Virus record (IMG/VR): IMGVR_UViG_2579778660_000005
Direction: 5' to 3' (one strand)
Origin: a virus
Taxonomy: Duplodnaviria; Heunggongvirae; Uroviricota; Caudoviricetes
DNA length: 16,519 bases
In this document: piece by piece, positions 1 to 16,519 of the stretch
How the letters are laid out: the number at the start of each line of letters is the position of its first letter
How positions within the stretch are numbered: position 1 is the first letter of the stretch
Translations under genes and position numbers: made by a program
The notes under the pieces: model-generated
The model's input: only the letters and a program-made list of their open reading frames with translations
The model's database searches: none
What the model was told of the DNA's origin: nothing

Positions 1-1284
1 TTACAGACTTCTGGAAGGTTGCGCAGCTCTTACAACACGCGGTTGATCTTCCGCAGCGTCTTCCAGCGCACTTAAATCACGGTCTTTCACCTCTGGCATT
101 TTCAGCGCAGAGATTAAACCAATTACTGAATATGCCATGATCATAATGGCGATCGGATACCAGGATTCCGTCATGGTGCAGAAAATCCCCGCCAGGATAG
201 GACCAAAACCGGAAGCGATAAGACCACCAATTTCTTTAGAAATAGCCATCCGGGTAAAGCGGTTTTTACAGCCGAACATTTCTGCCATGGTAATGTTTTC
301 CAGAGCAAATAATCCCAGCACCGCACAGTTATGAATCACAATCAGTGCAACCATAATGGTGCTCGGGGCATAGCTTTTATCTACAATGATAGAAAGCATT
401 GGCCATGCCAGCACAATCGCGGAGGTATTCATAATAATATACGGGATCCGGCGACCAATTTTATCGGATAACCAACCAAGGAACGGAATGGTCATAAAGC
501 CGAGAATCGAACTAATCATCAATGCATCTGTTGGAATTGCTTTGTTAAACAATAACGTCTGCACTAAATAGCCTGCAAGGAAAGTCTGAATTAACCCGGA
601 GTTACCCGCCTGACCAAAACGCAGCCCTGTTGCCAGCCAGAAGGATTTGCTCTGGAACATGCTACCAGCAGGTGCAGGTTTTGCTGTGGGTTGGTTGCTG
701 TCATTAACCTTCTCAAAGACCGGGCTTTCTTTCAGATTCATACGTAACCAGATAGCAAAGACCATCACGACAACGCTCGCCAGGAACGGTATACGCCATC
801 CCCACGCCAGCAGTTCCTCTTTACTGAGAATGAAGAACATAAAGGCCCAGATTGCCGTTGCGCTCAAGGTTCCGCAGTTAGTTCCCATAGCTACAAATGA
901 GGAGATAATTCCGCGCTTACCTTTTGGTGCATATTCCGCCAGCATCGTACCGGCACCGGAAATTTCCGCACCTGCACCCAACCCCTGAATAATACGCAGC
1001 GTCACCAGCAAGATGGGGGCAAAAACACCAATCTGTGCATAGGTCGGTAACACACCAATTAAGGTGGTACAGATCCCCATCATGGTGATGGTAATAAAGA
1101 GCACTTTTTTACGCCCTATTCTGTCGCCCATTTTGCCGAAAATAAATGCTCCGACAATACGCGCCACATAACCTGCACCGTAGGTTCCCATTGCCAAAAT
1201 TAACGCCATTGCCGTTGATGATTCAGGAAAAAATATTTCATGAAACACTAACGCTGCGCCGAGCGAATATAACTGGAAATCCAT
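1..1284 (-). CDS. ydfJ: MFS-type metabolite:H+ symporter (ProP/KgtP-like); N-terminus appears shortened
   Basis: 427-aa ORF with many hydrophobic helices and the MFS loop motif G-x-x-G-D-R-x-G-R-K-K starting near residue 50; aligns from memory with ProP starting at about ProP residue 25; an in-frame TGA lies two codons upstream of the ATG. Confidence 0.85.
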   Translation of the reverse strand: MDFQLYSLGAALVFHEIFFPESSTAMALILAMGTYGAGYVARIVGAFIFGKMGDRIGRKKVLFITITMMGICTTLIGVLPTYAQIGVFAPILLVTLRIIQGLGAGAEISGAGTMLAEYAPKGKRGIISSFVAMGTNCGTLSATAIWAFMFFILSKEELLAWGWRIPFLASVVVMVFAIWLRMNLKESPVFEKVNDSNQPTAKPAPAGSMFQSKSFWLATGLRFGQAGNSGLIQTFLAGYLVQTLLFNKAIPTDALMISSILGFMTIPFLGWLSDKIGRRIPYIIMNTSAIVLAWPMLSIIVDKSYAPSTIMVALIVIHNCAVLGLFALENITMAEMFGCKNRFTRMAISKEIGGLIASGFGPILAGIFCTMTESWYPIAIMIMAYSVIGLISALKMPEVKDRDLSALEDAAEDQPRVVRAAQPSRSL

Positions 1285-2068
1285 AATTCACAGGTGTTTT
1301 TTCCCATCCTGTGGTTTCCTTGGCGTTTTCTAGGTTTTTTCAGATAGTTGCATTTTTTAAAAAGCATCCTAAGTTCGATCTCAGTGTCTATCTGGGGCCT
1401 ATTTCTGTCCCATATATGCCCCAAAAAGACTCCCCAACAGATAAGTAGTTTTTCATGGATTTACGCGTAAAATCAATAACGGCTGGAAATCATTCAATAC
1501 TCGCACTATCGAAAAATTTACCAGCCAACCGCAGCACGTTCTTGCATAAGGCGTGTCTGCGGTTTTTCAACTATTCAGATAAATCACTCCCATCACATTC
1601 ATTCCTCCGCATCAAAGGCATATAGGCTATATCACCTTGATATTTTTCTTCTTCAGATAAAAACTGTTATCTATGTATACTTTTAAACCCAATCCGTGTA
1701 GAGTCTCTGCATAAGATAGTTTGCAGTTGCCGCTTCAGCTTGCGCCATAAACCGCCTGATTTTTGCTGCCACCTGTTAGCATTCCTGTATACCTGAAACG
1801 ACAATGTTTATCTACGAACTTTAAGAACACCCAAGATAAAAATTGTCAACTATATCATATATAACACATTACTAATTCGAGGCTATATGAACAGCATACT
1901 GATAATCACTTCTCTCCTTATCATATTCAGCATTTTTAGTCATGCCCTAATAAAATTAGGGATTGGCATATCCAATAACCCAGACAAAACCGATGTATAA
2001 GCCAACATATCCTGAATCAGACATACAATATCGCAATGAAAATCAATAATATTTTAAGGAATATCTTC

Positions 2069-2302
2069 ATGAAATCAAAAGACACCCTAAAGTGGTTCCC
2101 TGCGCAGCTTCCTGAAGTAAGAATTATCCTAGGGGATGCTGTAGTGGAAGTAGCAAAACAGGGAAGACCTATCAATACCAGAACATTGCTTGATTACATT
2201 GAAGGAAACATAAAGAAAAAATCATGGCTGGATAACAAAGAATTATTACAAACAGCGATATCAGTTCTTAAAGACAACCAAAATTTAAATGGTAAAATGT
2301 AA
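2069..2302 (+). CDS. ydfK: YdfK/YnaE-family small protein (77 aa)
   Basis: ORF track gives 88 aa from 2036; internal ATG at 2069 is preceded by AAGGA at 2056..2060 and matches the remembered YdfK start MKSKDTLKWF. Confidence 0.7.
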   Translation: MKSKDTLKWFPAQLPEVRIILGDAVVEVAKQGRPINTRTLLDYIEGNIKKKSWLDNKELLQTAISVLKDNQNLNGKM

Positions 2303-2618
2303 TATAATAAACTTACTTTTTTATCATTTTTCCACTTTAACAACATTTTGCTCCACTTTTCCACGACCAAACAACTTGAAATCTGGTTAAAATAACACGC
2401 AACACTATTCTTCTTCCTTGAGTCCGCCCGGAACTCGAAAAACAAACCGAGTTAAAGCCATTTTTCACAAAATCGATTTTGGGTCTCACCAAAATTACGG
2501 GGTTGCATACGCATTCGTTTATTTTCGAACGTGTACATACAAATATGCACAAAAATAATCAAAATTATTTTCTGAGATGCATTATGATATGAACACCAAT
2601 TTCGTATAGAGTCTCACT

Positions 2619-3209
2619 ATGTCTCGAATTTTTGCTTACTGTCGGATATCAACGCTGGATCAGACCACCGAAAATCAACGCCGGGAAATCGAAAGTGCAG
2701 GTTTTAAAATCAAACCTCAGCAAATAATCGAAGAACACATTAGCGGCTCAGCAGCAACCAGTGAGCGTCCTGGTTTTAACCGGTTGCTTGCTCGCCTGAA
2801 ATGTGGTGATCAATTGATTGTGACAAAACTGGATCGCCTTGGTTGTAATGCAATGGATATCAGGAAAACAGTGGAACAACTGACCGAAACAGGTATCAGA
2901 GTGCATTGCTTAGCATTGGGGGGCATTGACCTGACCAGTCCAACAGGAAAAATGATGATGCAAGTAATTTCAGCAGTCGCTGAATTTGAACGAGACCTTT
3001 TACTTGAACGCACTCATTCCGGGATAGTAAGAGCCCGCGGCGCAGGGAAACGTTTTGGTCGACCACCTGTGTTAAATGAAGAACAGAAACAGGTGGTATT
3101 CGAACGAATTAAGTCAGGTGTAAGTATAAGTGCCATTGCCCGGGAATTCAAAACCTCGCGGCAAACCATTTTAAGAGCCAAAGCAAAACTTCAGACACCT
3201 GACATATAA
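2619..3209 (+). CDS. pinQ: Serine recombinase, Gin/Hin/Pin-family DNA invertase
   Basis: 196 aa; N-terminal catalytic motif YCRISTLDQ and C-terminal HTH region typical of Pin/Gin invertases. Confidence 0.93.
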
Positions 3210-3306
3210 AAAATAATCTCGGTGTGAGATGCTTTACGTCTTCCAAGCCCCCTTCCTTGCCGTAAATGGAAAGATACATCTAATTATAGAATTTATATGT
3301 TTTACC

Positions 3307-3882
3307 CTACGGCAGTGCTGGCCATTCAATATCCTGTGCAGTTGACGTATCAACACGGTTCAGCAATACCCGATACTTTTTCCATGCTTCCAGCAACGAG
3401 ATTTCTTCCTCCGTTGCAATTTCCAGATCTGCAGCATCCTGAAGCGGCGCAATATGCTCACTGGCTACCTGCATCAGGTTGTTTTTTGTTTCTTCCGCCT
3501 CCCGGATCCGGAACAGTTTTTCTGCTTCCGTATCCTTCACCCAGGCTGTGCCGTTCCACTTCTGAAACTCCCCTTCCGGCGATAACCAGGTAACATTTTC
3601 CGGTAACGGACCGAGTTCAGAAATAAATAACGCGTCCCCTGATGCCACGTCATAAACTGTTTTACCCCGATGGTCTTCAACAAGATGCCACGATGCCTCA
3701 TCACTGTTGAAAACAGCCACGAAGCCTGCCGGAATATCTGGCGGTGCAATATCGGTACTGTTTGCTGGCAGACCTGTATGAGGCGGAATATATGCGTCAC
3801 CTTCACCAATAAATTCATTAGTTCCGGCCAGCAGATTATAAATTTTTATGGTCTGTGGTTGTTCACTCATTCTGAATGCCAT
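3307..3882 (-). CDS. tfaQ: Tail fibre assembly protein (Tfa)
   Basis: 191 aa recalled as lambdoid Tfa; start ATG overlaps the stop of the upstream tail-fibre ORF (TAATG arrangement). Confidence 0.85.
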
Positions 3883-4796
3883 TATGCAAGCCTCACAATA
3901 TAGTTAAATGCGATGTTTTTGACGGTGTTTTCCGCGTTACCAGCAGCGTTAACGGTGATGGTGTGTCCATGTGAACCAATCGCAACGGAGTGCGTATGAG
4001 CACCAATACCGACAGTATGTGCGTGAGCACCTGCAGATGCAGCTGTGCCGCTGACACTATGAGTGTGCGCTCCTGCAGCACTTGTATTCACACTGGCCGC
4101 AGACACTACCTTATGTACTGACCCATTTTGTGACCACTGGCTGATTGCTGATGCGCCTGTGACACTATGAGTATGGTTTCCGGCACTTGCGGCTGTACCG
4201 CTCACACTGTGCGTATGCGCCCCGGTGTTATTCGTGGATTTAGTGCCGTAATCAAACGACGATGTGGTTTTCGTCCCCAAATCCGTACTGGATGCGCTGG
4301 CGCTGTGGGTGTGCGATTTAATGCCGTCCTGTTCCTGAGACAATACGGCCCGACCACTGGCAGGTTTGCCCTTAATCGTCCAGCCACGCATATCAGGGAT
4401 CACGCCTGACGGATAAGCGGCTGCAAGTTTCGGGTAAGCAGATTTGTCAAAAGTCTGCCCCTGCATCAGGGCATAACCAGACGGAACGGTATCTGATGGC
4501 CACGGGATTGGTGCACCGACTGGATAAAACTCTGCAGGAGGATGAGCCGAGGTGTAAAGCTGCGCCCACGGCGACCAGTTTGCGTCGGTCGTATCCCGTC
4601 GTGAACGAATAAATGCCGGAGCATGAGCACCGCTTGTACCACTCCAGCCGATGAGTAACTCACCTTCGCCAACGGCTGTCATCCCTTTCAGGTGAATGAT
4701 ATTTCCATACGCTGTTGGATATCCGTTGTTATACACCTCGTATAACTCAAGACCTGCTGCCCCCTGCGTATTGTCTGTCAGCGCGGCTAACCGCAC
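3882..4796 (-). CDS. stfQ: Side tail fibre protein, C-terminal receptor-binding fragment (GTG start at a deletion junction; N-terminal part missing)
   Basis: 304 aa rich in Gly/Ser/Thr with repeated [15 protein letters not shown] His-x-His motifs typical of tail-fibre tips; starts with GTG at 4796 directly after an in-frame TGA and overlapping the stop of the L fragment. Confidence 0.65.
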
Positions 4797-5338
4797 TCAT
4801 CACCGCGATAGGTCCAGGTGCAGGTGTTGGCCAGCATGATACGTCCCGGAAAAACAGCGCCGTCCGTTTCCGTCGGTGTGGACAACACAAAGGAGGCACT
4901 GACCGCACTCAGTTCGCTGCACTGCTCGATGCGCCAGCGGCTGATCACCTCCTGCTCCGGATCGGCGTCGCTGTTTCCGTTGACGAAGTTCACCGCATCC
5001 AGAAAACGGGCGTAAACCTTACGCCTGACCACCGTTCCGCCGACCAGACTCTGCAGGTCTTCCGCCATCCCGGTGACCATGCCGTGCAGGTTAGAAACCG
5101 TCAGTGTCGGACGGGCAGCACTGCCCTTGCCGTTCAGTTCAAATCCCGTCCCCTGAATGGGGTATGCCTGATACTGCCGCCCCTGCCAGGTAACCGGCTC
5201 ACCTTTTTCGTTCTGCTCATTACAGAAAAAATAACGTTCACCACCGACCTCTGTCAGATCGATTTCCCAGAGCACCACCTGGGCTGACTGAGTGAGGCGT
5301 GTCGTCTCATGATGTGTTTCCTGTGGAATATCCTGCAG
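4787..5338 (-). pseudogene. Tail tip protein L fragment (lambda gpL homolog lacking its ATG and about 50 C-terminal residues)
   Basis: Residues QDIPQETHH...VVLWEIDLTEVGGERYFFCNEQNEKGEPVTWQGRQYQ...[12 protein letters not shown] match remembered lambda L nearly residue for residue; CTG at 5336..5338 replaces the initiator; stop follows ECG. Confidence 0.8.
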
Positions 5339-5831
5339 CGCCCCTAAATTGCCGCGGGCCAGTTCACCTATCAGAACGCCTATCTCCTGGCGGGCTGCTG
5401 CACTTTTCAGACCCAGCGAATGCGTGGCTTTTCCTGCCTGCTCCATTTTGCGGATATACACTTCTGCAGCACTGCTTACCCCCAGCTGGGCTGCCTTAGC
5501 ACGAAGCAACTCAGAAGATGAAAGATTCAGGCGGGTTGACATCACTGGCCGGAATGAGTTGTGCCGTTTCCTGTTCGAACTTAAGACGCTCACGTTCAGA
5601 CTGATACCAGGCTTTGCGCTCATGCGCGTCCATTTCGCCTTCTGCAACCGGCGGTGGTAATGCCAGAAATGCCGACACAATATCAACCACCCGATAAAGC
5701 TTGAGGTTGCTTTCATGCCCCCCTGCAACGGGTAGATTTTGCAGCCTTGCCGCAGCAGTCTGGCGATGTACACCTGACAGTGCCGCCAGTTGACTGATAT
5801 TCAGCGTCAGATTTTTTAACTCTCGATCCAT
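5339..5831 (-). pseudogene. nohQ: Terminase small subunit, Nu1-like (NohA family), frameshifted near 5535 and continuing in frame into the L fragment
   Basis: 106-aa frame (5511..5831) resembles the lambda Nu1 N-terminus; a second frame open from about 5542 carries Nu1-like C-terminal similarity and runs without stop into L. Confidence 0.55.
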
Positions 5832-6002
5832 ACCCGCTCCAGAATGTTTTAAACATGCATCTTGCGAACAACTTTAGGCAAACGGTGTTAGTGATGAACA
5901 AAAAACAATCAAAATCGACACCATAAAAATAAAACCACTGTAATATCAATCTATTACAGTGGTGGTGATGACGAATGAAATTTCAAAAACTAGCCTTTTT
6001 CC

Positions 6003-6022
6003 GCGACGCTCCCGCCCCGTGG
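6003..6022 (-). other. cos-like site (cosN remnant)
   Basis: Minus-strand CACGGGGCGGGAGCGTCGCGGAAAAAGG resembles remembered lambda cosN ACGGGGCGGCGACCTCGCGGGTTTTCG; lies about 180 bp upstream of the Nu1-like start, as in lambda. Confidence 0.35.
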
Positions 6023-6383
6023 CAGGCCACCCCACCGGGAGGACCCGACAGCCTGACAACCGTGACGAGCATCTGAAACAGAGCTTTACATAATGGCATG
6101 GGGATAATTCAGAAGGACATCACAGCATGCCCACACAAATTAGTGTGAGTGTCCTGTTTCTTACTACGCGCAGGACTGACGAGCATGAGGGGAAAATACG
6201 AGAACCGAAATGCCTTATCTTCAGAAATGCAGCCAGCATCCGAACTGGACGATATTGTAAATTCACCTAAATACGAGGCATTGCTGTAGTTGAATTACAG
6301 TACTGTATTAGCCTGACAGTGACAGAATACGATATTGACTCTGTCACTTGTGAAATGGTCAGAATGGTTAGCAGTTATGGTGA

Positions 6384-6590
6384 TCAATCAACCACCAGGG
6401 AATAATCCTTCGTATTCTTATCGTGCTTCACTAACGCTGCCTCAATTGCCCTGAATGCTTCCAGAGATACTTGATGTTCTATACATGCAATTATAACATC
6501 CGGGTAACTCATCGAAATGGTGCTATTAAGCATAGTTTTTACACGAACCTGCTCCTGGGAGGGGGCCTCAGTACATTGATCTTTATGCAT
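6384..6590 (-). CDS. Hypothetical small protein (possibly YnfO-like); start uncertain
   Basis: 68-aa ORF divergent from ydfO across a 290-bp intergenic region; no recognised motif. Confidence 0.35.
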
Positions 6591-6775
6591 TTTATCGCTC
6601 CATGCGTTTGTTCTTCACTTGTCGCTAAAAATATAACTTCAAATCTTTGAGCGTGGAAGTGTGGAAGTCACTGCGCGTTGATCTTGCATACATCGGTCGT
6701 TTGTTTTCCCCCCTGGCATATCAGAAAAACCAGGTTTTATAGCGGAATCAATACTATGTATTTTCCACCTGACTT

Positions 6776-6805
6776 TTGACACAAATCATCAATAAAACAT
6801 ATAAA
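6776..6805 (+). promoter_or_regulatory. Candidate sigma70 promoter for ydfO (TTGACA, 18-nt spacer, TATAAA)
   Basis: -35 TTGACA at 6776..6781 and -10 TATAAA at 6800..6805, about 75 bp upstream of the ydfO start. Confidence 0.4.
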
Positions 6806-6878
6806 GGTCAGACCAGATTGAAACGATAAAAACGATCTTGCAAACTACGTGCCCTCATACCATATGGAAGGTTTATCT

Positions 6879-7289
6879 ATGGATCAGGTAGTCATTTTTA
6901 AACAAATATTTGATAAAGTTCGAAACGATTTAAACTATCAATGGTTTTATTCTGAGCTAAAACGTCACAATGTCTCACATTACATTTACTATTTAGCTAC
7001 AGATAATGTTCATATTGTATTAAAAAATGATAATACAGTGTTATTAAAGGGCCTAAAAAACATTGTGTCTGTCAAATTTTCAAAGGATAGGCATCTTATA
7101 GAAACGACCTCTAATAAGCTGAAATCCAGTGAGATCACATTTCAGGAATACAGAAGAAACCTTGCTAAAGCAGGAGTTTTTCGGTGGGTTACAAATATCC
7201 ACGAACAAAAAAGATATTACTATACCTTTGATAATTCATTACTCTTTACTGAAAACATACAGAGCACATCACAAATATTTCCACACTAA
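6879..7289 (+). CDS. ydfO: YdfO-like protein (DUF1398)
   Basis: ORF track starts at a GTG (6849); ATG at 6879 is preceded by GGAAGG at 6866..6871 and gives 136 aa starting MDQVVIFKQ, matching remembered YdfO. Confidence 0.75.
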
Positions 7290-7608
7290 ACCATAACGTC
7301 CGGTTTTTTCTACCCCAGCACCGGACTGGCTGACATAAAGAGCAACCCCACGTTAAGTTGACGCGTTAATAACCCGGTGTACATCGTTTTTGATTATTCC
7401 CCCACACTCGCGCAGAAGGAGTTCCCCGTCAGGCTACAGTCATAATTAATGCAGGAGCACAGCGACGATACAGCGCACAGAAACAAATCAGGCATCCATT
7501 AACTTCACACAAACGATGCATTGCATCGACAGGAGTAATGGCGTAAGTTGGATTCTTGGCGCTCTTTCGCCACCGGCGAATCTTCAGCGGATTATCCTTG
7601 GCCTGTTT

Positions 7609-8088
7609 TTATCTGAGGCATTGCTCACGAATGTATCGCTGTGCCCCCTCCAGTTGTTTTTGCATTATGATCAGTCTTTCTCTGAGGGAGAAATAATCCC
7701 GTTCAGCGGTGTCTGCCAGTCTGGGGGAGGTTGCATTATCCACGCCGGAGGCGATGGTGGCTTCACGCACAGACGGACAGATTGCTTTGATGTGCAACCG
7801 ACGACGACCAGCGGCAACATCATCACGCAGAGCATCATTTTCAGCTTTCGCATCAGCTAACTCCTTCAGGTATTTTGCATCGAGTGCAGCAACATCACGC
7901 TGGCGTATCTGCATGTCAGTAATGATTGCGGTCGCCTGGTTGAGTTTTTCCGACACATTATCGCGTTGCGCTTTGTAGGTAATGGCATTATCACGGTAAT
8001 GATTAACAGCCCATGACAGGCAGACGATGATGCAGATAACCAGAGCATAAATAATCGCGGCAACTCTGCTCACTGCTCTATCCCCCAA
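7609..8088 (-). CDS. rzpQ: Spanin inner-membrane subunit Rz (i-spanin)
   Basis: 159 aa; N-terminal TM helix [33 protein letters not shown] and coiled-coil region near-identical to remembered lambda Rz. Confidence 0.9.
7671..7853 (-). CDS. rzoQ: Spanin outer-membrane lipoprotein Rz1 (o-spanin), embedded in Rz in the +1 frame
   Basis: 60 aa with lipobox LVVVGC and proline-rich core [18 protein letters not shown], very close to remembered lambda Rz1. Confidence 0.85.
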
Positions 8089-8603
8089 CAGGCTAATGCG
8101 CTTTCCTGGTCACGACGAATAACCTGACCATAACAGTTATTTGAACGAATGCGGCAATCGCGCCCCCTGTCCTTAATCCACCAGCGAATCGCCTCGCAGG
8201 CACCTTTACGATCACCTGCATTCAGCCGTTTATAAAACGTCGACGGAAAACACTTACCGGGGCCAATGTTATAGGGACAAAATGACGCGATACCCGCTTT
8301 CTGGGGTTCGGTCAGCGGCACTTTAATATTGCGCTCCACCCATGCCAGCGCCTTATCGCGTTCAATGGCATTAACCTGAGCACATTTTTCCTTCGTCAGT
8401 TTCATGCCCGGAATAACAGATTTACCATCCACCATCGTGGCACCACGACAGATGGTCCATATGCCGGAACCATCGCGGTATGCCGTAGTGTGGTTACCCT
8501 CTTTTTCATCCAGAAACTGGTCAAGTATCTGTGGAGCTGATGCGCCTGCTCCAATCAGCGCCAGAGCTGCAGCTGACAGGCCGTATTTGATTTTTGCGTT
8601 CAT
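8070..8603 (-). CDS. rrrQ: SAR endolysin (phage-21 R-type lysozyme)
   Basis: 177 aa; weakly hydrophobic Gly/Ala-rich N-terminal signal-anchor-release helix [16 protein letters not shown], then E...D...T lysozyme motif region. Confidence 0.9.
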
Positions 8604-8658
8604 GGATATTTATCAGGATGCTACCAATGAAAGATACTGGAAAGCCAACCGCAAAAAG

Positions 8659-8973
8659 CTAACAACCCGTAATCGAGTTATCAGAACTGTTAATTTTTAT
8701 GGTATACCGCGCCTCTGAACAGGGGCGCGTTTCTGGCAACAGCTCGTCCCCTTCACATAACCCGGCAGCAACATCCAGGAAGACCTGTCTGATGCTCCTT
8801 CTGGCTGCTGCCTCATAAAACTCCAGCGCGGCACCTTCAACACGGACCAGCGAGATGTCCAGGTCAAAAATTTCACCGTCAAAGCGTTCTTTGTCCCGTA
8901 ACGCTAAAGTTACCGTAACTTTATTCTCAAAATTGCGGATCCCTTTCACAATCAGTTCATATTTTTGAGTCAT
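8659..8973 (-). CDS. ydfR: YdfR-like protein (DUF1327) inside the lysis cassette
   Basis: 104-aa ORF between holin and endolysin genes, the same position as ydfR in Qin-type prophages. Confidence 0.65.
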   Translation of the reverse strand: MTQKYELIVKGIRNFENKVTVTLALRDKERFDGEIFDLDISLVRVEGAALEFYEAAARRSIRQVFLDVAAGLCEGDELLPETRPCSEARYTIKINSSDNSITGC

Positions 8974-8977
8974 TGAA

Positions 8978-9193
8978 TTACTCTCCCCGTGCAGCCTTAC
9001 GCTTGTCTTCTTTAATCTTGAAATAAAGGTTTGTCAGGTACGTCAGCAGGCCAAATACCAGGCTACCCAGCACACCTATTGCTGCCCACTGTGAGGGCGT
9101 GACTTTATCGAGCAGCTGTAAAAACCAGTAGCCAGCACTGCCTGCGGAGGTGCCGTAGGCAATGCCTGTTGAAATTTTGTCCATGGATTTCAT
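8978..9193 (-). CDS. essQ: Pinholin, S21-like class II holin with dual-start motif (71 aa)
   Basis: Sequence [26 protein letters not shown]...[13 protein letters not shown] matches remembered S21; two in-frame ATGs at 9193 and 9184 (minus) preceded by GGAGGTGA; the 90-aa track ORF is an unsupported upstream extension. Confidence 0.88.
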
Positions 9194-9295
9194 AGCCTCA
9201 CCTCCGCACGGAACGGATGGCATAGTTATTATGTGTAGGCTTCCAGACACATCAATCAGAGCCTTAATTGATATATATGCTGGAGACGATGCAAT

Positions 9296-9319
9296 ATAAA
9301 AAGCTCGCCGTAGCGAGCT
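9296..9319 (-). terminator. Rho-independent terminator (minus strand) between lipoprotein gene and holin
   Basis: Minus-strand AGCTCGC-TACG-GCGAGCT stem-loop followed by TTTTT. Confidence 0.55.
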
Positions 9320-9444
9320 AATAAAATGTATTTCTCTGATATTATGTTTATTTGTATTAGCTCAGACTTGACATCACAGGTTTCGTATATAGAACATCAT
9401 CAAATCTGTCAGTTTGCTATGAATGAGATATAGTAATTGAAGAG

Positions 9445-9840
9445 CTAACCTCGCATGTCAAAGCCAGATTTCTGAAAATCTCTGTAGACTTCCGGATTGT
9501 TGAAGGCCGGAAATTTGGCTTTATGAGCTGCGGACTTTATCGCTTCGCAATAGGCTTTATCACCGTTACTGGTAGATATTTTTAACGCCGTGCCATCCTG
9601 AGAGAATTCCATATGCAACCTGCATTTTTTCCCTTTCCAGTTATGCGGCTCATCAAGTTTGGCATTAATTGCAGCTCTGATTCCCCGCGCTTGCGCCCCC
9701 CATTCATCCTGATCATCCCAGCGTCCTGAACTGCAACTACCTGTAGCAGTAGTTTTGTGGCAATCTGAAGGGTGTAAAGGTGTGCATCCCGCAACAAAAC
9801 CGACCCAAAAAGTCAACATAACGATTTTCTTTAATCCCAC
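9445..9840 (-). CDS. Lipoprotein with diverged TolA domain III-like C-terminal domain (paralog 1)
   Basis: 131 aa; GTG start preceded by GGAG; signal peptide with lipobox VAGC; C-terminal part aligns with paralog 2 and with remembered TolA domain III. Confidence 0.75.
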   Translation of the reverse strand: MGLKKIVMLTFWVGFVAGCTPLHPSDCHKTTATGSCSSGRWDDQDEWGAQARGIRAAINAKLDEPHNWKGKKCRLHMEFSQDGTALKISTSNGDKAYCEAIKSAAHKAKFPAFNNPEVYRDFQKSGFDMRG

Positions 9841-9990
9841 TTCTTGCTCCTCAATCCATTAAAATCTCAGCAATAGTAGTTGTTACGTCCGCCACTGGCT
9901 CAGAGCTGACTATCCGCTAAATTTAGCTCAGTGCCGTAGTTGTGTCAGAACAAACCTAAGCCGAAACCGTTTATTACAAAACAATAAATA

Positions 9991-10419
9991 TCAGGGTTTA
10001 AAATCCAGCACCCCATTTTGAAATACTTTATATACTTCCGGCGAAGGGGGGGCAGGTATATCAGCATTCTTTATCGCATTCATCGCTTCACGACATAAAT
10101 CGAGGTCTCCACTTTCTCTTTTAACCTCCAGTAGAAGGCCATTCGGGGCCATATGCATTCTCAGTGTACACTCTTTTCCTGAATACTTACTCGCATCCCC
10201 GAACTGTTTTTCGATGGCGCTCTTGATTTGATGGGCATACAGACGGATATCCTCACTAACATCAGAAGTACGTTCAGATGAACTCACATACTGTGTCTCT
10301 ATTGCTTTATCGGAGTAATATGATGTACGGTCATGATAATTTGTCGATACAGCATCAGTGCACCCGATAATAATCCCACTAATAATCAACGTAAGAATTG
10401 ATGCGCTACGAAAACCCAT
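9991..10419 (-). CDS. Lipoprotein with TolA domain III-like C-terminal domain (paralog 2)
   Basis: 142 aa; ATG preceded by GAGG; lipobox IIGC; C-terminal 86 aa (YAHQIKSAIEKQF...GKECTLRMHMAPNGLLLEVK...IPAPPSPEVYKVFQNGVLDFKP) about 60 percent identical by eye to the remembered E. coli TolA C-terminus. Confidence 0.8.
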   Translation of the reverse strand: MGFRSASILTLIISGIIIGCTDAVSTNYHDRTSYYSDKAIETQYVSSSERTSDVSEDIRLYAHQIKSAIEKQFGDASKYSGKECTLRMHMAPNGLLLEVKRESGDLDLCREAMNAIKNADIPAPPSPEVYKVFQNGVLDFKP

Positions 10420-10448
10420 TTTTCCTCACATATGTCATATAGTAAAGG

Positions 10449-10454
10449 ATTATA
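10449..10454 (-). promoter_or_regulatory. Candidate -10 element (TATAAT) for the lipoprotein genes
   Basis: Perfect TATAAT on the minus strand about 30 bp upstream of the paralog-2 start; -35 is weak. Confidence 0.3.
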
Positions 10455-10952
10455 TATACCGTTGTTTTGGACGCTCAAACAGCGAATCAGATCAAATAAA
10501 ACGCACATTTGTTAACATTTACACAAAGTCTGCGTGGGATATTCTGAAAGAATATCCATAATGTGGAGAGAATCTATTGAAGTGCATGGTGCCGGGTGCC
10601 TCCCGGTGAATTCAGTACCAGCACCTGAATCCGCGATTATCCCATATACCTACTCGCTGATTGCCCCTCCGCACAGGGGGATTCACCATGCCAGTTTCTT
10701 TTAACAAACTCCCCGCAAACCAGAGAACAGTCAACCGCCTGAATTGTGAAGTATTTAAAAATTTCTCCCGCTAACTGATACCCGGCTAACAGTCTGGCGT
10801 TTTCTTTTTCAGCAACGGGAAAGCAACAACCACCACACCCGCCACCAGCACACCGTCAGCCAGCACTGACATTATCCGGCTGCTGCAATGCCATTCACAA
10901 AAACAGTAAGCAATCACTTTTTACCGTAACAGGTGATAATCCAGATATGTAT

Positions 10953-11306
10953 CTACCCCAGATGAGTAATCCGAAGTTCATCCATACCACAGGTCCTGGC
11001 TATTCTGTTGTACTCCTGAACAAGAGCAAATAATTCTGAATTAGCAACCATGAACTCATCGCAAACCCTCTGTATAGCATCACTATTCAGAATAATAACG
11101 TCTCTTCCCGAAAGACGATCAGGAGCACAGAACAAAACTGTCAAACGGCTGAAGGCCTTTGCTCGTGCTGCATTGACTATATCAATACGCTGCCTAAGGA
11201 TGAAACACCCCGACGCCTCATCAATATTCACTCTACCCACACCATATGAATGATAAATATTTAATGCTGAAAAAACCATTAGACCGTATAACAAACACTC
11301 AATCAA
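10953..11306 (-). CDS. Hypothetical protein (117 aa, TTG start; possible cargo gene)
   Basis: Long ORF in an AT-rich stretch, same orientation as the late operon, directly downstream of the tRNAs; no recognised motif; start codon uncertain. Confidence 0.35.
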   Translation of the reverse strand: MIECLLYGLMVFSALNIYHSYGVGRVNIDEASGCFILRQRIDIVNAARAKAFSRLTVLFCAPDRLSGRDVIILNSDAIQRVCDEFMVANSELFALVQEYNRIARTCGMDELRITHLG

Positions 11307-11416
11307 TACTTAACAGAACTTTTATTTTTGACAAACATATAATATTTTCAACAATATCCTGAGCCAGGTATATTCCAGTATAAGGCTCTGCCGGAAGGAA
11401 TCTGGAAGAATGAATA

Positions 11417-11493
11417 TGGCGCGCTGTACTGGATTCGAACCAGTGACCGATTGCTTAGAAGGCAATTGCTCTGTCCGGCTGAGCTAACAACGC
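11417..11493 (-). tRNA. argO: tRNA-Arg (anticodon UCU)
   Basis: 77-nt cloverleaf folded by hand: acceptor GCGUUGU/ACAGCGC, D-stem GCUC/GAGC, anticodon stem AUUGC/GCAAU with loop CUUCUAA, T-arm ACUGG-UUCGAAU-CCAGU, 3' CCA. Confidence 0.9.
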
Positions 11494-11597
11494 TGAATAC
11501 CGATAATGGACCGCCATCGGGGACCCGCCCCCCCCCGCACCAACAACCCTGTTATCGTGTCGTCTGCTCTTCCTGATAAGCTCATGGCGGTTTGTGA

Positions 11598-11673
11598 TGG
11601 TGGCCCTTGCTGGATTTGAACCAGCGACCTGGCGATTATGAGTCGCTCGCTCTCACCACTGAGCTAAAGGACC
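11598..11673 (-). tRNA. ileZ: tRNA with CAU anticodon (Ile2-like or Met)
   Basis: 76-nt cloverleaf: acceptor GGUCCUU/AAGGGCC, D-stem GCUC/GAGC, anticodon loop CUCAUAA, T-arm GCUGG-UUCAAAU-CCAGC, 3' CCA; one mismatch at the top of the anticodon stem. Confidence 0.8.
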
Positions 11674-11712
11674 GGGAGCAGAATAATAACGGTCCGTAAT
11701 TAATTCCGCAAT

Positions 11713-11736
11713 AAAAAACCCGCTCGGTGGCGGGTT
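11713..11736 (-). terminator. Rho-independent terminator downstream of Q (tR'-like)
   Basis: Minus-strand AACCCGC-CACCGA-GCGGGTT stem-loop followed by a U-tract. Confidence 0.6.
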
Positions 11737-11783
11737 GTAGAAACTCTTCTAACGTCAGGCATAAAACGCCCATCTTTATGACG

Positions 11784-11811
11784 AATTTACCACAGATTCC
11801 GGAAAAATCAA
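11784..11811 (-). promoter_or_regulatory. Late promoter pR'-like (-35 TTGATT, 16-nt spacer, -10 TAAATT)
   Basis: Lies immediately after the Q stop codon; remembered lambda pR' is TTGACT/TAAATT in the same position relative to Q. Confidence 0.5.
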
Positions 11812-11816
11812 CCTTG

Positions 11817-12638
11817 TTACCTAGTTACCTTTTTTAACTGCCGCTCAGCCCATGCTTCTTCAATATCAAACCGGGTCACCAGCGCATCATAGAATTTCTT
11901 AACTGTTTTTTCCCATGACGCGCGTGTTATCTGGTTTGTCACCTCGCATATAGCATTAAATGCCTCCGTTGATGGTAGTCTTTCATAGCCCCGACCACCA
12001 CAACGCTGGCAGTCTCTGATAACAGGCATACCACGTTTTACCGACTCTTCACGGTGAATGGCGACACCACGCCCACGGCAATCCTTACAGGCGGTGGAAA
12101 CCTCACCCTTTCCGCCACACTCCGGACAGGCAACTTTTACCACCTCCCTGACTTTTTTCCATTCTTCCCAGTAAGACGGATACACACCTTTCGTACACTT
12201 TGCCCATACCGGCGGCTTACCATCCGGATACTGGACCTTGTTTGTAAAAACTACGCTTTCAATAAATTTTTCCCCATAGCAACAAGGGCACTGCTTTTTA
12301 CTCGCTGCGCTGCGGGCATAATCCTCAAAAGCGTACGAAGCCATAATGCGCATCACTAACGGTTTTATTTCTGCCGGAAGTTTTCTCAACGCCGCCACAC
12401 GATCGCACCGACTGAGTGCATAATCTGCCAGTAATTCTGTTGCCCGCGCCCTGTCATTCATACTGATGCCCATTTTCCCCAGGAACGCAGAAAATCCCAT
12501 CTCAGCCCGATTCTGTGTCATGCCCTGCGCGGCCATCACATCAGTGATACTCAGCGCATCTTTTGACGTTGAGGCCGATGCATCGGTCAGGCCAGGGGAT
12601 TTTGGGGAGTAGTATTTCGGTAAATCTTCCAGTTTCAT
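11817..12638 (-). CDS. quuQ: Late-gene antitermination protein Q (lambda Q family)
   Basis: 273 aa; shares with remembered lambda Q the blocks SPKSP...TDVMAA.GM, CxxC-GxG zinc motifs (CKDCRGRG, CQRCGGRGY) and TVK..YDALV. Confidence 0.9.
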   Translation of the reverse strand: MKLEDLPKYYSPKSPGLTDASASTSKDALSITDVMAAQGMTQNRAEMGFSAFLGKMGISMNDRARATELLADYALSRCDRVAALRKLPAEIKPLVMRIMASYAFEDYARSAASKKQCPCCYGEKFIESVVFTNKVQYPDGKPPVWAKCTKGVYPSYWEEWKKVREVVKVACPECGGKGEVSTACKDCRGRGVAIHREESVKRGMPVIRDCQRCGGRGYERLPSTEAFNAICEVTNQITRASWEKTVKKFYDALVTRFDIEEAWAERQLKKVTR

Positions 12639-13009
12639 TTTTTGACCTGCTCTTCATGCATTATGGGGTAAATCTTCACCCCCAGACGTCCACCAGATAC
12701 TGGCTGACCACGAACGATATTGATTTCATCAAACTGCTCATCGTCCATTAACACTCCCGCATGCGTCAGCGCATCCAGCGGTGCTTTCAGGATATTGTCC
12801 AGGTCGCGACGACGCTTATCCGGTGGCTCTGCAATCACCTTTATCGCCAGCCTTCCGGACAGGCTTAATTTCAGCCGCTGCTGGCGAACAATAAGCGCCA
12901 CAGCCCGGCGATAACGCTTTCCCTCCTCCGAGATAAAATATGTGCTGCCACGGCGTCGCCAGTAAGTGTTCACCGTCGGCGGGTAAGGTAAAACCAAATC
13001 TATGAGCAT
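12635..13009 (-). CDS. rusA: Holliday junction resolvase RusA
   Basis: 124 aa with RusA-like blocks LPYPPTVNTYWRR and DKRRRDLDN..K...DALT; ATGA overlap with the Q start. Confidence 0.85.
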   Translation of the reverse strand: MLIDLVLPYPPTVNTYWRRRGSTYFISEEGKRYRRAVALIVRQQRLKLSLSGRLAIKVIAEPPDKRRRDLDNILKAPLDALTHAGVLMDDEQFDEINIVRGQPVSGGRLGVKIYPIMHEEQVKK

Positions 13010-13021
13010 CAGTCACCTCTT

Positions 13022-14026
13022 TTACCCAAGCACGCCAGTTGCAAAGGCGTGATCAAGAAAACGAAAAATTAAATCAACCTGAGAACCATGCTTTTCTTCG
13101 AACGCCAGAGGATCCGCATGAAACTCGTTGTGATGCTCCCGACACAGCGGTAGCGTGAAAATATCGTGAGATTTTGTCCCCATTCCGCCCTGACCATGAC
13201 CAATCAGGTGATGGGGATCGTCGGCTGGCTTACCACAACACGCACACGGCTGTGTCTTCACCCAGCGTGTGTATTTCTCGTTAACCCAGCGGCGACGTTT
13301 AGGTCGTTTCATGAAAGATTCCGGAGACTCAGGATCAACGGCAATGCTGACCACCGTCTTTTCCTGTGGTGGGTTCTGTTGCTGGTGGGCGTGAGGCAGC
13401 GGCGCAAGATTTTTTGTGCGCTGTTTCAGTATGCTGGTGGCGGTCTGCTCTCCCGGTACGATGTCGCTTTCACGGTACATTGAGCGGATTTTTTCCGCAC
13501 GCAACCCCAGCGAACCACGTAATACCGCTTCCGGTAGCGCGTCCGCCACCTGATTGCGGACCGCCCACCAGGATAATTCAGCCAAAGATAATTCACGCTC
13601 CTGCGTACCGCTTATTGCGTGACCGATGACGTCAATCATCCATGCTGACAGGTTTTGATGAGCAAGTTGCTCGAGTGATTCGGATGTCTGGTCACGCAGC
13701 TGGTTGTCGCAGTGCCAGCACAACACCATTGCGCCGGTACCATAACGGTGAATGACGGTTTCGCTGTGATGATAATCGCCGTGTGGCCACTGGCAGGATT
13801 TAATATGGCGCAACAGCCAGTCAGACAATGCACCAGCACCACCAGCAGCACGAATTACCCGTGCGTTACTGAAAAACGGCAGCAATGTTTTGTCTTCCAC
13901 CAGCGGCTGGCGAACGGCAGGAACGACCCCGGACGGCAGATTACGCATGCTTTTCGGTTCCGGCTCCACCAGTACCCGGGTATTGTGGAATACCGGCATG
14001 GATTCACGGCCCGGCTTAACGACCAC
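13022..14026 (-). CDS. ydfU: DUF968 protein with C-terminal HNH-like Cys/His motif (YdfU-like); start uncertain
   Basis: 334 aa; C-terminal CACCGKPADDPHHLIGHGQGGMGTKSHD...CREHHNEFH; track start is GTG, an ATG lies at 13999. Confidence 0.7.
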   Translation of the reverse strand: MVVKPGRESMPVFHNTRVLVEPEPKSMRNLPSGVVPAVRQPLVEDKTLLPFFSNARVIRAAGGAGALSDWLLRHIKSCQWPHGDYHHSETVIHRYGTGAMVLCWHCDNQLRDQTSESLEQLAHQNLSAWMIDVIGHAISGTQERELSLAELSWWAVRNQVADALPEAVLRGSLGLRAEKIRSMYRESDIVPGEQTATSILKQRTKNLAPLPHAHQQQNPPQEKTVVSIAVDPESPESFMKRPKRRRWVNEKYTRWVKTQPCACCGKPADDPHHLIGHGQGGMGTKSHDIFTLPLCREHHNEFHADPLAFEEKHGSQVDLIFRFLDHAFATGVLG

Positions 14027-14321
14027 CAGCCCGAGTTCCGGTAGCCTCCATAATTGCAGGCACTAGCGCCGTGAACTTTTCACGCTTATCCCTGGTGTCG
14101 ATAGCCTTCCAGCGTTCGAATATCTTCACTCGATTAACGCCAAGCGCTCGCTGATCAACCGCGCCACCTTCATCTGTGACACGCTGAACATCGATGTTCG
14201 GGCGCTCTTTCAAAGCCCAGAATGCTTCAGTGATTAATATCGTCGCCTGCTCCTGTGTCATTCCTGGTCGACATATCCAGGCATCCAGAGCCTCACGAGC
14301 CTGTTCAGGAGTGATTTTCAT
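14016..14321 (-). CDS. Hypothetical phage protein (101 aa; possibly YdfX-like)
   Basis: ORF overlapping both neighbours in a compact operon downstream of the Cro-like gene; no recognised motif. Confidence 0.45.
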   Translation of the reverse strand: MKITPEQAREALDAWICRPGMTQEQATILITEAFWALKERPNIDVQRVTDEGGAVDQRALGVNRVKIFERWKAIDTRDKREKFTALVPAIMEATGTRAGGR

Positions 14322-14532
14322 TGTTCAACCGCCCCGCCCGCTTCGTCTTACGATATTCGTCATAAACCTTGGGATCATACAGAAGCTCGCCGCCAGATGC
14401 CTCCTGTAGACGCATCGCGCGACCTTCAGGAACCAGCTCTTGCCATTGAGAAACAGCAGATGGGTCAACGCCAGCAGCTTTCGCTACTTTGGCTTTCGTA
14501 CCGTAAAAATTAATTACGTCTGATTTAAACAT
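14305..14532 (-). CDS. dicC: Cro-like HTH regulator (DicC-like), 75 aa
   Basis: HTH-like segment GTKAKVAKAAGVDPSAVSQW; start taken at the internal ATG 14532 preceded by GGAGG; divergent from the repressor gene. Confidence 0.75.
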   Translation of the reverse strand: MFKSDVINFYGTKAKVAKAAGVDPSAVSQWQELVPEGRAMRLQEASGGELLYDPKVYDEYRKTKRAGRLNNENHS

Positions 14533-14545
14533 CGCACCTCCAGTA

Positions 14546-14559
14546 TTGAGTTTTCTCAA
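14546..14559. promoter_or_regulatory. Candidate DicA operator (TTGAGTTTTCTCAA) in the dicC-dicA divergent region
   Basis: Imperfect inverted repeat whose 10-mer AGTTTTCTCA recurs twice downstream of dicA. Confidence 0.45.
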
Positions 14560-14609
14560 TGCTAATCACTCAAGGAATCTCAAGTCAAGGGTTATTAAGA
14601 TATCTAAAT

Positions 14610-15017
14610 ATGAACGAGAAAACTTTAGGTCAACGCATTAGAGAAAGACGTAAGCAGGTAGGTTTAAGTCAAAACGGTTTAAGCAAAGCTGCTGGCGTAT
14701 CTGGCTCATCAATTTCATTATGGGAAAGTGACCATACAGCCCCGCGCGGGCAAAATTTGCATCGCCTCGCCGAGGTATTGCAATGTTCACCAACCTGGAT
14801 ACTGTTTGGCGACGAGGACAAAACACCAGCTCCCCCTGTTTCACTCGATAGTGCCTTAGACTTATCGGAAGATGAGTTAGAGATGCTGCGTTTGTATCGC
14901 GCACTTCCTAAATCAGAGCAACAAGCACAACTCAGCGAACTCCGCGCCCGCGTTGAGAATTTTAATCGCCTGTTCACCGAGCTATTAGAGGCTCGCAAAC
15001 GCAACAAGCATCAATAA
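14610..15017 (+). CDS. dicA: XRE-family HTH repressor (DicA-like), 135 aa
   Basis: Contains LQCSPTWILFGDEDK and a C-terminal region matching remembered DicA; start at ATG 14610, the 152-aa track ORF is an upstream extension. Confidence 0.88.
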   Translation: MNEKTLGQRIRERRKQVGLSQNGLSKAAGVSGSSISLWESDHTAPRGQNLHRLAEVLQCSPTWILFGDEDKTPAPPVSLDSALDLSEDELEMLRLYRALPKSEQQAQLSELRARVENFNRLFTELLEARKRNKHQ

Positions 15018-15081
15018 TCATCCCTTCACAAAATTTTAAAGCCTTACATTTCAATGTATTGGCTTTATCTTGCGTCAATAC

Positions 15082-15133
15082 TTGAGTTTTCTCATCAAAA
15101 AGCCTTGACGAAAAATAATGAGAAAACTAAATT
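15082..15133 (+). promoter_or_regulatory. Candidate operator-promoter for the ydfA operon
   Basis: -35 TTGACG (15105..15110), 17-nt spacer, -10 TAAATT (15128..15133); 10-mer AGTTTTCTCA at 15084..15093 and its reverse complement TGAGAAAACT at 15119..15128 inside the spacer. Confidence 0.45.
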
Positions 15134-15209
15134 ACCTCCATCAACACACCGCACGGTGTTCTCAGCAAACAGTTCCGCTACCCCGGCGTTAAGGGGAAAT
15201 GAGGTCAGC

Positions 15210-15365
15210 ATGGATACTATCGATCTTGGCAACAACGAATCTCTGGTGTACGGCGTGTTTCCAAACCAGGACGGCACGTTCACCGCAATGACGTATACCA
15301 AAAGCAAAACGTTTAAAACCGAAAATGGTGCCCGTCGCTGGCTGGAAAGAAACTCAGGTGAGTGA
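15210..15365 (+). CDS. ydfA: YdfA-like small protein (51 aa)
   Basis: ATG at 15210 preceded by AAGGGGAAATGAGG; protein MDTIDLGNNESLVYGVFPNQDG...; stop overlaps the next start. Confidence 0.7.
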   Translation: MDTIDLGNNESLVYGVFPNQDGTFTAMTYTKSKTFKTENGARRWLERNSGE

Positions 15366-15366
15366 T

Positions 15367-15798
15367 ATGGATTTCGACACAATCATGGAAAAGGCTTACG
15401 AAGAATACTTCGAAGGCCTTGCCGAAGGCGAAGAAGCTCTCAGCTTCAGTGAGTTTAAACAGGCACTCAGAATAAGAATGTGCTCTCACAATGACGCGGA
15501 GCACAAATATGAGAAGCAAAATCAGACCGCAGAAAATTTTGTTCTGGAACCCGGAGAAACGCTTTTCAAAATTCCCGTTACGTGCCCCATTTGCGGTTTT
15601 ACATCAGAAGAACTTGACGACTCCTGTAACAATCAGGAAACAACCAAGTATGTCGAAGATGATACCGAGTGCGCACGAAGAACGATTATATCCACGAGTC
15701 CAAACTCCAGAACCAATAAATCTCACTTTGAGAGGGTGATTAACCCACTAGACTGGCCCCCTGAATCTCCAGACAACCAGTATCACTTAAATAAGTGA
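15367..15798 (+). CDS. YdfB/YdfC-like protein with CPICGF motif; 3' end replaced by IS2 sequence
   Basis: 143-aa ORF starting [17 protein letters not shown]; its last about 16 codons and stop lie inside the IS2 left end that begins at 15749. Confidence 0.55.
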
Positions 15799-15839
15799 TA
15801 GTCTTAATACTAGTTTTTAGACTAGTCATTGGAGAACAG

Positions 15840-16205
15840 ATGATTGATGTCTTAGGGCCGGAGAAACGCAGACGGCGTACCACACAGGAAAAGATCGCAA
15901 TTGTTCAGCAGAGCTTTGAACCGGGGATGACGGTCTCCCTCGTTGCCCGGCAACATGGTGTAGCAGCCAGCCAGTTATTTCTCTGGCGTAAGCAATACCA
16001 GGAAGGAAGTCTTACTGCTGTCGCCGCCGGAGAACAGGTTGTTCCTGCCTCTGAACTTGCTGCCGCCATGAAGCAGATTAAAGAACTCCAGCGCCTGCTC
16101 GGCAAGAAAACGATGGAAAATGAACTCCTCAAAGAAGCCGTTGAATATGGACGGGCAAAAAAGTGGATAGCGCACGCGCCCTTATTGCCCGGGGATGGGG
16201 AGTAA
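15840..16205 (+). CDS. insC: IS2 transposase OrfA (InsC)
   Basis: 121 aa [56 protein letters not shown]... matches remembered InsC. Confidence 0.92.
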
Positions 16206-16519
16206 GCTTAGTCAGCCGTTGTCTCCGGGTGTCGCGTGCGCAGTTGCACGTCATTCTCAGACGAACCGATGACTGGATGGATGGCCGCCGCAGTCGTCAC
16301 ACTGATGATACGGATGTGCTTCTCCGTATACACCATGTTATCGGAGAGCTGCCCACGTATGGTTATCGTCGGGTATGGGCGCTGCTTCGCAGACAGGCAG
16401 AACTTGATGGTATGCCTGCGATCAATGCCAAACGTGTTTACCGGATCATGCGCCAGAATGCGCTGTTGCTTGAGCGAAAACCTGCTGTACCGCCATCGAA
16501 ACGGGCACATACAGGCAGA
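16163..16519 (+). CDS. insD: IS2 transposase OrfB (InsD), 5' part only, in the -1 frame relative to insC
   Basis: Translation (V/M)[45 protein letters not shown]... matches remembered InsD; slippery heptamer A-AAA-AAG at 16157..16163. Confidence 0.85.

Follow-up and report, generated by a model that had tools for sequence, protein, structure and literature searches.

The window, which is the whole stretch of 16,519 nucleotides that was analysed, begins at the stop codon of ydfJ (position 1) and carries on its minus strand, from 1 to 1284, a 427-aa ORF whose N-terminus reads MDFQLYSLG (ORF list and direct reading). This ORF corresponds to residues 29–455 of intact YdfJ, such that the segment constitutes the 3′ part of ydfJ with codons 29–455 and the stop codon, an assignment drawn from the ORF list, TIGR00883 and RefSeq. 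The ATG lies at plus-strand positions 1282–1284 and the minus-strand reading leading into it is ...CTG TGA ATT ATG GAT TTC, with an in-frame TGA at 1288–1290 on the minus strand, two codons 5′ of the ATG, just as an earlier reading made from the sequence alone had noted. On direct reading no Shine-Dalgarno sequence is visible 5′ of this ATG. The truncated YdfJ scores 453.5 bits against TIGR00883 (MHS, or metabolite:H+ symporter, family MFS transporter), above the family cutoff of 443.45. Its match spans profile positions 7–400; that of the full-length protein begins at position 1, so that the first six are lost. Against the ProP and ShiA profiles the match of the truncated ORF opens at positions 40 and 37, respectively. 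RefSeq lists the matching K-12 segment as a pseudogene with the remark 'missing N-terminus', and does the same in every occupied genome fetched.

Intact ydfJ is 1368 nt long and codes for 455 aa, with the N-terminus MTIEKHERSTKDLVKAAVSGWLGTALEF preceding MDFQLY... The 455-aa gene lies 57 bp downstream of rspB, without phage DNA, in all eight unoccupied strains sampled (CREC-544, O104:H4 C227-11 and six others, fetched from the class of genomes in which the match to the window ends at 1290), and the ydfJ segment of the window differs from the intact O104:H4 C227-11 allele by a single nucleotide. Prophage-free orthologues from four genera (Citrobacter, Enterobacter, Lelliottia and Pantoea) have lengths of 455–458 aa; the N-terminal 28 residues are conserved among them, with LV.AAVSGWLGTALEF invariant, and M29 is invariant among the aligned orthologues. 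Alignment with prophage-free orthologues had been suggested as a check by the sequence-only reading, and among the forms sampled it yields no prophage-free one of 427 aa, the sampled 427-aa orthologue (P0101, from Enterobacter) being flanked by phage genes. By comparison with the 455-aa orthologues, the MHS-family YdfJ in the window is without its complete N-terminus, and 28 residues are absent; the earlier estimate of about 24 missing residues was right as to the loss and short as to its size.

The hydrophobic stretch of intact YdfJ runs from about residue 14 to residue 46, and Pfam MFS_1 is matched by the intact protein from residue 21, which pairs with profile position 2, whereas the match of the truncated form opens only at profile position 33. 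Because of this hydrophobic stretch and the start of the MFS_1 alignment, we place the cut most likely inside TM1, between the halves of the conserved motif LEF|MDF. The ORF had been described as beginning at the first transmembrane helix; it does start in the TM1 region, but most likely inside the helix rather than at its beginning. The intact protein as modelled by AlphaFold2 on a 20-sequence alignment was too poor for placing TM1 (mean pLDDT 45.5), and a PDB sequence search returned no solved YdfJ relative at E ≤ 1e-5.

Identity to the uninterrupted ydfJ locus is perfect through window position 1286 and reaches 1290 with a 1-nt indel. This region, 1276–1290, is a copy of the att core at the int-distal junction (attR in the lambda convention), of the form GAAATCCATAA(A)TTCA when aligned with the uninterrupted locus. 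Its first 11 bp (1276–1286) match attB perfectly and positions 1287–1290 match after a 1-nt gap, as the window has CCATAA-TTCA where attB is CCATAAATTCA, one A being absent at the junction. The perfect 11 bp at 1276–1286 likely form the crossover segment, with an inferred position for the strand exchange itself. The ATG of the ydfJ ORF at 1282–1284 falls inside the core. The intact gene reads CTT GAA TTT ATG at this point and the junction CTG TGA ATT ATG; one A fewer in the junction core (AA, against AAA in attB) puts the TGA in frame. The prophage boundary had been expected at 1285–1320 and is indeed found near there, although the junction at 1276–1290 coincides with the lower limit of that interval or falls slightly short of it.

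The other end of such an element can be seen at the Qin prophage of K-12 MG1655, where the sequence reads ...ACGCATGACTCTT GAAATCCATAAATTCA AGCGCAGTGCC..., with a second core copy at L004:21771-21786. This copy lies 37 bp past the stop codon of intQ, a tyrosine recombinase pseudogene that adjoins the core, and is followed by exactly the missing 84 nt of the 5′ part of ydfJ and then by rspB. No second core copy is present in the window, in which the sole near match (15365–15375, minus strand, one mismatch) is at chance level; the far-end core is absent because the window stops at the end of a draft contig inside an IS2 element. By exact protein matches the window belongs to contig JJMD01000062.1 of draft assembly GCA_000627855.1, apparently its source, and the last base of that contig is also the last base of the window. 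The second copy is thus one that is observed in K-12 and implied by the population data, and the window of the source strain shows a single junction. Nor does the window contain an integrase gene.

The sequence past 1290 is phage DNA (RefSeq, PHROGs), and includes ynfT, ydfK, a pin invertase and tail-fibre genes among others. The plus-strand genes ynfT (1887–2000) and ydfK (2069–2302) are placed by the RefSeq annotation of a 98.9%-identical K-12 stretch, and a pin-type serine DNA invertase (2619–3209, plus strand) by the K-12 annotation and PHROGs. The invertase gene adjoins genes for tail-fibre assembly (3307–3882) and a C-terminal fragment of a tail fibre (3882–4796). Next is a chimeric remnant of 328 aa on the minus strand (4787–5773), in which a segment resembling the end of a tape-measure protein is joined to part of minor tail protein L, and which is overlapped by an N-terminal fragment of the terminase small subunit (5511–5831). 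Rz, endolysin and holin genes (7609–9250), a Q antiterminator (11817–12638), RusA (12635–13009), a DUF968 gene (13022–14026) and regulators of the immunity region (14016–15017) follow. IS2 extends from about 15795 to the window end (16519), with orfA at 15795–16205 and orfB starting after it, and sits in a phage ORF (15325–15798) whose match to phrog_35040 stops at position 143 of 205. The whole block for head and tail morphogenesis is deleted, with a deletion point different from that of K-12 Qin. Judged by this gene content, the prophage in the window is a defective, heavily rearranged lambdoid element of the Qin type.

The interval from the holin to the Q antiterminator holds two tandem paralogous ORFs (9445–9840 and 9991–10419) of 131 and 142 aa, both belonging to phrog_5772. 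They occupy the usual cargo site of lambdoid phages, and a precomputed Pfam match is to the TolA C-terminal domain (PF06519). We speculate that the pair could interfere with Tol-dependent entry.

The prophage arm that adjoins the core (1291–1562) is without an ORF of convincing length. Matches in different classes of genomes end at 1423, 1548 and 1562, and ydfJ prophages that otherwise differ thus have 133, 258 or 272 bp next to the core in common. An alignment of the arm from five E. coli and two Enterobacter junctions shows a conserved block about 130 bp inside the arm, at 1407–1423, which is an imperfect palindrome, GTCCCATATATGCCCCA. Sixteen of its 17 positions, including all of CCCATATATGCCCCA, are identical in every ydfJ prophage compared, those of Enterobacter included; the exception is position 2, with T in the E. 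coli prophages and C in the Enterobacter ones, and the surrounding sequence diverges. The palindrome occurs once in the window and once in K-12 Qin, and is a candidate protein-binding site, which may be an arm-type site for Int or a site for an accessory protein. In the DinI-type phages an ATG within it is annotated as the start codon of a DinI-like gene. A search for repeats of arm-type sites across 1250–2050 gave only short two-copy families of doubtful meaning.

How often the ydfJ site is occupied was examined by megablast of window positions 1–2400 against 5426 complete E. coli genomes. Matches end at discrete points (1290, 1423, 1548 or 1562) or run the full length. A 206-bp probe spanning the site in the intact locus is unbroken in 2009 of the 5426 genomes and split in about 3360, and in the latter the two halves overlap at probe positions 89/92–107, that is, by 16–19 bp. 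About 60% of the complete E. coli genomes therefore have some prophage at the site. A ydfJ′-ynfT-ydfK left end like that of the window is found in 1986 genomes, and other ydfJ prophages carry DinI-like and NleG genes and have only the first 133–272 bp of the phage arm in common with the window. Truncated alleles of ydfJ can equal the intact alleles of other strains or come very close to them: there are no differences between K-12 (truncated) and NDM4 (intact), nor between L015 and L021. This suggests that the site passes between its occupied and empty states more quickly than ydfJ accumulates differences.

The same site appears to be used in Enterobacter. The 427-aa orthologue P0101 adjoins phage genes in both contigs examined (tail genes, DinI and a Peptidase_S24-like gene), and it ceases to match the intact Enterobacter gene directly 5′ of ATG GAT TTC (M29), the codon being identical in E. 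coli (junctions aligned at L005:2980-3003, L006:2980-3003 and L025:1575-1590). Since the Enterobacter prophages break the gene at the same M29, this attB is used across genera.

We regard it as very nearly certain that window positions 1–1290 are the int-distal junction (attR) between the chromosome and a defective Qin-type lambdoid prophage, and that integration removed the 5′ end of ydfJ. The sequence-only reading had proposed such a removal, and it is borne out by the 455-aa gene in all eight unoccupied strains, by phage DNA past 1290 and by the 84 nt and core retained in K-12. Integration accounts for the locus because homology breaks at 1286/1290 where unoccupied strains have an intact gene, because K-12 keeps the missing segment and a second core beside intQ, and because attB is unbroken in 2009 of 5426 genomes and elsewhere split with a 16–19 bp overlap. 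It is also supported by the phage genes that fill the rest of the window and the 1986 genomes with the same left end, by the conservation of the 28 residues across genera together with the prophage-flanked 427-aa form of Enterobacter, and by the RefSeq remark on the missing N-terminus and three published accounts (PMC6379469, PMC8112680, PMC3032704).

By analogy with lambda Int, an IntQ-type tyrosine integrase would recombine phage attP with the 16–19 bp site at ydfJ codons 27–33 (GAAATCCATAAATTCA, plus strand). Codons 29–455 (the 3′ 1284 nt) remain beside ydfI at the int-distal junction, and codons 1–28 (the 5′ 84 nt), along with the link to the upstream rspAB, would move to the int-proximal end. 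The phage side contributes TGA ATT directly before the retained ATG and does not rebuild an N-terminus, and the remnant is a fragment without its own start, ribosome-binding site or upstream transcription, and probably without the first half of TM1. We infer that transporter function is lost in the 427-aa form, because half of TM1 and the native start are missing, no promoter rises above chance and no ribosome-binding site is visible.

A different fate for the fragment, with the junction itself accepted, is that the 427-aa product is nevertheless made and active, through transcription from the phage side, or that the insertion is a reversible switch in which excision restores the gene. The reading frame is open in all 13 truncated alleles examined, with few non-synonymous changes, and a preprint lists ydfJ among the genes with altered RNA levels upon DicC induction in K-12. 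The capacity of truncated alleles to equal intact ones likewise suggests fast interconversion of occupied and empty sites, but repeated fresh integrations account for this identity equally well. The ratio dN/dS of truncated ydfJ is 0–0.15 in most pairs and 0.30 in one pair with only 2 differing sites; it is uninformative about selection on the fragment because the polymorphism predates the insertions, the alleles matching intact ones, and the low values are inherited from intact ancestors and silent as to selection after insertion. Against these readings, a promoter and terminator scan of 1200–2700 gave counts equal to those of shuffled sequence with nothing convincing facing ydfJ′, there is no above-chance promoter match on the minus strand at 1285–2035 and no visible Shine-Dalgarno sequence, and the first half of TM1 is lost with a conserved family motif; moreover, the prophage is defective and carries IS2. 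We consider an active remnant or a switch improbable. Were a switch to operate, ydfJ-ydfI would be cut off from rspAB and the transporter put out of action as long as a prophage occupied the site, and the transporter would be regained on excision.

An origin of the truncation in illegitimate deletion, or in the action of an IS, at one edge of a prophage already resident could be entertained for an element so heavily rearranged, with its head and tail block deleted and IS2 inserted. However, about 2000 genomes with Qin-type ends have the identical junction, which is also seen with prophages of other types and in Enterobacter. In K-12 the 84 nt survive intact at the opposite end with the core duplicated, and no IS end is found at 1285–1320; we give such an event hardly any credence. 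Equally negligible is the view that the 427-aa ORF is native and of full length, the 455-aa forms being over-extended gene calls, for although some database orthologues are 427 aa long (P0001, P0022, P0081, P0101, P0114, P0117) and M29 is invariant, it is refuted by the DNA break at the junction (homology with unoccupied strains ends no more than 6 nt upstream of the ATG, with phage sequence beyond), by the conservation across genera of 28 upstream residues that belong to the family profiles, by the comparison of CTG TGA with CTT GAA, and by the phage genes adjoining the sampled Enterobacter form.

With integration as the origin of the truncation, the 427-aa 'YdfJ' of K-12-like strains is to be annotated as a prophage-truncated fragment and not as a native protein, and functional or structural work on YdfJ is better done with the 455-aa allele of unoccupied strains. 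The rspAB/ydfJ-ydfI cluster has been linked to L-gulonate/D-mannonate catabolism. Where the site is occupied, as it is in some 60% of the complete E. coli genomes, ydfJ-ydfI is parted from rspAB, and this could affect the sugar-acid pathway of the cluster.

Truncation of ydfJ by a Qin-type prophage is already annotated and published. Qin has been described as integrated at the 5′ end of ydfJ with loss of the promoter and 28 codons (PMC6379469), and ydfJ is given as the place of Qin insertion for K-12, B, W and Crooks (PMC3032704). Nakamura et al. 2021 (PMC8112680) gave an att sequence of 18–19 bp for ydfJ prophages with O104:H4 C227-11 as the empty-site reference, and obtained an attP PCR product for the related PPydfJ of O26:H11 11368.

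The Qin/ydfJ′ junction of K-12 MG1655 is base-for-base the same as that of the window, with the core GAAATCCATAATTCA followed by CAGGTG... The likeness continues over window positions 1–4050, which are 98.9% identical to K-12 (ydfJ′, ynfT, ydfK, pinQ, tfaQ and an stf fragment), but past about 4.8 kb the window is another mosaic in which only scattered blocks are 86–100% identical. The window prophage differs from K-12 Qin in its chimeric remnant of the small terminase subunit and tail protein L and in its Q and RusA region; its lysis-gene alleles are 86–90% identical to those of Qin, and the cspI/cspB/cspF and relBE-hokD block of K-12 has no match in the window. Among complete RefSeq E. coli genomes none covers at least 80% of the window, and the best place reaches 71%. 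By its site and left end the prophage is of the Qin type, and the gene content of Qin is not kept along the whole element.

The PPydfJ lambdoid prophages of STEC/EPEC (PMC8112680) use the same attB in ydfJ and have the first 133–258 bp of the phage arm in common with the window. They carry genes for DinI-like proteins and NleG effectors at the junction, whereas the window has ynfT-ydfK-pin there, and many of them lie in tandem clusters. Elements e14 in icd and Rac in ttcA, as treated in PMC6379469, are further lambdoid elements integrated site-specifically inside a coding gene, as here. However, e14 and Rac carry a substitute gene end such that a full-length product is kept, whereas at ydfJ the phage side provides TGA ATT and supplies no N-terminus.

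Follow-up and report, generated by a model that had tools for sequence, protein, structure and literature searches.

A three-deletion scar in a Qin-site lambdoid prophage and a recurrent deletion endpoint in its tail fibre gene

Introduction

Which late genes survive in a lambdoid prophage beside ydfJ, and by what route did their remnants come to lie next to each other? The window, a 16,519-nt stretch of caudoviricete DNA (IMG/VR record IMGVR_UViG_2579778660_000005), carries on its minus strand, between positions 3882 and 5831, a string of late-gene pieces that a sequence-only reading had described as a deletion scar running from a small terminase through tail protein L into a tail fibre. It is a scar in a Qin-like prophage, but one with three junctions and four fragments, the tape-measure piece having been missed. 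The alignment proposed in that reading placed the endpoints at junctions J1, J2 and J3 when it was run against phage mEp460, K-12 Qin and native loci. The region is very probably what remains of the late genes of a lambdoid prophage, mEp460/cdtI-like and situated at the Qin site. As a scar it shows the routine decay of a cryptic prophage; its fibre-side endpoint recurs in many other loci.

Results

Base-level alignment to native genes resolves the region into four collinear fragments rather than three, in the order small terminase, tape measure, L and Stf, and junction maps against the native genes show a 2-nt overlap at each point where two parent genes meet. Three ORFs cover the scar (5511-5831, 4787-5773 and 3882-4796, all on the minus strand), and the tape-measure and L fragments are the only pair joined in frame. 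This anatomy of three deletions and four leftover fragments is seen directly in the alignments. Three separate illegitimate deletions in one prophage best account for it, with 2 nt common to both sides of every join. J1 took out about 9.8 kb between small terminase codon 98 and tape-measure residue 199, J2 about 2.6 kb between tape-measure residue 265 and the L start codon, and J3, which used the hotspot described below (H), roughly 8 kb.

The small terminase fragment (5539..5831, minus strand), placed by Pfam, PHROGs and alignment to mEp460, holds codons 1-98 of a gene of about 164-172 codons. It matches Pfam DUF1441 (E 4e-23, profile positions 1-95 of 147) and phrog_141 'terminase small subunit' (E 6e-39), shares 99.4% identity with mEp460 nt 1-319 and is of a Gifsy-2-like type according to the mEp460 annotation; its native continuation is present in locus L001. 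The gene had been called Nu1-like, a label that does not hold: it is of the DUF1441/phrog_141 type, and a Pfam scan at E<=0.01 returned DUF1441 as sole match and no Nu1 family. At J1 (5537..5538, minus strand) the terminase and tape-measure genes have CA in common, their native flanks being GTGATGTCA|GACGGG on the terminase side (L001) and GGCA|ACCCGCCTG on the tape-measure side (19/19 other loci), and the loss compared with mEp460 amounts to about 9.76 kb (nt 320-10080). Among the loci compared, J1 was found in the window and L058 only. The following 199 nt (5338..5536, minus strand) are an internal tape-measure fragment, residues 199-264 of 1021 on the full-length ORF of L121, with PHROGs matches to phrog_24 and phrog_20739 'tail length tape measure'.

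What had been taken for a frameshift near 5535 is thus J1, the deletion junction to this tape-measure fragment. The terminase ORF (5831-5511) lies in a frame different from that of the tape-measure fragment and ends at its own stop, TGA 5513-5511, 8 out-of-frame tape-measure codons past J1, so that it does not continue into L as claimed. A single frameshifted small-terminase gene reading into L, followed by a single L–Stf deletion, would be in keeping with the long ORF 4787-5773, which shares bases with the terminase ORF and stays open into L. However, 5536-5338 is tape-measure DNA with 98.5% identity to mEp460 nt 10079-10281, all 19 other loci carry a different native upstream sequence, and the terminase frame stops before L; judged by these alignments the frameshift model counts as already refuted and has next to no chance of being right.

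At J2 (5336..5337, minus strand; placed by native flanks and mEp460) the tape-measure gene and L have TG in common, and because this TG is shared, the ATG start of L now reads CTG (5338-5336). The CTG at 5336..5338 had been named as the initiator of an L homolog, and it does stand for the ATG of L. In other L loci (n=124) the start codon is ATG, or GTG in 2, before CAGGATATT, and the tape-measure gene natively continues past the J2 point as GCGCTG|AGGGG (L002). A TGCAGG microhomology at J2 was rejected, as TG alone is common to both sides. About 2.61 kb is lost here, comprising the remaining tape measure and gene M. The minor tail protein L fragment (4790..5335, minus strand) keeps codons 2-183 of 232 in frame with the tape measure; it matches Pfam Phage_tail_L (PF05100; E 3e-75, profile positions 1-156 of 206) and shares 98.4% identity with mEp460 nt 12892-13441, and at the protein level the match stops at ...RGDECG. 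L ends at TAG 4789-4787 after residue 183. The stop at 4787 and a shortfall of about 50 residues had both been recognized; with 183/232 kept, 49 C-terminal residues are gone (184-232, YHGP...KCSKCLSGCKF...), and the full-length domain with its cysteine-rich C-terminal end is not present. With 98 of about 164-172 codons, the terminase fragment is no complete independent gene despite its own stop, and L is not full length. The gene call for the identical locus L324 predicts a tape-measure–L fusion of 251 residues, from GTG 5542 to TAG 4787. Neither junction is a hotspot in the loci compared: on the tape-measure side 19/19 other loci are native and on the L side all are, and J1 and J2 look like one-off events.

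J3 (4788..4789, minus strand) joins L to Stf through a TA that both native flanks contain (GGT TA TCAC in L, GGG TA GCC in Stf); it makes the TAG stop of the L fragment and removes roughly 8 kb, beginning at L codon 184 and ending at Stf codon 709. The join also creates a near-perfect palindrome, GCGGTTAGCCGC (4783..4794, minus strand), which a whole-window motif scan returned as the window's best match to the hotspot motif GCGGW-TA-WCCGC, with 1 mismatch. The fibre fragment beyond it (3882..4787, minus strand) starts from codon 710 of the 1026-codon Stf of L015 and comprises the last ~300 codons, with Pfam Collar and Phage_fiber domains, a match to phrog_295 (E 3e-142), 98.4% identity to L001 and 96-97% to K-12 stfQ. 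An ORF with tail-fibre domains had rightly been placed here with a GTG start at 4796; Stf-derived DNA begins only at 4787/4789, and the GTG consists of L-gene bases in another frame, a fortuitous start from which the Stf product would have 304 residues. The N-terminal tail-attachment part and the shaft of Stf are absent, while the tip domains (Collar, fibre repeats) are intact.

Intact genes follow the fibre tip: tfaQ (3307..3882, minus strand; tail fibre assembly, 191 residues, Pfam Caudo_TAP E 4e-43, at the K-12 tfaQ position) and pinQ (2619..3209, plus strand; serine recombinase, 196 residues, Pfam Resolvase and HTH_7). No pix-like site lies in the window, and there is no pix site near pinQ. 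Fibre tip, Tfa and Pin are the only intact reading frames left, and their retention had been described correctly, as had the absence of large terminase, portal, head and most tail genes, which the gene list of L324 bears out. None of the fragments upstream of Stf is expected from its sequence to function. The core idea of the deletion scar, a prophage that should be unable to make virions, is upheld.

The terminase, tape-measure and L fragments share 98.4-99.4% identity with intact phage mEp460 and keep its order and strand. Like the scar, the mEp460/cdtI late region is collinear across these three fragments; in contrast, mEp460 has all head and tail genes and another Stf C-terminus without a hotspot-like sequence. 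The Stf part is not mEp460-like, so the ancestor was a mosaic relative or the tip was swapped. On the other side, the Qin right arm ynfT–ydfK–pinQ–tfaQ–stfQ next to ydfJ is present, and across window 1-4050, which spans ydfJ to stf, the gene order follows that of MG1655 1631002-1635053 at 98.9% identity. The K-12 Qin prophage (ydfK–pinQ–tfaQ–stfQ–nohA) agrees with the window in its ydfJ-side insertion site, in its right arm (96-99% identity) and in a Stf fragment that begins at the identical base. It differs in that Stf is joined to terminase A codon 3, behind a complete Nu1-type nohA, instead of to L codon 183, in lacking the DUF1441-type terminase and tape-measure fragments that the window adds, and in a lysis/late region of only 85-93% identity. 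Identity with K-12 Qin was rejected, since the structures diverge beyond window 4803; no K-12 homology was found between ~4803 and 6804. The recurrent fibre-side endpoint common with K-12 stfQ was not visible to the sequence-only reading. A junction shared with strain 26561 (L002), hinted at by BLAST, was likewise rejected because L002 has its own, different terminase–tape-measure junction.

All three junctions occur together in 6 independent contigs, also in L058, and J1, J2 and J3 were met in 0 of 5,426 complete E. coli genomes; the scar allele is rare. A carrier strain is on record as ENA ERZ28631097 or run ERR10901370. Intermediates with one or two of the three junctions were not found, so the order of the deletions and a single ancestor are inferred. 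The fragments might instead have been brought together by recombination among several prophage remnants in one cell. E. coli carries many partly homologous lambdoid remnants (median 4 places per genome, maximum 18), the Stf tip is not of mEp460 type and K-12 Qin holds a Nu1-type terminase at the same site, all of which would suit such an origin. Against this, the three fragments are arranged and oriented as in one phage type, which they match at 98-99% identity, and intramolecular deletion is the simpler route; the junction overlaps of just 2 nt also mean that homologous exchange did not make J1-J3. We regard multi-remnant recombination as improbable and successive deletions as the better account.

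H is one TA in this Stf type, GGTCGGG-TA-[A/G]CCGCGCTGAC, at Stf codon 709. At least 17 independent deletions, with different upstream partners, have their right end here, the nohA/A–stfQ junction of K-12 Qin among them. The context of H is native in 147 loci, and in 36 loci the same base is joined to other genes at 16 partner positions; a 17th partner came from a further survey. Partners are terminase A (two positions), the Nu1 end, a portal-like gene, protease, capsid (three positions), tape measure, tail protein I, the lom end, L, a Rac region and others, several of these names having been read from translations rather than from annotation. One reciprocal event keeps the left flank of H and joins it to tfa. 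Breaks counted from an anchor 192 nt downstream fall at H in about 35 loci, with few elsewhere besides a second site 65 nt further downstream, which has the same motif and 4 junction types. The sequences to which partners are joined are ACCGCGCTGACAGAC / GCCGCGCTGACAGAC at H and GGATATCCAACAGCG at the second site. Among complete genomes, H is native in 688 and the nohA/A–H junction is present in 365; a scan of species-representative genomes gave 3 matches only. PhiR29_1 is a candidate for an active phage with H. Deleted distances reach about 20 kb. Our literature searches found no described Stf deletion hotspot.

Genes joined at H fall about evenly into all three frames (6, 3 and 5 of 14), so no fusion product has been selected, and the idea that selection favoured a fused protein or a stop in frame was rejected on these counts. 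The same spread bears on whether selection maintains two products of the scar as domesticated, functional genes, namely the tape-measure–L fusion with its in-frame join and the Stf fragment that starts at GTG. Their ORFs are open, the stop of the fusion shares bases with the GTG of the Stf ORF, so that translational coupling would be possible, and Stf-derived proteins encoded by cryptic prophages are able to block adsorption of T2 (PMC12529663). Set against these points are the frames at H, an L without its C-terminal 49 residues and an allele known from 6 contigs and no complete genome; domestication is a very remote prospect compared with plain decay.

The partners are joined to H with little variation. 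Exactly TA is shared with H in 16/17 left partners, and likewise in the reciprocal event; the exception, L331, has A alone in common. Longer identities are 8 nt in the L025 event (TAACCGCG) and 7 nt in one event at the second site. The flanks of H are palindromic (CGG-N-TA-N-CCG), and the partner consensus CGGT-TA-TCCG stands against CGGG-TA-ACCG in H; the L-gene pseudo-site reads GATGAGTGCGGTTATCACGG, and the recurrent terminase-A site carries the same CGG-N-TA-N-CCG core. Measured against a background of 811 TA sites in the mEp460 late region, the native sites of the partners are much closer to H in both flanks (left p=8e-4, right p=3e-5, combined p=7e-6), and the left flanks also resemble the inverted right flank of H (p=4e-5). 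An exchange point inside the shared CGG or CCG blocks was never seen, no junction carries G from the hotspot at -1 or T from the partner at +1, and none of the 18 events is an inversion. Pin lies downstream in 7/10 junction types and also in 34/66 native loci, without clear association.

Discussion

The sharing of TA, together with native sites that resemble the palindromic flanks, suggests an enzyme-mediated exchange confined to two bases. H and pseudo-sites with its palindromic flanks may be broken and rejoined by a protein at the two central bases, either in a conservative exchange of the serine-recombinase type or through cuts that leave 2-nt sticky ends and are then ligated. We see the chances that H reflects such protein-mediated breakage and rejoining, by a putative enzyme, as even at best. 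Dyad-symmetric half-sites, as a crossover site of a serine recombinase would need, can be recognised in the partners as well as in H. If a recombinase acted on palindromic sites with a TA core, however, inversions would be expected as well as deletions, and their absence counts against such a mechanism.

A fragile spot at which illegitimate recombination through microhomology (slippage, single-strand annealing or end joining) proceeds without a sequence-specific enzyme would explain why only deletions and zero inversions occur in 18 events, and why all junctions have short overlaps, up to the 8 nt and 7 nt cases. A polymerase that stalls just after the TA of H and then switches template would further explain the fixed endpoint and the right-flank similarity. 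However, the left-flank similarity of the partners (both to the left flank of H and to its inverted right flank) plays no pairing role in a template switch, and the distances of up to about 20 kb also speak against this model. If strands annealed across the 10-bp imperfect repeat, products with G at -1 or T at +1 would arise; such products were never found, and this variant was rejected. We consider microhomology without a dedicated enzyme rather unlikely as the full explanation. A type II topoisomerase with its 4-bp stagger was rejected by reasoning on the junction data, since the predicted central GTAA or TTAT was never seen.

Taken further, and proposed here only tentatively, the TA at Stf codon 709, its sister site 65 nt downstream and the recurrent terminase-A site could be cryptic sites of a putative conservative, sequence-directed strand-exchange enzyme that repeatedly excises lambdoid head and tail genes and leaves fibre tip, Tfa and often Pin; such a defined course of enzymatic prophage domestication would have left its mark on K-12 Qin and on hundreds of E. 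coli genomes. If an enzyme is responsible, prophage decay in E. coli would be partly programmed instead of random, the frequent survival of fibre-tip/Tfa/Pin modules would be explained, and hotspot plus pseudo-site would offer a simple substrate for finding the recombinase or nuclease. The scar is one more decay route of a lambdoid prophage that keeps fibre tip, chaperone and invertase, and the hotspot context matters more. Recent work has shown that fibre modules of this surviving kind block phage adsorption following inversion by Pin (PMC12529663).

Pin acting at a pix-like site was rejected as the hotspot enzyme, as there is no pix-like sequence at H or across stf–tfa–pin, and it is further disfavoured by the lack of enrichment of pin downstream of junction loci. 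The pix sequence is TTCTCCCAAACC-AA-GGTTT/CGTTT compared with GGTCGGG-TA-ACCGCGC at the hotspot; searches for a Din-family invertase site (pix/gix/hix/cix), 26 bp long with ...AAACC-NN-GGTTT... halves and expected as an inverted pair, gave no match to the pix 16-mer with <=3 mismatches and no high-scoring 26-mer near stf, tfa and pin. An invertible segment or an element end at H would need a second copy of H, and was rejected because none, direct or inverted, exists in any locus. Inversion of the e14 P-segment by PinE/PinQ/PinR at pix resembles our case in that a Pin-family serine recombinase lies beside stf/tfa and recombination falls within fibre coding sequence (PMC12529663); in contrast, the events at H are deletions, lack a second inverted copy and use a different site sequence. 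Rearrangement of fibre genes by invertases has also been mentioned elsewhere (PMC3945230).

IS-mediated deletion was rejected, no IS being present at any junction, and so was the natural hot spot of IS30 (LHS), which lies elsewhere in lambda, at 33244-33498 outside stf (PMC9333248). No att-core similarity was found at the ydfJ and prfC prophage ends, and the 2 bases shared at H are too few for the 6-8 bp overlap of a tyrosine recombinase. In Int-promoted deletions of the lambda b2 type and in Cin/Gin recombination at quasi-sites, one end stays fixed and the other falls at various sites that weakly resemble it. By analogy, H may behave like a site used with secondary sites, with one fixed end and a crossover within a few shared bases, but it is neither an att core nor of the pix/cix type. 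By eye, H shows weak resemblances to a XerC arm and to Rci sfx sites.

Three deletion junctions in a decayed Qin-site prophage

The region at 3882–5831 of the window (minus strand) was read as three ORFs. The first (5831–5511, minus strand, 106 aa) matches DUF1441 (E 4e-23, profile positions 1–95 of 147) and, in PHROGs, phrog_141, terminase small subunit (E 6e-39); the sequence-only reading had called it Nu1-like, a family to which neither the domain nor the PHROGs search assigned it. The second ORF (5773–4787, minus strand, 328 aa) matches Phage_tail_L (E 3e-75, profile positions 1–156 of 206). The third (4796–3882, minus strand, 304 aa) bears a tail Collar domain and fibre repeats and belongs with the tail-fibre C-termini of phrog_295 (E 3e-142). 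Beyond it tfaQ (3307–3882) and pinQ (2619–3209) are intact; the coding sequence of tfaQ contains a match to Rfam family IS009 (3341–3539, minus strand, 221 bits, exceeding the gathering score).

Junctions were mapped by base-level comparison of the window with loci where each gene is intact. At J1 the native flanks are GTGATGTCA|GACGGG in the terminase gene and GGCA|ACCCGCCTG in the tape-measure gene; the window reads GTGATGTCAACCCGCCTG, so that CA (5538–5537) is common to both parents. The next 199 nt (5536–5338), earlier taken for a frameshifted continuation of the terminase gene near 5535, encode residues 199–264 of the 1021-residue tape-measure protein (phrog_24, phrog_20739). At J2 the native flanks GCGCTG|AGGGG (tape measure) and CTGATG|CAGGAT (tail protein L) compared with GCGCTGCAGGAT in the window show that TG (5337–5336) is common to both and that the ATG of L has become the CTG noted before. 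J3 connects L (GCGGTTA|TCACGG) to the side tail fibre gene Stf (GGTCGGGTA|[A/G]CCGCGCTG); the window sequence GCGGTTAGCCGCGCTG has TA (4789–4788) in common with both, and the join creates the TAG stop that ends L early, with residues 2–183 of 232 kept. The terminase frame stops at TGA 5513–5511, eight codons past J1, out of frame with the tape-measure fragment, whereas the tape-measure and L fragments share one frame, for which gene callers predict a 251-residue fusion starting at GTG 5542. The proposed in-frame join into L thus holds for the tape-measure fragment and not for the terminase, and the earlier observation and its interpretation both stand in part.

The intact, plaque-forming phage mEp460 carries the terminase small subunit, tape measure and L in the window's order and strand, with identities of 99.4% (nt 1–319), 98.5% (nt 10079–10281) and 98.4% (nt 12892–13441) to the respective fragments. 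Relative to mEp460, J1 removed ∼9.76 kb (large terminase, portal, protease, head and tail-tube genes and tape-measure codons 1–198) and J2 ∼2.61 kb (the remaining tape measure and gene M). The loss at J3 (the 3′ end of L, genes K, I, J and lom, and Stf codons 1–709) is only estimated, at roughly 8 kb from mEp460 gene order and the 1026-codon Stf of locus L015, since mEp460 has a different type of Stf tip. Close to the beginning of the terminase gene, an A-run (5810–5815) is one A longer in the window than in mEp460 (nt 1–60), which puts the annotated mEp460 start (MFKTFW...) out of frame; the ORF begins at ATG 5831, as in RefSeq WP_000373425.1. Immediately upstream of the terminase fragment, a hairpin with a 12-bp stem followed by a T-run (5934–5963, minus strand) resembles a terminator; the cos-proximal end of the lysis operon may lie here.

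The window opens with ydfJ (1–1284, minus strand), and over positions 1–4050 it shares 98.9% identity with E. coli K-12 MG1655, in which the corresponding stretch forms the left end of cryptic prophage Qin (ynfT, ydfK, pinQ, tfaQ, stfQ). Past about 4803 the two sequences part ways, and none of 5,426 complete E. coli genomes reached 80% coverage of 3882–5831; the window therefore carries a different allele of the Qin-site prophage, a new allele of a well-known kind, the decayed lambdoid prophage. Its remainder holds a repressor/Cro pair, DUF968, RusA, Q, tRNAs, two ORFs with TolA domains, holin, lysozyme and Rz, with no head or tail genes, and the claim that the prophage cannot make virions was correct. 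The ydfK–pin–tfa–stf tip is kept in many other E. coli prophage remnants with differing internal deletions (loci L005, L001, L002 and L006); in L005, from E. coli EC596, a capsid fragment lies directly against a full-length L gene (10986–12528).

J1 and J2 appear to be one-off events: the sequence upstream of J1 is native in 19 of 19 other loci containing the adjacent tape-measure sequence, and that upstream of J2 in all other loci containing the L start. The 106-residue terminase fragment ends in eight residues from tape-measure DNA and is therefore specific to J1. It is encoded on six contigs, including two fully read loci that match the window in all three junctions and in their chromosomal neighbours; the IMG/VR locus L058 is identical to the window across the region. 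Each of the three junctions is absent from the 5,426 complete genomes, and no intermediate with fewer than three was found.

A recurrent deletion endpoint in Stf

The scar as such is ordinary; the part deserving pursuit is the recurrent TA endpoint on the Stf side of J3 (codon 709/710, the hotspot) together with its palindromic partner motif. The nearest described relative is the nohA–stfQ join of K-12, in which stfQ starts at the same Stf base as the window fragment and the partner is codon 3 of terminase A. We scanned IMG/VR, metagenome and genome collections with the 24 bases right of the J3 join and found them in native Stf context in 147 loci and joined to other sequence in 36, at 16 different partner positions. 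These partners, named partly from record annotation and partly from our reading of translations, are terminase A (two), the Nu1 end, a portal-like gene, protease, the capsid gene (three), tape measure, tail protein I, the lom end, a terminator after the tail-tube region, L, a Rac-prophage region and others. All 16 have TA directly before [A/G]CCGCGCTG. Native genes likewise carry either A or G at this base, which means that the events had different backgrounds. Terminase A supplies a further, 17th partner (...CCCTTTC|A) with only the A in common. One locus retains the left flank of the hotspot, joined at TA to mid-tfa. The heavily deleted prophage L244 (IMGVR_UViG_2541047953_000001, 6462–9431) carries a fusion of a Nu1-type terminase gene with part of the tail-tip protein J gene, and a Stf gene that meets the C-terminal portion of tfa at the hotspot TA.

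With an anchor 192 nt downstream, by which the hotspot is not preselected, 147 loci were uninterrupted and about 35 broke at the hotspot; breaks elsewhere were few, several of them ordinary mosaic boundaries. Upstream of the hotspot about a dozen other single breakpoints are scattered across 2.1 kb of Stf. A second junction site, with the same CGG-N-TA-N-CC core, lies 65 nt downstream (AACGGA-TA-TCCAAC, AACGGATATCCAAC, window about 4723–4722); four different deletion joins (L349, L344, L341 and L332) are no more than 6 nt from it. The same motif occurs at a site in the terminase large subunit gene of related loci (ACGGA-TA-CCGCGAAAG; GGTACGGATACCGCGAAAG, the left flank of L332), which in six loci adjoins one of three different downstream sequences and thus behaves as a recurrent left partner. 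Complete genomes contain the native hotspot context in 688 cases and the nohA/A-to-hotspot join in 365. Our literature search, of incomplete coverage, found no paper describing the hotspot; an earlier description may exist.

Partner motif and candidate mechanisms

The undeleted sequence of 14 partner sites was retrieved from other loci. Their consensus CGGT-TA-TCCG(G) and the hotspot CGGG-TA-ACCG are both near-palindromes centred on TA, and no other place in the window fits the palindromic motif as well as the join GCGGTTAGCCGC. Identity to the hotspot flanks at −4..−2 and +2..+4 averaged 3.47 of 6 at partner sites versus 1.77 at the 811 TA sites of the mEp460 late region (p = 7e-6), and each flank was significant singly (left p = 8e-4, right p = 3e-5); with the inverted right flank of the hotspot, the partners' left flank agrees even better (p = 4e-5). 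If replication stalled right after TA and then switched template, the fixed endpoint, the occurrence of deletions alone and the right-flank similarity would be accounted for, but not the left-flank similarity; we give a non-enzymatic microhomology route a somewhat lower probability than the enzyme-mediated exchange described below, and neither reaches even odds. Among the junctions compared, the exchange point never lies within the shared CGG or CCG blocks, and no product has the hotspot G at −1 behind foreign sequence or the partner T at +1. The products predicted for a 4-base stagger (gyrase-type exchange) and for annealing over the 10-bp imperfect repeat are accordingly absent.

The fixed endpoint, the common TA, the two-sided flank similarity and the restriction of exchange to two bases are direct observations, from which we infer a mechanism. 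A protein recognizing both sides and cutting with a 2-base stagger would yield these features, and enzyme-mediated exchange of 2 bp is, tentatively, a plausible reading of the sequences. Candidates would be a serine recombinase acting at pseudo-sites, or a nuclease that produces 2-nt ends for later ligation. Against a recombinase, none of 18 events was an inversion, though the palindromic core should permit inversions. Fixed-endpoint deletions are made by site-specific recombinases at secondary sites, as in the b2-type deletions promoted by lambda Int and at Cin quasi-sites; the hotspot resembles these in behaviour but differs from both systems in site sequence. The obvious suspect, Pin, acts at pix (TTCTCCCAAACC-AA-GGTTT/CGTTT in e14; PMC12529663), a site very unlike the hotspot. 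A search of the window for pix-like sequence was negative, and no locus showed a second hotspot copy; pin lies downstream of the join in 7 of 10 junction types, yet 34 of 66 native loci have it there as well.

Accessory genes outside the scar

Immediately downstream of the Q gene (11817–12638) lie tRNA-Arg(TCT) (11417–11493) and tRNA-Met(CAT) (11598–11673), both on the minus strand. Between the Q antiterminator/tRNAs and the holin, the slot that in lambdoid phages holds stx or other accessory genes, two tandem ORFs encode TolA C-terminal domains (9445–9840, 131 aa, E 1e-14; 9991–10419, 142 aa, E 2e-23; minus strand); one possible role is as decoys against Tol-dependent phages or colicins. Upstream of them Rfam places the sRNA STnc100 (10530–10720, minus strand, 114 bits, exceeding the gathering score).

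Follow-up and report, generated by a model that had tools for sequence, protein, structure and literature searches.

Gene content and genomic context

The window, i.e. the whole stretch of DNA analyzed (16,519 nucleotides; Caudoviricetes, IMG/VR record IMGVR_UViG_2579778660_000005), encodes the MFS transporter ydfJ, a pinQ-type serine recombinase, the tail-fiber assembly chaperone tfa, a side tail fiber remnant (stf'), a truncated minor tail protein L (gpL'), a Nu1-like DUF1441 protein, a DUF1398 protein, a lysozyme, an antiterminator Q and a DUF968 protein (Table 1). An earlier note on this DNA had placed a His-x-His repeat array, within the C-terminal domain of a tail fiber, at 3900-4330; the longest open reading frame (ORF) over this interval is stf'. 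The start of tfa overlaps the stf' stop codon, and the gene is annotated tfaQ at similar E. coli loci. The recombinase gene, annotated pinQ in RefSeq E. coli, converges on tfa across a gap of ~97 bp; its product stays below the cut-off of all NCBIfam invertase and recombinase models. Upstream of stf', an ORF at 4787-5773 ends with the gpL part.

The gene order stf-tfa-(pin) is that of lambda (Ur-lambda) Stf/Tfa and of StfQ/TfaQ/PinQ in Qin, and the neighbors ydfJ, DUF1441/nohQ, DUF1398, lysozyme and antiterminator Q are likewise those of E. coli Qin. Positions 5537-6735 match another sequence of the comparison set (L002) at 96%. The DUF1441 fragment is another leftover of the late region of the prophage, and by its gene content the neighborhood as a whole is a Qin-type decayed cryptic prophage of E. 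coli at the ydfJ locus. In E. coli annotations, stf'-tfa-pin remnants of the Qin type are commonplace.

Table 1. Features of the stf' locus (positions refer to the window, aa numbering to the stf' product)
Feature	Position	Strand	Residues	Remarks
pinQ-type serine recombinase	2619..3209	+	196 aa	Pfam Resolvase, E = 2.5e-36, and HTH_7
tfa, tail-fiber assembly chaperone	3307..3882	-	191 aa	Pfam PF02413 Caudo_TAP, E = 3.6e-43
stf'	3882..4796	-	304 aa	ORF with GTG start; 5'-truncated remnant of a lambda-type side tail fiber (C-terminal third)
Receptor-binding tip (collar, needle, head)	3885..4529	-	aa 90-304	homologous to T4 gp37 812-1026
Phage tail collar domain	4374..4529	-	aa 90-141	Pfam PF07484 Collar, E = 1.7e-12, aa 94-141
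H-x-H array	3951..4313	-		seven motifs; Pfam PF03335 Phage_fiber
H-x-H 1, HTH	4305-4313	-	aa 162-164	gp37 H883/885 equivalent
H-x-H 2, HTH	4209-4217	-	aa 194-196	gp37 H915/917 equivalent
H-x-H 3, HTH	4167-4175	-	aa 208-210	gp37 H929/931 equivalent
Predicted head (receptor-contact) segment	4068..4166	-	aa 211-243	between H-x-H 3 and 4
H-x-H 4, HTH	4059-4067	-	aa 244-246	gp37 H966/968 equivalent
H-x-H 5, HAH	4017-4025	-	aa 258-260	gp37 H980/982 equivalent
H-x-H 6, HTH	3990-3998	-	aa 267-269	gp37 H989/991 equivalent
H-x-H 7, HGH	3963-3971	-	aa 276-278	gp37 H998/1000 equivalent
gpL' (truncated minor tail protein L)	4787..5254	-		Pfam PF05100 positions 1-156 of 206, E = 3e-75; TIGR01600
Nu1/NohQ-like DUF1441 gene fragment	5511..5831	-		DUF1441 annotated at the same place in similar loci

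The H-x-H array and the receptor-binding tip

The translated stf' contains seven H-x-H motifs, which span 3963-4313 and thus all lie inside the interval of the earlier note; the array is real, while the "at least five" copies counted there were an undercount. Two unit periods are present, one of 14 aa (three units) and one of 9 aa (three units: GAHAHTVGI, GAHTHSVAI and GSHGHTITV), and one 15-aa peptide occurs twice in exact form, at aa 192 and aa 242. The Pfam model PF03335 (a 14-residue "Phage tail fibre repeat") matches stf' in two stretches with 30.6 bits, above its curated gathering threshold of 20 bits. The H-x-H pattern is well above chance: shuffling of the whole protein with its composition kept gave a mean of 1.0 motifs, with seven or more in 2 of 100,000 shuffles, and shuffling of the C-terminal 149 aa alone gave a mean of 1.4, again with seven in 2 of 100,000.

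In a phmmer search against all PDB chains, aa 90-304 of stf' matched residues 28-242 of 2XGF_A, the tip of gp37, a protein of the long tail fiber of T4 (E = 4.3e-89). The alignment runs over the whole length of the tip with no large gaps, and every one of the seven H-x-H motifs stands opposite one of the seven of gp37 (Table 1; gp37 numbering was calibrated on H929/H931 and neighboring tip residues listed in PMC6957217). The two tips are ~73% identical over 215 residues; they share the collar domain and the C-terminal 15-residue stretch, the columns of which are invariant in alignment A1, and in both cases the chaperone gene (gp38 or tfa) follows directly downstream. Identity to the lambda tip is 75% in alignment A1 and 68-75% overall. 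In an alignment of eight sequences, made up of stf' and the tips of T4, lambda and five further phages, identity to stf' ranges over 56-85%, and the columns of the histidines vary little or not at all.

The tips differ most between motifs 3 and 4. This segment, which aligns to gp37 932-965, is conserved less than any other part, being variable and indel-rich across the alignments; in stf' it is unlike the heads of both T4 and lambda, and its sequence is unrelated to that of T4. Unlike stf', lambda has eight H-x-H motifs; its head is longer, and it has one SFDYGTK unit and one HxHTVGIGA unit more. In contrast to gp37, a protein of a myovirus long tail fiber, stf' derives from a siphovirus-type side fiber (Stf).

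The structure of the gp37/Stf H-x-H iron needle has been known since 2010 (Bartual et al. 2010, as cited in PMC6957217, PMC9659904 and PMC5221442). In the gp37 tip, six antiparallel strands form the needle, and the head is intertwined (PMC9659904); the needle holds seven iron atoms coordinated by these histidines; the iron-binding histidines, with H929/H931 named, are essential in gp37 (PMC6957217). The tip subdomain at 932-965 has been mapped by mutagenesis, and T4 host range is directly determined by the head that lies between motifs 3 and 4 and not by the motifs (PMC6957217).

The stf' array is very probably the metal-binding needle of a receptor-binding tip of the T4 gp37/lambda Stf type, present here within a fiber-gene remnant. 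This bears out two claims of the earlier note: the assignment to a tail-fiber C-terminal domain, on which the 2XGF match and the Pfam Collar and Phage_fiber models agree, and the view that the motifs are of the kind that coordinates metal in T4 gp37-type tips, as all seven align with the gp37 iron ligands. Trimerization, metal binding and receptor binding would hold for the stf' tip by analogy with gp37, and iron is the presumed metal on the same ground. An AlphaFold2 monomer prediction for aa 90-304 (35 aligned homologs) gave a pLDDT of 54.7 and a pTM of 0.18 for a single chain of the expected obligate trimer, values that are low because the chain is expected to fold only as an intertwined, metal-bound trimer and that speak neither for nor against a fiber-like fold. 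The gp37-type H-x-H metal needle is an already known, ordinary element covered by Pfam. With the gp37/Stf needle and Qin-type remnants both known, the locus carries little weight as a discovery; its analysis sets the structural role of the H-x-H motifs apart from host-range determination, which belongs to the head segment.

Truncation of stf and the gpL'-stf' junction

Over residues 2-304, stf' shares 98.3% identity with Stf (966 aa) of Escherichia phage PhiR29_2, a complete phage; the matching part of that Stf is residues 664-966. Nothing of Stf upstream of residue 664 is left in the window, i.e. only the last 304 of ~966 codons remain, and both the N-terminal virion-attachment part and the shaft that belong to a full-length, functional stf are absent. 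With this loss, stf' is not a working fiber gene; it is a truncated, pseudogene-like tip from which no fiber can be built in situ, a point that the earlier note had missed. This is also the main difference from gp37, since stf' lacks anything upstream of these last 304 residues. The two genes differ at 11 codons, of which 6 are synonymous and 5 non-synonymous, numbers too small to reveal selection.

The DNA similarity to stf reaches position 4793 and then stops, whereas that to gpL extends down to 4788, so that the two overlap by 6 nt at the junction (4788-4793, CGGTTA). Such a microhomology is typical of illegitimate deletion. The genes gpL' and stf' are in different reading frames, and the gpL' frame is closed by a TAG made by the junction. 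A microhomology deletion has joined stf' out of frame to the truncated gpL gene. A search of 5,426 complete genomes of E. coli found the junction in none of them, and it sets the window apart from lambda and Qin.

A recombination site of an invertase was considered for the same position and rejected. The match to P1 Sv' has its start 214 nt within Sv', which means that the 5' end of stf' is not the equivalent of cix, and the local DNA bears no resemblance to a hix or cix site, the 6-nt microhomology being found instead.

The part of stf' upstream of the collar (aa 2-83, positions 4548-4793) shares 72% identity with an internal stretch of P1 Sv', which belongs to the invertible C segment, and ~49% with Vibrio phage tail fibers; these matches illustrate fiber mosaicism, independent of the gp37-type tip, and the P1 match shows the common mosaic relationship to invertible fibers. 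Many C-terminal stf fragments of E. coli are joined to unrelated prophage fragments (P0011, P0013, P0018, P0056, P0060, P0062, P0071, P0088 and P0091), with terminase GpA, a ClpP-like protease, a ParB-like protein, portal, tape measure and DUF977 among the fusion partners. The homology start points cluster at Stf residues ~659-665, 724, 742 and 753. The clusters probably reflect mosaic module boundaries, the starts chosen in ORF calling and independent deletions; a recombination hotspot is conceivable as well.

Unit number, DNA-level repeats and the adjacent invertase

Homologous tips carry 4-9 H-x-H motifs, the number being changed by in-register indels. Nine phage tips that were compared contain 4 to 8 motifs; among the best 120 database homologs, the 102 complete tips have mostly seven (82 tips), the others five (5 tips), six (8), eight (5) or nine (2). 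Both halves of the hairpin change together: an ascending series of n SSFDYGTKT-type units of 10 aa is paired with a descending run of n+2 units of the 9-aa type HxHTV(G/A)IG. Over 91 distinct gp37/Stf-type tips (L003-L010 and P0001-P0120; the region corresponding to 3951-4313 was compared), the pairs 0/2, 1/3 and 2/4 occur in 1, 73 and 12 distinct tips, respectively. In P0099 and P0107 the scripted count is 2/5, while a reading of the alignment gives 3/5, the middle ascending unit being variant. There are three exceptions to the n/n+2 rule, and at least one of them (P0010, where one motif has N in place of H) is suggestive of a point change or of a shifted spacing. The needle seems to lengthen or shorten by matched modules of up- and down-strands, with one metal site per step. 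If this coupling is real, needle length and the number of metal sites would be tuned in quantized steps by recombination between short repeats. For engineers of Stf/gp37 chimeras, the in-register change of units (4-9 motifs) may be of help.

One relative illustrates how units can be lost. Compared with the window, the Qin-type remnant L012 (1440-1905; Logan contig ERR3061932_142, protein P0091), in which stf' is fused to a tape-measure fragment and not to gpL', lacks exactly 150 nt corresponding to 4067-4216. The deletion ends in the GGNGCGCAYACNCAYAGTGT repeated in H-x-H units 2 and 4 and removes motif 3 together with the entire head, while its flanks are otherwise near-identical to the window; L012 is a single short-read contig, for which an assembly artifact is possible. 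The comparison suggests that H-x-H units can mediate slippage or illegitimate recombination, and that the event was destructive, the head having been lost and not altered.

The earlier note had gone further and regarded the DNA-level repeats as a likely substrate of recombination and host-range variation, in keeping with the adjacent Pin invertase. The H-x-H units would then be a recombination cassette that works with the recombinase. Such a cassette would account for the in-register indels among relatives and for the repeat at the ends of the L012 deletion. In T4, host range was widened by duplications in gene 37 (Tetart 1996, as reported in citing papers), and ancient stf exchanges have been ascribed to stf-associated invertases (PMC3945230). 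In the window, the serine recombinase gene is found ~100 bp from tfa. Reportedly, Tetart and colleagues found that these duplications end in conserved "His boxes"; a literature search gave no match on this point.

Nevertheless, the window holds no good substrate for homologous recombination. Tandem Repeats Finder reported no tandem repeat over 3800-4900, and a repeat search of the stf' region yielded a four-copy family of 40 nt with 60-75% identity. The longest exact direct repeat in stf' measures 13 nt, a length reached by 16% of synonymous-codon shuffles; it is too short for efficient homologous recombination and leaves slippage or illegitimate events. Between the two identical 15-aa units, 10 of the 15 codons differ, and 34 of the 45 nucleotides are identical, against 31.4 +/- 2.5 under the synonymous-shuffle null. 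As unit-to-unit identity is about that of the null, the units are similar in DNA only as far as the shared peptide forces them to be. The unit duplication appears to be old and to have been kept by selection on the peptide. The claim of repeats that recombine is thus weak for the window, and it has some support at the level of the family, where in-register indels and the L012 deletion are seen; that deletion, the sole clear repeat-mediated event, destroys the head instead of changing it.

The proposed link to the invertase was not supported. Invertases recombine inverted crossover sites of a specific kind; direct repeats in coding sequence are not their substrate. A search for inverted repeats in 1300-6400 gave at best 16-27 nt at 74-88%, none of them convincing as crossover sites. 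No hix/gix/cix core was found near the fiber gene: with one mismatch allowed, AAACCNNGGTTT matched only at 6726-6738, which is chance frequency. A tblastn search with Stf' and Tfa detected no second stf or tfa copy in the window besides the genes themselves. In Mu (G/Gin), P1 (C/Cin) and e14 (P/Pin), a serine recombinase gene likewise lies beside tail-fiber and chaperone genes; unlike these invertible segments, the window has neither inverted crossover sites flanking the genes nor a second Sv/U cassette. There is no invertible switch at stf'/tfa/pinQ, and a cassette for host-range variation is an unlikely explanation of the H-x-H units. The annotation can be settled as a truncated, pseudogene-like tip that is neither a working fiber nor an invertible switch.

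Proposed mechanism and present role

The working of the needle can be sketched from the homologous crystal structure. In an intact phage, three Stf chains would trimerize with the help of the Tfa chaperone encoded downstream. Each chain would leave the collar, run up the needle with motifs 1-3, form a small head that touches the receptor, and return down the needle with motifs 4-7, so that the up and down strands of the three chains would make up a six-stranded antiparallel needle. On every level, the three chains would each contribute their copy of one H-x-H motif, giving six histidines in octahedral arrangement about one metal ion on the three-fold axis. With one ion per level, seven motifs would mean seven ions (iron in gp37), which would rivet the fiber together, and specificity would be set for the most part by the variable head that separates motif 3 from motif 4.

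For the remnant itself, the present role is most likely passive, with tip and chaperone serving as a sequence store that infecting lambdoid phages could draw on by homologous recombination. Recombination between Ur-lambda and the stf/tfa region of Qin occurs at ~2e-6 (PMC3945230), which makes such a donor role of stf'/tfa the most plausible present function.

Alternatively, the truncated tip might still be made alongside Tfa, with its own GTG as the start codon, and serve the host, e.g. as a free trimeric needle that masks an outer-membrane receptor against incoming phages. Expression from the GTG at 4796 is conceivable, as the 304-codon reading frame is intact and an intact tfa overlaps its stop codon, and remnants of tip, tfa and pinQ with varied upstream partners are kept in many E. 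coli genomes. Their persistence across E. coli would be explained by a needle of benefit to the host. However, no recognizable ribosome-binding site precedes the GTG and promoter evidence is lacking; retention is equally well explained by a position at the end of a prophage whose interior was deleted; relatives decay further, as in the L012 head deletion; and the 11 codon differences from the gene of a live phage are too few for a signal of selection. A use by the host is therefore very unlikely, and so is a free iron-riveted needle that masks the receptor from gp37/Stf-type phages. The least tenable reading sees no structural meaning in the H-x-H motifs and puts them down to chance or to the low complexity of a sequence rich in Gly, Ser, Thr, Ala and His: compatible as it is with the simple composition of the array region and with the low confidence of the monomer prediction, it is refuted by the composition-preserving shuffles, by motif columns kept across Escherichia, Klebsiella and Yersinia phages, and by the alignment of the stf' motifs with the metal ligands of a solved PDB structure, and its probability is negligible.

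Other genes of the prophage

Apart from the fiber region, two adjacent ORFs of the prophage on the minus strand (9445-9840 and 9991-10419, encoding 131 and 142 aa) each contain a C-terminal domain of TolA (Pfam PF06519; E = 1e-14 and 2e-23, respectively). Judging from these domain matches, such prophage-borne mimics of TolA-III could interfere with the entry of Tol-dependent phages or colicins.

Follow-up and report, generated by a model that had tools for sequence, protein, structure and literature searches.

The window analysed here, a 16,519-nucleotide stretch of DNA from a virus of the class Caudoviricetes, carries a GC-rich block and a perfect inverted repeat upstream of a truncated terminase gene. 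An earlier note on this sequence likened the block to the cosN site of phage lambda and placed the palindrome where the terminase and IHF binding sites lie in lambda cosB. This raises two questions: whether the region is a cos site and, if so, whether the palindrome is the part of it that the terminase recognizes. Comparison with lambda and with related prophages makes it very probable that the interval 5890-6046, read on the minus strand, represents an entire cos site, belonging to a lambda-like prophage whose packaging type is that of Gifsy, mEp460 and cdtI. It is an ordinary cos site of a well-studied kind. As judged from the alignments, the conserved elements of its cosB are a predicted IHF core and three flanking R-like repeats, not the palindrome.

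Both the cos feature and the terminase gene downstream from it are read on the minus strand. Between approximately 6050 and 5975, this strand can be aligned with the lambda right and left ends joined together, and the alignment delimits three elements (slashes denote predicted nick positions):

6040..6046, minus strand: cosQ heptamer GGGTCCT (plus strand AGGACCC), the same as lambda cosQ, to which it aligns
6000..6022, minus strand: cosN region CCACG/GGGCGGGAGCGT/CGCGGA, from the alignment to lambda
5975..6005, minus strand: conserved block after cosN, CGCGGAAAAAGGCTAGTTTTTGAAATTTCAT, aligning with lambda bases 13-40 (CGCGGGTTTTCGCTATTTATGAAAATTT), where the I2 site of lambda lies

The predicted top-strand nick follows the cosQ heptamer after 22 nt (23 nt in lambda), and the heptamer was found in every related cos site recovered. 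This 7-bp element is highly conserved among lambda-like phages (PMC4669245). In the cosN region, positions 6003-6022 read CCACGGGGCGGGAGCGTCGC on the minus strand and align with lambda TTACGGGGCGGCGACCTCGC, 15 of the 20 bases matching the lambda sequence CGGGGCGGCGACCTCGCGGG. The predicted 12-nt 5′ cohesive end, GGGCGGGAGCGT, corresponds to 6017..6006 of the minus strand. Written with its flanks, the segment is ACG/GGGCGGGAGCGT/CGCGG here versus ACG/GGGCGGCGACCT/CGCGG in lambda, and the CG dinucleotides at both nick positions are kept as in lambda cosN. The cohesive end departs from that of lambda at positions 7, 8, 9 and 11. These positions lie in the right half, the one that varies naturally (PMC4669245); the left half is identical. 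The post-cosN block is homologous as well (GGCTAGTTTTTGAAATTT here, CGCTATTTATGAAAATTT in lambda).

A matching cosQ-cosN segment is present in the intact phages 569R4, phi458 (99.3% identical to the window over cos), PhiR47_1 and cdtI, the genome record of the latter (AB285204) starting exactly at the first G of GGGCGGGAGCGT, that is, at the predicted end. Variants of the segment occur in VT1-Sakai, 1720a-02, mEp213 and a Klebsiella phage. With 63 occurrences among 120 related left ends, GGGCGGGAGCGT is the commonest cohesive-end variant; the mEp213 end, GGGCGGCGCGCT, previously inferred in the literature (PMC12315714), was recovered among the same left ends. An exact 21-mer from the post-cosN block (CGCGGAAAAAGGCTAGTTTTT) is shared by at least 120 IMG/VR viral contigs. 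Phage N15, whose cosB is of a “simple” type, likewise has lambda-like cosQ and cosN sites and a 12-nt 5′ overhang (PMC4669245), whereas cosQ and cosN of Gifsy-2 are more diverged (GGTACTCC...CACG/GGTGGCTTCGGG). Neither the 12-mer of the cohesive end nor its complement was found in any paper within the coverage of a full-text literature search. By its alignment, the GC-rich block (6003..6022) that had been called cosN-like is a genuine lambda-type cosN with a cosQ upstream and with predicted nick positions; of the comparisons with known cos regions proposed as a check on that claim, the one with lambda bears it out.

The genes on either side of the site point in the same direction:

5537..5831, minus strand: 5′ remnant (approximately 98 codons) of a DUF1441-type small terminase gene, assigned from Pfam, PHROGs and collinearity
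6384-6590, minus strand: 68-aa ORF upstream of cos, 78% identical to lambdap79 and without a Pfam family

The ATG of the terminase remnant, at 5831, falls at base 187 from the predicted left end (6017), close to the position of the Nu1 start in lambda (base 191) and in agreement with the distance of about 180 bp noted previously. On the other side, lambdap79 is the last ORF before the lambda right end, and the synteny around cos agrees with that of lambda.

The ORF that contains the remnant (5831..5511; 106 aa) runs out of the terminase gene past a deletion junction near 5537. The remnant matches Pfam DUF1441 (E=4e-23; profile positions 1-95 of 147) and phrog_141, “terminase small subunit” (E=6e-39). 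Its intact homologues are 164 aa long and are annotated as small terminase subunit (TerS); relatives in Gifsy-2 and Fels-1 belong to the same TerS family, with 47.5% and 40.5% identity in tblastn. In Pfam searches, neither the remnant nor the intact homologues matched the Phage_Nu1 profile, DUF1441 being the only family found, and in this the window differs from lambda. Nearly full-length cross-matches were obtained with PHROGs (8e-10 for the DUF1441 protein against phrog_57, the Nu1 family; 6e-8 for Nu1 against phrog_141). Direct comparison of the DUF1441 alignment with Nu1 by hhalign gave a weak match (probability 6.8% over 48 N-terminal residues), and a profile search of PDB sequences with the DUF1441 family returned no terminase or Nu1, only a weak helix-turn-helix regulator. 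These profile comparisons suggest that the DUF1441 TerS is only distantly related to Nu1. The gene described earlier as a Nu1-like terminase remnant is indeed a truncated terminase; the epithet “Nu1-like” suits it only in the sense of a remote analogy of function.

The organization of cosB was deduced from a comparison set assembled from 80 loci of GTDB genomes encoding DUF1441 relatives (38 with a recognisable cosQ-cosN), 120 IMG/VR contigs sharing the post-cosN 21-mer, and phage records. The combined set amounts to 120 distinct related cos left ends. They display a constant layout: cosN, the conserved post-cosN block, an element A (TCATCAYC), a TTGAT-containing core, a T-rich run, an inverted element B (TCGACAYC), an element C (TCAYCAYC) and the start codon. 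In the window, with bases counted from the left end, the sub-sites identified through this comparison, and the palindrome, are as follows:

5961..5974, minus strand: R3-like element TCGTCATCACCACC, with its core TCATCACC at bases 47-54
5944..5956, plus strand: exact match to the IHF core consensus TATCAATCTATTA (WATCAANNNNTTR), the putative I1 equivalent, at the palindrome centre
5925..5934, plus strand: A-tract AAAAATAAAA, evident from the sequence, 9 nt 5′ of the IHF core
5915..5922, plus strand: R2-like element TCGACACC, bases 96-103, inverted relative to the R3-like and R1-like elements
5890..5897, minus strand: R1-like element TCATCACT, bases 121-128
5934..5963, no strand: perfect inverted repeat ACCACTGTAATA-N6-TATTACAGTGGT, the palindrome flagged in the earlier note

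The IHF core is perfect in 71 of the 120 left ends and has one mismatch in a further 31, and in 99 of these 102 it starts at bases 62-64 from the nick; shuffled controls gave no perfect core and 13 with one mismatch. The core of the window aligns with lambda TAATGTTTTTATT, in the I1 interval, and shares with it orientation and relative place. An IHF-like core also separates the first two R repeats of Gifsy-2 (L213, 380-425), but there it reads AATCAATACATTT, has one mismatch and is oriented opposite to that of the window and lambda. A T-rich run at the position of the A-tract is kept in most subgroups, whether the palindrome is present or absent. In the lambda attP H′ site, a similar A-tract precedes the IHF core. 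The window contains two exact matches to the IHF consensus in all; the second, TATCAAATATTTG (6903-6915, minus strand), lies in or beside a ydfO-like ORF.

In lambda, 21, phi80 and Gifsy-1, cosB has the order R3-I1-R2-R1, with R2 inverted (PMC9026076, PMC4669245; for Gifsy-1, Feiss and colleagues, PMC9026076), and the lambda R3 repeat occupies bases 50-65 (PMC9026076). Taken together with the IHF core, the repeats of the window reproduce this arrangement, including the inversion of R2. A triple of 8-mers in direct, inverted and direct orientation, with 2-3 summed mismatches, was found in 72 of the 120 left ends versus 14 of 100 shuffled sequences, at fixed positions (about bases 47, 96 and 121). 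Its sequence co-varies by subgroup: TCATCACC / TCGACACC / TCATCACT in the group of the window, TCATCATC / TCGACATC / TCACCATC in the mEp213 group, AGGGACAC / ATGGACAC / AGGGACAG in Pantoea loci and GTCAGCACTGAA / TTCGACACTGAA / TTCGACACTGAA in Gifsy-2, where the middle one of the three R repeats (TTCGACACTGAA) is again inverted. Because TCATCACCACCAC contains internal repetition, the R3-like element can be placed in more than one register, and the search gave alternative triples. The simple repeat search returned no clean triple in the cdtI and PhiR47 subgroups. Compared with lambda, the repeats are unrelated in sequence (TCATCAC-type in the window, CGTTTCCTTTCT in lambda) and R1 lies closer to the end (base 121 versus approximately 155). 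The Gifsy-2 repeat, TCGACACTGAA, differs from that of the window as well. When variants of the TerS recognition helix were tabulated against the repeat sequences, only a loose correspondence emerged. In the cdtI-type group (L005 / L175), cosQ, cosN and the post-cosN block are almost exactly those of the window, cosB is different, and TerS is about 41% identical with HRDTVKKRL as recognition helix instead of HRQTAAARL; this pattern points to a mosaic joint just past the I2-like block. The R-repeat consensus of the window type, TC-R-W-CA-Y-C, in direct, inverted and direct orientation around a fixed IHF core, could help to sort the numerous E. coli and Salmonella prophages of this type by packaging specificity.

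By analogy with lambda, where bending by IHF docks a TerS dimer on R3 and R2 (PMC9026076, PMC4669245), the site would work as follows. IHF would bind the core at the palindrome centre and bend the DNA sharply, setting the R3-like and the inverted R2-like repeats face to face. A TerS dimer would bind these two repeats through its N-terminal helix-turn-helix domain, the R1-like repeat serving as an accessory site. The large subunit TerL, anchored in this way, would nick cosN some 47 bp away at the predicted positions, leaving the 12-nt overhang GGGCGGGAGCGT, and cosQ would act in packaging termination. On this view, the palindrome would be an inverted repeat specific to its lineage, superimposed on the IHF site and on the end of the R3-like element, rather than a primary terminase recognition element, and its own role is probably minor.

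The palindrome is nevertheless a real feature of the sequence. It had been described as two 11-nt arms with an 8-nt spacer; the repeat search makes the arms one pair longer, with 12 nt on each side (5934-5945 and 5952-5963), 100% complementary and separated by 6 nt. It is the longest perfect short-loop inverted repeat of the 16.5-kb window. Of 300 dinucleotide-preserving shuffles of the window, just 3 contained a perfect arm of at least 12 nt with a loop of at most 12 nt, a frequency too low for the palindrome to be put down to pure chance. The region in which it lies is, as the earlier note had it, the one where lambda cosB has its terminase and IHF sites: the repeat is located between the R3-like and R2-like elements, with the IHF core at its centre, and its cosN-proximal arm extends over the final 3 bases (5961-5963) of the R3-like element, which is 14 nt long. 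A promoter-like match within it (TTGATA-18-TATGGT) is at chance level, and no Rfam family matches the palindrome or the cos site. The arms contain CTGT...ACAG (5938-5959), with flanks that resemble LexA half-sites (the consensus among relatives is TACTGTAAT / ATTACAGTA), but the 14 nt between CTGT and ACAG do not fit a LexA (SOS) box, CTGT-N8-ACAG; by-eye inspection for CRP and Fis sites, and again for LexA, likewise found unfit spacings.

Could the palindrome itself be the binding site of a TerS dimer, as the earlier note implied? In favour of this are its location in cosB, the overlap of its cosN-proximal arm with the 3′ end of the R3-like repeat, the dimeric binding of lambda TerS (PMC9026076) and the occurrence in the arms of CACTGTAA, similar to the 3′ half (CACTGAA) of the Gifsy-2 R repeat TCGACACTGAA; in view of this resemblance, TerS might make some contact with the arms. 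The distribution of the repeat argues against more than that. It is kept only in the window's own subgroup, where it is usually imperfect, and relatives show every intermediate between 8-bp and 12-bp arms. The allele with the perfect form is in the minority: its exact 38-mer occurs in 81 of 5426 complete E. coli genomes, as opposed to 2174 genomes that have the cos region. In a sample of the subgroup (50 distinct sequences, 91% identical overall), pair 24:49 is most often T:G (29 of the 50 members), which is a mismatch at the DNA level. Phage phi458 has the perfect palindrome, yet 569R4, whose TerS is 100% identical to that of phi458 and 95% identical to the truncated copy in the window, has three mismatches in one arm. 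PhiR47_1 and L015 have cosQ-cosN as in the window and TerS proteins 86-88% identical (that of PhiR47_1 is 88% identical to the protein of 569R4), but no palindrome; the repeat is absent from sister groups that share cosQ-cosN and a homologous TerS, and from cdtI and mEp213, whose cosB repeats are different. In addition, the dyads are not concentric, that of the palindrome lying at about base 69 from the left end and that of the R3/R2 pair at about base 75, approximately 6 bp apart. As the perfect form is rare and the similar TerS proteins of 569R4 and PhiR47_1 go with mismatched or absent arms, the palindrome is unlikely to be the terminase recognition site, and we consider this reading improbable. 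The conservation in related prophages that the earlier note asked for thus holds within a narrow subgroup and breaks down in the sister groups; restricted as it is to the nearest relatives, and imperfect in most of these, the palindrome is not the conserved terminase-binding element.

A role at the RNA level would place the function in the late transcript. Transcribed in the minus-strand sense, as in late transcription, the palindrome forms a 12-bp hairpin followed by UUUAUUUUUA, with a folding energy of -21.7 kcal/mol (z = -5.2), and a terminator scan flags the 12-bp stem, with 4 GC pairs at its base and the tail TTTATTTTTA. Such a hairpin and U-tract might act as a rho-independent terminator or as a stabilising hairpin; a terminator here may keep read-through transcription out of the head genes in the lysogen while letting Q-modified polymerase pass. 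In the subgroup, 89.5% of the pair cells are paired, and pair 24:49 varies (as RNA, UG 29, UA 7, CG 6, AU 2); wobble cells compatible with sense and antisense pairing number 62 and 15, respectively. However, changes on both sides of a pair are seen in only 3 cells. With so few double changes and an overall identity of 91%, the conservation of pairing mostly reflects shared ancestry. Column shuffles reached the observed pairing in 1 of 500 trials, a control that is inflated by the relatedness of the sequences. The wobble excess stems from two columns, and the gap in stability between sense and antisense RNA is mostly compositional, shuffles reproducing -1.4 of the -2.3 kcal/mol; family-wide, the greater stability of the sense strand is also mostly a matter of base composition. 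The T-tract that follows the hairpin is the A-tract (5925..5934) seen on the minus strand; it is found in hairpin-free subgroups too and is accounted for by the IHF site. The terminator scan gave 2 sites versus 0.9 expected, which is not significant. A hairpin acting in the transcript therefore strikes us as a rather remote prospect.

Neither does the palindrome have to do anything. In quasi-palindrome correction, template switching yields paired changes on both arms without selection. An imperfect repeat around the AT-rich IHF site could have been perfected in this way and kept by descent in a young lineage. The minority status of the perfect form, the graded arm lengths among relatives, the both-arm paired changes and the sister subgroups without palindrome would all follow from such a history, which we regard as possible although far from assured. 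Two observations sit less comfortably with it: the pairing slightly exceeds the column-shuffle expectation, and non-homologous inverted repeats recur at the matching place in a few lineages, a hint of some advantage. In three other lineages of this cos family (L032, L033 and L046; Sodalis, Atlantibacter, mEp213-like group), strong inverted repeats unrelated in sequence lie over or beside the IHF core, at bases 55-96 from the cos left ends, with z between -3.2 and -5.4. These repeats would suit a late-transcript hairpin or terminator, or a cruciform-prone DNA structure tuning IHF-dependent terminase assembly, selected after independent origins in the window group, L032, L033 and L046. If this were true, cosB would gain a previously undescribed sub-element. 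On the other hand, strong hairpins (z below -3) occur in just 4 of 27 clusters, lambda not being among those 27, and L033 and L046 have no U-tract. No inverted repeat is found at the palindrome position in most other lineages, nor in lambda, whose I1 lacks one. An RNA or structural reading is possible but weak, and we hold selection for such an element to be unlikely. That the palindrome has no independent function is our default, not a demonstration, within the preferred reading of the region as a standard cos site whose sub-sites are the IHF core and the R-like repeats.

The prophage of the window could not use this cos site on its own. An intact E. coli prophage with 99.3% identity has, after cos, genes for TerS, a GpA-family TerL, a portal protein and a protease-capsid fusion; collinearity with it stops at window position 5537, base 295 of the 495-nt TerS gene. 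The window itself has a truncated TerS gene and its TerL gene is deleted. The E. coli lambdoid phages with a DUF1441 TerS (phi458, mEp460 / Ayreon, vB_EcoS-569R4, cdtI and mEp213) have complete terminase and head genes, unlike the window with its truncation at 5537. Past the junction the sequence resumes within tail genes:

4787-5773, minus strand: ORF of 328 aa for minor tail protein L (Pfam Phage_tail_L, residues 174-328), present in part
3882-4796, minus strand: tail-collar / tail-fibre ORF, downstream of the tail protein L ORF

A large internal deletion has thus removed the TerL, portal, capsid and tail-shaft genes. Because the prophage lacks the rest of the terminase, the head and the tail-shaft genes, we infer that its cos is a relic, usable only by a co-resident or infecting helper phage of matching specificity. 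An intact cos in a terminase-less prophage can be cut by a co-resident phage of this kind; in general, such cutting uses up terminase to no purpose or initiates the packaging of neighbouring chromosomal DNA (PMC4669245). Beyond this, the importance of the site is mainly one of annotation: the cos of a defective Qin-like prophage is placed and its sub-sites are assigned, and its TerS is attributed to the DUF1441 / Gifsy type rather than to the Nu1 type.

Elsewhere in the window, Rfam matches at gathering score identify an IS009 RNA (3341-3539, minus strand), the sRNA STnc100 (10530-10720, minus strand) and two tRNA genes (11420-11493 and 11601-11673, both minus strand) within the late-regulatory part of the prophage. 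Four tRNAs are found there in the 99%-identical intact relative, and the window is non-collinear with it between approximately 9231 and 11598.

Follow-up and report, generated by a model that had tools for sequence, protein, structure and literature searches.

The minus strand of the analysed stretch of DNA (IMG/VR record IMGVR_UViG_2579778660_000005, 16,519 nt, referred to below as the window) carries at positions 7609–9193 an uninterrupted lambdoid lysis cassette of five genes, S, ydfR, R, Rz, and Rz1. Very probably this region is the lysis module within the late operon of a lambdoid prophage that is decaying at the Qin site of E. coli, and the survival of the cassette needs no special explanation: it is unremarkable because the head and tail deletions fall outside the cassette and the remnant is little diverged. 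Defective prophages of the Qin type are already known to carry such lysis genes, which are routinely annotated.

An uninterrupted cassette of five genes

The first-pass annotation had described a complete phage-21-type cassette with four intact open reading frames (ORFs). Completeness and intactness both hold. Re-translation revealed no frameshift or premature stop in any cassette ORF, and every one of them aligns full-length and gap-free to homologues at other loci and then ends in a stop codon. Their Pfam matches, with E-values of 3e-19 to 5e-50, are all far above the cutoffs, indicating that these are not chance ORFs. However, the number of genes is five, as ydfR between S and R had been overlooked, and the phage-21 label applies only to the holin (96% identity to EssD of DLP12), whereas the endolysin is of the RrrQ type and the spanin is lambda-like. 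The cassette is more precisely described as a mosaic of a 21-type holin, a Qin-type SAR (signal-anchor-release) endolysin, and a lambda-type spanin, with ydfR in addition.

Table 1. Features of the lysis cassette, its putative control elements, and the remnant morphogenesis block in the window.
Feature	Position	Strand	Details
Tail-fibre gene, 3′ part	3882-4796	minus	mapped onto fuller prophages L008 and L001
Tail gene L, N-terminal part	4788-5337	minus	mapped onto fuller prophages L008 and L001
Tape-measure fragment	5338-5536	minus	mapped onto fuller prophages L008 and L001
Truncated DUF1441 small-terminase gene	5831..5511	minus	mapped onto fuller prophages L008 and L001
Rz, i-spanin	7609..8073	minus	154 aa; PF03245, 169 bits, E 5e-50; 86% identity to lambda Rz
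Rz1, o-spanin lipoprotein	7671..7853	minus	60 aa; PF06085, 69 bits, E 2.9e-19
R, GH24 muramidase, RrrQ type	8070..8603	minus	177 aa; PF00959, 86 bits
Predicted signal-anchor-release segment	8523..8585	minus	R codons 7-27, 21 residues
ydfR-like gene (DUF1327)	8659..8973	minus	104 aa; PF07041, E 2.7e-38
S, S21-family pinholin/antiholin gene	8978..9193	minus	71 aa; PF04971 'P21 holin S', 122.2 bits versus cutoff 26, E 8.7e-36
Shine-Dalgarno GGAGGTGA	9198..9205	minus	4 nt upstream of S ATG1; kept in most related loci
Intrinsic terminator-like hairpin	9302..9319	minus	AGCTCGCTACGGCGAGC then TTTTTAT; separates S from the TolA-like genes upstream
Candidate tR' terminator	11717..11736	minus	AACCCGCCACCGAGCGGGTT then TTTTATT; ~50 nt downstream of candidate pR'
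Candidate late promoter pR'	11784..11811	minus	TTGATT, 16 nt, TGgTAAATT; directly past the Q stop; assigned by position and consensus
Q antiterminator gene, intact	11817..12638	minus	273 aa; PF03589, E 2.6e-55

The PF04971 match of S covers positions 1–63 of the 64 profile positions. A dual start with a strong ribosome-binding site had been noted for this gene, and both elements were recovered: M-K-S-M-D-K is encoded at 9193..9176 with GGAGGTGA upstream, so that Met1 is predicted to yield an antiholin form, carrying Lys2, and Met4 a holin form. The transmembrane domains (TMDs) are both uncharged. TMD1 (residues 7–28) is weakly hydrophobic with 55% G/A/S/T, and TMD2 (residues 31–58) bears the G40xxxS44xxxG48 zipper of the S21 literature. 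Exactly this S protein is found on at least 1000 contigs. An RNA structure at the S start resembling lambda sdi was rejected: the ribosome site does pair within a local hairpin, but this fold is no better than those of shuffled sequences (z −1.13).

Four nucleotides past the S stop codon begins ydfR, with GGGGAGAG located in the 3′-terminal part of S. In YdfR, conservation is confined to the N-terminal ~72 aa, followed by a variable C-terminal tail, and the omega of the gene is 0.29. An AlphaFold model of moderate confidence (pLDDT 69.5) comprises three strands and one helix, and a Foldseek comparison of this model with the PDB gave no fold match, the best hit (E 0.06, TM 0.34) not being meaningful. 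Pfam and PHROG list the function of YdfR as unknown, and PADLOC and NCBIfam returned no match. The gene is conserved within many lambdoid lysis cassettes.

The endolysin R is 93% identical to RrrQ of Qin and 33% identical, over 174 residues, to RrrD/R21, and matches the R21 structure 3hde with an E-value of 2e-16. By these identities R is not a close orthologue of R21, and a close relationship to R21/RrrD was not found. Its catalytic triad, E35-X8-D44-X5-T50, starts at residue 35 as in RrrD/R21. An SAR N terminus consists of two to three basic residues followed by ~20 uncharged ones, mostly Gly, Ala, Ser, or Thr (PMC9239132). In R, Lys4 and Lys6 precede the uncharged residues 7–27, 12 of which (57% of the 21) are G/A/S/T, in agreement with the SAR-type N terminus that had been predicted from the sequence. 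The mean Kyte-Doolittle hydropathy of this segment is 1.31, compared to 1.39 for the SAR segment of RrrD/R21 and 2.50 for the true TMD of Rz, and both the composition of the SAR segment and the catalytic triad correspond to RrrD/R21 at each position. R contains eight cysteines, none of them within the SAR segment. An A21-S22-A23 motif in the N terminus is followed by Pro24 at +1, which argues against cleavage of R as an ordinary signal peptide. The predicted SAR tethering and release of R has indirect support only, from the pairing with a pinholin, from the eight cysteines, which suit the periplasm, and from the proline after A-S-A. No obvious ribosome site precedes R; this was discarded as a defect because the same upstream sequence is kept in viable phages and in K-12.

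Rz starts at a GTG codon that overlaps the stop codon of R within GTGA. Such a start is no defect, since cassettes of this type, among them that of phage mEp460, normally have GTG within GTGA. The TMD of Rz spans residues 4–24, and its cysteines are Cys99 and Cys152. As the first-pass annotation had stated, Rz1 is embedded: it lies wholly inside Rz at an offset of 220 nt (1 mod 3), i.e., in the +1 frame. It has a VVGC lipobox with Cys20 and Thr at +2, a further cysteine (Cys29), and a proline-rich region. Identity to lambda Rz1 is 90–92%, and the differences are confined to tolerant positions, namely the 25–30 linker, P34, and residues 59–60. The P34S exchange within the penta-proline stretch was considered as an inactivating change and dismissed, as position 34 is the only substitution-tolerant proline in lambda and RzoD of DLP12 has Arg there.

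Because start codons, catalytic residues, cysteines, and mutation-sensitive spanin residues are all undamaged, the cassette is probably functional if it is transcribed, and transcription probably needs Q antitermination. At the level of sequence, the earlier functional reading of a pinholin, an SAR-type endolysin, and an embedded Rz/Rz1 pair, intact within a defective prophage, is borne out.

A Qin-site remnant and its late operon

The whole window is 100% identical to the E. coli contig JJMD01000062.1. The ydfJ ORF corresponds to window positions 1–1284, and the prophage is integrated adjoining ydfJ with a gene order that matches Qin. The left arm shows 98.9% identity to Qin of K-12, but the lysis genes just 86–90% at the nucleotide level. 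The prophage represents one allele of Qin, the well-known cryptic prophage found at ydfJ. The four further known copies of the remnant differ from the window by 1–2 SNPs each and are nearly clonal with it. The Qin left arm is present in 1419 of 5426 complete E. coli genomes, and in none of the complete RefSeq E. coli genomes does coverage reach 80%, either for the window or for the junction region.

The reported deletion of morphogenesis genes is confirmed, with fragments alone left at 3882..5831 (Table 1). The block was lost through at least two deletions, probably three, whose endpoints at 4788–4793 and about 5337–5537 lie between the small-terminase and tail-fibre genes, outside the cassette. 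Window positions 5537–14041 are colinear, at 98% identity, with a prophage retaining terminase, portal, and capsid genes, and the same cassette is found at 96.9% in a prophage of this kind. Two ideas on the breakpoints were rejected. A Pin recombinase crossover site behind a tail-fibre breakpoint common to K-12 lacks a suitable inverted repeat. An old terminase/tape-measure junction in common with strain 26561, which would have provided a diverged orthologous remnant, is contradicted by a differing junction within 100% identical flanks, indicating that the deletions in the window and in strain 26561 are independent.

The terminator-like hairpin upstream of S would block read-through into the cassette by any RNA polymerase that Q has not modified. 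A promoter-like site and a terminator of its own accompany the TolA-like gene pair upstream; a literature search on prophage TolA-domain lipoproteins found nothing. An internal S promoter, TTGATG-16-CATAAT (9255..9228), was discarded, as promoter-like matches in the region (12 versus 10.1 expected) are not above chance. For the repressor, only an HTH domain and no S24 peptidase match is recorded, and replication genes are absent, so that induction may be impossible.

We infer cassette expression, protein topology, timing, and lysis itself as follows. Derepression would lead to synthesis of Q and to modification of RNA polymerase at pR'. The Q-modified polymerase would then pass tR', two tRNA genes, and the TolA-like moron with its terminator, and continue into S-ydfR-R-Rz/Rz1. 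S would yield two products, an antiholin of 71 aa from Met1 with the extra Lys2 and a pinholin of 68 aa from Met4; exit of TMD1 from the membrane would be followed by oligomerization of TMD2 into small pinholes and by depolarisation of the inner membrane. YdfR may act as a soluble accessory protein that is translationally coupled to S. R would be exported by Sec, and the weakly hydrophobic anchor at its N terminus would keep it inactive until depolarisation frees it, allowing it to refold and to cleave peptidoglycan through E35/D44/T50. Rz in the inner and Rz1 in the outer membrane, linked beforehand across the periplasm, would then fuse both membranes.

Persistence of the lysis genes

Retention of the lysis genes amid the deleted morphogenesis block had been taken as a sign of selection to keep lysis, with dN/dS as the proposed check. 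This is not supported by our analysis. The ratio is indeed low, about 0.08 for S and R, but this value characterises the phage/prophage gene pool as a whole, from which it is inherited. The lineage-unique substitutions (9 non-synonymous to 6 synonymous; the copies of the remnant are clonal) are compatible with neutrality (P=0.15) and not with an omega of 0.1 (P=0.002). Recent decay or exchange with functional phages accounts for the intactness equally well.

In one alternative, which we consider unlikely, the cassette has been domesticated, i.e., the host keeps it since low-level or conditional expression helps, be it in peptidoglycan turnover, vesicles, biofilm, or altruistic autolysis. This has been proposed for DLP12 of K-12, whose essD-ybcS-rzpD/rzoD operon is reported to be conserved and transcribed and to influence vesiculation and biofilm (PMC7918800), and lysis genes of cryptic prophages are reported to be active enough to require repression (PMC9782134; PMC2408971), both of which speak for domestication. 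So does the annotation of S, R, and spanin as intact in all sampled Qin-site variants with differing junctions, a small sample without phylogenetic control that covers the left arm of K-12/BS-04, CFIAFB20180540, AZ147, NCTC9040, MS10495, and T16R and leaves room for host-level retention. The three are likewise annotated as intact in the prfC-site remnant of strain 26561, and no deletion in this remnant or in the sampled Qin-site variants extends beyond the small-terminase gene. As a sign of selection, retention of the cassette in other Qin-site remnants is suggestive only. However, about three quarters of the complete E. coli genomes are without the Qin left arm, so the module is not generally required, and the lineage-specific substitutions fit neutrality. 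The cassette also lies behind two terminators with upstream promoter matches at chance level, and the cassette alleles vary among remnants (DUF2514 spanin in K-12, lambda-type in the window), which favours phage exchange over vertical maintenance. It is rather improbable, in our estimate, that Qin-site remnants systematically keep a Q-dependent pinholin/SAR-endolysin/spanin module for host autolysis, vesicle release, or cell-wall turnover. If they did, independent deletions would never be allowed beyond the small-terminase gene, and the holin-coupled YdfR could be an uncharacterised accessory regulator of such lysis.

Possible, though doubtful, is a persistence of the cassette through hitch-hiking with possibly useful flanking accessory genes (the TolA-like lipoproteins and tRNAs upstream, ydfO downstream) or through repeated replacement from incoming functional lambdoid phages. 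The separate promoter-like site and terminator of the TolA-like pair would suit hitch-hiking. Replacement is suggested by the gap between the identities of left arm and lysis genes to K-12 Qin, by a mosaic boundary inside ydfR between the window and MS10495, and by the uneven distribution of nucleotide differences to the nearest relative (S 0/213, ydfR 3/312, R 17/531, Rz 26/462), but this mosaicism could be older than the integration. That the cassette is intact in frame yet functionally dead, by lineage missense changes or lost transcription, appears very unlikely. Changes unique to the lineage do occur in R (V13A, in the SAR segment, and P62S), YdfR (D43V), Rz (the five exchanges T41S, V98I, T107I, T129S, and Q146R), and Rz1 (P28L and P34S), and the HTH-only repressor and missing replication genes may bar induction. 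Nevertheless, none of the changes affects a catalytic residue, a cysteine, or a known mutation-sensitive position: residue 62 of R is naturally P, T, or S, residue 34 of Rz1 is P in lambda and R in DLP12 and tolerates Ala, and residues 100–115 of Rz are replaceable by a Gly-Ser linker. Moreover, Q and the candidate pR' and tR' are intact.

We thus retain the reading of a decaying lambdoid late operon. For DLP12, the retention or domestication of such cassettes is a published idea, and the lysis genes kept in independent Qin-site deletion variants could become a population-genomic test of prophage domestication.

Relation to known lysis cassettes

Qin of K-12, with its essQ-ydfR-rrrQ-rzpQ/rzoQ cassette, shares with the window the ydfJ-adjoining site, the S-YdfR-R arrangement, and the gene order from pinQ-tfaQ-stfQ' through the truncated terminase gene, ydfO, the lysis cassette, Q, and ydfU to the immunity region. 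Similarity of the encoded proteins is high for R (93% identity to RrrQ) and S (90%). In contrast, YdfR is just 65% identical and has another C-terminal tail, and the K-12 spanin is the DUF2514 pair RzpQ/RzoQ instead of the lambda type (PF03245/PF06085). K-12 Qin further carries the cold-shock morons cspB/F/I where the window has TolA-like lipoproteins and tRNAs, and its deletion junctions and junction partners are not the same.

With phage 21 and DLP12 the window has in common a holin of the same family with the same MKSMDK dual start, the predicted logic of a pinholin combined with a Sec-exported SAR endolysin, and the triad at E35/D44/T50. Differences are the size and cysteine content of the endolysin (165 aa and 4 Cys in RrrD/R21, 177 aa and 8 Cys in the window) and the absence of ydfR between S and R in phage 21/DLP12. 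The DLP12 spanin is 83%/93% identical to Rz/Rz1 of the window, and lambda is equally close (86%/92%). Lambda and the window share the embedded +1 architecture, the lipobox, Cys99 and Cys152 of Rz, and Cys29 of Rz1, and all Rz/Rz1 residues at which a missense change abolishes lysis are kept in the window. Unlike lambda, Rz of the window has an extra Leu153 before the C-terminal Arg, and its Rz1 reads PPSPP instead of PPPPP. The partners differ as well, with the S105 holin and a soluble transglycosylase R in lambda and a pinholin and an SAR endolysin in the window.

Three isolated phages, mEp460, Perceval, and PhiR49_2, also carry the S-YdfR-R-Rz cassette at ~92% nucleotide identity, with holin, YdfR, lysozyme, and Rz(/Rz1) arranged as in the window. 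In mEp460, amino-acid identity reaches 96% for S, 97% for YdfR, and 95% for R, and the GTGA overlap of R and Rz and the region upstream of R are the same as in the window, but Rz is a different allele (60% identity). In contrast to the remnant described here, these three are viable phages with full morphogenesis modules.

A remnant of the Qin site

The window is 100% identical to the E. coli draft contig JJMD01000062.1 (GCA_000627855.1); three further assemblies and an IMG/VR contig each depart from it by 1–2 SNPs. Beginning with ydfJ at its left end, the gene order (ydfJ, ydfK, pinQ, tfaQ, a truncated tail-fibre gene, a truncated small-terminase gene, ydfO, the lysis genes, Q, rusA, ydfU and the cro/repressor region) matches that of the K-12 cryptic prophage Qin, whose left arm is 98.9% identical. 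Junctions were mapped onto a fuller prophage at the same site in strain MS10495. The window's prophage has lost its terminase large subunit, portal, capsid and the majority of its tail genes, it lacks replication genes, and at the right end (15795–16519) an IS2 lies beside a 157-aa ORF, in agreement with the first-pass description of an otherwise crippled prophage. An Rfam IS009 match (221 bits; 3341–3539, minus) lies inside the tail-fibre assembly gene.

The tail-fibre-side deletion endpoint (4788–4802) is within ~9 nt of the stfQ endpoint of K-12 Qin (comparison locus L007, near 5854), whereas the partner differs, being tail gene L in the window and the lambda-Nu1-type nohA in K-12. A search for a Pin-type inverted repeat that would account for this endpoint gave none. 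In the prfC-site remnant of strain 26561 (L098, 11004–11640), the tape-measure and small-terminase sequences are 100% identical to window 5336–5935, but their junction differs; the two deletions are of independent origin in near-identical parent phages.

Features of the window
Feature	Position	Strand	Remarks
Tail-fibre gene/tail gene L junction	4788-4793		6 nt overlap
Tail gene L	up to its start at 5337
Tape-measure fragment	5338-5536		200 nt
DUF1441 small-terminase gene	from 5537		first ~98 codons
Rz	8073..7609	minus	154 aa from GTG start; PF03245, 5e-50
Rz1	7853..7671	minus	60 aa, inside Rz, +1 frame (offset 220 nt); PF06085, 2.9e-19
R	8603..8070	minus	177 aa; PF00959 (phage lysozyme), 3.1e-24
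ydfR-like	8973..8659	minus	104 aa; PF07041 (DUF1327), 2.7e-38
S	9193..8978	minus	71 aa; PF04971 (phage 21 holin S), 8.7e-36
Two tandem TolA-like lipoprotein genes	9445-10478	minus	only TolA C-terminal (domain III) fold
STnc100 sRNA-family match	10530-10720	minus	Rfam, 114 bits (gathering score 47)
tRNA-Arg(UCU)	11417-11493	minus	just downstream of candidate pR'/tR'
tRNA, anticodon CAU	11598-11673	minus	just downstream of candidate pR'/tR'
Candidate tR' terminator	11736..11717	minus	strong, ~50 nt downstream of candidate pR'
Candidate pR'	11811..11784	minus	TTGATT-16-TGgTAAATT, good promoter match directly past Q
Q gene	12638..11817	minus	intact
Immunity region	14559-15017; 14016-14559	plus; minus	repressor, P22-Cro-like gene, YdaT-like gene

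The lysis genes and their control

The minus strand of 9193–7609 carries five consecutive or overlapping ORFs, all of them far exceeding the curated Pfam cutoffs. The first-pass annotation was right in its coordinates, in its four lysis features and in their functional annotation, and overlooked only the fifth gene, ydfR, which starts 4 nt past the S stop. Its claim of intact frames also holds, as homologues of each lysis ORF from 80 IMG/VR loci and a number of E. coli genomes align with it over its full length and without gaps, and each ORF then reaches a stop codon. Three candidate defects were examined and rejected. The GTG start of Rz overlaps the R stop as GTGA in almost every cassette copy, including phage mEp460; the region upstream of R, which has no obvious ribosome site, is conserved in viable phages and K-12; and the PPSPP of Rz1 (PPPPP in lambda) departs at position 34, the stretch's one substitution-tolerant proline in lambda, where RzoD of the defective prophage DLP12 carries Arg. 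Comparison with the lambda Rz/Rz1 mutant table (PMC5295617) showed that all Rz and Rz1 residues whose missense change abolishes lambda lysis are conserved. Conserved cysteines are C99 and C152 in Rz and C20 and C29 in Rz1. The six differences from lambda Rz1 (positions 2, 27, 28, 34, 59 and 60) fall, except for position 2, at experimentally tolerant positions.

By the sequence criteria given in PMC9239132, R has a predicted SAR-endolysin N-terminus. It starts with MNAKIK, followed by 21 uncharged residues (7–27), 12 of them Gly, Ala or Ser, with a mean hydropathy of 1.31, compared with 1.39 and 62% in the SAR segment of RrrD/R21; the genuine transmembrane helix of Rz, in contrast, has 2.50 and 24%. 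The E-X8-D-X5-T triad starts at residue 35, as in RrrD/R21. Indirect support for SAR behaviour comes from the pinholin partner, through which a folded enzyme cannot pass, from eight cysteines that all lie outside the anchor segment, and from a Pro next to the A-S-A motif (21–23), which would disfavour signal-peptidase cleavage.

The YdfR (DUF1327) family is narrow (259 proteins from Escherichia, Shigella and Salmonella); its members share a core of ~72 aa and have very variable tails, with an omega of 0.29; no structural match to its predicted fold of three strands and a helix was found. The gene (8659–8973, minus) lies within the lysis cassette, with translational coupling to the holin, and is probably dispensable, because strain T16R has a truncated copy alongside an intact S, R and spanin. 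A hairpin at 8659–8684 (minus; 11 pairs, 4 G-C, then CTTTTTG) covers the final ydfR codons and sits in the 55-nt gap ahead of R, where it might dampen expression of R or be a chance structure.

Q, the candidate promoter and the candidate terminator appear to form a classic pR'/tR' layout. Downstream of tR' follow the tRNAs, the STnc100 match, the TolA-like pair with its terminator, and S. The CAU-anticodon tRNA is annotated as tRNA-Ile in relatives; in Rz, 5 of 17 Arg residues use the rare AGA codon. The weak promoter-like match immediately ahead of S does not exceed chance expectation. Given this layout and the terminator before S, the cassette probably depends on Q-mediated read-through.

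The STnc100 match is flanked by a DUF3927-region ORF and the first TolA-like gene. The TolA-like pair (142 aa, lipobox IIGC, PF06519 2.4e-23; 131 aa, VAGC, 1.3e-14) encodes predicted outer-membrane lipoproteins in the Q-to-S accessory slot and has its own promoter-like site, TTGAGC-18-TATAAT (10478..10449), and terminator (9319..9302). These proteins might be TolA decoys that exclude colicins or filamentous phages, or might interfere with Tol-Pal; PADLOC returned no hit, PHROG 5772 has no assigned function and a literature search gave no paper. The immunity region abuts ydfU directly, with no replication genes between, and its 152-aa repressor has an HTH only, with no S24 peptidase hit on record. 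Because of this repressor and the missing replication genes, lambda-style SOS induction of the remnant is improbable.

Selection on lysis

Selection to keep lysis, as initially suggested, is not borne out by dN/dS. Across ~90 loci, S has pairwise values of 0.08–0.10, R of 0.08 and the conserved portion of YdfR of 0.29, and those between window and relatives are similar; they reflect purifying selection acting on the phage/prophage gene pool rather than on this remnant. Substitutions exclusive to the window lineage (none in S, 2 N/0 S in YdfR, 2 N/2 S in R, 5 N/4 S in Rz) total 9 N:6 S. This ratio fits neutrality (P=0.15) as well as an omega of 0.3–0.5, whereas an omega of 0.1 is at odds with it (P=0.002). 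The tips, if anything, give an impression of relaxed constraint, a pattern that recent mutations show under any model. Known copies of the remnant are almost clonal and the identical junctions were found in no complete RefSeq E. coli genome, so that a selection test has no diverged orthologous remnant to draw on. Divergence from the closest relative is uneven (S 0%, ydfR 1%, R 3.2%, Rz 5.6%), with a mosaic boundary within ydfR; both point to recombination with other lambdoid elements. Bobay et al. 2014 reportedly found defective prophages as a group to be under purifying selection.

The Qin left arm occurs in 1419 of 5426 complete genomes. Qin-site prophages were picked by this arm alone, hence blind to lysis genes, and variants with differing internal deletions were examined: K-12 and BS-04 (terminase small subunit fused to tail fibre), CFIAFB20180540 (capsid protease fused to tail fibre), AZ147 (truncated large terminase fused to tfaQ), NCTC9040 (truncated portal), MS10495 (tail genes deleted) and T16R (IS3 rearrangement). 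S, R and the spanin are annotated as intact in every variant sampled, the one truncated gene being ydfR, in T16R. The 26561 remnant, with its independent terminase/tape-measure deletion, has an intact DLP12-type cassette. This small and phylogenetically non-independent sample is compatible with lysis-gene retention; however, the larger a deletion, the less often it is to be expected in any case, and selection could be acting on the flanking accessory genes themselves. The evolutionary inference is neither supported nor contradicted by these data.

Relation to known cassettes

A lysis cassette is a known kind of feature in a known kind of place. For DLP12, cassette retention and possible domestication have been described, the cassette affecting vesiculation, biofilm and turnover of the cell wall (PMC7918800); cryptic-prophage lysis genes have been reported to be toxic and to be controlled by the host (PMC9782134, PMC2408971), and Qin variability among strains has been surveyed (PMC6379469). 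The label phage-21-type fits the holin, 96% identical to DLP12 EssD, but not the endolysin, which is 33% identical to RrrD/R21 (DLP12 RrrD and the R21 crystal-structure sequence differ at two aligned residues) and 93% identical to Qin RrrQ. The Rz/Rz1 pair is 86%/92% identical to that of lambda and 83%/93% to that of DLP12, and the 21/DLP12 cassette lacks the YdfR present here. Since these affinities differ, the cassette is a mosaic, best labelled Qin/mEp460-type with a lambda-type spanin. The isolated phages mEp460, Perceval, PhiR49_2 and others share this five-gene arrangement at ~92% nucleotide identity; in strain BKQWHE, a prophage retaining terminase, portal and capsid genes has it at 96.9%.

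What the first reader, a model, noticed from the sequence alone, without database searches (positions are those of the whole stretch)
9296..10454. The lipoprotein pair looks like an autonomous transcription unit inside the late operon
A TATAAT hexamer sits about 30 bp upstream of the paralog-2 start and a clean intrinsic terminator (AGCTCGC-TACG-GCGAGCT plus U-tract) lies between paralog 1 and the holin. That layout is typical of lysogenic-conversion cargo (as with bor and lom in lambda) expressed in the lysogen independently of Q.
Basis: inference. Interest (0 to 1): 0.5.

Follow-up and report, generated by a model that had tools for sequence, protein, structure and literature searches.

The report
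Prophage cargo cassette: two TolA-mimic lipoproteins
A 1.36-kb mobile cargo cassette sits between the late-gene activator and the lysis genes of an E. coli prophage; it encodes two outer-membrane lipoproteins that copy the tip domain of the host protein TolA and ends in a genuine terminator, but whether it has its own promoter is plausible and unproven.

Summary
The sequence features are real. On the minus (late) strand, TATAAT lies at 10454..10449, 29 nt before the paralog-2 ATG. TTGAGC lies 18 nt upstream of it. This is one of only two sites scoring 10/12 or better in the 16.5-kb window. The hairpin AGCTCGC-TACG-GCGAGCT plus U-tract (9319..9296) is one of only two strict terminators in the window (expected 0.007).

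Comparison with sister prophages shows that 10582..9221 (1,362 bp, GC 0.41 against 0.49-0.52) is a portable cassette. It occurs in about 14% of complete E. coli genomes, behind two unrelated Q antiterminators. Its non-coding ends occur only together with the genes. That is the anatomy of a phage "moron" at the same hot spot that holds stx.

The promoter is weaker evidence than the terminator:
- Its chance probability in this AT-rich leader is 0.066.
- A sister cassette carries TGTAAT instead of TATAAT.
- The cassette starts inside an STnc100 sRNA element that has lost its own terminator, so transcription may enter from upstream.
- No expression data exist.

Both products are lipoproteins with a TolA domain III. 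Paralog 2 is 59% identical to E. coli TolA 334-421. They are probably decoys for TolA ligands. Verdict: an ordinary kind of element carrying interesting, uncharacterised cargo.

The parts
9221..10582 (-). Portable cargo cassette (1,362 bp) holding the promoter-like site, paralog 2, paralog 1 and the terminator
   Evidence: Sister prophages with IraM cargo (L005, L007) are 98.5% identical from 10583 upward and unrelated below it. Other essD holins share only about 27 nt upstream of the ATG, up to 9220. GC is 0.408 against 0.49-0.52 in the flanks. The two non-coding ends occur in 788 and 794 E. coli genomes, the pair itself in 774. A 1,355-bp prophage indel labelled 'TolA protein, hypothetical protein' is listed in PMC6854850.
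10449..10478 (-). Sigma-70 promoter-like site TTGAGC-18 nt-TATAAT; predicted start about 10442, leader about 22 nt, Shine-Dalgarno GAGG at 10427..10424
   Evidence: 10/12 match, the best in the region and one of two in the window. Local chance probability is 0.066. It is identical in all 146 near-identical loci that match it. It reads TGTAAT in the P0155-type sister cassette.
9991..10419 (-). Paralog 2: 142-aa lipoprotein (lipobox IIGC, Cys20, +2 Thr) with a disordered tether and a TolA domain III
   Evidence: Pfam TolA_C 82.6 bits. PDB TolAIII E = 5e-28. 52/88 residues identical to E. coli TolA 334-421. 14 of 20 residues mutated in the g3p/ColN/TolB contact study are identical, including D418, F419 and K420 (PMC4339652).
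9841..9990 (-). 150-nt spacer between the two genes, without a terminator; holds a weak promoter-like site CTGACA-17-TAAATT (9948..9920)
   Evidence: No terminator-like site was found. The fold is no better than shuffles, z = -0.44. The promoter-like site is a 9/12 match.
9445..9840 (-). Paralog 1: 131-aa lipoprotein (GTG start after GAGGAG, lipobox VAGC, Cys19) with a disordered tether and a TolA domain III fold
   Evidence: Pfam TolA_C 54.6 bits. AlphaFold model residues 42-131 have pLDDT above 90. The best PDB match is TolAIII 3QDP, TM 0.92, rmsd 1.1 A. The coding sequence alone is 87% identical in DNA to a gene on about 600 plasmids. Proteins 78-89% identical are stand-alone chromosomal genes in Enterobacter, Citrobacter and Serratia.
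9296..9319 (-). Intrinsic terminator: 7-bp stem, UACG tetraloop, U-tract; 125 nt after the paralog-1 stop and about 100 nt before the holin ATG (9193)
   Evidence: It is not inherited with either coding sequence: homology to plasmid and chromosomal relatives ends at the stop codon.
10530..10720 (-). STnc100-family sRNA element (RF02076). Its conserved core ends at 10583 (...CACCATGCA). The canonical GC-rich terminator is replaced by an AU-rich hairpin (10556..10536) with no U-tract
   Evidence: 114 bits against a gathering score of 47. Alignment with seven other copies shows the missing GCCCCTCTCCGGAGGGGC plus T-run. The hairpin folds at -9.5 kcal/mol.
11717..11736 (-). Terminator just downstream of Q (tR'-like), marking the start of the late operon
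   Evidence: Q carries Pfam Antiterm at 185 bits.
8978..9193 (-). Phage-21-type pinholin (MKSMDK dual start), the first lysis gene downstream of the terminator
   Evidence: Pfam Phage_holin_2_1 121 bits. Annotated as essD in identical genomes.

Best explanation
The region is a moron. It is a 1.36-kb horizontally mobile cargo cassette inserted in the Q-to-holin interval of a lambdoid (mEp460/Qin-like) E. coli prophage, the same hot spot that holds stx in Stx phages.

The cassette carries two genes for outer-membrane lipoproteins. Each consists of a signal peptide with a lipobox, a disordered tether of 20-35 residues, and a copy of TolA domain III. It ends in a strong intrinsic terminator.

Proposed working, with shown and inferred steps marked:
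1. In the lysogen the pair is transcribed at a modest level, as one bicistronic mRNA that stops at 9319..9296. Transcription would start at the sigma-70-like promoter at 10478..10449, possibly supplemented by read-in through the upstream STnc100 element, which has lost its terminator. The terminator would keep this transcription out of the holin gene. Expression in the lysogen and the insulating role are inferred. The signals and the cassette borders are shown.
2. After induction, Q-modified RNA polymerase from the late promoter ignores terminators and reads through the cassette into the lysis genes. This rests on established knowledge of lambdoid Q proteins.
3. The lipoproteins act in the periplasm as tethered TolA-domain-III decoys. 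They would bind ligands that normally dock on TolA by beta-strand addition: Tol-dependent colicins, the g3p N1 domain of filamentous phages, and perhaps the TolB N-terminus. This would protect the lysogen. The function is inferred from homology and from where relatives occur.
For: Borders and mobility:
- Sister prophages diverge exactly at 10582/10583 and at about 9220.
- The cassette is identical behind two unrelated Q proteins: Antiterm PF03589 in the window, DUF1133/Phage_antitermQ in L006. The promoter-like site and terminator are the same in both.
- The non-coding ends occur only together with the genes.
- GC is 0.41 against 0.49-0.52 in the flanks.

Signals:
- The promoter-like site is a 10/12 match with a perfect -10 hexamer, correctly placed, and one of two such sites in 33 kb of strand.
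- The terminator is far beyond chance.
- No terminator lies between the two genes.
- Paralog 1 lost its ancestral upstream region: only about 30 nt are shared with relatives. This fits co-transcription with paralog 2.

Cargo:
- Both proteins match Pfam TolA_C.
- Paralog 2 is 59% identical to E. coli TolA domain III, with the beta-3 strand LDFKP intact.
- The paralog-1 model superposes on TolAIII at 1.1 A.
- Both have lipoboxes.
- TolAIII is the docking site for g3p, colicins A and N, and TolB (PMC4339652; PMC7391070).

Context:
- Paralog-1 relatives sit 67 nt after the relaxase gene on IncI-complex conjugative plasmids and also on pO157. These are replicons that encode pili; by my own recall, filamentous phages use such pili together with TolA.
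- All paralog-2-type variants found are cargo in the Q-to-S interval of other prophages.
Against: - There are no transcript data. The literature searches found no study of these genes.
- The promoter match has a local chance probability of 0.066.
- The P0155-type sister cassette has TGTAAT at the -10 hexamer and no site scoring 9/12 or better.
- The upstream STnc100 lacks its terminator in every cassette-bearing locus examined. The true 5' end may therefore lie upstream.
- A terminator just before the holin also exists in a sister prophage with other cargo.
- The SNPs among near-identical copies are too few to show selection on either signal.
- The decoy function is untested. A TolAIII copy that binds TolB could instead weaken the envelope.
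Confidence: 0.55

Rival explanations
1. The pair are ordinary late genes with no working promoter of their own. TATAAT is a chance match in an AT-rich leader. The genes are made only from the late promoter under Q. They act during lysis: tethered TolAIII copies titrate TolB and disable Tol-Pal, loosening the outer membrane just before the holin, endolysin and spanin act. The terminator is a generic insulator in front of the holin gene.
For: The genes lie directly upstream of the holin on the late strand. The local chance of the promoter match is 0.066. The -10 hexamer is TGTAAT in the sister cassette. A sister prophage with IraM cargo also has a terminator 39 nt before its holin. Paralog 2 keeps the TolB/g3p-binding strand. 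Point mutations that block the TolA-TolB interaction destabilise the outer membrane (PMC4339652).
Against: The cassette is dispensable: sister prophages with the same lysis genes lack it. Paralog-1 relatives are stand-alone chromosomal and plasmid genes with no lysis context. A strong terminator between a lysis accessory gene and the holin would be odd if they formed one functional module.
Confidence: 0.2
2. The transcription unit is real but begins further upstream. Transcription that makes the STnc100 sRNA (and perhaps the DUF3927 gene) is no longer stopped, because the cassette replaced the sRNA's terminator. It therefore runs through both lipoprotein genes to the 9319 terminator. On this reading the lipoprotein mRNA is a long 3' extension of STnc100, and the TATAAT site is secondary or inactive.
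For: The STnc100 core is conserved up to 10583, and the canonical hairpin plus U-run is missing in the window, L006 and L185. The replacement hairpin has no U-tract. STnc100 copies are transcribed in uninduced EHEC, and one was confirmed by Northern blot (PMC5331693). RpoD binding at STnc100 copies is reported in Salmonella LT2 (PMC10794520). The next strict terminator downstream is the one at 9319.
Against: I could not find a convincing sigma-70 promoter upstream of STnc100 in the alignment of eight copies. Signal in uninduced cultures could come from a spontaneously induced minority of cells. About 300 nt of untranslated RNA before paralog 2 would invite Rho termination (inference).
Confidence: 0.2
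3. The cassette holds two separate monocistronic units. Paralog 1 has its own promoter in the 150-nt spacer (CTGACA-17-TAAATT, 9948..9920), and only paralog 1 uses the terminator.
For: A 9/12 promoter-like site lies in the spacer. Paralog-2-type genes occur alone in other prophages. Paralog-1-type genes occur alone on plasmids and chromosomes. The cassette is thus a fusion of two modules.
Against: A 9/12 match occurs in about a third of shuffled leaders of this size. No terminator lies after paralog 2. Paralog 1 kept only about 30 nt of its ancestral upstream sequence.
Confidence: 0.05

Closest known systems
stx operons of Stx-converting lambdoid phages
   Same: Both are cargo at the same place: after Q, the late terminator and a tRNA-Ile/tRNA-Arg pair, and before the holin. 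STnc100 elements sit alongside: one lies 75 nt downstream of stx2 (PMC12370729). stx is co-transcribed with the late genes on induction (PMC8065619 abstract). That the stx operons also carry their own promoter is my own knowledge.
   Different: The cargo here is two lipoproteins, not a toxin. STnc100 lies upstream of the cargo and has lost its terminator. No regulation or expression data exist for this cassette.
Classical morons: lambda bor and lom, HK97 gp15
   Same: All are small accessory units added to a late region, often encoding envelope proteins that are expressed from the prophage and benefit the host. Morons are defined as independent transcription units spread by horizontal transfer (PMC3594210).
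   Different: bor lies after the lysis genes on the other strand, and lom lies among the tail genes (my own knowledge). For those genes, expression in the lysogen has been demonstrated; here it is only inferred.
TolA domain III (E. coli TolA 334-421; PDB 1S62, 1TOL, 3QDP, 2X9A)
   Same: Same fold and clear homology. Paralog 2 keeps the beta-3 strand and most of the alpha-2 contact residues.
   Different: There is no transmembrane anchor and no long helical domain II. Instead there is a lipoprotein signal and a short tether, so the proteins cannot couple to TolQR. They are not TolA orthologues, although PGAP names paralog 2 'tolA'.
Phage lipoproteins that exclude superinfection (Cor of phi80/N15, Llp of T5)
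   Same: These are small lipoproteins made by a phage that block entry of other agents at the envelope (my own knowledge).
   Different: They inactivate the outer-membrane receptor FhuA. Here the proposed action is mimicry of a periplasmic co-receptor. There is no sequence relation.
STnc100 / PasD prophage sRNA family (RF02076)
   Same: The element at 10720..10530 matches the family over its full length. It sits in the Q-to-S region, as other copies do (bioRxiv 10.64898/2026.05.13.724894).
   Different: The 3' terminator hairpin and U-run that define complete copies are absent.

Membership tests
Moron (phage accessory transcription unit) | Present in some genomes and absent at the same position from otherwise closely related phage genomes | tested here: met
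   L005 and L007 are 98.5% identical from 10583 to 12000 but carry IraM or other cargo instead. essD holins without the pair also exist.
Moron (phage accessory transcription unit) | Own terminator at the 3' end, inside the insert | tested here: met
   The terminator 9319..9296 lies inside the borders. Expectation under the strict rule is 0.007 per window.
Moron (phage accessory transcription unit) | Own promoter at the 5' end, inside the insert | tested here: inconclusive
   A 10/12 sigma-70 match lies at 10478..10449. Its local chance probability is 0.066. The sister cassette has TGTAAT.
Moron (phage accessory transcription unit) | Base composition differs from the surrounding phage genes | tested here: met
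   GC is 0.408 for the cassette, 0.494 for the lysis genes and 0.52 for the Q region.
Moron (phage accessory transcription unit) | Transcribed from the repressed prophage | not testable with these tools
   No transcript data were found.
TolA C-terminal domain (Pfam PF06519) | Sequence match above the curated threshold | tested here: met
   82.6 and 54.6 bits against a cut-off of 25.
TolA C-terminal domain (Pfam PF06519) | TolAIII fold | tested here: met
   The paralog-1 model matches 3QDP with TM 0.92 and rmsd 1.1 A. Paralog 2 is 59% identical to solved TolAIII.
TolA proper (cell envelope integrity protein, NF007065 / TIGR02794) | Full-length architecture: N-terminal membrane anchor, long helical domain II, then domain III | tested here: not met
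   The proteins are 142 and 131 aa lipoproteins. Only profile positions about 293-386 of 387 match. They score 107.8 and 53.7 bits against the NF007065 cut-off of 213. Paralog 2 does pass the TIGR02794 cut-off (75.6 against 59.45), which may explain the 'tolA' label.
Bacterial lipoprotein | Signal peptide ending in a lipobox [LVI][ASTVI][GAS]C | tested here: met
   The signal peptides are MGFRSASILTLIISGIIIGC and MGLKKIVMLTFWVGFVAGC. The +2 residue is Thr in both. The Cys is invariant in 26 relatives. Lipidation itself was not tested.
Intrinsic (Rho-independent) terminator | G+C-rich stem, short loop, U-tract immediately 3' of the stem | tested here: met
   7 bp with 5 G-C pairs, a UACG loop, then UUUUUAUAUU; -13 kcal/mol.
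STnc100 sRNA (RF02076) | Covariance-model score above the gathering threshold | tested here: met
   114 bits against 47, covering model positions 1-206.
STnc100 sRNA (RF02076) | 3' GC-rich hairpin followed by a U-run, as in complete copies | tested here: not met
   It is replaced by GGAUAUUCU-UUC-AGAAUAUCC without a U-run.

The most novel reading that the evidence does not exclude
Tethered copies of TolA domain III form an unrecognised class of envelope decoy. They are carried by prophages (about 14% of complete E. coli genomes), by IncI-complex conjugative plasmids, by pO157, and by the chromosomes of several enterobacterial genera. They would soak up the TolA-binding parts of filamentous-phage g3p and of Tol-dependent colicins before these reach the real TolA. 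In addition, STnc100 elements may serve as recombination joints and terminator modules that shuffle such cargo within the Q-to-holin interval.
Probability: 0.3. Interest if true: 0.7.

Novelty: new member of a known kind. Interest (0 to 1): 0.42.

Why it matters
As a transcription unit this is a textbook moron layout at a known hot spot, so the architecture alone adds little. Two things could matter.

The first is the cargo. It is a close copy of the host domain that colicins and filamentous phages must touch to enter the cell. The copy is re-targeted to the outer membrane. It is common, is misannotated as 'tolA', and appears in none of the papers found by my searches. If it protects lysogens and plasmid hosts, it would be a simple new form of exclusion by molecular mimicry.

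The second is the junction. The cassette is spliced into an STnc100 element at a 34-nt core that all copies share. This suggests how cargo is exchanged in this interval, including around stx.

Tried and rejected
- **Conservation of the promoter and terminator across relatives.** The 160 viral-contig loci and about 790 genomes are 99-100% identical. The few singleton SNPs say nothing about selection. More distant paralog-2 genes (RM9387 type, P0176 type) and all paralog-1 relatives share only the coding sequence, so their flanks cannot be aligned.
- **Literature.** Searches by protein accession, 'TolA-like', TolA with prophage, exclusion, moron, essD or pO157 found no study of these genes. The tolA mentions in PMC2948877 and PMC12287860 refer to other things.
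- **Anti-phage defence models.** PADLOC gave no hit.
- **Rare-codon link to the adjacent tRNA-Ile(CAT) and tRNA-Arg(TCT).** AGA/AGG/ATA usage in the pair (3.5-3.8 per 100 codons) is no higher than in neighbouring genes.
- **Terminator after paralog 2.** None was found, and the spacer folds no better than shuffles.
- **A conserved sigma-70 promoter upstream of STnc100.** None was convincing in the eight-copy alignment.
- **Weak Rfam hits.** Trp_leader at the terminator after Q (26.8 bits against 41) and STnc350 are below threshold and were treated as chance.
- **Plus-strand ORFs in the region.** 10358..10561, 9162..9299 and PGAP's 'partial hypothetical' over STnc100 have no support.
Full report
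**Setting.** The window is part of a lambdoid E. coli prophage whose late genes run on the minus strand. The 9200..10600 stretch is 100% identical to many E. coli chromosomes and to Escherichia phage mEp460_ev081. Read in the direction of late transcription, the order is:
- a RusA-type resolvase gene;
- Q (12638..11817, Pfam Antiterm, 185 bits);
- a terminator just after Q (11736..11717);
- tRNA with anticodon CAT (11673..11598; ARAGORN calls it Met, PGAP calls it Ile) and tRNA-Arg(TCT) (11493..11417);
- an unannotated ORF (11306..10953, phrog_2873);
- a 43-aa DUF3927 gene (10917..10786);
- the two lipoprotein genes;
- a phage-21-type pinholin, a DUF1327 gene, a lysozyme, and Rz/Rz1.

A late-promoter-like TTGATT-16-TAAATT at 11811..11784 is my own reading. 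It matches only 8/12 and falls below the scan threshold.

**Check of the observation.**
- TATAAT is at 10454..10449, 29 nt before the ATG at 10419. TTGAGC lies 18 nt upstream of it. GAGG lies 4 nt before the ATG.
- It is the best sigma-70 match in 8500..12700 and one of only two matches scoring 10/12 or better in the whole window on either strand.
- The 163-nt leader has GC 0.34. 6.6% of its dinucleotide shuffles contain an equally good site. The promoter is therefore well placed but not statistically compelling on its own.
- The terminator is a different matter. It has a 7-bp stem with 5 G-C pairs, a UACG tetraloop and UUUUUAUAUU, folding at -13 kcal/mol with z = -3.25.
- Under a strict definition only this hairpin and the one after Q pass in 16.5 kb, against an expectation of 0.007. 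It works only on the late strand.

**What the thing is: a bounded, mobile cassette.**
- A search with 8900..11850 against 5,426 complete E. coli genomes produced sharp breakpoints. Direct alignments fixed them.
- Prophages that carry IraM or other cargo (L005, L007) are 98.5% identical to the window from 10583 to 12000 and unrelated below that.
- Holin genes without the pair (L181) share only the last 27 nt or so before the holin ATG, up to 9220.
- The insert is therefore 10582..9221, 1,362 bp. A published genome comparison lists a 1,355-bp prophage-specific segment 'TolA protein, hypothetical protein' (PMC6854850).
- GC is 0.408 inside, 0.494 in the lysis genes and 0.52 in the Q region.
- The upstream non-coding part occurs in 788 genomes, the downstream part in 794, and the gene pair in 774. 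The ends never travel without the genes.
- Among 80 viral-contig loci the cassette appears in two main backbones. One is the window's. The other (L006) has a different Q (DUF1133/Phage_antitermQ), its own late promoter-like site and terminator, and an essD-rrrD lysis cassette. The cassette's promoter-like site and terminator are letter-for-letter the same there.
- This meets most of the definition of a moron (PMC3594210). The place is the known cargo hot spot of lambdoid phages.
- All paralog-2-type variants I found also sit between Q and the holin in other prophages. These are the 91%- and 66%-identical proteins and the RM9387 type, which lies directly after the tRNA pair where stx lies in Stx phages.

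**The cassette is itself a mosaic.**
- The paralog-2 module, from the border to about 30 nt past its stop, is shared with a paralog-2-only cassette (L185, L187).
- The paralog-1 coding sequence plus about 30 nt of leader is 87% identical in DNA to a single gene on about 600 plasmids.
- Its protein is 78-89% identical to stand-alone chromosomal genes in Enterobacter, Citrobacter, Serratia and others.
- In every case homology stops at the stop codon. The 220-nt tail with the terminator belongs to this cassette only.
- Paralog 1 has thus lost its ancestral upstream region, and no terminator separates the two genes. This favours one bicistronic mRNA. A 9/12 promoter-like site in the spacer cannot be excluded.

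**Evidence that complicates the 'own promoter' reading.**
- The paralog-2-only sister cassette shares the window's upstream region at about 96% identity, but its -10 hexamer reads TGTAAT. It has lost the adenine at the second position, and the scan finds no site scoring 9/12 or better there. All 146 near-identical loci that match the pattern keep TATAAT.
- Rfam places a full-length STnc100 sRNA element (RF02076, 114 bits against a threshold of 47) at 10720..10530 on the late strand, straddling the upstream border.
- Alignment with seven other copies shows that the conserved core ends at ...CACCGGGAGGCACCCGGCACCATGCA (10583). Every complete copy then has GCCCCTCTCCGGAGGGGC and a T-run. The window, L006 and L185 instead continue with cassette sequence and an AU-rich hairpin that has no U-run.
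- The cassette was therefore joined to the phage inside an STnc100 element and removed its terminator.
- STnc100 copies are transcribed in uninduced EHEC, and one was confirmed by Northern blot (PMC5331693). RpoD binding at such copies is reported in Salmonella (PMC10794520). Transcription may thus enter the cassette from upstream, with 9319 as the first strong stop.
- The sister prophage with IraM cargo also has a terminator 39 nt before its holin. A terminator in front of the holin gene may be a general design.

**The products.**
- Both have a signal peptide ending in a lipobox, with Thr at +2. By the usual +2 sorting rule this points to the outer membrane (my own knowledge; not tested).
- The Cys is invariant in 26 relatives.
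- Paralog 2 residues 55-142 match E. coli TolA 334-421 with 52/88 identities.
- Of 20 residues mutated in the study of g3p, colicin N and TolB binding, 14 are identical. These include D418, F419 and K420 of strand beta-3, where ligands add a strand (PMC4339652).
- Paralog 1 is more distant: 34% identity, 5 of 13 of those residues. Its model (pLDDT above 90 for residues 42-131, residues 1-41 disordered) superposes on TolAIII with TM 0.92 and rmsd 1.1 A.
- Neither protein has TolA's membrane anchor or domain II. They fail the NF007065 cut-off, so they are not TolA. Paralog 2 passes the TIGR02794 cut-off, which may explain the 'tolA' label in RefSeq.
- TolAIII is the site used by g3p of Ff and If1 phages, by colicins A and N, and by the TolB N-terminus (PMC7391070; PDB 1TOL, 2X9A, 3QDR among the hits).
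- The most economical function is therefore a tethered decoy for those ligands.
- Two points of context fit this. On IncI-complex conjugative plasmids the paralog-1 relative lies 67 nt after the relaxase gene on the same strand, and it is also on pO157. In Serratia it sits next to GmrSD- and HEPN-type genes.
- The function is inference. The alternative is that the proteins titrate TolB and loosen the envelope, either at a cost or as a help to lysis. This cannot be excluded.

**Comparison with what is known, and verdict.**
- The layout is that of a moron at the stx position. I file it as a new member of a known kind.
Its interpretation is partly supported.
- The terminator, the cassette borders, the mobility and the composition are shown.
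- The promoter is plausible but not secured. The unit may start further upstream. Expression in the lysogen remains to be measured.
- My searches found no published work on these proteins. PADLOC does not know them.

Noticed in passing
window 10530..10720 (-); also L005 2911..3100, L006 5540..5726, L168 (five copies, 608..3558), L185 (three copies): STnc100-family sRNA elements recur, sometimes as tandem arrays, in the Q-to-holin interval. The shared core CACCGGGAGGCACCCGGCACCATGCA coincides with the mosaic breakpoint at 10583. A 34-nt piece (10583..10616) also hits alone at 100% in another genome (H76). These elements may act as recombination joints and terminator modules for cargo exchange.
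   Followed up: partly
window 10536..10556: A perfect 9-bp inverted repeat, GGATATTCT-TTC-AGAATATCC (z = -3.9), lies about 60 nt upstream of the -35 hexamer. It stands where the STnc100 terminator should be. It could be an operator or an RNA hairpin; its role is unknown.
   Followed up: partly
window 10786..10917 (-): This 43-aa DUF3927 membrane peptide matches phrog_1470, 'TciB-like inhibition of cell division or resistance to colicin'. It lies just upstream of STnc100 and is shared with sister prophages that lack the cassette.
   Followed up: no
window 10953..11306 (-): This 117-aa ORF matches phrog_2873 (E = 2e-69, unknown function) but is not annotated by PGAP in identical genomes. It contains a weak terminator-like hairpin at 11117..11099.
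   Followed up: no
window 11417..11493 and 11598..11673 (-): tRNA-Arg(TCT) and a CAT-anticodon tRNA lie between the terminator after Q and the cargo. ARAGORN calls the second one Met and PGAP calls it Ile. The arrangement resembles that in Stx phages. Rare-codon use in the cargo is not elevated.
   Followed up: partly
L005 1833..1861 (-): A sister prophage with IraM cargo has its own strong terminator-like hairpin 39 nt upstream of its holin gene. This suggests that insulating the holin from upstream transcription is a recurrent feature.
   Followed up: partly
L002 4004..4435, L182 and L183 5004..5435, L003 4003..4434: Paralog-1 relatives lie on IncI1/B/O and IncK2/Z conjugative plasmids, 67 nt after the relaxase gene and convergent with trbABC. 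One also lies on pO157 between toxB and the hok/psiA region. About 600 plasmid records carry it.
   Followed up: partly
L177 4001..6736: In Serratia the chromosomal paralog-1 relative lies after nrdD/nrdG and directly before GmrSD_N and HEPN-domain genes, a possible defence neighbourhood.
   Followed up: no
window 3341..3539 (-): A full-length match to the Rfam IS009 RNA (RF02111, 220.9 bits) lies elsewhere in the prophage.
   Followed up: no
window 9819 vs 9840: PGAP starts paralog 1 at the ATG at 9819 (124 aa). The GTG at 9840 follows GAGGAG and gives a normal signal peptide with Lys-Lys. Several relatives appear to be annotated with overlong N-termini.
   Followed up: partly

Follow-up and report, generated by a model that had tools for sequence, protein, structure and literature searches.

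Tandem prophage genes for short predicted lipoproteins with TolA domain III: candidate motor-less decoys of Tol-dependent import

What could a prophage gain from two adjacent genes for short predicted lipoproteins that end in a copy of a host domain, domain III of TolA, the tip that colicins and filamentous phages seize on their way into the cell? The question was raised by a window of 16,519 nucleotides (the whole stretch of DNA that was analysed), whose source is a cryptic lambda-like E. coli prophage. The features of the locus are collected in Table 1.

Table 1. Features of the lipoprotein locus and its surroundings in the window
Feature	Position	Strand	Remarks
Rz spanin	7609-8088	(-)	Lysis cassette; the lysis genes other than the holin together span 7609..8973
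Lysozyme	8070-8603	(-)	Lysis cassette
DUF1327	8659-8973	(-)	Lysis cassette
P21-type holin S	8978..9250	(-)	PF04971; likely start MKSMDK at 9193
Intrinsic-terminator-like hairpin	9302..9319	(-)	AGCTCGC-TACG-GCGAGCT then T5; between the 131-aa stop and the holin, closing the cassette
131-aa outer-membrane lipoprotein precursor (predicted)	9445..9840	(-)	GTG start, GAGGAG upstream
142-aa outer-membrane lipoprotein precursor (predicted)	9991..10419	(-)	ATG start, GAGG 5 nt upstream
Sigma-70-like promoter candidate	10449..10478	(-)	TTGAGC-18 nt-TATAAT, consensus match only (10/12); ~30 nt upstream of the 142-aa ATG
STnc100-family sRNA-like element	10530..10720	(-)	Rfam RF02076, 114 bits; adjoins the promoter candidate of the cassette on its upstream side
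tRNA-Arg (TCT)	11417..11493	(-)	Late-operon leader
tRNA, CAT anticodon	11598..11673	(-)	Met according to ARAGORN; tRNA-Ile according to PGAP on the identical gene
Terminator-like hairpin	11717..11736	(-)	~80 nt downstream of Q; expected place of the Q-dependent late terminator tR'
Antiterminator Q	11817..12638	(-)	PF03589; start of the late operon reading through the cassette

The original prediction, made from the sequence, had described two ORFs with lipobox signal peptides (VAGC and IIGC, with Thr at +2), and the coordinates and motifs were confirmed; both ORFs are on the minus strand. Both products combine a basic n-region, a hydrophobic core and a lipobox (R4...IIGC20 in the 142-aa protein and K4K5...VAGC19 in the 131-aa protein). 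The lipoboxes were called by eye against a PROSITE PS51257-type rule (pattern [LVI][ASTVI][GAS]C, Cys at 15-35), and the N-termini are MGFRSASILTLIISGIIIGC followed by TD in the 142-aa protein and MGLKKIVMLTFWVGFVAGC followed by TP in the 131-aa protein. Residue +2 is Thr, not Asp, in both, which predicts Lol-dependent sorting to the outer membrane. In the family alignments of both lineages, the lipobox Cys is invariant and the Gly before it is nearly so. The 142-aa precursor consists of a signal peptide with its lipobox (Cys20), a disordered tether of ~30 residues (21-50) rich in S, T, Y and D, and TolA domain III at ~51-142. In the 131-aa precursor, the lipobox (Cys19) is followed by the tether CTPLHPSDCHKTTATGSCSSGRWDDQDEW, which is highly conserved and contains two extra Cys, and by a diverged TolA domain III at ~41-131.

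Protein search and structure prediction against TolA domain III matched both ORFs far beyond chance. With Pfam PF06519 (gathering score 25 bits), the 142-aa protein gave E=2.4e-23 and 82.6 bits and the 131-aa protein E=1.3e-14 and 54.6 bits. In a phmmer search of the PDB, residues 55-142 of the former aligned with E. coli TolA 334-421 at ~60% identity (E ~5e-28), and the aligned residues agreed with the string given in the original prediction. The 131-aa domain is 31% identical to E. coli TolA domain III, with the same order of secondary structure elements. The fold sought was an N-terminal helix, a three-stranded sheet with interleaved helices and a C-terminal edge strand, β3. AlphaFold2 predicted the domains with a pLDDT of ~90 in both proteins, and the best Foldseek match was 2x9a_B for the 142-aa model (TM 0.96, rmsd 0.6 Å) and 3qdp for the 131-aa model (TM 0.92, rmsd 1.0 Å), so the neighbour was rightly seen as a more diverged copy of the same fold. 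Strand β3 corresponds to VLDFKP at the C-terminus of the 142-aa protein and to GFDMRG in the 131-aa protein. The pairs Cys84-Cys109 and Cys73-Cys98, respectively, align with C363-C388 of E. coli TolA and are invariant in the family alignments. The presence of a lipoprotein-type signal sequence and a predicted TolA domain III fold in both products is thus supported by sequence and model. The E. coli domain (PDB 1tol, 2x9a, 3qdp/3qdr and 1s62) has the fold and the disulfide pair in common with both proteins, and the 142-aa protein also keeps its LDFKP.

The remainder of TolA is missing. Full-length TolA models were matched over ~265-387 only, in their last ~80-100 positions, and neither an inner-membrane anchor (domain I) nor a long helical domain II is present. 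Scores against NF007065 were 107.8 bits (142-aa) and 53.7 bits (131-aa), under the cut-off of 213. With TIGR02794, the 142-aa protein scored 75.6 against a cut-off of 59.45 by domain III alone, which accounts for the over-annotation as 'TolA' by PGAP. Identical genes bear the PGAP names 'cell envelope integrity TolA C-terminal domain-containing protein' and 'tolA family protein'. The locus lies between phage Q and the holin, outside the tolQRA-tolB-pal operon. Compared with E. coli TolA, the window proteins lack the transmembrane domain I, domain II and TolQR coupling; their lipoprotein signal and short tether would place them at the opposite, outer membrane, and their genes belong to a mobile element.

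The reading preferred here, to which we give an even chance, is that both proteins are motor-less TolA domain III decoys, tethered to the outer membrane, that would make the cell tolerant of filamentous phages and of bacteriocins that depend on Tol. The precursors would be exported, lipidated at Cys20 and Cys19 and, without Asp at +2, delivered to the inner leaflet of the outer membrane. According to sequence and fold prediction, a tether of 20-35 residues would hold the disulfide-containing fold beneath this membrane with the β3 edge free. The domain would then compete with the real TolA for ligands that bind by β-strand addition: the TolB N-terminus, the stretches by which group A colicins and cloacin-type bacteriocins bind TolA, and domain N1 of g3p from filamentous phages. 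Since domains I and II and the link to the TolQR motor are absent, captured ligands would not be energised and import would stall. The 142-aa protein would act as a close mimic of TolA, while the 131-type lineage, which is older and strongly conserved and has different side chains, may cover other ligands. Expression would be driven by the cassette's own promoter in the lysogen and raised by Q-dependent late transcription. The expected benefit is tolerance of the lysogen or plasmid host to Tol-dependent bacteriocins and pilus-specific filamentous phages, and the cost is probably a mild Tol-Pal defect.

The surface on which this reading depends was compared among lineages. The β3 edge strand, to which TolB, phage g3p and colicin N bind, is better preserved in every lineage than any other surface. 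Across the four lineages from mobile elements that were compared, its pattern is [L/F]-D-[F/M]-[K/R], proline is absent and D418 is invariant; at this position, D was found in 40 of 58 cluster representatives of short lipoproteins versus 19 of 54 full-length TolAs. A single D418P or K420P change in β3 of TolA abolishes binding (PMC4339652). The residues of TolA that contact colicin A are K368, K379, K396 and L375-P380 (PMC3365938). The 142-type keeps part of these contacts (K379 and K396 are retained), and neither the 131-type nor the Klebsiella types described below have them; therefore, a universal decoy for group A colicins cannot be assumed. The 131-type tether (SSGRWDDQDEWG) was also considered as a TolB box, because it resembled that of colicin E9. 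This candidate was set aside as unsupported: the Trp spacing differs, and the second Trp aligns with Y340 of TolA, where helix 1 begins, and so is part of the domain.

Precedents for titration are provided by laboratory dominant negatives. Work by Levengood-Freyermuth (1993), which the TolAIII paper cites, reportedly described tolerance to colicins and phages. Periplasmic g3p-N1 sequesters TolA, which results in colicin A resistance and a 4-log fall in fd uptake (PMC10424213), and cells with TolAIII fused to a signal sequence release periplasmic protein (PMC6195910). As proposed for the window proteins, a free domain or ligand titrates a TolA interaction in these cells, and the effects described are tol phenotypes, tolerance of colicins and failure of Ff phages to infect (PMC10424213, PMC6195910 and, reportedly, Levengood-Freyermuth 1993). 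However, the laboratory constructs are artificial, soluble and overexpressed, whereas the window genes are natural, their products are predicted to be lipid-anchored, and they have candidate expression signals of their own. Because the natural affinity of TolA for TolB is weak, ~40 µM (PMC4339652), an effective decoy would need a high local concentration. Titration of TolB should also leave the envelope leaky, a cost that counts against the decoy reading.

The two genes are adjacent, as the original prediction had it, but the description of the neighbour as a tandem copy holds only for its position. The proteins are 27% identical and fall into different lineages; therefore, the pair did not arise by local or tandem duplication. 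Both lineages belong, by sequence, to a large class of short predicted TolA domain III lipoproteins in Enterobacterales, and full-text literature searching found no functional study or experiment on any family member. The pair is present in 773 of 5,426 complete E. coli genomes. Both proteins are full-length members of PHROG 5772 (E ~1e-62 to 1e-65); the function of this PHROG is listed as unknown, and it and the NCBI names are annotation labels. INPHARED contains a single phage record with these genes, mEp460_ev081 (100% identity), so phage databases under-represent the pair relative to prophages in genomes. Neither protein matched the defence models of PADLOC-DB v2 at E<=1, which counts against the decoy reading.

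It was considered whether the genes are non-functional cargo, that is, tolA fragments produced by illegitimate recombination that persist without selection in a decaying prophage. The window prophage is indeed degraded (the gene for tail protein L is truncated, and a tail-fibre fragment and an IS3-family transposase are present), and in one genome PGAP labels the 142-aa gene an incomplete tolA. Nevertheless, both genes have full lipoprotein signals and good ribosome-binding sites, each ORF is found intact in a cluster of hundreds of sequences (520 and 696), and dozens of 50%-identity clusters show the same short lipoprotein architecture. The dN/dS values, which also speak for the decoy reading, are well below 1, being 0.33 for the 142-type and 0.07-0.13 (~0.1) for the 131-type at dS 0.5-1.15. 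An origin as unselected debris is accordingly highly improbable.

Relatives were found on plasmids. On MPF_I conjugative plasmids of the I-complex, typed IncK2/Z and IncI1/B/O, a 131-type gene is the third gene after nikA-nikB, which includes the relaxase. The pili of I-complex plasmids attract the TolA-dependent phage If1, and PDB 2x9a shows g3p of If1 in complex with TolA domain III. A second setting was provided by 241 Klebsiella ColRNAI plasmids, in which a cloacin/colicin-E-type bacteriocin is accompanied by the gene of a 123-aa TolA domain III lipoprotein overlapping a gene for a secreted TonB C-terminal domain. These plasmids also encode a colicin lysis protein. The cassette is divergent from the SOS-controlled bacteriocin/lysis operon and has no LexA box; the sole perfect LexA box of the cloacin plasmid is the one at the bacteriocin promoter. 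Both plasmid settings, like the conservation of β3, strengthen the decoy reading indirectly.

The term 'phage-borne' in the original prediction needs revision, since the family is not phage-specific: Enterobacter, Serratia and Citrobacter have the 131-type on their chromosomes as well. In Enterobacter kobei, it is a conserved solitary chromosomal gene, with mostly the same neighbours in 23 further contigs; in Serratia, its neighbours within a variable region are a GmrSD/HEPN pair, which also favours the decoy reading. Seventeen IMG/VR contigs with the 131-type only had been taken for phage cargo and were rejected as such, since they are chromosomal flank (umuDC, SRAP and btuE) beside a prophage remnant. 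The conserved gene of Enterobacter kobei would suit an envelope modulator, in which the outer-membrane-anchored domain docks TolB or another partner (such as Pal or CpoB) and tunes Tol-Pal, vesicles or stress tolerance; mobile elements would then carry it for its general value to fitness or virulence and not to keep invaders out. Loss of Tol-Pal raises vesicle production. The low dN/dS of the 131-type indicates strong purifying selection, tether included, which suggests a conserved cellular partner, and such conservation, unlike that expected of an arms-race protein, counts against the decoy reading. On the other hand, the genera have the gene at different chromosomal sites, all in variable regions near defence genes or prophage/ars islands, as is typical of an accessory function. 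E. coli K-12-type genomes lack the 131-type, which is absent from ~75% of complete E. coli genomes, and Tol-Pal tuning gives no easy account of why a TolA domain III lipoprotein is paired with a TonB C-terminal domain on a bacteriocin plasmid. A modulator role is therefore regarded as quite unlikely.

The position in the prophage bears on both the decoy reading and its main competitor. The original prediction had placed the genes between Q with its tRNAs and the holin, in the slot occupied by stx, and this was borne out: Q, two tRNAs and the holin are in place, and a solo 142-type variant found elsewhere directly follows tRNA-Met(CAT)/tRNA-Arg and adjoins a match to AsxR, the anti-stx2 sRNA, i.e. 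it occupies the stx2 position. STnc100-like elements also flank TolA domain III cargo genes in other prophages. With its promoter-like site, terminator-like hairpin and low GC content (37-46% versus ~50% in the flanks), the pair may be a moron (an autonomous cargo cassette), which would favour the decoy reading. The flanks of the solo-variant locus are not homologous to those in the window, so the comparison is not informative on the promoter or terminator. No LexA box was found near the cassette in the window. EDL933_2012, seemingly a prophage 'TolA' gene that ciprofloxacin induces 32-fold, was discarded as evidence, since the supplement lists it as a tail fibre protein (PMC11125564).

Late expression from Q together with the holin, endolysin and spanin could instead make the proteins helpers of lysis and release. 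They would titrate TolB off TolA, block Tol-Pal, weaken the attachment of the outer membrane to the peptidoglycan, and speed or complete envelope breakdown; on bacteriocin plasmids, they would aid release. The cassette does lie inside the late operon, and the lipoprotein pair and the P21-type holin form one 99-100% identical block across different prophage backbones in which the lysozyme and upstream genes vary. The leakage caused by periplasm-targeted TolAIII (PMC6195910) and the loss of alkaline phosphatase from tol-type β3 mutants of TolA (PMC4339652) point the same way, as does the colicin lysis protein on the plasmids that carry a relative. Being welded to the holin within a late operon, the cassette would fit a lysis role too, and this is counted against the decoy reading. 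However, close relatives stand in a conjugative relaxase operon or alone on the chromosome with no lysis genes nearby, and the cloacin-plasmid cassette is divergent from the SOS operon without a LexA box of its own. In the window, a terminator-like hairpin stands between cassette and holin and there is a promoter-like site ahead of the cassette, and the solo 142-type variant is 3-4 kb from the holin. Considering these points, a lysis role appears unlikely, though it deserves weight; if it were correct, inhibition of Tol-Pal would be an accessory step of phage lysis.

With the decoy reading preferred, a wider proposition can be put forward tentatively, at somewhat below an even chance. A widespread, so far unrecognised class of 'motor-decoy' genes may be present on the mobile elements of Enterobacterales, among them lambdoid prophages, conjugative plasmids (I-complex and IncF) and small bacteriocin plasmids. 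Such genes would encode the tip domains of the two force transducers of the envelope in free-standing form: TolA domain III as outer-membrane lipoproteins and, on cloacin plasmids, a secreted TonB C-terminal domain. These would be natural dominant-negative blockers of Tol/Ton import, and the broad tolerance that they give, to bacteriocins as well as to pilus-specific filamentous phages, would not depend on the receptor. In this view, the tandem pair covers two specificities and sits in the stx cargo slot, exchanged via the tRNA and STnc100/AsxR-flanked region.

If the decoy reading is true, about one-seventh of complete E. coli genomes, through the pair, and many Klebsiella and E. coli plasmids would hold a shield that works independently of the receptor against filamentous phages and Tol-dependent bacteriocins. 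Genome-based predictions for colicin and klebicin sensitivity, bacteriocin therapeutics and phage-display-type infections would change. It would also provide a non-toxin alternative cargo in the stx slot of lambdoid phages and a natural case of host-protein mimicry at periplasmic energy transduction, not at surface receptors. Small phage lipoproteins that act on FhuA, Cor of phi80, N15 and HK022 and Llp of T5, have been proposed to close the entry path of phages and colicins. They have no sequence or fold kinship to the window proteins, and they target an outer-membrane receptor, whereas the window proteins, as mimics of a host protein, would act on energy transduction in the periplasm. The Klebsiella cassette (e.g. 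NZ_CP107420.1) is closer, with the same architecture on a mobile element: a lipobox (LTAC), a short tether and a TolA domain III that ends in NAPLDFRP. Its domain is ~39% identical to that of the 142-aa protein; the partner is the TonB C-terminal domain rather than a second TolA domain III, and the neighbour is a bacteriocin operon rather than a lysis cassette.

Both ORFs of the original prediction were found at the predicted positions on the minus strand (table), and the signal peptide and lipobox ascribed to each were recognized by pattern reading. The 142-aa protein begins with MGFRSASILTLIISGIIIGC, followed by TD, and the 131-aa protein with MGLKKIVMLTFWVGFVAGC, followed by TP; each has a basic n-region, a hydrophobic core and a lipobox whose cysteine (Cys20 and Cys19, respectively) precedes Thr at position +2. 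In family alignments, this cysteine was invariant and the Gly before it nearly invariant. Because the +2 residue is Thr and not Asp, the established Lol rule predicts that both products are outer-membrane lipoproteins.

The proposed similarity to TolA-III, the C-terminal tip domain of TolA, was supported by Pfam, phmmer and Foldseek. PF06519 (TolA C-terminal) matched residues 49-140 of the 142-aa protein (E=2.4e-23) and residues 44-125 of the 131-aa protein (E=1.3e-14). In a phmmer search against the PDB, E. coli TolA 334-421 was aligned with residues 55-142 of the 142-aa protein (E ~5e-28, identity ~60%), in agreement with the TolA residues given in the original prediction. The domain was modelled by AlphaFold2 with a pLDDT of ~90 in both proteins, and the low-confidence N-terminal stretches comprised residues 1-50 of the 142-aa protein and residues 1-26 and 32-35 of the 131-aa protein. 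The top Foldseek matches were TolA-III structures, namely, 2x9a_B for the 142-aa model (TM 0.96, rmsd 0.6 Å, 59% identity) and 3qdp for the 131-aa model (TM 0.92, rmsd 1.0 Å, 31% identity); the latter protein is thus a diverged form of the same fold, as had been proposed. The cysteine pair forming the TolA disulfide was kept in both proteins. Full-length TolA models matched only over their last ~80-100 positions. Since TolA domains I and II are absent and the NF007065 scores were far under the cut-off, neither protein is a TolA orthologue. The PGAP name "cell envelope integrity protein TolA" on the 142-type, the family of the 142-aa protein, is an over-annotation, because the TolA-III domain alone passes TIGR02794. 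The TolA-domain similarity is already present in public annotation, in PGAP names and in PHROG 5772 ("unknown function"); no study of these proteins was found in a full-text literature search, and PADLOC has no model for them.

The two genes did not arise by tandem duplication: their products are 27% identical and, in a neighbour-joining tree of low resolution, the 131-type formed a separate deep clade of short proteins and the 142-type nested next to E. coli TolA. When 1.84 billion cluster representatives were searched exhaustively with a profile, 584 clusters were recovered at E<=1e-3. Among the best 148 of these, 95 had lengths of <=170 aa, and at least 53 of the 95 (62 by a looser pattern) had a signal peptide and lipobox. 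All named members of this short class belong to Enterobacterales (Enterobacter, Serratia, Dryocola, Leclercia and Chimaeribacter) and carry generic TolA-domain labels. The 142-type was seen only in E. coli and Shigella, and the 131-type, with over 370 clusters at 90% identity, spans Citrobacter, Enterobacter, Serratia, Klebsiella and Raoultella. In the 131-type, the tether (CxPLHPSxCHKTTATGSCSSGRWDDQDEW, product residues 20-47) is probably more than a passive linker, because its conservation across genera equals that of the domain and its two extra cysteines were placed by AlphaFold2 in a low-confidence β-hairpin. Both types show purifying selection. By the Nei-Gojobori method, dN/dS was 0.07-0.13 within the 131-type, where dS was 0.5-1.15, and 0.33 when the 142-type was compared with its 66%-identical variant. 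That these genes are non-functional cargo is considered extremely improbable. The strong conservation of the 131-type would suit a modulator of host physiology, an explanation to which a low probability is assigned.

Two sites at which TolA-III binds its partners have been described. Colicin A binds at β2 and nearby lysines (L375-P380, K368, K379, K396; PMC3365938), and g3p-N1, colicin N and TolB dock by β-strand addition on β3 (A415-K420), the edge strand at the C-terminus; either D418P or K420P in TolA eliminates this binding and causes a full tol phenotype (PMC4339652). In a four-lineage alignment, β3 read [L/F]-D-[F/M]-[K/R] throughout, always with D418 and never with proline, and the colicin A site was partly kept in the 142-type (L375, L376, K379, K396) and lost in the other lineages. 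The β3 residues were at least as conserved in 58 short-lipoprotein representatives as in 54 full-length TolAs. This conservation points to the β3 site shared by TolB, g3p and colicin N as the common denominator of the lineages.

In the window, the pair lies within the late operon of a lambdoid prophage. The minus-strand order is DUF968, RusA, Q, hairpin, CAT tRNA, tRNA-Arg, 117-aa ORF, DUF3927, STnc100 element, promoter-like site, 142-aa gene, 131-aa gene, hairpin, holin, DUF1327, lysozyme and Rz.

Coordinates of features in the window and in compared phage, plasmid and chromosomal loci (L numbers)
Locus	Feature	Coordinates	Strand	Remark
Window	Q	11817-12638	-	
Window	Terminator-like hairpin	11736-11717	-	tR' position
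Window	tRNA, CAT anticodon	11598-11673	-	ARAGORN "Met"; identical gene is tRNA-Ile in PGAP
Window	117-aa ORF	10953-11306	-	TTG start; between tRNAs and cassette
Window	DUF3927 ORF, 43 aa	10786-10917	-	Between tRNAs and cassette
Window	STnc100-family sRNA-like element	10530-10720	-	Rfam RF02076; just upstream of cassette
Window	Promoter-like site TTGAGC-18-TATAAT	10478-10449	-	Consensus match only
Window	142-aa ORF	9991-10419	-	ATG start, GAGG Shine-Dalgarno
Window	131-aa ORF	9445-9840	-	GTG start, GAGGAG Shine-Dalgarno
Window	Clean hairpin with T-run	9319-9302	-	Between 131-aa gene and P21-type holin
L063	Copy of 117-aa ORF	6925-7215		
L063	STnc100 elements	5536-8487		
L007	STnc100 elements	1942-4893		
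L059	AsxR match	5599-5863		
L005	131-type plasmid copy	4965-5396		
L009-L011	131-type plasmid copies	3465-3896		
L003	131-type plasmid copy	7004-7435		
L002	131-type plasmid copy	7003-7434		
L012	Solitary 131-type region, Serratia marcescens	6001-8736		
L018 (NZ_CP107420.1)	TolA-III/TonB-CTD cassette and bacteriocin region	6445-7178, with 8024-9976 and 1-150		
L004	144-aa lipoprotein region	4217-5246		

The two genes are separated by 150 nt, and GC content across the cassette is 37-46% vs ~50% in the lysis and Q genes. The cassette thus appears to have a classical moron layout, its candidate promoter coming from a consensus match only. If the CAT tRNA is tRNA-Ile, as in PGAP, it would be a lysidine-type ileX-like tRNA, which occurs in Stx phages. 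No Pfam match was found for the 117-aa ORF. The late-operon position and the tight linkage to the holin would fit a function of the pair as a lysis helper, which is regarded as rather unlikely.

The prophage is degraded. Its left part (1-7300) opens at the edge with a host MFS transporter gene, behind which come genes for a Pin-type invertase and for tail-fibre assembly, a tail-fibre fragment and a truncated gene for tail protein L. The right end (14000-16519) contains an IS3-family transposase ORF. Despite this decay, the lysis genes and the TolA-III pair are intact. An Rfam IS009 match (220.9 bits) was observed at 3341-3539 (-), within the gene for tail-fibre assembly. In a 100%-identical genome, the prophage occupies a Qin-like site adjoining ydfG and dicB.

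The 1.3-kb region of the window is 100% identical to that of Escherichia phage mEp460_ev081, the sole INPHARED record with it, and the whole region was present at ~99-100% identity in 773 of 5,426 complete E. coli genomes. An identical 142-131-holin block was found in ~38 of 80 IMG/VR loci, in which the adjacent lysozyme (34% or 86-100% identity to that of the window) and the upstream backbone (PF03589 Q or, in L049, a DUF1133 Q-like protein) varied. Another ~25 of the 80 loci carried a solo variant, a 65-68%-identical relative of the 142-type standing without the 131-type, located directly after tRNA-Met(CAT) and tRNA-Arg and 3-4 kb ahead of the holin. In other prophages, this variant has a 58%-identical copy of the 117-aa ORF on its downstream side. 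STnc100-family elements occur just upstream of the pair, also in other prophages, and just downstream of the solo variant, where a further four-copy array follows. One solo locus had a match to the anti-stx2 sRNA AsxR. Given these STnc100 positions and the AsxR match, the suggestion that the genes occupy the slot of stx is well founded. It is plausible that the STnc100 elements and tRNAs serve as recombination flanks for the exchange of late-region cargo.

Relatives were also found outside prophages. An 88%-identical 131-type copy is present on ~600 plasmids. In all four inspected conjugative plasmids (IncK2/Z or IncI1/B/O, MPF_I), it comes third in the nikA-nikB relaxase operon, in the same orientation; on pO113 it likewise immediately follows nikA/mobA and the relaxase gene, and on pO157 it adjoins a truncated nikB near toxB. 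Chromosomal 131-type genes stand alone in Enterobacter kobei, Serratia marcescens and Citrobacter, in a different variable locus each time, with neighbours such as a GmrSD/HEPN pair or an ars/prophage island. The Serratia copy adjoins the GmrSD_N/HEPN pair in a defence-island-like neighbourhood.

The most informative non-phage case is that of the cloacin plasmids. The full arrangement is carried by 241 small ColRNAI plasmids of 10,060 or 11,970 bp, almost all from Klebsiella, whose bacteriocin has a cloacin/colicin-E translocation domain and is accompanied by immunity and lysis genes. Divergent from this operon is a two-gene cassette encoding a 123-aa TolA-III lipoprotein (LLLTAC followed by K; C-terminus NAPLDFRP) and, overlapping it, a 121-aa secreted TonB C-terminal domain (signal ending in VHA before IP). 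No LexA box was found at this cassette; the plasmid's sole box is that of the bacteriocin promoter. In related 9.3-kb cloacin plasmids, an "Exc2 family lipoprotein" is annotated in the matched stretch, adjoining the cloacin gene.

Protection fits better than lysis because homologues exist on plasmids and chromosomes, the TonB domain is paired with TolA-III on a bacteriocin plasmid, that cassette lies outside SOS control, and the window pair is framed by promoter-like and terminator-like elements. A decoy conferring tolerance is therefore the favoured explanation, with about an even chance of being correct. Both proteins would be anchored in the outer membrane and would capture TolA ligands at β3 of the tethered domain, and the captured ligands would be left unenergised because domains I and II are absent. 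Titration of this kind has laboratory precedents. Colicin and phage tolerance was reportedly described in a 1993 paper from the Webster laboratory on periplasmic TolAIII. When TolA is sequestered by periplasmic g3p-N1, cells become resistant to colicin A and fd uptake falls by 4 logs (PMC10424213), and cells exporting TolAIII release periplasmic protein (PMC6195910). The pair is a natural, lipid-anchored, mobile-element-borne form of TolA-III, a domain known to act as a dominant negative only in engineered constructs. The genes are common, and the decoy hypothesis could be tested at low cost.

On IncF plasmids of Klebsiella and Enterobacter, a 144-aa TolA-III lipoprotein (LLITAC followed by S) is encoded directly after a thioredoxin/DsbA-like gene, the product of which may be its dedicated disulfide-forming partner.

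Follow-up and report, generated by a model that had tools for sequence, protein, structure and literature searches.

A prophage cassette probably combining an STnc100-family sRNA, a small selected gene and a tciB derivative in the late region of a lambdoid Escherichia coli prophage

The DNA between the tRNA genes and the lysis genes of a lambdoid Escherichia coli prophage, which an earlier note had described from its letters as uncharacterised cargo with a 117-aa open reading frame (ORF) and several small ORFs, very probably represents a three-part minus-strand "moron" cassette embedded in the late operon, between the Q/tRNA genes and the lysis genes, and composed of a small protein gene (here called gene X), a TciB-like membrane protein gene (tciB') and the gene of a small RNA (sRNA) of the STnc100 family. 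All three parts belong to catalogued families (phrog_2873, PF13064 and RF02076, respectively), and the cassette is an ordinary and widespread one in E. coli prophages. What is new is mild and concerns gene X only, which appears to be a genuine selected gene that RefSeq annotation has skipped in every sampled genome of the window lineage. The identity and boundaries of the parts, the purifying selection on gene X and the deletions in tciAB are established by the comparisons presented here. The observations of the earlier note are partly confirmed, and its interpretation is partly supported.

The window, that is, the whole 16,519-nt stretch of DNA that was analysed (IMG/VR record IMGVR_UViG_2579778660_000005), corresponds to the late region of a Qin/mEp460-like lambdoid E. 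coli prophage and is read on the minus strand, in the order Q antiterminator, PR'/tR', tRNA-Ile, tRNA-Arg, cassette, two lipoprotein genes with TolA C-terminal domains, and the holin and lysozyme genes of the lysis module (Table 1). Many E. coli chromosomes and phage mEp460_ev081 contain DNA near-identical to it (99.9%), and the same gene order is found in near-identical annotated genomes and in this phage. The two lipoproteins (9991-10419 and 9445-9840, both minus) are paralogous, carry the lipoboxes IIGC and VAGC, consist essentially of the TolA C-terminal domain (PF06519, E=2e-23 and 1e-14) and are encoded immediately ahead of the holin gene. In the periplasm, they could serve as decoys for TolA-dependent colicins or filamentous phages, which, if true, would constitute a form of superinfection exclusion or colicin tolerance. 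The promoter match ahead of the TolA-like lipoprotein gene agrees with the sigma-70 consensus at 10 of 12 positions and is the top-scoring one in the region, as a consensus match alone; when the region upstream of the tolA-like gene is compared across the module junction with locus L003 (comparison loci are designated by L numbers), homology is confined to the coding regions. Within the 104-nt spacer between the tRNA genes (11494-11597, minus) there is a long run of G (GGTGCGGGGGGGGGCGGG). At this position Stx phages have three tRNAs, and the spacer may be a degraded third one. Elsewhere in the window, Rfam IS009 matches at 3341-3539 (minus) with 220.9 bits against a gathering score of 117.

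Table 1. Features of the cassette and its surroundings (positions are those of the window)
Feature	Position	Strand	Basis or remark
Q antiterminator, 273 aa	11817-12638	minus	
Terminator-like hairpin after Q	11717-11736	minus	
tRNA-Ile(CAT)	11598-11673	minus	
tRNA-Arg(UCU)	11417-11493	minus	
In-frame N-terminal extension of the 117-aa ORF	11232..11306	minus	L003/L004 comparison, distant homologues
Gene X, 92 aa, GTG start	10953..11231	minus	core of the 117-aa ORF; conserved frame, dN/dS, phrog_2873
tciA 3'-end remnant and tciA/tciB junction, 28 nt	10918..10945	minus	JLK-2012 match
tciB'/DUF3927 small membrane protein gene, 43 aa from GTG	10786..10917	minus	PF13064, phrog_1470, PGAP
28-aa hydrophobic ORF, ATG 10872	10786..10872	minus	nested in the 43-aa GTG ORF
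Conserved box GAAAT-TTTAAAT-CTTCACAATTCAG-GTTGA-TTCTCTG	10721..10785	minus	upstream of STnc100
Plus-strand 28-aa ORF	10688..10774	plus	antisense to STnc100
STnc100-family sRNA gene (Rfam RF02076)	10530..10720	minus	covariance model
Weak hairpin followed by UUUUAUUU	10493..10535	minus	fold; candidate sRNA terminator
Sigma-70-like promoter match TTGAGC-18-TATAAT	10449-10478	minus	ahead of TolA-like lipoprotein gene

The 530-bp gap at 10420..10952, in which the earlier note had seen two 28-aa ORFs, contains an STnc100 sRNA gene that it had missed. The match to RF02076 spans the full model (1-206 of 206) with a score of 114 bits (E=9e-25; gathering score 47), and no other Rfam family was found in 10300-11450 at E up to 1. 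In ten STnc100 copies from the window and related loci, an invariant 5' hairpin (GCAUGGUGAAUCCCCCUGUGCGGAGGGGC) and a 3' core (ACCGGGAGGCACCCGGCACCAUGC) enclose a hypervariable centre, and double (compensatory) changes preserve 11 of the 37 pairs in the RNAalifold consensus of these copies. The window copy forms all core helices, including the long-range closing helix and the internal hairpins. A canonical GC-rich terminator with a U-run is present in eight of the ten copies, whereas the window copy lacks both and has, at the terminator position, an AT-rich 9-bp hairpin without a U-run and, 30 nt further, the weaker hairpin with its U-tract. Because the canonical terminator and U-run are absent, the 3' end and stability of the window sRNA are uncertain. 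The 3' junction of this copy is fixed at an identity of at least 99% in 771 genomes.

A conserved box precedes the sRNA and extends beyond the Rfam model. It is kept ahead of all nine copies compared, including tandem copies only about 60 nt apart, and reads GAAATGTTAAAT..CCTCACAATTCAG..GTTGA..TTGTCTG at equivalent positions in L003, L009 and L010; it could be a candidate promoter, a 5' leader or an unmodelled 5' part of the sRNA. In E. coli 07-4299 (L003), four tandem STnc100 copies (2686-3665, minus) directly follow the X homologue and a fifth (5425-5637, minus) follows a tolA-like gene; the central segment is different in each, and this looks like a diversified sRNA array. The tandem spacing of about 60 nt, together with the conserved box upstream of every copy, suggests that STnc100 copies may be self-contained transcription units.

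Several members of the family have been studied elsewhere. STnc100 copies are transcribed in EDL933, and one has been confirmed by Northern blotting (PMC5331693). The Hfq-binding sRNA EcOnc27/sRNA103 overlaps STnc100 downstream of stx2B (PMC12711010, PMC7873438), and the EPEC sRNAs called PasD are related to STnc100 in structure but differ in their seed regions (bioRxiv 10.64898/2026.05.13.724894). The window copy joins this family, which includes EcOnc27/sRNA103 of EHEC Stx2 phages and has PasD1 and PasD2 of EPEC as relatives, by its full-length model match, invariant 5' hairpin and 3' core, and it has the same place in a lambdoid prophage, with the late promoter/Q on one side and the lysis genes on the other (PMC7873438). 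What sets it apart is a central variable segment specific to this cassette lineage, and its AT-rich hairpin without a U-run replaces the canonical GC-rich terminator. The Rfam scan showed neither AgvB nor AsxR, as a partner sRNA, in the vicinity. Identity with IpeX of DLP12 was considered and rejected, the nmpC-essD region of K-12 DLP12 showing no STnc100 match. By analogy with its Hfq-binding relatives, EcOnc27/sRNA103 and PasD, the sRNA would most likely regulate host mRNAs in trans, with the variable central segment at about 10600-10660 forming the base pairs; for this as for the other parts of the cassette, expression, targets and mode of action are matters that we infer.

The element might instead belong to the genes upstream, as a 3'-UTR or terminator module, or to the TolA-like lipoprotein gene downstream, as a structured 5' leader, although this seems unlikely. 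Its placement directly after tciB in three phages (the tciB-STnc100 linkage is seen in phages JLK-2012 and 813R8) and after stx2B in Stx phages (PMC12370729) would suit such a role, and the scan found no convincing sigma-70 promoter immediately upstream of STnc100; moreover, with no canonical terminator on the window copy, transcripts might run on towards the tolA-like gene. However, four-copy tandem arrays with a canonical terminator on each copy, a spacing of about 60 nt and a conserved upstream box argue for independent units, as does the RpoD binding reported at STnc100 copies in Salmonella LT2 (PMC10794520), and in the window the weaker hairpin and U-tract, followed by the promoter match, part the sRNA from the tolA-like gene. 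An sRNA gene in its own right is the reading retained here.

The same locus explains a plus-strand 28-aa ORF that the earlier note had placed at 10687 and credited with an AGGGGG ribosome-binding site (RBS). The ORF is present, with its ATG at 10688 and AGGGGG at 10675-10680, 7 nt upstream, but this supposed RBS is the complement of the invariant first hairpin of the sRNA, CCCCCUGUGCGGAGGGG (CCCCC...GGGGG). The sole match of the ORF is to phrog_27294, an unknown-function family on the same sRNA locus, and a plus-strand "pseudogene" annotated by PGAP at about 10561-10701 (converted coordinates) likewise overlaps STnc100. Protein ORFs or pseudogenes annotated by PGAP and phage annotators on or antisense to STnc100 also occur in L010 (2917-3150, minus, and 2527-2739, plus). 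Almost certainly, then, this plus-strand ORF is no gene but an artefact, and protein "families" over STnc100 copies, such as phrog_27294, are probably spurious; the apparent RBS, the ORF and the PGAP pseudogene would all be shadows of the RNA structure on the opposite strand.

The 117-aa ORF of the earlier note, starting at TTG, is present in the sequence at 10953..11306 (minus), and its reported AT-richness holds (41.5% GC, with 31.9% in the spacer that precedes the conserved start and 46.8% in the window); the conserved unit within it is the shorter one of 92 aa from GTG 11231. The length of the ORF is not significant, a stop-free run of at least 118 codons arising in 7.5% of region shuffles. 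Its coding capacity was examined by comparing three E. coli lineages, namely that of the window and two diverged ones (L003 and L004), at 71-76% nucleotide identity. In all three, the 279-nt frame is free of indels and both the start (GTG AAT ATT GAT) and the stop are identical. Pairwise dN/dS in the sense frame is 0.26-0.27, and third codon positions differ about twice as often as first or second positions (44 versus 25 and 23, 40 versus 20 and 19, and 40 versus 24 and 18). One other frame shows low dN/dS, an antisense frame that shares its third codon positions and is closed in L003. Large protein clusters of 253, 175, 146 and 370 members have the X ORF intact, and disrupted variants are seen as singletons only. 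As far as sequence comparison can tell, gene X is a genuine protein gene under purifying selection.

Its start can be placed by the same comparison. In L004, the region upstream of the GTG is unrelated to that of the window and has AGGAG four nt ahead of the GTG; in L003, the corresponding stretch is out of frame; and distant homologues start at most three residues from the GTG position. Because the upstream sequence is unrelated in one lineage and out of frame in another while the homologue starts agree, the 117-aa start appears to have been mis-set and the real gene to be the 92-aa one. The TTG at 11306 is thus not taken as the start of gene X, and the extension probably does not code but belongs to a 5' UTR or promoter region. 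The Shine-Dalgarno sequence ahead of the window's GTG is weak, and candidate promoters upstream of gene X are weak consensus matches only (from the scan, and TTGATT-17-TCTAAT by eye). A terminator-like hairpin within the gene (11099-11117, minus; CGTCTTTCGGGAAGAGACG followed by a T-rich run) lies over its most conserved motif, PDRLSG, and is probably coincidental.

It is highly improbable that the 117-aa ORF is open by chance, within a non-coding AT-rich spacer where only regulatory or structural DNA follows the tRNAs. This is in effect how PGAP treats the region, no feature being annotated under gene X in any of the 36 near-identical RefSeq genomes sampled from about 1,183 carriers, and the length of the ORF against shuffles (p about 0.08), the TTG or GTG start with a weak RBS and the occurrence of 67-95-aa ORFs on the opposite strand too would all be compatible with it. 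Chance does not, however, explain an indel-free 279-nt frame whose start and stop are shared by three lineages at 71-76% identity, a dN/dS of about 0.27 with a roughly twofold third-position excess, or equal-length homologues at 22-39% identity in Citrobacter and Providencia; the opposite-strand ORF is not kept in L003, and PGAP itself annotates the sister lineage as WP_001017777.1.

The earlier note had recognised no motif in this ORF, and no function can indeed be assigned, but the protein belongs to catalogued PHROG families. It matches phrog_2873, whether taken as the 92-aa core (E=3e-57, residues 1-92) or as the long ORF (E=2.2e-69, residues 10-117), and it has a weak match to phrog_4827, both families being of unknown function; no match was found in Pfam, NCBIfam or PADLOC, and PDB sequence and profile searches were empty or insignificant. 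An exhaustive HMM search revealed a small family in Escherichia, Citrobacter and Providencia, with distant homologues of 91-97 aa in Citrobacter, Providencia and other E. coli lineages. The counterpart annotated by PGAP in a diverged E. coli lineage is the 92-aa hypothetical protein WP_001017777.1, and proteins of this type align with X end to end at about 62% identity, with the same length and in the same moron slot; unlike that lineage, the window's lineage of X is without annotation in the RefSeq complete genomes sampled. At the DNA level, gene X is found at an identity of at least 95% in 1,186 of 5,426 complete E. coli genomes, 1,183 of them with at least 80% query coverage.

Structure prediction, which the earlier note had proposed for the large ORF, yielded a model for the 92-aa core. 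AlphaFold2 gives two long helices (residues 3-35 and 50-81; mean pLDDT 83) joined by a conserved loop, FSRLTVLFCxPDRxSG, and the protein is predicted to form an antiparallel two-helix hairpin. It is acidic (pI 5.7) and has neither a signal peptide nor a membrane segment; since there is no signal peptide, it is probably cytoplasmic. Fold searches with the model returned generic coiled-coil hairpins only, and the resemblance to antiparallel helical hairpins such as Rop, prefoldin arms and designed hairpins is fold-generic, without sequence relation or functional information. Based on the fold alone, X might bind another protein or self-associate into a helical bundle rather than act as an enzyme. 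An IraP-like anti-adaptor role was considered because IraM occupies a neighbouring slot in sister prophages, and it was rejected at an hhalign probability of 0.1%, against an IraP sequence not drawn from a database.

The genomic surroundings of X homologues vary. They lie between Q or a DNA methyltransferase gene and the lysis genes in L003, L004, L006, L007 and L014, between tail modules in L017 and L018, and beside a fimbrial operon in L016. The order X-tciA-tciB is intact in L006 and L007, and in L003 the gene is followed by the four-copy STnc100 array. A functional tie of X to tciAB or STnc100 was considered and set aside, X standing alone in L004, L014, L015, L016 and L017; because it also occurs alone, its linkage to tciAB is positional and not obligate. 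The L006 contig (JAEWMQ010000075.1) is labelled as a Bacillota MAG, yet its phage genes are of the E. coli type (DNA methyltransferase, X at 61% identity, tciA and tciB), and it is likely mis-binned or a contaminant. Whether X goes further, being a functional, translated, host-modulating protein and thus an unstudied helical-hairpin moron of enterobacterial mobile elements missed by RefSeq annotation, is doubtful. If this were true, X would have been missed systematically in more than a thousand complete genomes of E. coli, ST131 among them, and the adjoining TerB/TciB, TolA-decoy and sRNA cargo might hint at an undescribed envelope-stress or superinfection-exclusion function.

Between gene X and the sRNA lies the 28-aa strongly hydrophobic ORF that the earlier note had suggested to be a small membrane peptide or toxin. 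It is present, and the RBS before its ATG is as poor as stated, but it does not stand alone: it forms the C-terminal two-thirds (membrane helix and KKK tail) of a 43-aa ORF that matches Pfam DUF3927 (PF13064; E=1.7e-27, 95.6 bits against a gathering cut-off of 25, profile positions 7-53 of 53) and the "TciB-like" phrog_1470 (E=8e-13). PGAP names it a DUF3927 family protein of 43 aa and, in one genome, of 28 aa exactly. The membrane kind had therefore been judged correctly, whereas a toxin finds no support and the copy looks like a remnant. Relative to tciB of phage JLK-2012, tciB' carries deletions of 4 nt and 5 nt that together put the first hydrophobic segment out of frame before the original frame resumes, leaving YCFCEWH in place of the N-terminal hydrophobic segment, so that the two-segment architecture of full-length TciB (50-54 aa) is lost; both segments are kept in the L006 and L007 homologues. 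No TerB-like tciA stands directly upstream; a 28-nt remnant is left, with 86% identity to the tciA end of JLK-2012 (E=6e-4 in a pairwise search). The JLK-2012 tciA-tciB pair (gp79/gp78) occupies the same slot after Q-linked tRNAs and is 93% identical in nucleotides across the sRNA and the 3' two-thirds of tciB, but its TciB has 54 aa and two hydrophobic segments, whereas the window version has 43 aa with the first segment scrambled and TerB-like tciA deleted except for 28 nt.

By these signs, tciB' is evidently a decayed, tciA-deleted and N-terminally scrambled derivative, and without its partner and first membrane helix it is probably non-functional or residual. Selection on it is not measurable because the cassette is too uniform, being nearly identical across genomes. 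That the 28-aa (or 43-aa) hydrophobic peptide is by itself a functional small membrane protein or toxin is rather unlikely: the two frameshifting deletions that turn the first segment of the 54-aa TciB into YCFCEWH, the deletion of the usual partner tciA and the poor RBS ahead of ATG 10872 all speak against it, and no function has been demonstrated for any DUF3927 member, no paper mentioning DUF3927 having been found in the literature search; the phrase [quoted passage not shown] is an annotation string only. Against this decay stand an ORF that is open in every sampled genome carrying the cassette, the retained C-terminal motif MSVLADGVLV...PLLKKK and the fact that single-helix membrane peptides of this size can be active.

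The proposal of the earlier note that the region is horizontally acquired cargo is well borne out. About 1,183 of 5,426 complete E. coli genomes carry the tRNA-X-tciB'-STnc100 cassette at 98-100% identity, and the prophages that contain it differ in their flanking genes; the cassette lies between conserved phage modules, varies in presence and flanks and has an atypical GC content (41.5% in the 117-aa ORF versus 46.8% in the window), as expected of a moron. In ST131 strain 4993 (L012) and strain 2013C-3513 (L013), the genes that come after it encode not the TolA-like lipoproteins but IraM (an anti-adaptor) and a SASA-family esterase, and this replacement of the flank points to modular exchange at the 3' end of the sRNA.

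Taken as a whole, the analysis is mainly a correction, in that a prophage late-region "gap with small ORFs" is better explained by a known sRNA family. Gene X appears as a member of the prophage cargo pool, with nothing pointing to a new kind of system. The modestly useful result is that X is conserved under purifying selection yet is unannotated in all sampled carriers, and that carriers as a whole make up about one-fifth of complete E. coli genomes, including clinically important lineages.

Follow-up and report, generated by a model that had tools for sequence, protein, structure and literature searches.

A putative argN relic with a length-variable G run between the ileZ- and argO-type tRNA genes of a Qin-like prophage

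The tRNA cluster and its genomic context

The window, that is, the whole stretch of 16,519 nucleotides analysed here (IMG/VR virus record IMGVR_UViG_2579778660_000005, Caudoviricetes), contains exactly two tRNA genes according to ARAGORN, both encoded on the minus strand (Table 1). Both also belong to the Rfam family RF00005, as their scores exceed its gathering score of 29, and ARAGORN placed the cat anticodon of one at position 34 and the tct anticodon of the other at position 35. These calls agree with the preliminary description of the locus, which had recognised a CAU and an Arg-UCU tRNA gene in the sequence and located them at the head of the late region; they are indeed found behind a Q-type antiterminator gene of the PF03589 family and a terminator-like hairpin.

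Table 1. Features of the tRNA cluster and its surroundings, with positions in the window.
Feature	Positions	Strand	Basis and remarks
Q-type antiterminator gene, 273 aa	11817..12638	-	Pfam PF03589 'Antitermination protein Q', E=2.6e-55
Late-promoter-like TTGATT (11811..11806)-16 nt-TGgTAAATT (-10 hexamer 11789..11784)	11784..11811	-	By eye
Terminator-like hairpin AACCCGCCACCGAGCGGGTT with T run, tR'-like	11717..11736	-	Scan; between the Q gene and the first tRNA gene
TTGCGG-17 nt-TATTAT motif	11683..11711	-	By eye; its end lies 9 nt upstream of the start of the mature first tRNA
tRNA-CAU, ileZ-type, predicted tRNA-Ile2	11598..11673	-	CCA encoded; ARAGORN 'Met'(cat); Rfam 69.4 bits
Gap between the two tRNA genes	11494..11597		104 nt
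Linker TCACAAA, ileZ to relic	11591..11597	-	7 nt; alignments; TCACATA in Stx phages
Putative argN relic (tRNA-Arg UCG pseudogene)	11507..11590	-	84 nt; alignment to intact argN
Homopolymer, C9 on the plus strand, G9 in the transcript	11528..11536	.	Sequence read directly; alignment
33-aa ORF, the sole ORF across the homopolymer	11484..11585	-	ATG start
Trailer TTATCGGTATTCA, relic to argO	11494..11506	-	13 nt; alignments
tRNA-Arg, anticodon UCU, argO type	11417..11493	-	CCA encoded; ARAGORN tct; Rfam 68.0 bits
STnc100 sRNA	10530..10720		Downstream of the cluster

The 'Met' label that ARAGORN gives to the CAU gene is its usual default for this anticodon. The gene is nearly identical to ileZ of Stx2a_WGPS8 (75/76 positions, 99%), shares 67 of its 76 positions (88%) with K-12 ileX and 70% with the elongator gene metT, and has homologues that PGAP labels as tRNA-Ile. 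Its acceptor stem, GGUCCUU/AAGGGCC, contains the C4-G69 and C5-G68 pairs, as in ileX, and these two pairs are reported determinants of recognition by TilS. Judging from the anticodon, the overall sequence and the acceptor pairs, the gene is confidently predicted to encode an ileX-like tRNA-Ile2, in which the host TilS would introduce lysidine at C34 and thereby allow the reading of AUA. An initiator tRNA-fMet, which is marked by a C1xA72 mismatch and by three successive G-C pairs at the lower end of the anticodon stem, was ruled out for this gene, as it has a G1-C72 pair and the anticodon stem AGCGA/UCGCC.

The UCU gene is equally close to argO of Stx2a_WGPS8 (76/77 positions, 99%) and shows 74% identity to K-12 argU. 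Recognition by ArgRS depends on A20 in the D loop and on a purine discriminator; the D loop of this tRNA is AGCCGGACA, with GGA at positions 18-20, and a discriminator G precedes the CCA, in agreement with an arginine identity. This argO-type tRNA presumably reads AGA and, weakly, AGG. The chromosomal ileX (tRNA-Ile2 CAU) and argU (tRNA-Arg UCU) genes of K-12 have the same anticodons as the two tRNAs of the window and their decoding roles are presumably alike, but the genes of the window are prophage-borne extra copies, clustered behind a phage terminator instead of standing at chromosomal loci.

The Q gene lies immediately upstream of the cluster, is itself preceded by RusA and DUF968 genes, and is annotated as "antitermination protein" in homologous prophages. 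The hairpin that separates it from the first tRNA gene consists of seven pairs, five of them G-C, with a 6-nt loop and a T-rich tail. Two promoter-like sites were recognised by eye. The first one matches the consensus at 8/12 positions, below the cut-off of the promoter scan and therefore unreported by it, and could be the late promoter pR'. The second one, the TTGCGG-17 nt-TATTAT motif, is conserved where the sequence further upstream differs between lineages; its -35 hexamer matches at 3/6 positions, it was not reported by the promoter scan either, and it may be a dedicated promoter of the tRNAs. A study of the pR' region contained no mention of tRNAs.

Downstream of the cluster are found a DUF3927-like ORF, the STnc100 sRNA, two ORFs with TolA C-terminal domains, and holin, lysozyme and Rz homologues. 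The tRNA genes are thus located between the Q gene and the lysis genes and behind a terminator, as expected of a late-region cluster, and this arrangement suggests that their transcription is driven by Q-mediated antitermination. The best matches of the whole window correspond to a Qin-like cryptic prophage at ydfJ, which carries no stx genes.

The interval between the two tRNA genes

The preliminary description presented the 104 nt between the two genes as a spacer holding nine consecutive C and not folding into a third tRNA. The length of the gap was confirmed, as was the C run by direct reading of the sequence, to which we add that the genes on both sides are on the minus strand. Neither ARAGORN nor Rfam (E<=10, positions 11480..11610) detected any tRNA in the interval, and a third functional tRNA across the tract was rejected on these grounds. 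The reading of the interval as a spacer must nevertheless be corrected, as alignment to intact argN recovers a relic of this gene, the T arm of which corresponds to the C/G run; likewise, the statement that only two tRNA genes are present holds for intact genes, to which one pseudogene must be added.

The homology to argN extends over the whole slot between ileZ and argO. The segments of argN that are matched in the window comprise the linker, both halves of the acceptor stem, the D arm, the T stem, the discriminator, the CCA and the trailer, so that the acceptor, D and T arms can all be aligned. Identical bases occupy 61/87 aligned columns, with near-identity outside the anticodon arm and the T loop. 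In megablast searches, the whole interval was covered by a single alignment to Stx phages (query 103..414, ~87% identity, E=4e-94), and the phages so aligned carry three tRNAs within the same span.

The relic has kept the 7-bp acceptor stem CCGCCAT/ATGGCGG, the D arm, a discriminator U and the CCA. In contrast, the anticodon arm of argN (CCAGC-CTTCGAA-GCTGG) is substituted by GACGACACGATAACAGGGTTGTTGG, a hairpin without a 7-nt loop, and the T arm, CGGGG-TTCGAGT-CCTCG in argN, reads C-G9-CGGGT-CCCCG. A functional argN would be expected to have an anticodon stem-loop bearing UCG and a canonical T loop (T54, Psi55, C56, A58); the relic has no such stem-loop, and its T loop is not canonical. At minimum energy, the relic folds into a cloverleaf whose acceptor stem has 7 bp and whose D stem has 4 bp, completed by a central hairpin and a T-like arm, although the folding energy is no better than that of shuffled sequences (z=-0.92). 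ARAGORN called a tRNA in 0/121 copies of the replaced-arm allele. Because no tRNA model detects it, the interval is filed here as a tRNA-derived pseudogene. Taken together, the alignments argue strongly that the centre of the interval is a decayed argN, the middle member of an ileZ-argN-argO cluster, rather than a plain spacer.

The anticodon arm looks replaced rather than mutated step by step. A search for its donor among 185,579 species representatives returned none, the exact 22-mer being found only in E. coli.

Relationship to known tRNA clusters

The ileZ-argN-argO cluster was reportedly first described for phage 933W. In Stx2a_WGPS8 (AP012540.1), these three genes are found in the same order and orientation as in the window, downstream of Q where the late region begins, with a homologous linker and trailer. 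The two loci differ in the state of argN, which is intact in Stx2a_WGPS8 (tRNA-Arg tcg according to ARAGORN) and decayed in the window, and in what follows the cluster, namely stx2AB in the former, and the DUF3927-like ORF, the STnc100 sRNA and the TolA-like genes in the latter. The Q gene of the window, which is of the 273-aa PF03589 type, is counted as a further difference.

The Stx2e phage phiP27 (AJ298298) resembles the window more closely in the middle slot: only ileZ and argO are annotated, separated by a gap of ~101 nt with the same replaced arm as in the window. Nevertheless, the T arm of its relic is near-canonical (GGGG-TTCGAGT-CCTGG), hence the absence of a homopolymer, unlike in the window, and its neighbours are a DNA methylase upstream and stx2e downstream.

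Alleles of the middle slot

The diversity of the slot was surveyed in IMG/VR with a scan anchored on the facing ends of the two outer genes (3' of ileZ, 5' of argO), a design without bias as to what lies between them. The anticodon arm was argN-like in 89 and replaced in 31 of 120 loci. Most argN-like copies (84/91) were called tRNA-Arg(tcg) by ARAGORN, and a few had other anticodons or were not called. Each type of anticodon arm occurs with each type of T arm: allele L066 has an intact anticodon arm and the T-loop change TT->GG, which gives a G6 run, allele L035 has the replaced arm together with a perfect T arm, and in phiP27 the replaced arm is accompanied by a T arm that is nearly intact. 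Such combinations point to either recombination within the slot or parallel decay, and these intermediate alleles connect the relic of the window to intact argN.

Of the tRNA trio, the middle slot varies by far the most and is under weak constraint. In the argN-type group, 54/101 of its columns are segregating, compared to 4/59 in ileZ. Among the relic alleles, nucleotide diversity is low (pi of 0.0087 vs 0.0047 in ileZ), but these alleles are too young for their polymorphism to reveal constraint. The changes that are found comprise an acceptor mutation, ATGGCGG->ATGACGG, in two loci, and polymorphisms of the arm (ACGA->ACCA and ->GCGA) that are uncompensated.

The C/G homopolymer

Since both tRNA genes are on the minus strand, the C9 of the plus strand is a G9 run in the transcript. 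It is the only 9-nt run of C or G within the window, and dinucleotide shuffles contain on average 0.08 such runs, with at least one in 10/200 shuffles. In the relic, the tract occupies the 5' half of the T stem together with the T loop.

The length of the run depends on the lineage. In the relic loci with a U at tRNA position 8 (CCATTAGC), it amounts to four (8 loci), five (91 loci) or six G (15 loci), and the alleles with U8->G (CCATGAGC), which form the lineage of the window, all have long runs. These 17 loci comprise G9 (five), G10 (three), G11 (two), G12 (three) and one each of G14, G16, G19 and G20. When 13 of the U8->G loci were compared with the window base by base, the inner relic was identical and the 230 nt of flanks held at most one mismatch. 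The preliminary description, which had called the run slippage-prone, is borne out by this comparison between isolates, in which the window's lineage shows 9 to 20 bases. Part of the variation by one base more or less could be due to sequencing errors in homopolymers; G9 is common to four independent IMG/VR assemblies, the runs of G10 to G20 are found in finished genomes, and the G19 and G20 tracts are located in finished RefSeq chromosomes. The variation in length within this lineage fits neutral slippage.

Distribution and codon usage

Of 5,426 finished E. coli genomes, 1,783 contain a match spanning 80% or more of a 98-nt query that covers the relic. Among the rows sampled, 59 cover most of this query, and 57 of these have no annotated feature under the match. 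A 501-bp interval retrieved matches in 3,080 of the same 5,426 genomes, and because of this breadth the cluster must be regarded as general to E. coli lambdoid prophages and not restricted to Stx phages. The preliminary description considered these tRNAs as a hallmark of Stx-type phages; the kinship stands at the level of the genes, which are 99% identical to ileZ and argO, but the Qin-like prophage in question lacks stx and the cluster extends well beyond Stx phages. A literature search on the ileZ/argN/argO genes and on rare-codon phage tRNAs returned nothing relevant, the original genome papers lying outside its reach.

Codon usage was calculated for 13 ORFs of the prophage in the window. 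Of the Ile codons, 20% are ATA, which amounts to 11.7 per 1000 codons, while AGA and AGG account for 6.9 and 4.5 per 1000, respectively. The frequencies of these three codons are about threefold the E. coli genome average, and ATA, AGA and AGG are exactly the codons decoded by the two intact tRNAs. CGG reaches 13 per 1000 in the same ORFs; since this codon could be read by argN and is frequent, the loss of argN is not explained by low demand.

Evolutionary and functional interpretation

In view of the two tRNA genes called, the relic's homology to argN, the series of alleles, the variable tract, the gene context and the codon counts, we consider it very likely that the locus is a late-region tRNA cluster of a Qin-like prophage in which argN has decayed, and that the G run in its relic drifts neutrally by slippage. 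Most of the ileZ and argO tRNA would be produced upon read-through of the terminator by Q-modified RNA polymerase, with a weak promoter of their own as a further possible source. The two tRNAs would then help to decode codons that E. coli seldom uses but that are common in prophage genes. As for argN, it would have lost its anticodon arm, and the tract was most probably seeded by the TT->GG change in the T loop, which joined the GGGG of the T stem into a single run. With the function of the relic gone, this run would be free to drift by replication slippage, most lineages staying at 4-6 G and that of the window having passed ~9 G, beyond which it would have become hypervariable (9-20 G).

Several observations count against this reading, among them the apparently replaced anticodon arm without a donor, the possible sequencing errors in the run and the frequency of CGG described above. 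The relic is very common and has a perfect 7-bp acceptor stem and a CCA, which a fully neutral pseudogene would not need, although the alleles are too young for a judgement on this point. In addition, the prophage is cryptic, and its tRNAs may seldom be induced.

The frequency and the partial integrity of the relic could instead mean that it has been kept as an RNA-processing module. RNase P or other tRNA-maturation enzymes would cut its acceptor/T-arm minihelix, which would part ileZ from argO in the precursor and aid the maturation of the 3' end of ileZ. Some polycistronic tRNA transcripts of E. coli are separated by RNase P. The relic has lost the parts required for decoding yet retains an intact acceptor stem, D arm, discriminator and CCA, it starts only 7 nt past the CCA of ileZ, and it is found in about a third of the finished E. 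coli genomes, all of which would suit such a role. Nevertheless, we find this explanation unlikely: the acceptor stem is mutated in two loci, the identity of the T loop is lost, the fold does not stand out from shuffles and no compensatory changes were seen, and the youth of the alleles accounts for their low diversity. An extension of this idea, in which the relic would be a retained processing or structural module and the G tract (9-20 G) a heritable rheostat acting on maturation or read-through, and so on the dose of argO tRNA, seems to us very unlikely.

The behaviour of the run also invites comparison with contingency loci. Phase-variation loci based on poly-G/C tracts exist in Neisseria, Haemophilus and Campylobacter, and the tract of the window likewise is a run of at least 9 nt that differs in length among close relatives, as predicted by slipped-strand mispairing. 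In such a scenario, the run would switch the expression of the 33-aa ORF that crosses it or of the downstream argO. The range of 9-20 G amid otherwise near-identical sequence would fit, as would the fact that the ORF starts with an ATG confined to the long-tract lineage, where it is created by the U8->G change. However, in contrast to contingency tracts, the run sits in a dead tRNA gene and changes in length without an evident read-out: the repeat is hypervariable, but its placement in an expression-switching ORF or promoter is lacking, as the tract lies inside the tRNA relic and outside any promoter spacer. No Shine-Dalgarno-like sequence precedes the ATG in the window, none of the genomes inspected has a homologous protein annotated at this site, and the tract lengths are spread over all three reading frames without preference. 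A phase-variable 33-aa protein was thus rejected, on account of the missing ribosome-binding site, the restriction to a single lineage and the lengths found in every frame, and we regard a contingency function of the tract in general as highly improbable.

It could also be proposed that the allele with the replaced arm yields a functional RNA of a non-canonical, tRNA-like kind, which might for instance serve as a decoy for a modification enzyme or for a nuclease that targets tRNAs. The replaced arm is common to phiP27 and thousands of prophages, the phiP27-type allele has a fold better than that of most shuffles (z=-1.94, with 7/200 shuffles as good), and PGAP annotates the allele of STEC383, which is identical to that of phiP27, as 'tRNA-OTHER', a tRNA of undetermined type. 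Yet the T loop of the window's allele is destroyed, its length is free to range from 5 to 20 G, the polymorphisms of the arm are uncompensated and there is no anticodon loop to mimic the target of a nuclease, so we give this proposal very little credence. Equally little can be said for an unrelated intergenic spacer with a C9 due to chance or a sequencing artefact, which the lack of any tRNA predictor call and the 9-nt runs in 10/200 window shuffles might suggest, given that it is refuted by an alignment to argN that holds base for base at the corresponding position, linker and trailer included, the intermediate alleles, the PGAP label tRNA-OTHER on the phiP27-type allele and the G9 in four independent IMG/VR assemblies.

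Implications for annotation and for the evolution of the tRNA trio

The arrangement is essentially a known and ordinary one, a known kind of element in its usual decay, and its significance beyond annotation housekeeping is small. Where a prophage seems to lack argN, the wreck of the gene is still there, and it goes without annotation in about a third of the finished E. coli genomes, with the phiP27-type allele occasionally labelled as tRNA-OTHER. Discrepancies in assembly and in length can be expected from the G/C run of the relic, which is also an example of how a single point change in a dead gene (TT->GG beside GGGG) would seed a homopolymer that becomes hypervariable past about nine bases. 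Concerning the phage tRNA trio itself, the readers of AUA and AGA are conserved, whereas that of CGA/CGG is dispensable.

tRNA slots in other prophages

In five IMG/VR prophages, argO is severed directly after the anticodon loop and fused to unrelated sequence (…CCTTCTAAGCAGCTGTGGTTGCACTCC…), a breakpoint that constitutes a recurrent junction within this tRNA gene. The middle slot of the cluster, that of argN, also varies among prophages. ARAGORN calls altered anticodons there at three loci: two of them, in which the D stem is damaged, have UUU, and the third has UCU. In the Stx2e prophage of E. coli STEC383, the phiP27-type argN relic (81 nt) has had its anticodon arm replaced and keeps a near-intact T arm; it bears the PGAP label "tRNA-OTHER," and the same relic stands without annotation in the phiP27 GenBank record.

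The surroundings of the cluster carry an insertion in E. coli C6 (NZ_CP195945.1), where an IS200C element lies between the Q gene and ileZ, close to the terminator hairpin, in a prophage that is otherwise near-identical and carries a G11 tract in its argN relic.

Promoter-like sites

Upstream of ileZ, the TTGCGG-17 nt-TATTAT site is kept in lineages with differing further-upstream sequence, and it scores under the cut-off of the promoter scan. It may be a Q-independent promoter of the tRNA cluster. Directly downstream of argO, the sites include TTGACA-16 nt-AACAAT on the plus strand (10 of 12 positions), directed back into the cluster. These sites may be due to chance, as the scan found three where 1.2 were expected.

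Features of the window and of the compared loci (L-numbers, with coordinates within each locus)
Feature	Coordinates	Strand	Basis or remark
Truncated ydfJ (MFS transporter)	1..1284	-	Left end of window
Tail-fibre-assembly-like ORF	3307..3882	-	
IS009	3341..3539	-	Rfam, full-length, 220.9 bits (gathering score 117)
TolA C-terminal domain ORFs, neighbouring	9991..10419; 9445..9840	-	PF06519, E=2.4e-23 and 1.3e-14
STnc100 sRNA	10530..10720	-	Rfam, 114 bits (gathering score 47)
Sites directly downstream of argO	11328..11374 (+); 11351..11324 (-)		Promoter scan
TTGCGG-17 nt-TATTAT	11683..11711	-	Ends 9 nt ahead of ileZ mature 5' end
argO junctions	L015 8255..8282; L057 4856..4883; L058 3876..3903; L076 5991..6018; L126 5629..5656		
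argN alleles, altered anticodons	L012 1938..1956; L051 995..1013; L024 2165..2184		ARAGORN
IS200C, E. coli C6	L224 822..1280		
argN relic, STEC383	L225 256..336		PGAP

Prophage extent and accessory genes

The truncated ydfJ marks the insertion site of a Qin-type prophage, whose structural-gene region appears heavily deleted; among genomes, even the closest matches span no more than 61-71% of the window. Since the IS009 match is contained within a tail-fibre-assembly-like ORF, this "sRNA" family may be a fragment of the coding sequence of a prophage gene. STnc100 is flanked by a DUF3927-like ORF and a TolA-like gene, in the late-region "moron" slot close downstream of the tRNAs. Stx phages carry stx at the location that is held here by the two TolA-like ORFs, which may be TolA mimics encoded by the prophage.

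Follow-up and report, generated by a model that had tools for sequence, protein, structure and literature searches.

What lies between the antiterminator gene Q and the tRNA genes that follow it, and does it control late transcription? The genes of this region of the window (the whole 16,519-nt stretch of viral DNA analysed here) are read on the minus strand, and the sequence-only reading had pointed to a promoter, TTGATT and TAAATT with 16-nt spacing, directly past the Q stop codon; both hexamers are present there on that strand. It had also likened the segment to the pR'-qut-tR' arrangement of phage lambda, a comparison that gains backing from the homology of Q, the identical -10 hexamer, the register of the sigma-70-dependent pause element (SDPE) and the annotations of the P22 and phi80 records. 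We consider it very likely that the cassette is a late switch of the lambda type, consisting of a promoter (pR'), a Q-binding element, a sigma-dependent pause and a terminator (tR'). Coordinates are collected in Table 1, which includes a pause element and a candidate Q-binding site, neither of which figured in the sequence-only reading.

Table 1. Features of the Q-pR'-tR' region and of the genes downstream of it, in order of transcription
Feature	Coordinates	Strand	Remarks
Q antiterminator gene	11817..12638	minus	ORF, 273 aa; stop TAA 11819-11817
pR' -35 hexamer TTGATT	11811-11806	minus	5 nt (caagg) after Q stop
Spacer tttccggaatctgTGg	11805-11790	minus	16 nt, between -35 and -10
Candidate Q-binding element TTCCGGA + TGG	11804-11798 and 11792-11790	minus	By positional homology; binding predicted
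Extended -10 TGn	T11792 G11791 g11790	minus	3' end of spacer
pR' -10 hexamer TAAATT	11789-11784	minus	Identical to lambda pR' and P22 -10
Predicted transcription start A	11777	minus	7th nt after -10; positional homology to lambda +1, P22 record
Sigma-70-dependent pause element AAAGAT (+1..+6) + GGG (+7..+9)	11777-11769	minus	Lambda register
TATG (+15..+18)	11763-11760	minus	TNYG consensus; predicted pause ~+17
tR'-like intrinsic terminator	11736-11710	minus	Stem 11736-11717, then U6AUU
Candidate tRNA promoter TTGCGG, 17 nt, TATTAT	11711-11706 and 11688-11683	minus	Predicted
tRNA(CAT)	11673-11598	minus	ARAGORN + Rfam; first gene past terminator
tRNA-Arg(TCT)	11493-11417	minus	ARAGORN + Rfam
Promoter-like TTGAGC-18-TATAAT	10478-10449	minus	Upstream of TolA-like genes
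TolA-C-terminal-like genes	9991-10419 and 9445-9840	minus	
Second intrinsic terminator	9319-9302	minus	Past TolA-like genes, before holin gene
Holin	8978-9250	minus	Pfam
DUF1327	8659-8973	minus	Pfam
Lysozyme	8070-8603	minus	Pfam
Rz	7609-8088	minus	Pfam; lysis cassette = 7609..9250

The Q protein and the promoter behind its gene

The 273-aa product of the Q gene matches the Pfam family PF03589 ('Antitermination protein Q') with E=2.6e-55 and lambda Q (PDB 7UBM chain Q, also 4MO1 and 7UBJ) with E=3e-40. Of the three unrelated families of Q proteins, PF03589 represents the Q-lambda family (Yin et al. 2022, PMC9388147). The alignment to lambda Q covers the N-terminus (aa 1-113) and the C-terminus (aa 182-273) of the window protein; the ~68 aa between them (aa 114-181) form an insert, relative to lambda Q, with two extra CxxC motifs in the zinc-ribbon 'arm', which brings the motifs to four versus two in lambda Q. 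A DnaJ_CXXCXGXG match in the protein falls under the Pfam cutoff (28.4 vs 32.7 bits). The gene is intact and full length, and an identical Q is found in several other contigs. Judged by these matches, the protein is a true homologue of lambda Q.

Loci of Q relatives were taken from species-representative genomes and named phages, and the protein alignment took in the lambda, P22, phi80, HK225, Gifsy-2 and QuuQ-like proteins. Among the representatives, Q is 92% identical in E. albertii and 48% in Entomohabitans, and QuuQ-like proteins (250-252 aa, 40-44% identity) are found in Escherichia, Shigella, Mangrovibacter, Atlantibacter, Scandinavium, Kosakonia, Phytobacter and Buttiauxella. Identity among the phages falls from 59% in HK225 through 45% in Gifsy-2, 41% in phi80 and 39% in a Stx2c phage to 29% in both P22 and lambda.

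TTGATT and TAAATT together match the promoter consensus at 8/12 positions, and a generic sigma-70 promoter scan with a threshold of 9/12 did not list the site. Because such a scan misses it, hexamer similarity was discarded as evidence in favour of the composite motif and homology. The TTG of the -35 and the TAnnnT of the -10 are kept in all Q relatives compared, and the complete -35 is unchanged in 66 near-identical loci and in 13 of 16 further loci.

The spacer between the hexamers holds the candidate Q-binding element (QBE). In the phi80 record, the site for its Q protein (gp17), an assignment that rests on GenBank annotation only, is TCGCGGA at spacer positions 2-8, where the window has TTCCGGA. 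At positions 14-16, TGG is common to lambda, P22, phi80, Gifsy-2, the QuuQ-like loci set out for comparison and the window, with HK225 (TGT) and the QuuQ-like locus L007 (TGC) as exceptions. The spacers of HK225 and E. albertii are nearly identical to that of the window, reading TTCCCGA versus TTCCGGA at positions 2-8; in lambda and the QuuQ class, positions 4-7 read T(G/C)AA. These spacer classes track the lineage classes of the Q helix-turn-helix (recognition helix), a correlation that fits cognate pairs of Q and QBE. Since the spacer measures 16 nt in the window and 17 nt in most relatives, the candidate QBE lies 1 bp nearer the pause element than it does in lambda.

Pause element, terminator and predicted leader RNA

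The lambda pR' region reads TTGACT-17-TAAATT-tgactc-A(+1)ACGAT-GGG, with +1 marked in PMC4604602, and its -10-like hexamer and discriminator-like GGG constitute the SDPE, the site of Q loading (PMC9191641). In the window, 6 nt (cgtcat) separate the -10 from the pause hexamer AAAGAT, and cgttt lies between GGG and TATG. The scrunched paused state at lambda pR' is favoured by T+14 N+15 Y+16 G+17 (PMC9191641); the TNYG of the window is shifted by +1 relative to lambda. AAAGAT matches the -10 consensus at 3/6 positions, the same as lambda AACGAT. The pattern TAnnnT-N6-AAnGAT-RGG is found a single time in the 16.5-kb window, where shuffled sequences predict 0.01 occurrences. The pause element is more diagnostic than the promoter hexamers, and the composite, unlike the two hexamers by themselves, lies beyond chance.

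The -35-like TTGACT that lambda has just upstream of the pause hexamer binds sigma region 4. The window has a weak counterpart, TCGTCA, beside its pause hexamer (4/6 match to TTGACA). As relatives do not keep TCGTCA, it was discarded as a lambda-type -35-like element.

The same layout recurs 3' of the Q gene in nearly every relative: TTGnnn, a 16-17-nt spacer, TAnnnT, 6 nt and AAnGAT-GGG, with T-N-Y-G following within +13..+18 (TATG or TGTG in nearly all). Among these loci the pause-element pattern was not matched in ES18 and in one Mangrovibacter locus (L005). Two of the phage records carry annotations for this layout. That of P22 labels a late promoter, a segment 'similar to lambda qut' and a terminator (t-late/tR'), and places the 'probable 5' terminus of late RNA transcript' at the first A of AACGAT; that of phi80 labels the pR' -35 and -10, the gp17(Q) site and a terminator.

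The locus could also be read with incidental hexamers, the hairpin serving as the terminator of the early operon or of Q, and the tRNAs and later genes relying on promoters of their own. The failure of the generic scan to list the site is in keeping with this, as is the separate promoter-like element before the tRNAs, and the terminator would also stop unmodified transcription leaving Q. Such a reading cannot, however, explain why a -10, a 6-nt gap, AAnGAT-GGG and TNYG are conserved in one register in lambda, P22 and distant genera alike, nor the uniqueness of the motif in the window, nor the annotated homologues in P22 and phi80, and we regard it as highly improbable.

The sequence-only reading had placed a strong intrinsic terminator within about 50 nt of the promoter, and the hairpin indeed begins 47 nt past the -10. 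Its stem, AACCCGC/GCGGGTT (7 bp, of which 5 are G-C pairs), closes a 6-nt loop (caccga) and is followed by TTTTATTG; cctgacgttagaagagtttctac lies between TATG and the stem. The predicted folding energy is -11.2 kcal/mol, compared with -4.4 +/- 2.0 for shuffles (z = -3.44). The 3' end of the RNA is predicted at about 11712-11710, which gives an RNA of 66-68 nt. A constitutive short RNA of this kind should be made in every lysogen. Terminators are present in all relatives, with stem sequences that differ between lineages, and are annotated in the HK225, ES18, phi80 and P22 records. The predicted terminated RNA measures 57-70 nt in every relative except lambda, whose 194-nt 6S RNA is the exception among these Q relatives.

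The leader itself is conserved in part: positions +19..+28 (...C-CGTTA...) are kept across lineages. A conserved RNA structure behind the conservation of +1..+28 was considered and discarded, as the fold is weak and covariation was not found: the whole leader folds marginally better than shuffles (z = -1.69), and compensatory change across relatives was seen in 0 of 8 predicted pairs of the early leader. A literature search for the exact leader sequences found nothing relevant.

It is conceivable, though unlikely, that the ~66-nt pR'-tR' RNA also acts in trans as a small RNA (sRNA) in lysogens, in the manner of StxS, a role that would be compatible with the switch. The terminated RNA of Stx phage pR' is an Hfq-binding regulatory sRNA, and antiterminated promoters have been proposed as a general source of sRNAs (Sy et al. 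2020, PMC7547250). In the window leader, +10..+28 is kept across lineages with 40-48% Q identity, and Gifsy-2 has a near-identical block. At its 3' end the leader RNA has a Rho-independent terminator and U-tract, the kind of end to which Hfq usually binds. Of 5,426 finished E. coli genomes, moreover, ~2,400 have the module, and most of the prophages concerned are no longer able to make virions. Against an sRNA role, Rfam searches at the gathering threshold and at E<=10 returned only tRNAs above threshold and thus no sRNA family, the nearest being a sub-threshold match to isrK (RF01394; 13.9 vs 50 bits), and architecture is all that the leader has in common with StxS. The leader fold and the absence of covariation in the early leader do not favour such a role either, and the conservation of +1..+18 is already accounted for by pause determinants at the DNA level (PMC9191641).

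An attenuator of the leader-peptide or riboswitch type, acting on the tRNA genes, has in its favour a sub-threshold match to Trp_leader (RF00513) that spans exactly 11710-11816. Its score, 26.8 bits, is under the gathering threshold of 41, and we attribute the match to the generic layout of a short leader and a terminator. Neither a Shine-Dalgarno sequence nor a Trp-codon leader ORF, or any Trp-rich ORF, is visible in the sequence, and the alternative antiterminator pairing has no covariation support. Such an attenuator is effectively excluded.

Allele variation at the pause element

Variation was followed in 63 near-identical copies of the module, with at most 30 differences over 970 nt. Heterozygosity averages 0.006 in Q and 0.028 in the intergenic region. 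Only 5 of the 970 aligned sites have at least three alleles, and positions +3, +4 and +11 of the pR' transcript are among these. The pause hexamer is AACGAT in 30 copies, AATGAT in 15, AATAAT in 7, AAAGAT in 5, AACAAT in 3, AACTAT in 2 and GATGAT in 1, so that the allele of the window is a rare one (5/63); the alleles span 3/6 to 5/6 matches to the -10 consensus. Invariant in all 63 copies are the -35 and the sigma-contacting positions, namely hexamer positions 2, 5 and 6 and GGG. TATG changes only at G+18 (A in 6 of the 63), and the -10 and the terminator stem show singleton changes only, most terminator variation being in the loop. Two alleles, each with T at +11, were looked up as exact 66-nt sequences in finished E. 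coli genomes and proved real and common: AATAAT was matched in 255 genomes and AACGAT in 83. Deeper relatives nearly all keep AACGAT.

This pattern bears on whether the cassette might be a decaying relic, with the rare AAAGAT as a degenerate, non-functional pause allele. Decay would suit the deletion of structural late genes from this defective Qin-like prophage, the unusual polymorphism of the pause hexamer and the rarity of the window allele. Decay would not, however, spare the critical positions, and the -35, hexamer positions 2, 5 and 6 and GGG are invariant in the 63 copies, with singletons only in the -10 and the stem. Q is intact and of full length and recurs unchanged in several other contigs, AAAGAT equals lambda AACGAT in its match to the -10 consensus (3/6), and phage mEp460 carries a 98.7%-identical module. 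We therefore consider a relic improbable.

What generates the variation is a separate matter. The three tri-allelic sites represent at least 6 mutational events in 9 nt, against an estimated ~0.5 expected at the Q rate. Each of the two hot spots is a CG dinucleotide, with G-to-T/C-to-A transversions among the changes. One Q haplotype can carry several hexamer alleles, and one allele recurs on several haplotypes. As a tentative suggestion, in which we place limited confidence, the variation at +3, +4 and +11 reflects either selected tuning of the lifetime of the Q-loading pause or transcription-associated mutagenesis at a paused complex that stays open and scrunched for long at a constitutive promoter. 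If tuning were the explanation, pause lifetime would set the lysis threshold or basal late expression. Q haplotypes show recombination, which is another possible source of allele mixing at the pause element.

Downstream genes, known late switches and a proposed mechanism

The sequence-only reading had a Q-dependent switch feeding the tRNAs, cargo genes and lysis cassette. All of these genes do lie downstream, and that part of the proposal holds; the tRNAs and the cargo genes, on the other hand, have promoter-like sites of their own. TTGCGG-17-TATTAT overlaps the tail of the terminator and lies ~10 nt before the tRNA 5' end, and homology to the tRNA module of Stx2a phages begins exactly at the terminator T-tract and takes in this element. 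Records of phiP27 label the homologous tRNA region as tRNA-Arg and tRNA-Ile. With a promoter-like site of their own before them and a terminator after them, the accessory TolA-like genes resemble an autonomous moron. Strict dependence on Q is improbable for the tRNAs and the accessory genes alike.

Past Rz, the window continues with a DUF1398 gene, a terminase-small fragment (5511-5831) with a truncated tail-L gene (4787-5773) directly after it, then stf/tfa tail-fibre and assembly genes, the gene of an invertase of the Pin type and that of a host MFS transporter. By this gene content the prophage is defective and Qin-like, with most structural late genes deleted. The 'late operon' would thus consist here mostly of tRNAs, accessory genes and lysis genes, and, the prophage being defective, the switch may never operate in this strain.

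The module is nevertheless widespread: a 141-nt query matched 2,415 of 5,426 finished E. coli genomes (roughly 45%). At >=99% identity, the 141-nt region was found in only 2 of 2418 E. coli records. In phage mEp460 (LR597641.1) the module is 98.7% identical.

Among characterised or annotated systems, lambda has in common with the window a Q of PF03589, the -10 TAAATT, a hexamer at +1 followed by GGG, TNYG and the TGG at spacer positions 14-16; upstream of the lysis genes, both have a constitutive promoter and then an intrinsic terminator. It differs in that its promoter lies 42 nt past the Q stop, versus 5 nt in the window, and in having a 17-nt spacer, compared with 16 nt and an extended -10 TG in the window. 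Its spacer (QBE) begins ATTGAATAAA... rather than TTCCGGA..., its terminated RNA is 194 nt as against ~66 nt, and tRNAs and accessory genes are placed between tR' and the holin gene in the window. P22, with P-late, qut and t-late, has a leader of ~58 nt and its annotated 5' end, qut and terminator in register with those of the window; unlike the window, its gene 23 protein is of the short lambda type (207 aa), and its promoter and QBE differ hardly at all from those of lambda.

Phage phi80 (GenBank JX871397) has a Q of the long type, 41% identical over its full length. Besides the annotated Q site at the spacer positions of TTCCGGA and the TGG at 14-16, it has a short leader and a nearby terminator. 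It differs by a 17-nt spacer, a pause hexamer AACGCT-GGG after a 7-nt gap, another Q recognition helix and the absence of downstream tRNAs. QuuQ-type loci resemble the window in their Qin-like prophage context (pin-tfa-stf ... lysis ... Q-rusA-DUF968), in a Q of 250-252 aa (40-44% identical) with a shorter version of the insert, in AACGAT-GGGC after Q and in predicted RNAs of 57-70 nt; they differ in spacer class (ATTCAAAAA...), in the recognition helix, in a 17-nt spacer and in having no tRNAs. A literature search on quuQ/ydfT/quuD found nothing relevant and no experimental characterisation of this class.

The pR'-StxS-tR' region of Stx phages has the same order of Q, constitutive terminated late promoter, tRNAs, cargo and lysis genes (PMC7547250), and its tRNA module (ileZ-argN-argO) with the promoter-like element is 87% identical to that of the window. 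Its Q differs, Q933W belonging to the unrelated Q21 family (Yin et al., PMC9388147), as does its terminated RNA, which is 258 nt long and processed to a 74-nt sRNA (PMC7547250), and its tR' is separated from the tRNAs by a methylase gene. A near-identity search found no sequence similarity between the Stx leader and the leader in the window, and the Q type of the window is not included in the comparative paper on Stx pR'. The departures of the window from lambda are all precedented in phi80, P22 and the Stx phages. Weighing against a lambda-type switch are the 8/12 match of the hexamers, the 16-nt spacer, the weak and unconserved TCGTCA, the rarity of AAAGAT and the defective state of the prophage.

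From the elements, geometry, conservation and Q homology observed here, transcription start, pausing, Q binding and read-through can be predicted as follows for a lambda-type switch. Sigma-70 holoenzyme would start constitutively at about A11777. Sigma region 2 would then re-bind the non-template AAAGAT-GGG, and the complex would pause, scrunched, at about +17 (TATG). Without Q, polymerase would escape, terminate at 11736-11710 and free the ~66-nt RNA. When Q is present it would bind the spacer DNA (candidate TTCCGGA...TGG) and load on the paused complex, which would become terminator-resistant. Read-through would then cover tR', the tRNAs, the accessory genes, the terminator at 9319-9302 and the holin-lysozyme-Rz genes.

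The current understanding of antitermination is unchanged by this element, which is ordinary and well understood in kind: to all appearances a textbook Q-dependent late switch in a widespread E. coli prophage module. What the analysis adds for annotation is a set of exact coordinates for the predicted start, the pause element, the candidate Q site and the ~66-nt RNA. The variation of the pause hexamer could be used to study how pause strength relates to the threshold of late-gene expression. For the family, it shows that the long, QuuQ/phi80-like branch of Q-lambda proteins combines lambda pause-element geometry with very short leaders; with its short leader and enlarged zinc-ribbon arm, the cassette may thus offer a compact natural test case for Q loading.

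Variation and conservation at the start of the predicted late transcript

Comparison of 63 near-identical copies of the module (drawn from loci L001, L003 and L019-L098) identified three alleles at each of positions 3 and 4 of the pause hexamer, the −10-like sigma-dependent pause element at the start of the predicted pR′ transcript, and three more at +11, with no change at the sigma-contact positions. The hexamer exists in seven allelic forms (AACGAT, AATGAT, AATAAT, AAAGAT, AACAAT, AACTAT and GATGAT), found repeatedly and on differing Q haplotypes. Finished genomes commonly carry the two alleles tested (AATAAT and AACGAT, in both cases with T at +11).

Leader positions +10 to +28 (GGGCnTTnTATGyC...CGTTA) are conserved between lineages that share just 40-48% identity in Q. 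No RNA covariation was seen in leader +19 to +28. The lambda leader contains AACG...CGTT, differently spaced.

The insert in Q

The insert contributes two extra CxxC motifs, giving a total of four in the window's Q; the DnaJ_CXXCXGXG match in this protein lies under the Pfam cutoff (28.4 versus 32.7 bits). The long form of the insert is shared with the Q proteins of phi80, HK225 and Gifsy-2, whereas the QuuQ-like proteins, 250-252-aa relatives from Qin-like cryptic prophages, have a shorter version. The "arm" of lambda Q contacts the Q-binding element (QBE) and sigma region 4, and in the window's Q this arm is enlarged by the insert.

A QuuQ-type Q was also observed in locus L014 (contig JAGZPX010000007.1), labelled as a Veillonella parvula MAG. 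The 260 nt 3′ of Q in this locus are identical to those of Escherichia ruysiae (L013), and the presence of the locus in a Veillonella MAG probably reflects mis-binning or contamination.

Cargo genes and the defective prophage

The 117-aa ORF, which has no Pfam match, contains an internal, weak terminator-like hairpin. The STnc100 match, inside the predicted late transcript, has the tRNA/ORF region on one side and the TolA-like genes on the other. The TolA-like pair is flanked by a 10/12 promoter-like site and a strong terminator, and this unit, just 5′ of the holin gene, is moron-like. The prophage is defective: in the 2619-5831 region, a terminase-small fragment runs into a truncated tail-L gene. 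The genes here, together with the host MFS gene, are arranged as in the Qin cryptic prophage.

Further features of the window
Feature	Position	Strand	Remarks
Q residues 114-181	12096-12299	minus	~68-aa insert relative to lambda and P22 Q
Variable sites	11774-11775 and 11767	minus	+3, +4 and +11 of predicted pR′ transcript
Conserved leader stretch	11750-11768	minus	compared with L102 (Gifsy-2), L018, L006-L017
Promoter-like TTGCGG-17-TATTAT	11683-11711	minus	directly 5′ of tRNA, overlapping terminator tail
tRNA-Met(CAT)	11598-11673	minus	ARAGORN call
Nine-G run	~11528-11536	minus	C on plus strand; spacer separating the two tRNAs
117-aa ORF	10953-11306	minus	directly 3′ of tRNAs; phrog_2873 (unknown function, E=2e-69)
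Weak hairpin	11117-11099
STnc100 sRNA	10530-10720	minus	Rfam, full length; 114 bits vs gathering score 47
10/12 promoter-like site	10478-10449
Moron-like unit	9302-10478	minus
Two paralogous TolA C-terminal domain genes	9991-10419 and 9445-9840	minus	both phrog_5772
Strong terminator	9319-9302
Terminase-small fragment	5511-5831
Truncated tail-L gene	4787-5773
Tail-fibre gene	3882-4796		after truncated tail-L gene
Tail-fibre assembly gene	3307-3882
Rfam "IS009" match	3341-3539	minus	220.9 bits, full length; inside tail-fibre assembly gene
Pin-type invertase	2619-3209	plus
Host MFS transporter	1-1284

Identity and expression of the tRNAs

The nine-G homopolymer could be a site of slippage or be prone to sequencing errors. 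Since phiP27 records annotate the homologous region as tRNA-Arg and tRNA-Ile, not tRNA-Met, the gene called by ARAGORN may instead encode an ileX/ileZ-like tRNA, its CAT anticodon modified to read AUA. The terminator T-tract is the exact mosaic junction with the homologous tRNA module of Stx2 phages. Together with the promoter-like element 5′ of the tRNA, this junction suggests that the tRNAs can probably be expressed without Q.

Follow-up and report, generated by a model that had tools for sequence, protein, structure and literature searches.

Organization of the immunity region

The window (the whole 16,519-nt stretch of DNA that was analysed) represents a Qin/mEp460-like lambdoid prophage of E. 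coli, which adjoins rspB in strain 118UI; the close relative L001 lies beside rspB. Its immunity region contains a divergent pair of regulatory genes. The cro/dicC-like gene (14305..14532, minus strand) encodes a 75-aa protein of the Pfam family P22_Cro (E 3e-16), which is labelled a Cro/CI family regulator in the annotation of L001 and is 70% identical to K-12 DicC, with all of the differences in residues 1-32 and identity from residue 33 onward. The dicA-like gene (14610..15017, plus strand) encodes a 135-aa repressor with a Pfam HTH_3 domain at residues 10-64, and this protein is 57% identical to K-12 DicA over residues 5-131. The Pfam search of the repressor returned HTH families only, and Peptidase_S24 was not found. 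Beyond the repressor gene lies ydfA (15210..15365, plus strand; Pfam DUF1391, E 2e-28), the first gene of the repressed leftward operon. These similarities justify the names dicA, dicC and ydfA that an earlier reading of the letters (the sequence-only reading) had given to the three genes.

In L001, the same gene is annotated as ydfA and is followed by dicB and ydfD. In the window, the operon downstream of ydfA is cut by IS2 at ~15750, and dicB and dicF are absent; dicB follows in L001 and in mEp460, both of which carry the immunity cassette described below at 98-99.7% identity.

A consensus scan of positions 14200-15400 finds two promoter-like sites. The dicC-like promoter (14559..14588, minus strand) consists of the -35 element TTGACT (14588-14583), an 18-bp spacer and the -10 element TAGCAT (14564-14559), with a predicted start at ~14552(-). 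This -10 element reads TACTAT, TAGTAT or TATCAT in relatives, with positions 1, 2, 5 and 6 kept and positions 3 and 4 free, which is the pattern expected of a real -10 element. The ydfA promoter (15105..15133, plus strand), with a predicted +1 near A15140, consists of TTGACG (15105-10), a 17-bp spacer and TAAATT (15128-33); the TTGAC and TAAnnT boxes are kept in most relatives, and L006 has TGGAC. It is the counterpart of K-12 dicBp (PMC10448788). Additionally, a hairpin follows the dicA stop codon (15037..15067, plus strand), with a folding energy of -11.3 kcal/mol (z = -3.9; 0/200 shuffles as stable), a loop, TTTCAATGT, that is conserved in relatives, and a T-rich tail behind it. The hairpin was seen by direct folding, a consensus terminator scan after dicA having given no match, and it is probably the dicA terminator.

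Three dyads flank the repressor gene

The exact 10-mer AGTTTTCTCA occurs four times in the 16.5-kb window, at 12379-12388(+), 14549-14558(+), 15085-15094(+) and 15119-15128(-), against an expectation of 0.03, and a count of 4 is reached in 0/200 shuffles. Direct reading reveals that the 10-mer is embedded in a larger 14-bp near-palindrome, TTGAG-TTTT-CTCAA. A search of the window for the 14-mer TTGAGTTTTCTCAA, allowing up to 2 mismatches, gives exactly three sites, which differ from the consensus TTGAG-T4-CTCAA by 0, 1 and 2 mismatches and all flank the repressor gene (3 versus 0.19 expected; 3 reached in 0/200 shuffles). Judged from the sequence, the functional unit appears to be the 14-16 bp dyad rather than the 10-mer. 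The sequence-only reading had listed three copies of the 10-mer; the position given for 15119-15128 is exact, those given as 14548-14557 and 15084-15093 are each one base too low, and the list is incomplete, the copy at 12379-12388 having been missed.

This fourth copy was considered as an additional operator and rejected. It sits within the coding sequence of the Q antiterminator, its left half-site is absent (GGAAG is found instead), it is also present in phage vB_EcoS-640R1, which is without this immunity cassette, and phages Evi and Stx2_EH1910 carry altered versions of it in their Q genes. The comparison of the Q segment was made in a phage collection, and K-12, L001 and L096 had no homologue of the segment. 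In the complete phage mEp460_ev081, the 10-mer is restricted to the three immunity sites and the same copy in Q. The copy at 12379 is therefore the one of the four that is best treated as a chance match. The chance of all of the repeats being such matches in A/T-rich intergenic DNA is practically negligible, given the shuffling results above and the fact that the other sites are kept in different genera and vary in step with the repressor allele.

The three remaining sites are termed S1, S2 and S3. S1 (14545..14560), the putative strong operator and analogue of K-12 Oc, is a perfect 16-bp palindrome, ATTGAGTTTTCTCAAT, whose 14-bp core, TTGAGTTTTCTCAA (14546-14559), has the form TTGAG-N4-CTCAA, as the sequence-only reading had recognized. 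S1 overlaps the final bases of the -10 element and the predicted start of the cro/dicC-like promoter. S2 (15082..15095; TTGAGTTTTCTCAT), the putative promoter-distal operator of the ydfA promoter, is centred at approximately -51.5, just upstream of the -35 element and outside the core hexamers. S3 (15118..15131; ATGAGAAAACTAAA, reverse complement TTTAGTTTTCTCAT), the putative promoter-proximal operator, is centred at approximately -15.5 and occupies the spacer and the leading bases of the -10 element of the same promoter, with its CTAAA half also supplying the beginning of the -10 hexamer; the third 10-mer copy does lie, as had been proposed, in the promoter spacer. The centres of S2 and S3 are 36 bp apart (35 bp in K-12 and L005), or ~3.4 helical turns, and simple side-by-side cooperativity is thus not evident. 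No middle operator is found between them at up to 2 mismatches in a scan of the leftward-promoter region.

S1 forms a perfect palindrome of 6 bp with a 4-nt loop that begins at approximately +1 of the dicC-like transcript, and the dyads could in principle act as RNA, e.g., as a 5' stem-loop of the dicC-like mRNA. S2 and S3, however, are imperfect and lie upstream of the predicted start, so that they are untranscribed from the ydfA promoter; moreover, the sequence of the half-sites is conserved, not merely their pairing, and no compensatory changes are seen in relatives. An RNA-hairpin role of the dyads was rejected on these grounds and is considered highly improbable.

Conservation of the dyads in diverged relatives

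The sites were compared at 13 loci from a genome collection, with repressor relatives of 44-100% identity. Most of the E. coli copies are too closely related to inform, and the footprint rests on approximately six diverged lineages. The repressors of Buttiauxella ferragutiae and B. gaviniae are 76% and 74% identical to that of the window and have the recognition helix VSDSSISLWES; in both species TGAGTTTTCTCAA is kept at S1 and S2 and TTGAGAAAACTAA at S3, and the surrounding DNA has diverged. Across Buttiauxella and the viral and metagenomic relatives (74-96% protein identity), TGAG-W4-CTMA is present at all three positions, and the flanks diverge. At S1, TGAGTTTTCTCAA(T/G) is kept in L005, L006, L103 and L104; at S2, TGAGTTTTCTCA is invariant in the window, L089, L005 and L006 amid diverged flanks; and at S3, TGAGAAAACTAA is invariant in four lineages. 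L103, L104 and L184 carry [CT]TGAG-W4-CT[CA]A at each position, with centres that are always A/T (TTTT, ATAT, AAAT).

In the four-lineage alignments, 24/28 columns are invariant in the S2 and S3 cores versus 40/122 elsewhere (Fisher p=3e-7), and 13/14 columns are invariant in the S1 core versus 42/64 elsewhere (p=0.04). The S1 core is unvaried in 79/79 viral contigs, in which the neighbouring bases on each side vary, and S2 and S3 show only rare singleton changes in such contigs, with polymorphic DNA between them. A blind metagenome scan for the S2-S3 pair returned 42 stretches, in 38 of which the neighbouring gene was readable; the pair lies beside this HTH class (SQN[GD]/SQSG LSKAAGVSGSSISLWES) in all 38 readable contigs, and S1 lies 63 nt before the ATG in 37 of them. 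A lack of conservation in related immunity regions had been named in advance as a result that would refute the operators; in the comparison that was run, all three positions keep their dyads in diverged relatives, amid drifting flanks.

For S1 and S3, part of this conservation could stem from the -10 and start elements that they overlap. The caveat does not extend to S2, whose position outside the core hexamers indicates that the promoter does not explain its conservation. This distinction bears on the possibility that the conserved blocks are elements of promoter architecture or sites for host factors, such as A-tract bends, UP-like elements or IHF, Fis or H-NS sites. Such an explanation would suit the A/T-rich character of the sites with their A4 tract, the overlap of S1 and S3 with core promoter elements, and the effect of H-NS/Cnu on the K-12 locus (PMC3441716). 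It is nevertheless very improbable: the same dyad is found at each of the two promoters and, at S2, away from the hexamers; not just the A/T content but the particular bases TGAG/CTCA are kept without change; and the sites are replaced wholesale with the repressor allele, which is unexpected of host-factor sites.

Weak candidate sites in the divergent region

The divergent region was scanned for extra sites, with 2 mismatches allowed in ten specified positions. Two weak candidates are found, namely S1b (14570..14583; TCAAGGAATCTCAA), a candidate Om analogue with 2 mismatches that lies 24 bp from S1, and S1c (14595..14608; TTAAGATATCTAAA), a candidate Oa analogue that lies 25 bp from S1b. At least two such weak matches in the 50-bp divergent stretch have a probability of P=1.25e-4 in composition-matched shuffles. 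S1 and the two weak matches, 24 and 25 bp apart, give the divergent region a spacing that resembles that of lambda OR1-OR2-OR3; S1b is not conserved, falling to 4 mismatches in Buttiauxella, and the leftward promoter has two sites.

S1c directly abuts the dicA ATG, which has no Shine-Dalgarno sequence, and overlaps the likely dicA -10 element (TAAGAT, 14596-14601). The S1c block is invariant not only in the window, L089, L005, L006 and L103 but even in L007, a different allele, which suggests that its invariance may reflect a promoter or leaderless start and not an operator; S1c may instead be the dicA -10 element with a leaderless start. S1b and S1c match K-12 Om and Oa in position, neither of which was bound by DicA in vivo (PMC3441716). 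Confidence in S1b and S1c as operators is low.

Exchange of the dyads with the repressor allele

An alignment with K-12 Qin reveals a block of 704 bp (14435..15138) that is diverged from K-12, with near-identical DNA to the left of ~14434 (in dicC, past the DNA-binding part) and from 15139 onward; the flanking DNA is 98-100% identical. The right boundary coincides with the predicted +1 of the ydfA promoter, 15139 being the base before +1. This allele-specific immunity cassette contains the first ~32 codons of dicC (the N-terminal, DNA-binding part), the divergent promoter/operator region with S1, dicA, and the dicBp-like promoter with S2 and S3, which indicates that the putative operators and the DNA-binding portions of the two regulators are exchanged together. 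In this respect, the cassette resembles those of the lambda/434 type, in which the repressor, the DNA-binding part of cro and both operator clusters move as a block with recombination boundaries just outside the operators.

At the homologous positions, K-12 carries the dyads TTGTTAGTCATAACTAACAA (Oc), ATGTTAGCTATAGCATACAA and ATGTTAGTCATGGCTAATCT, which are of the TGTTAG-N6-CTAACA type; ATGTTAGCTATAGCATACAA and ATGTTAGTCATGGCTAATCT bracket a TTGACC -35 element with centres 35 bp apart. No site of the TGTTAG-N6-CTAACA type is found in the cassette, in which a different dyad occupies these positions. The replacement of the K-12 operator by a different dyad argues for a heteroimmune allele of the same system rather than for K-12 specificity.

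Other DicA alleles, read manually, have different dyads again at the same three positions. These dyads are of the GTTGAG-N4-yTTAAC type in Citrobacter L007, have TGTTAG-type half-sites with other centres in L011-L013, and read TAACTTTTGTTA in L014 and L015; the K-12 class, L009 and L010 are also among these alleles. A cross-allele matrix, in which the S1 region of each locus was matched to the downstream region of every locus by anchored comparison, gives 13-14 of 14 matches within the class of the window versus 9-12 for other classes. L007 and the K-12 class also match best within their own class, with L007 tying with L012, and the remaining classes are near background.

Probable mode of DNA recognition by the DicA-like repressor

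Residues 1-72 of the repressor align without gaps to the N-terminal domain of P22 C2 (1adr, 2r1j and 3jxb; E ~1e-15), and the similarity to PDB entries ends at residue 72. The P22 consensus half-site, TTAAG, is one base from the TTGAG found here. At the start of the recognition helix, the repressor differs from P22 by N32G, V33S, A34S and Q37L, which fits a changed specificity. A dimer of the P22 C2 domain occupies an 18-bp dyad, contacting positions 2-7 and 12-17 but not the central 4 bp, and has its highest affinity for A-tract centres, in which a narrow minor groove is already formed (PMC4267663). By likeness to this complex, a dimer of the DicA-like protein would read each 14-bp dyad through a P22-C2-type helix-turn-helix, with the two TGAG/CTCA half-sites in successive major grooves and four uncontacted A/T base pairs between them.

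The centre of all three sites is composed of A/T only in several genera and is almost always a pure A4/T4 tract. The residues corresponding to those at the central minor groove in P22 C2 are changed here (E44A and N46R), and the P22 variant N46A binds only an operator with an A-tract centre (PMC4267663). The Ala and Arg at positions 44 and 46 may, by analogy, offer a reason for the near-invariant T4/A4 centre. The A/T centre and Ala44/Arg46, together with just two putative dimer sites at the leftward promoter that lie 36 bp apart and straddle the -35 element, could mean a different repression geometry. That the allele is a natural P22-type repressor variant dependent on shape readout, with a repression geometry unlike the adjacent-dimer model of lambda and P22, is a speculative and rather doubtful proposal; such a geometry could be, e.g., a tetramer clamp or wrapping of the DNA via the non-S24 C-terminal domain.

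The P22 immC region (C2/Cro, OR/OL) shares with the locus a C2-type N-terminal domain, a P22_Cro partner, operators of 5+4+5 geometry and an A/T centre (PMC4267663). It differs in the arrangement of the sites, with three and three in P22 versus one strong and two weak sites rightward and two leftward here, and in the C-terminal domain, which is short here whereas P22 C2 has an S24 autocleavage domain. The repressor thus appears to work like C2 at the DNA without being a full-length member of the C2 family. It also differs from the repressors of lambda/434-type cassettes in that it would not be cleavable by RecA. In K-12 and the mEp460 relatives, control is thought to run via the antirepressor Rem (PMC10448788); rem is absent from the window.

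Proposed operation of the switch

S1, S2 and S3 are non-random and overlap promoter elements; they persist in diverged relatives and change with the repressor allele. On sequence evidence, they very probably serve as the operators in a heteroimmune version of the Qin/mEp460 immunity switch. The arrangement has the traits of lambdoid immunity operators: divergent repressor and cro genes (HTH_3 and P22_Cro) with S1 over the rightward promoter, a second cluster (S2 and S3) on the leftward promoter beyond the repressor gene, partial dyads of 14-20 bp that share a consensus, and co-variation of the operators with the DNA-binding domains of the repressor and Cro. The layout that the sequence-only reading had expected, in which DicA operators control the cro-like gene as well as the operon beyond the repressor gene, is supported by the conservation of the sites, the allele swap, the association in 38/38 contigs and the K-12-like positions.

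The locus shares with K-12 Qin DicA/DicC the type of prophage and the gene order, with dicC divergent from dicA and then ydfA and the dicB operon, which in the window is cut by IS2 (the K-12 promoters being dicCp, dicAp and dicBp). It also shares the Qin-type traits of a short DicA orthologue (~135 aa) with an N-terminal HTH and no S24 cleavage domain, a divergent DicC orthologue, a strong dyad over the dicC -10 element, and two dyads that bracket the -35 element of dicBp with 35-36 bp between centres. The two systems differ in the recognition helix (VSGSSISLWES here versus ISHVSVSQWER in K-12, in repressors that are 57% identical) and in the operator (TTGAG-N4-CTCAA with an A4 centre here versus TGTTAG-N6-CTAACA in K-12), and these differences predict heteroimmunity. 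The locus would therefore seem to be the known DicA/DicC (Qin) switch in a heteroimmune allele that recognizes DNA in the manner of P22, and not a new kind of mechanism. The general layout has already been described for K-12 (PMC10448788, PMC3441716), and the operator sequence of the allele was not found in the searchable literature, in which its motif string gives only unrelated primer matches.

The binding protein, the dimer geometry, repression or activation, autoactivation and cooperativity are what we infer in the following model. Repressor at S1, whose centre is at approximately +1 of the dicC-like promoter, would block transcription of the cro-like gene and, by analogy with K-12, may stimulate its own weak, probably leaderless promoter. 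In K-12, Oc overlaps the dicC -10 element, and changing one A of Oc to C is enough to abolish the binding of DicA in vivo (PMC3441716). Repressor at S3, in the spacer and -10 element, and at S2, upstream of the -35 element, would occlude the promoter of ydfA and the dicB operon. In K-12, Oc is the one site with demonstrated in vivo binding of DicA (PMC3441716), and binding at dicBp was inferred there too; dicBp, upstream of ydfA, is derepressed 22-fold by deletion of dicA (PMC10448788). The Cro-like DicC most likely uses the same sites and would thereby flip the switch, since the sites and the first 32 residues of the protein are exchanged as one. In lambdoid switches, the two proteins ordinarily share their operators.

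The swapping of the N-terminal region of DicC would also suit sites that are bound by the Cro-like DicC only, with the DicA-like protein acting elsewhere or indirectly. DicC ChIP-seq in K-12 points the same way, with one site on each side of dicA and a palindromic TT(A/C/T)G...C(G/A/T)AA motif (PMC11430063). However, K-12 DicA binds Oc sequence-specifically in vivo (PMC3441716), deletion of dicC has no effect on dicBp whereas deletion of dicA derepresses it (PMC10448788), and the N-terminal domain of DicA is of the P22 C2 type, the known operators of which share the 5+4+5 geometry (PMC4267663). Exclusive use of the sites by DicC is accordingly improbable, and operators recognized by the DicA-like repressor, most likely shared with DicC, are the preferred reading.

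Distribution of the allele

The 1.1-kb stretch around the sites is 99.9% identical to many E. coli chromosomes, and at least 80% of the queried stretch is carried by about 796/5426 complete E. coli genomes. The switch of this allele is common in E. coli prophages, and would there control an operon for a dicB/dicF-type inhibitor of cell division. The analysis provides a sequence-defined set of putative operators and a likely immunity specificity for this widespread prophage switch, as well as a rule by which the superinfection immunity groups of Qin/mEp460-like prophages may be predicted. Additionally, the natural swap of operator and repressor relative to K-12 may be useful for specificity studies of P22-type HTH domains. 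The switch is present in mEp460_ev081 too, and the cassette is 99% identical in this functional phage and in phage HannyBb. The searchable literature mentions mEp460_ev081 only for its dicA/dicC/rem-like genes.

Architecture of the immunity cassette

Alignment with K-12 Qin reveals sharp edges to the allele-specific immunity cassette, on the right at 15139-15140 and on the left at about 14434. The left edge lies inside dicC, directly past its DNA-binding part, and the right edge falls where transcription from the ydfA promoter is predicted to start (+1). The ydfA transcript would thus be common to the immunity types, with everything upstream of it differing.

At the ydfA promoter, the centres of the two putative repressor operators (window 15082-15131) read, on the plus strand, always TTTT in S2 and usually AAAA in S3 across the window, the two Buttiauxella loci (L005 and L006) and the additional lineage L184. 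The region therefore forms a larger dyad centred on the -35 box, in which the CTCAT halves point inwards, unlike the two corresponding sites of K-12, which are in direct orientation.

No Shine-Dalgarno sequence is present before the ATG of the dicA-like gene (window 14595-14612), and the preceding TTAAGATATCTAAAT is invariant across five lineages, including the Citrobacter locus with a different immunity allele (L007). Together, these features suggest that the repressor mRNA is leaderless, a likeness to the lambda cI mRNA made from PRM. The likely terminator of dicA is a hairpin at 15037-15067, past the stop codon, which folds at -11.3 kcal/mol (z -3.9) and has a T-rich tail; the consensus terminator scan makes no call for this hairpin. 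Its loop, TTTCAATGT, is kept in Buttiauxella, where the outer stem is different.

An exact fourth copy of the 10-mer, AGTTTTCTCA, is located at 12379-12388, within the Q antiterminator gene (11817-12638, minus strand, 273 aa). As this copy is without the left half-site, is also found in a phage that does not carry the allele-specific cassette and has changed by mutation where the Q gene has diverged, its occurrence there is probably due to chance.

Disrupted and missing genes around the switch

Downstream of ydfA, a copy of IS2 (about 15750-16519) is inserted after codon 128 of a 191-aa gene; the IS2 end TAGACTGGCCCCCTGAATC begins at about 15749, and IS2E of K-12 matches the final 146 bases of the window at 100% identity. 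Given this insertion and the absence of dicF and dicB from the window, the repressed operon is disrupted in this prophage copy. A YdaT-family gene is truncated after residue 93 of 173 and adjoins a DUF968 (ydfU-like) gene (window about 14016-14043). Relative to E. coli strain 118UI and phage mEp460, this prophage lacks the replication genes, hokD and rem, which encodes the antirepressor; the absence of rem leaves this copy of the switch with no local antirepressor.

In the genome collection, the contigs of loci L003, L004 and L008 match either this E. coli prophage region or the K-12 allele at 100% identity, yet belong to metagenome-assembled genomes (MAGs) labelled Bacillota bacterium, Veillonella parvula and Collinsella sp.; their placement in non-E. 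coli MAGs most likely reflects binning contamination.
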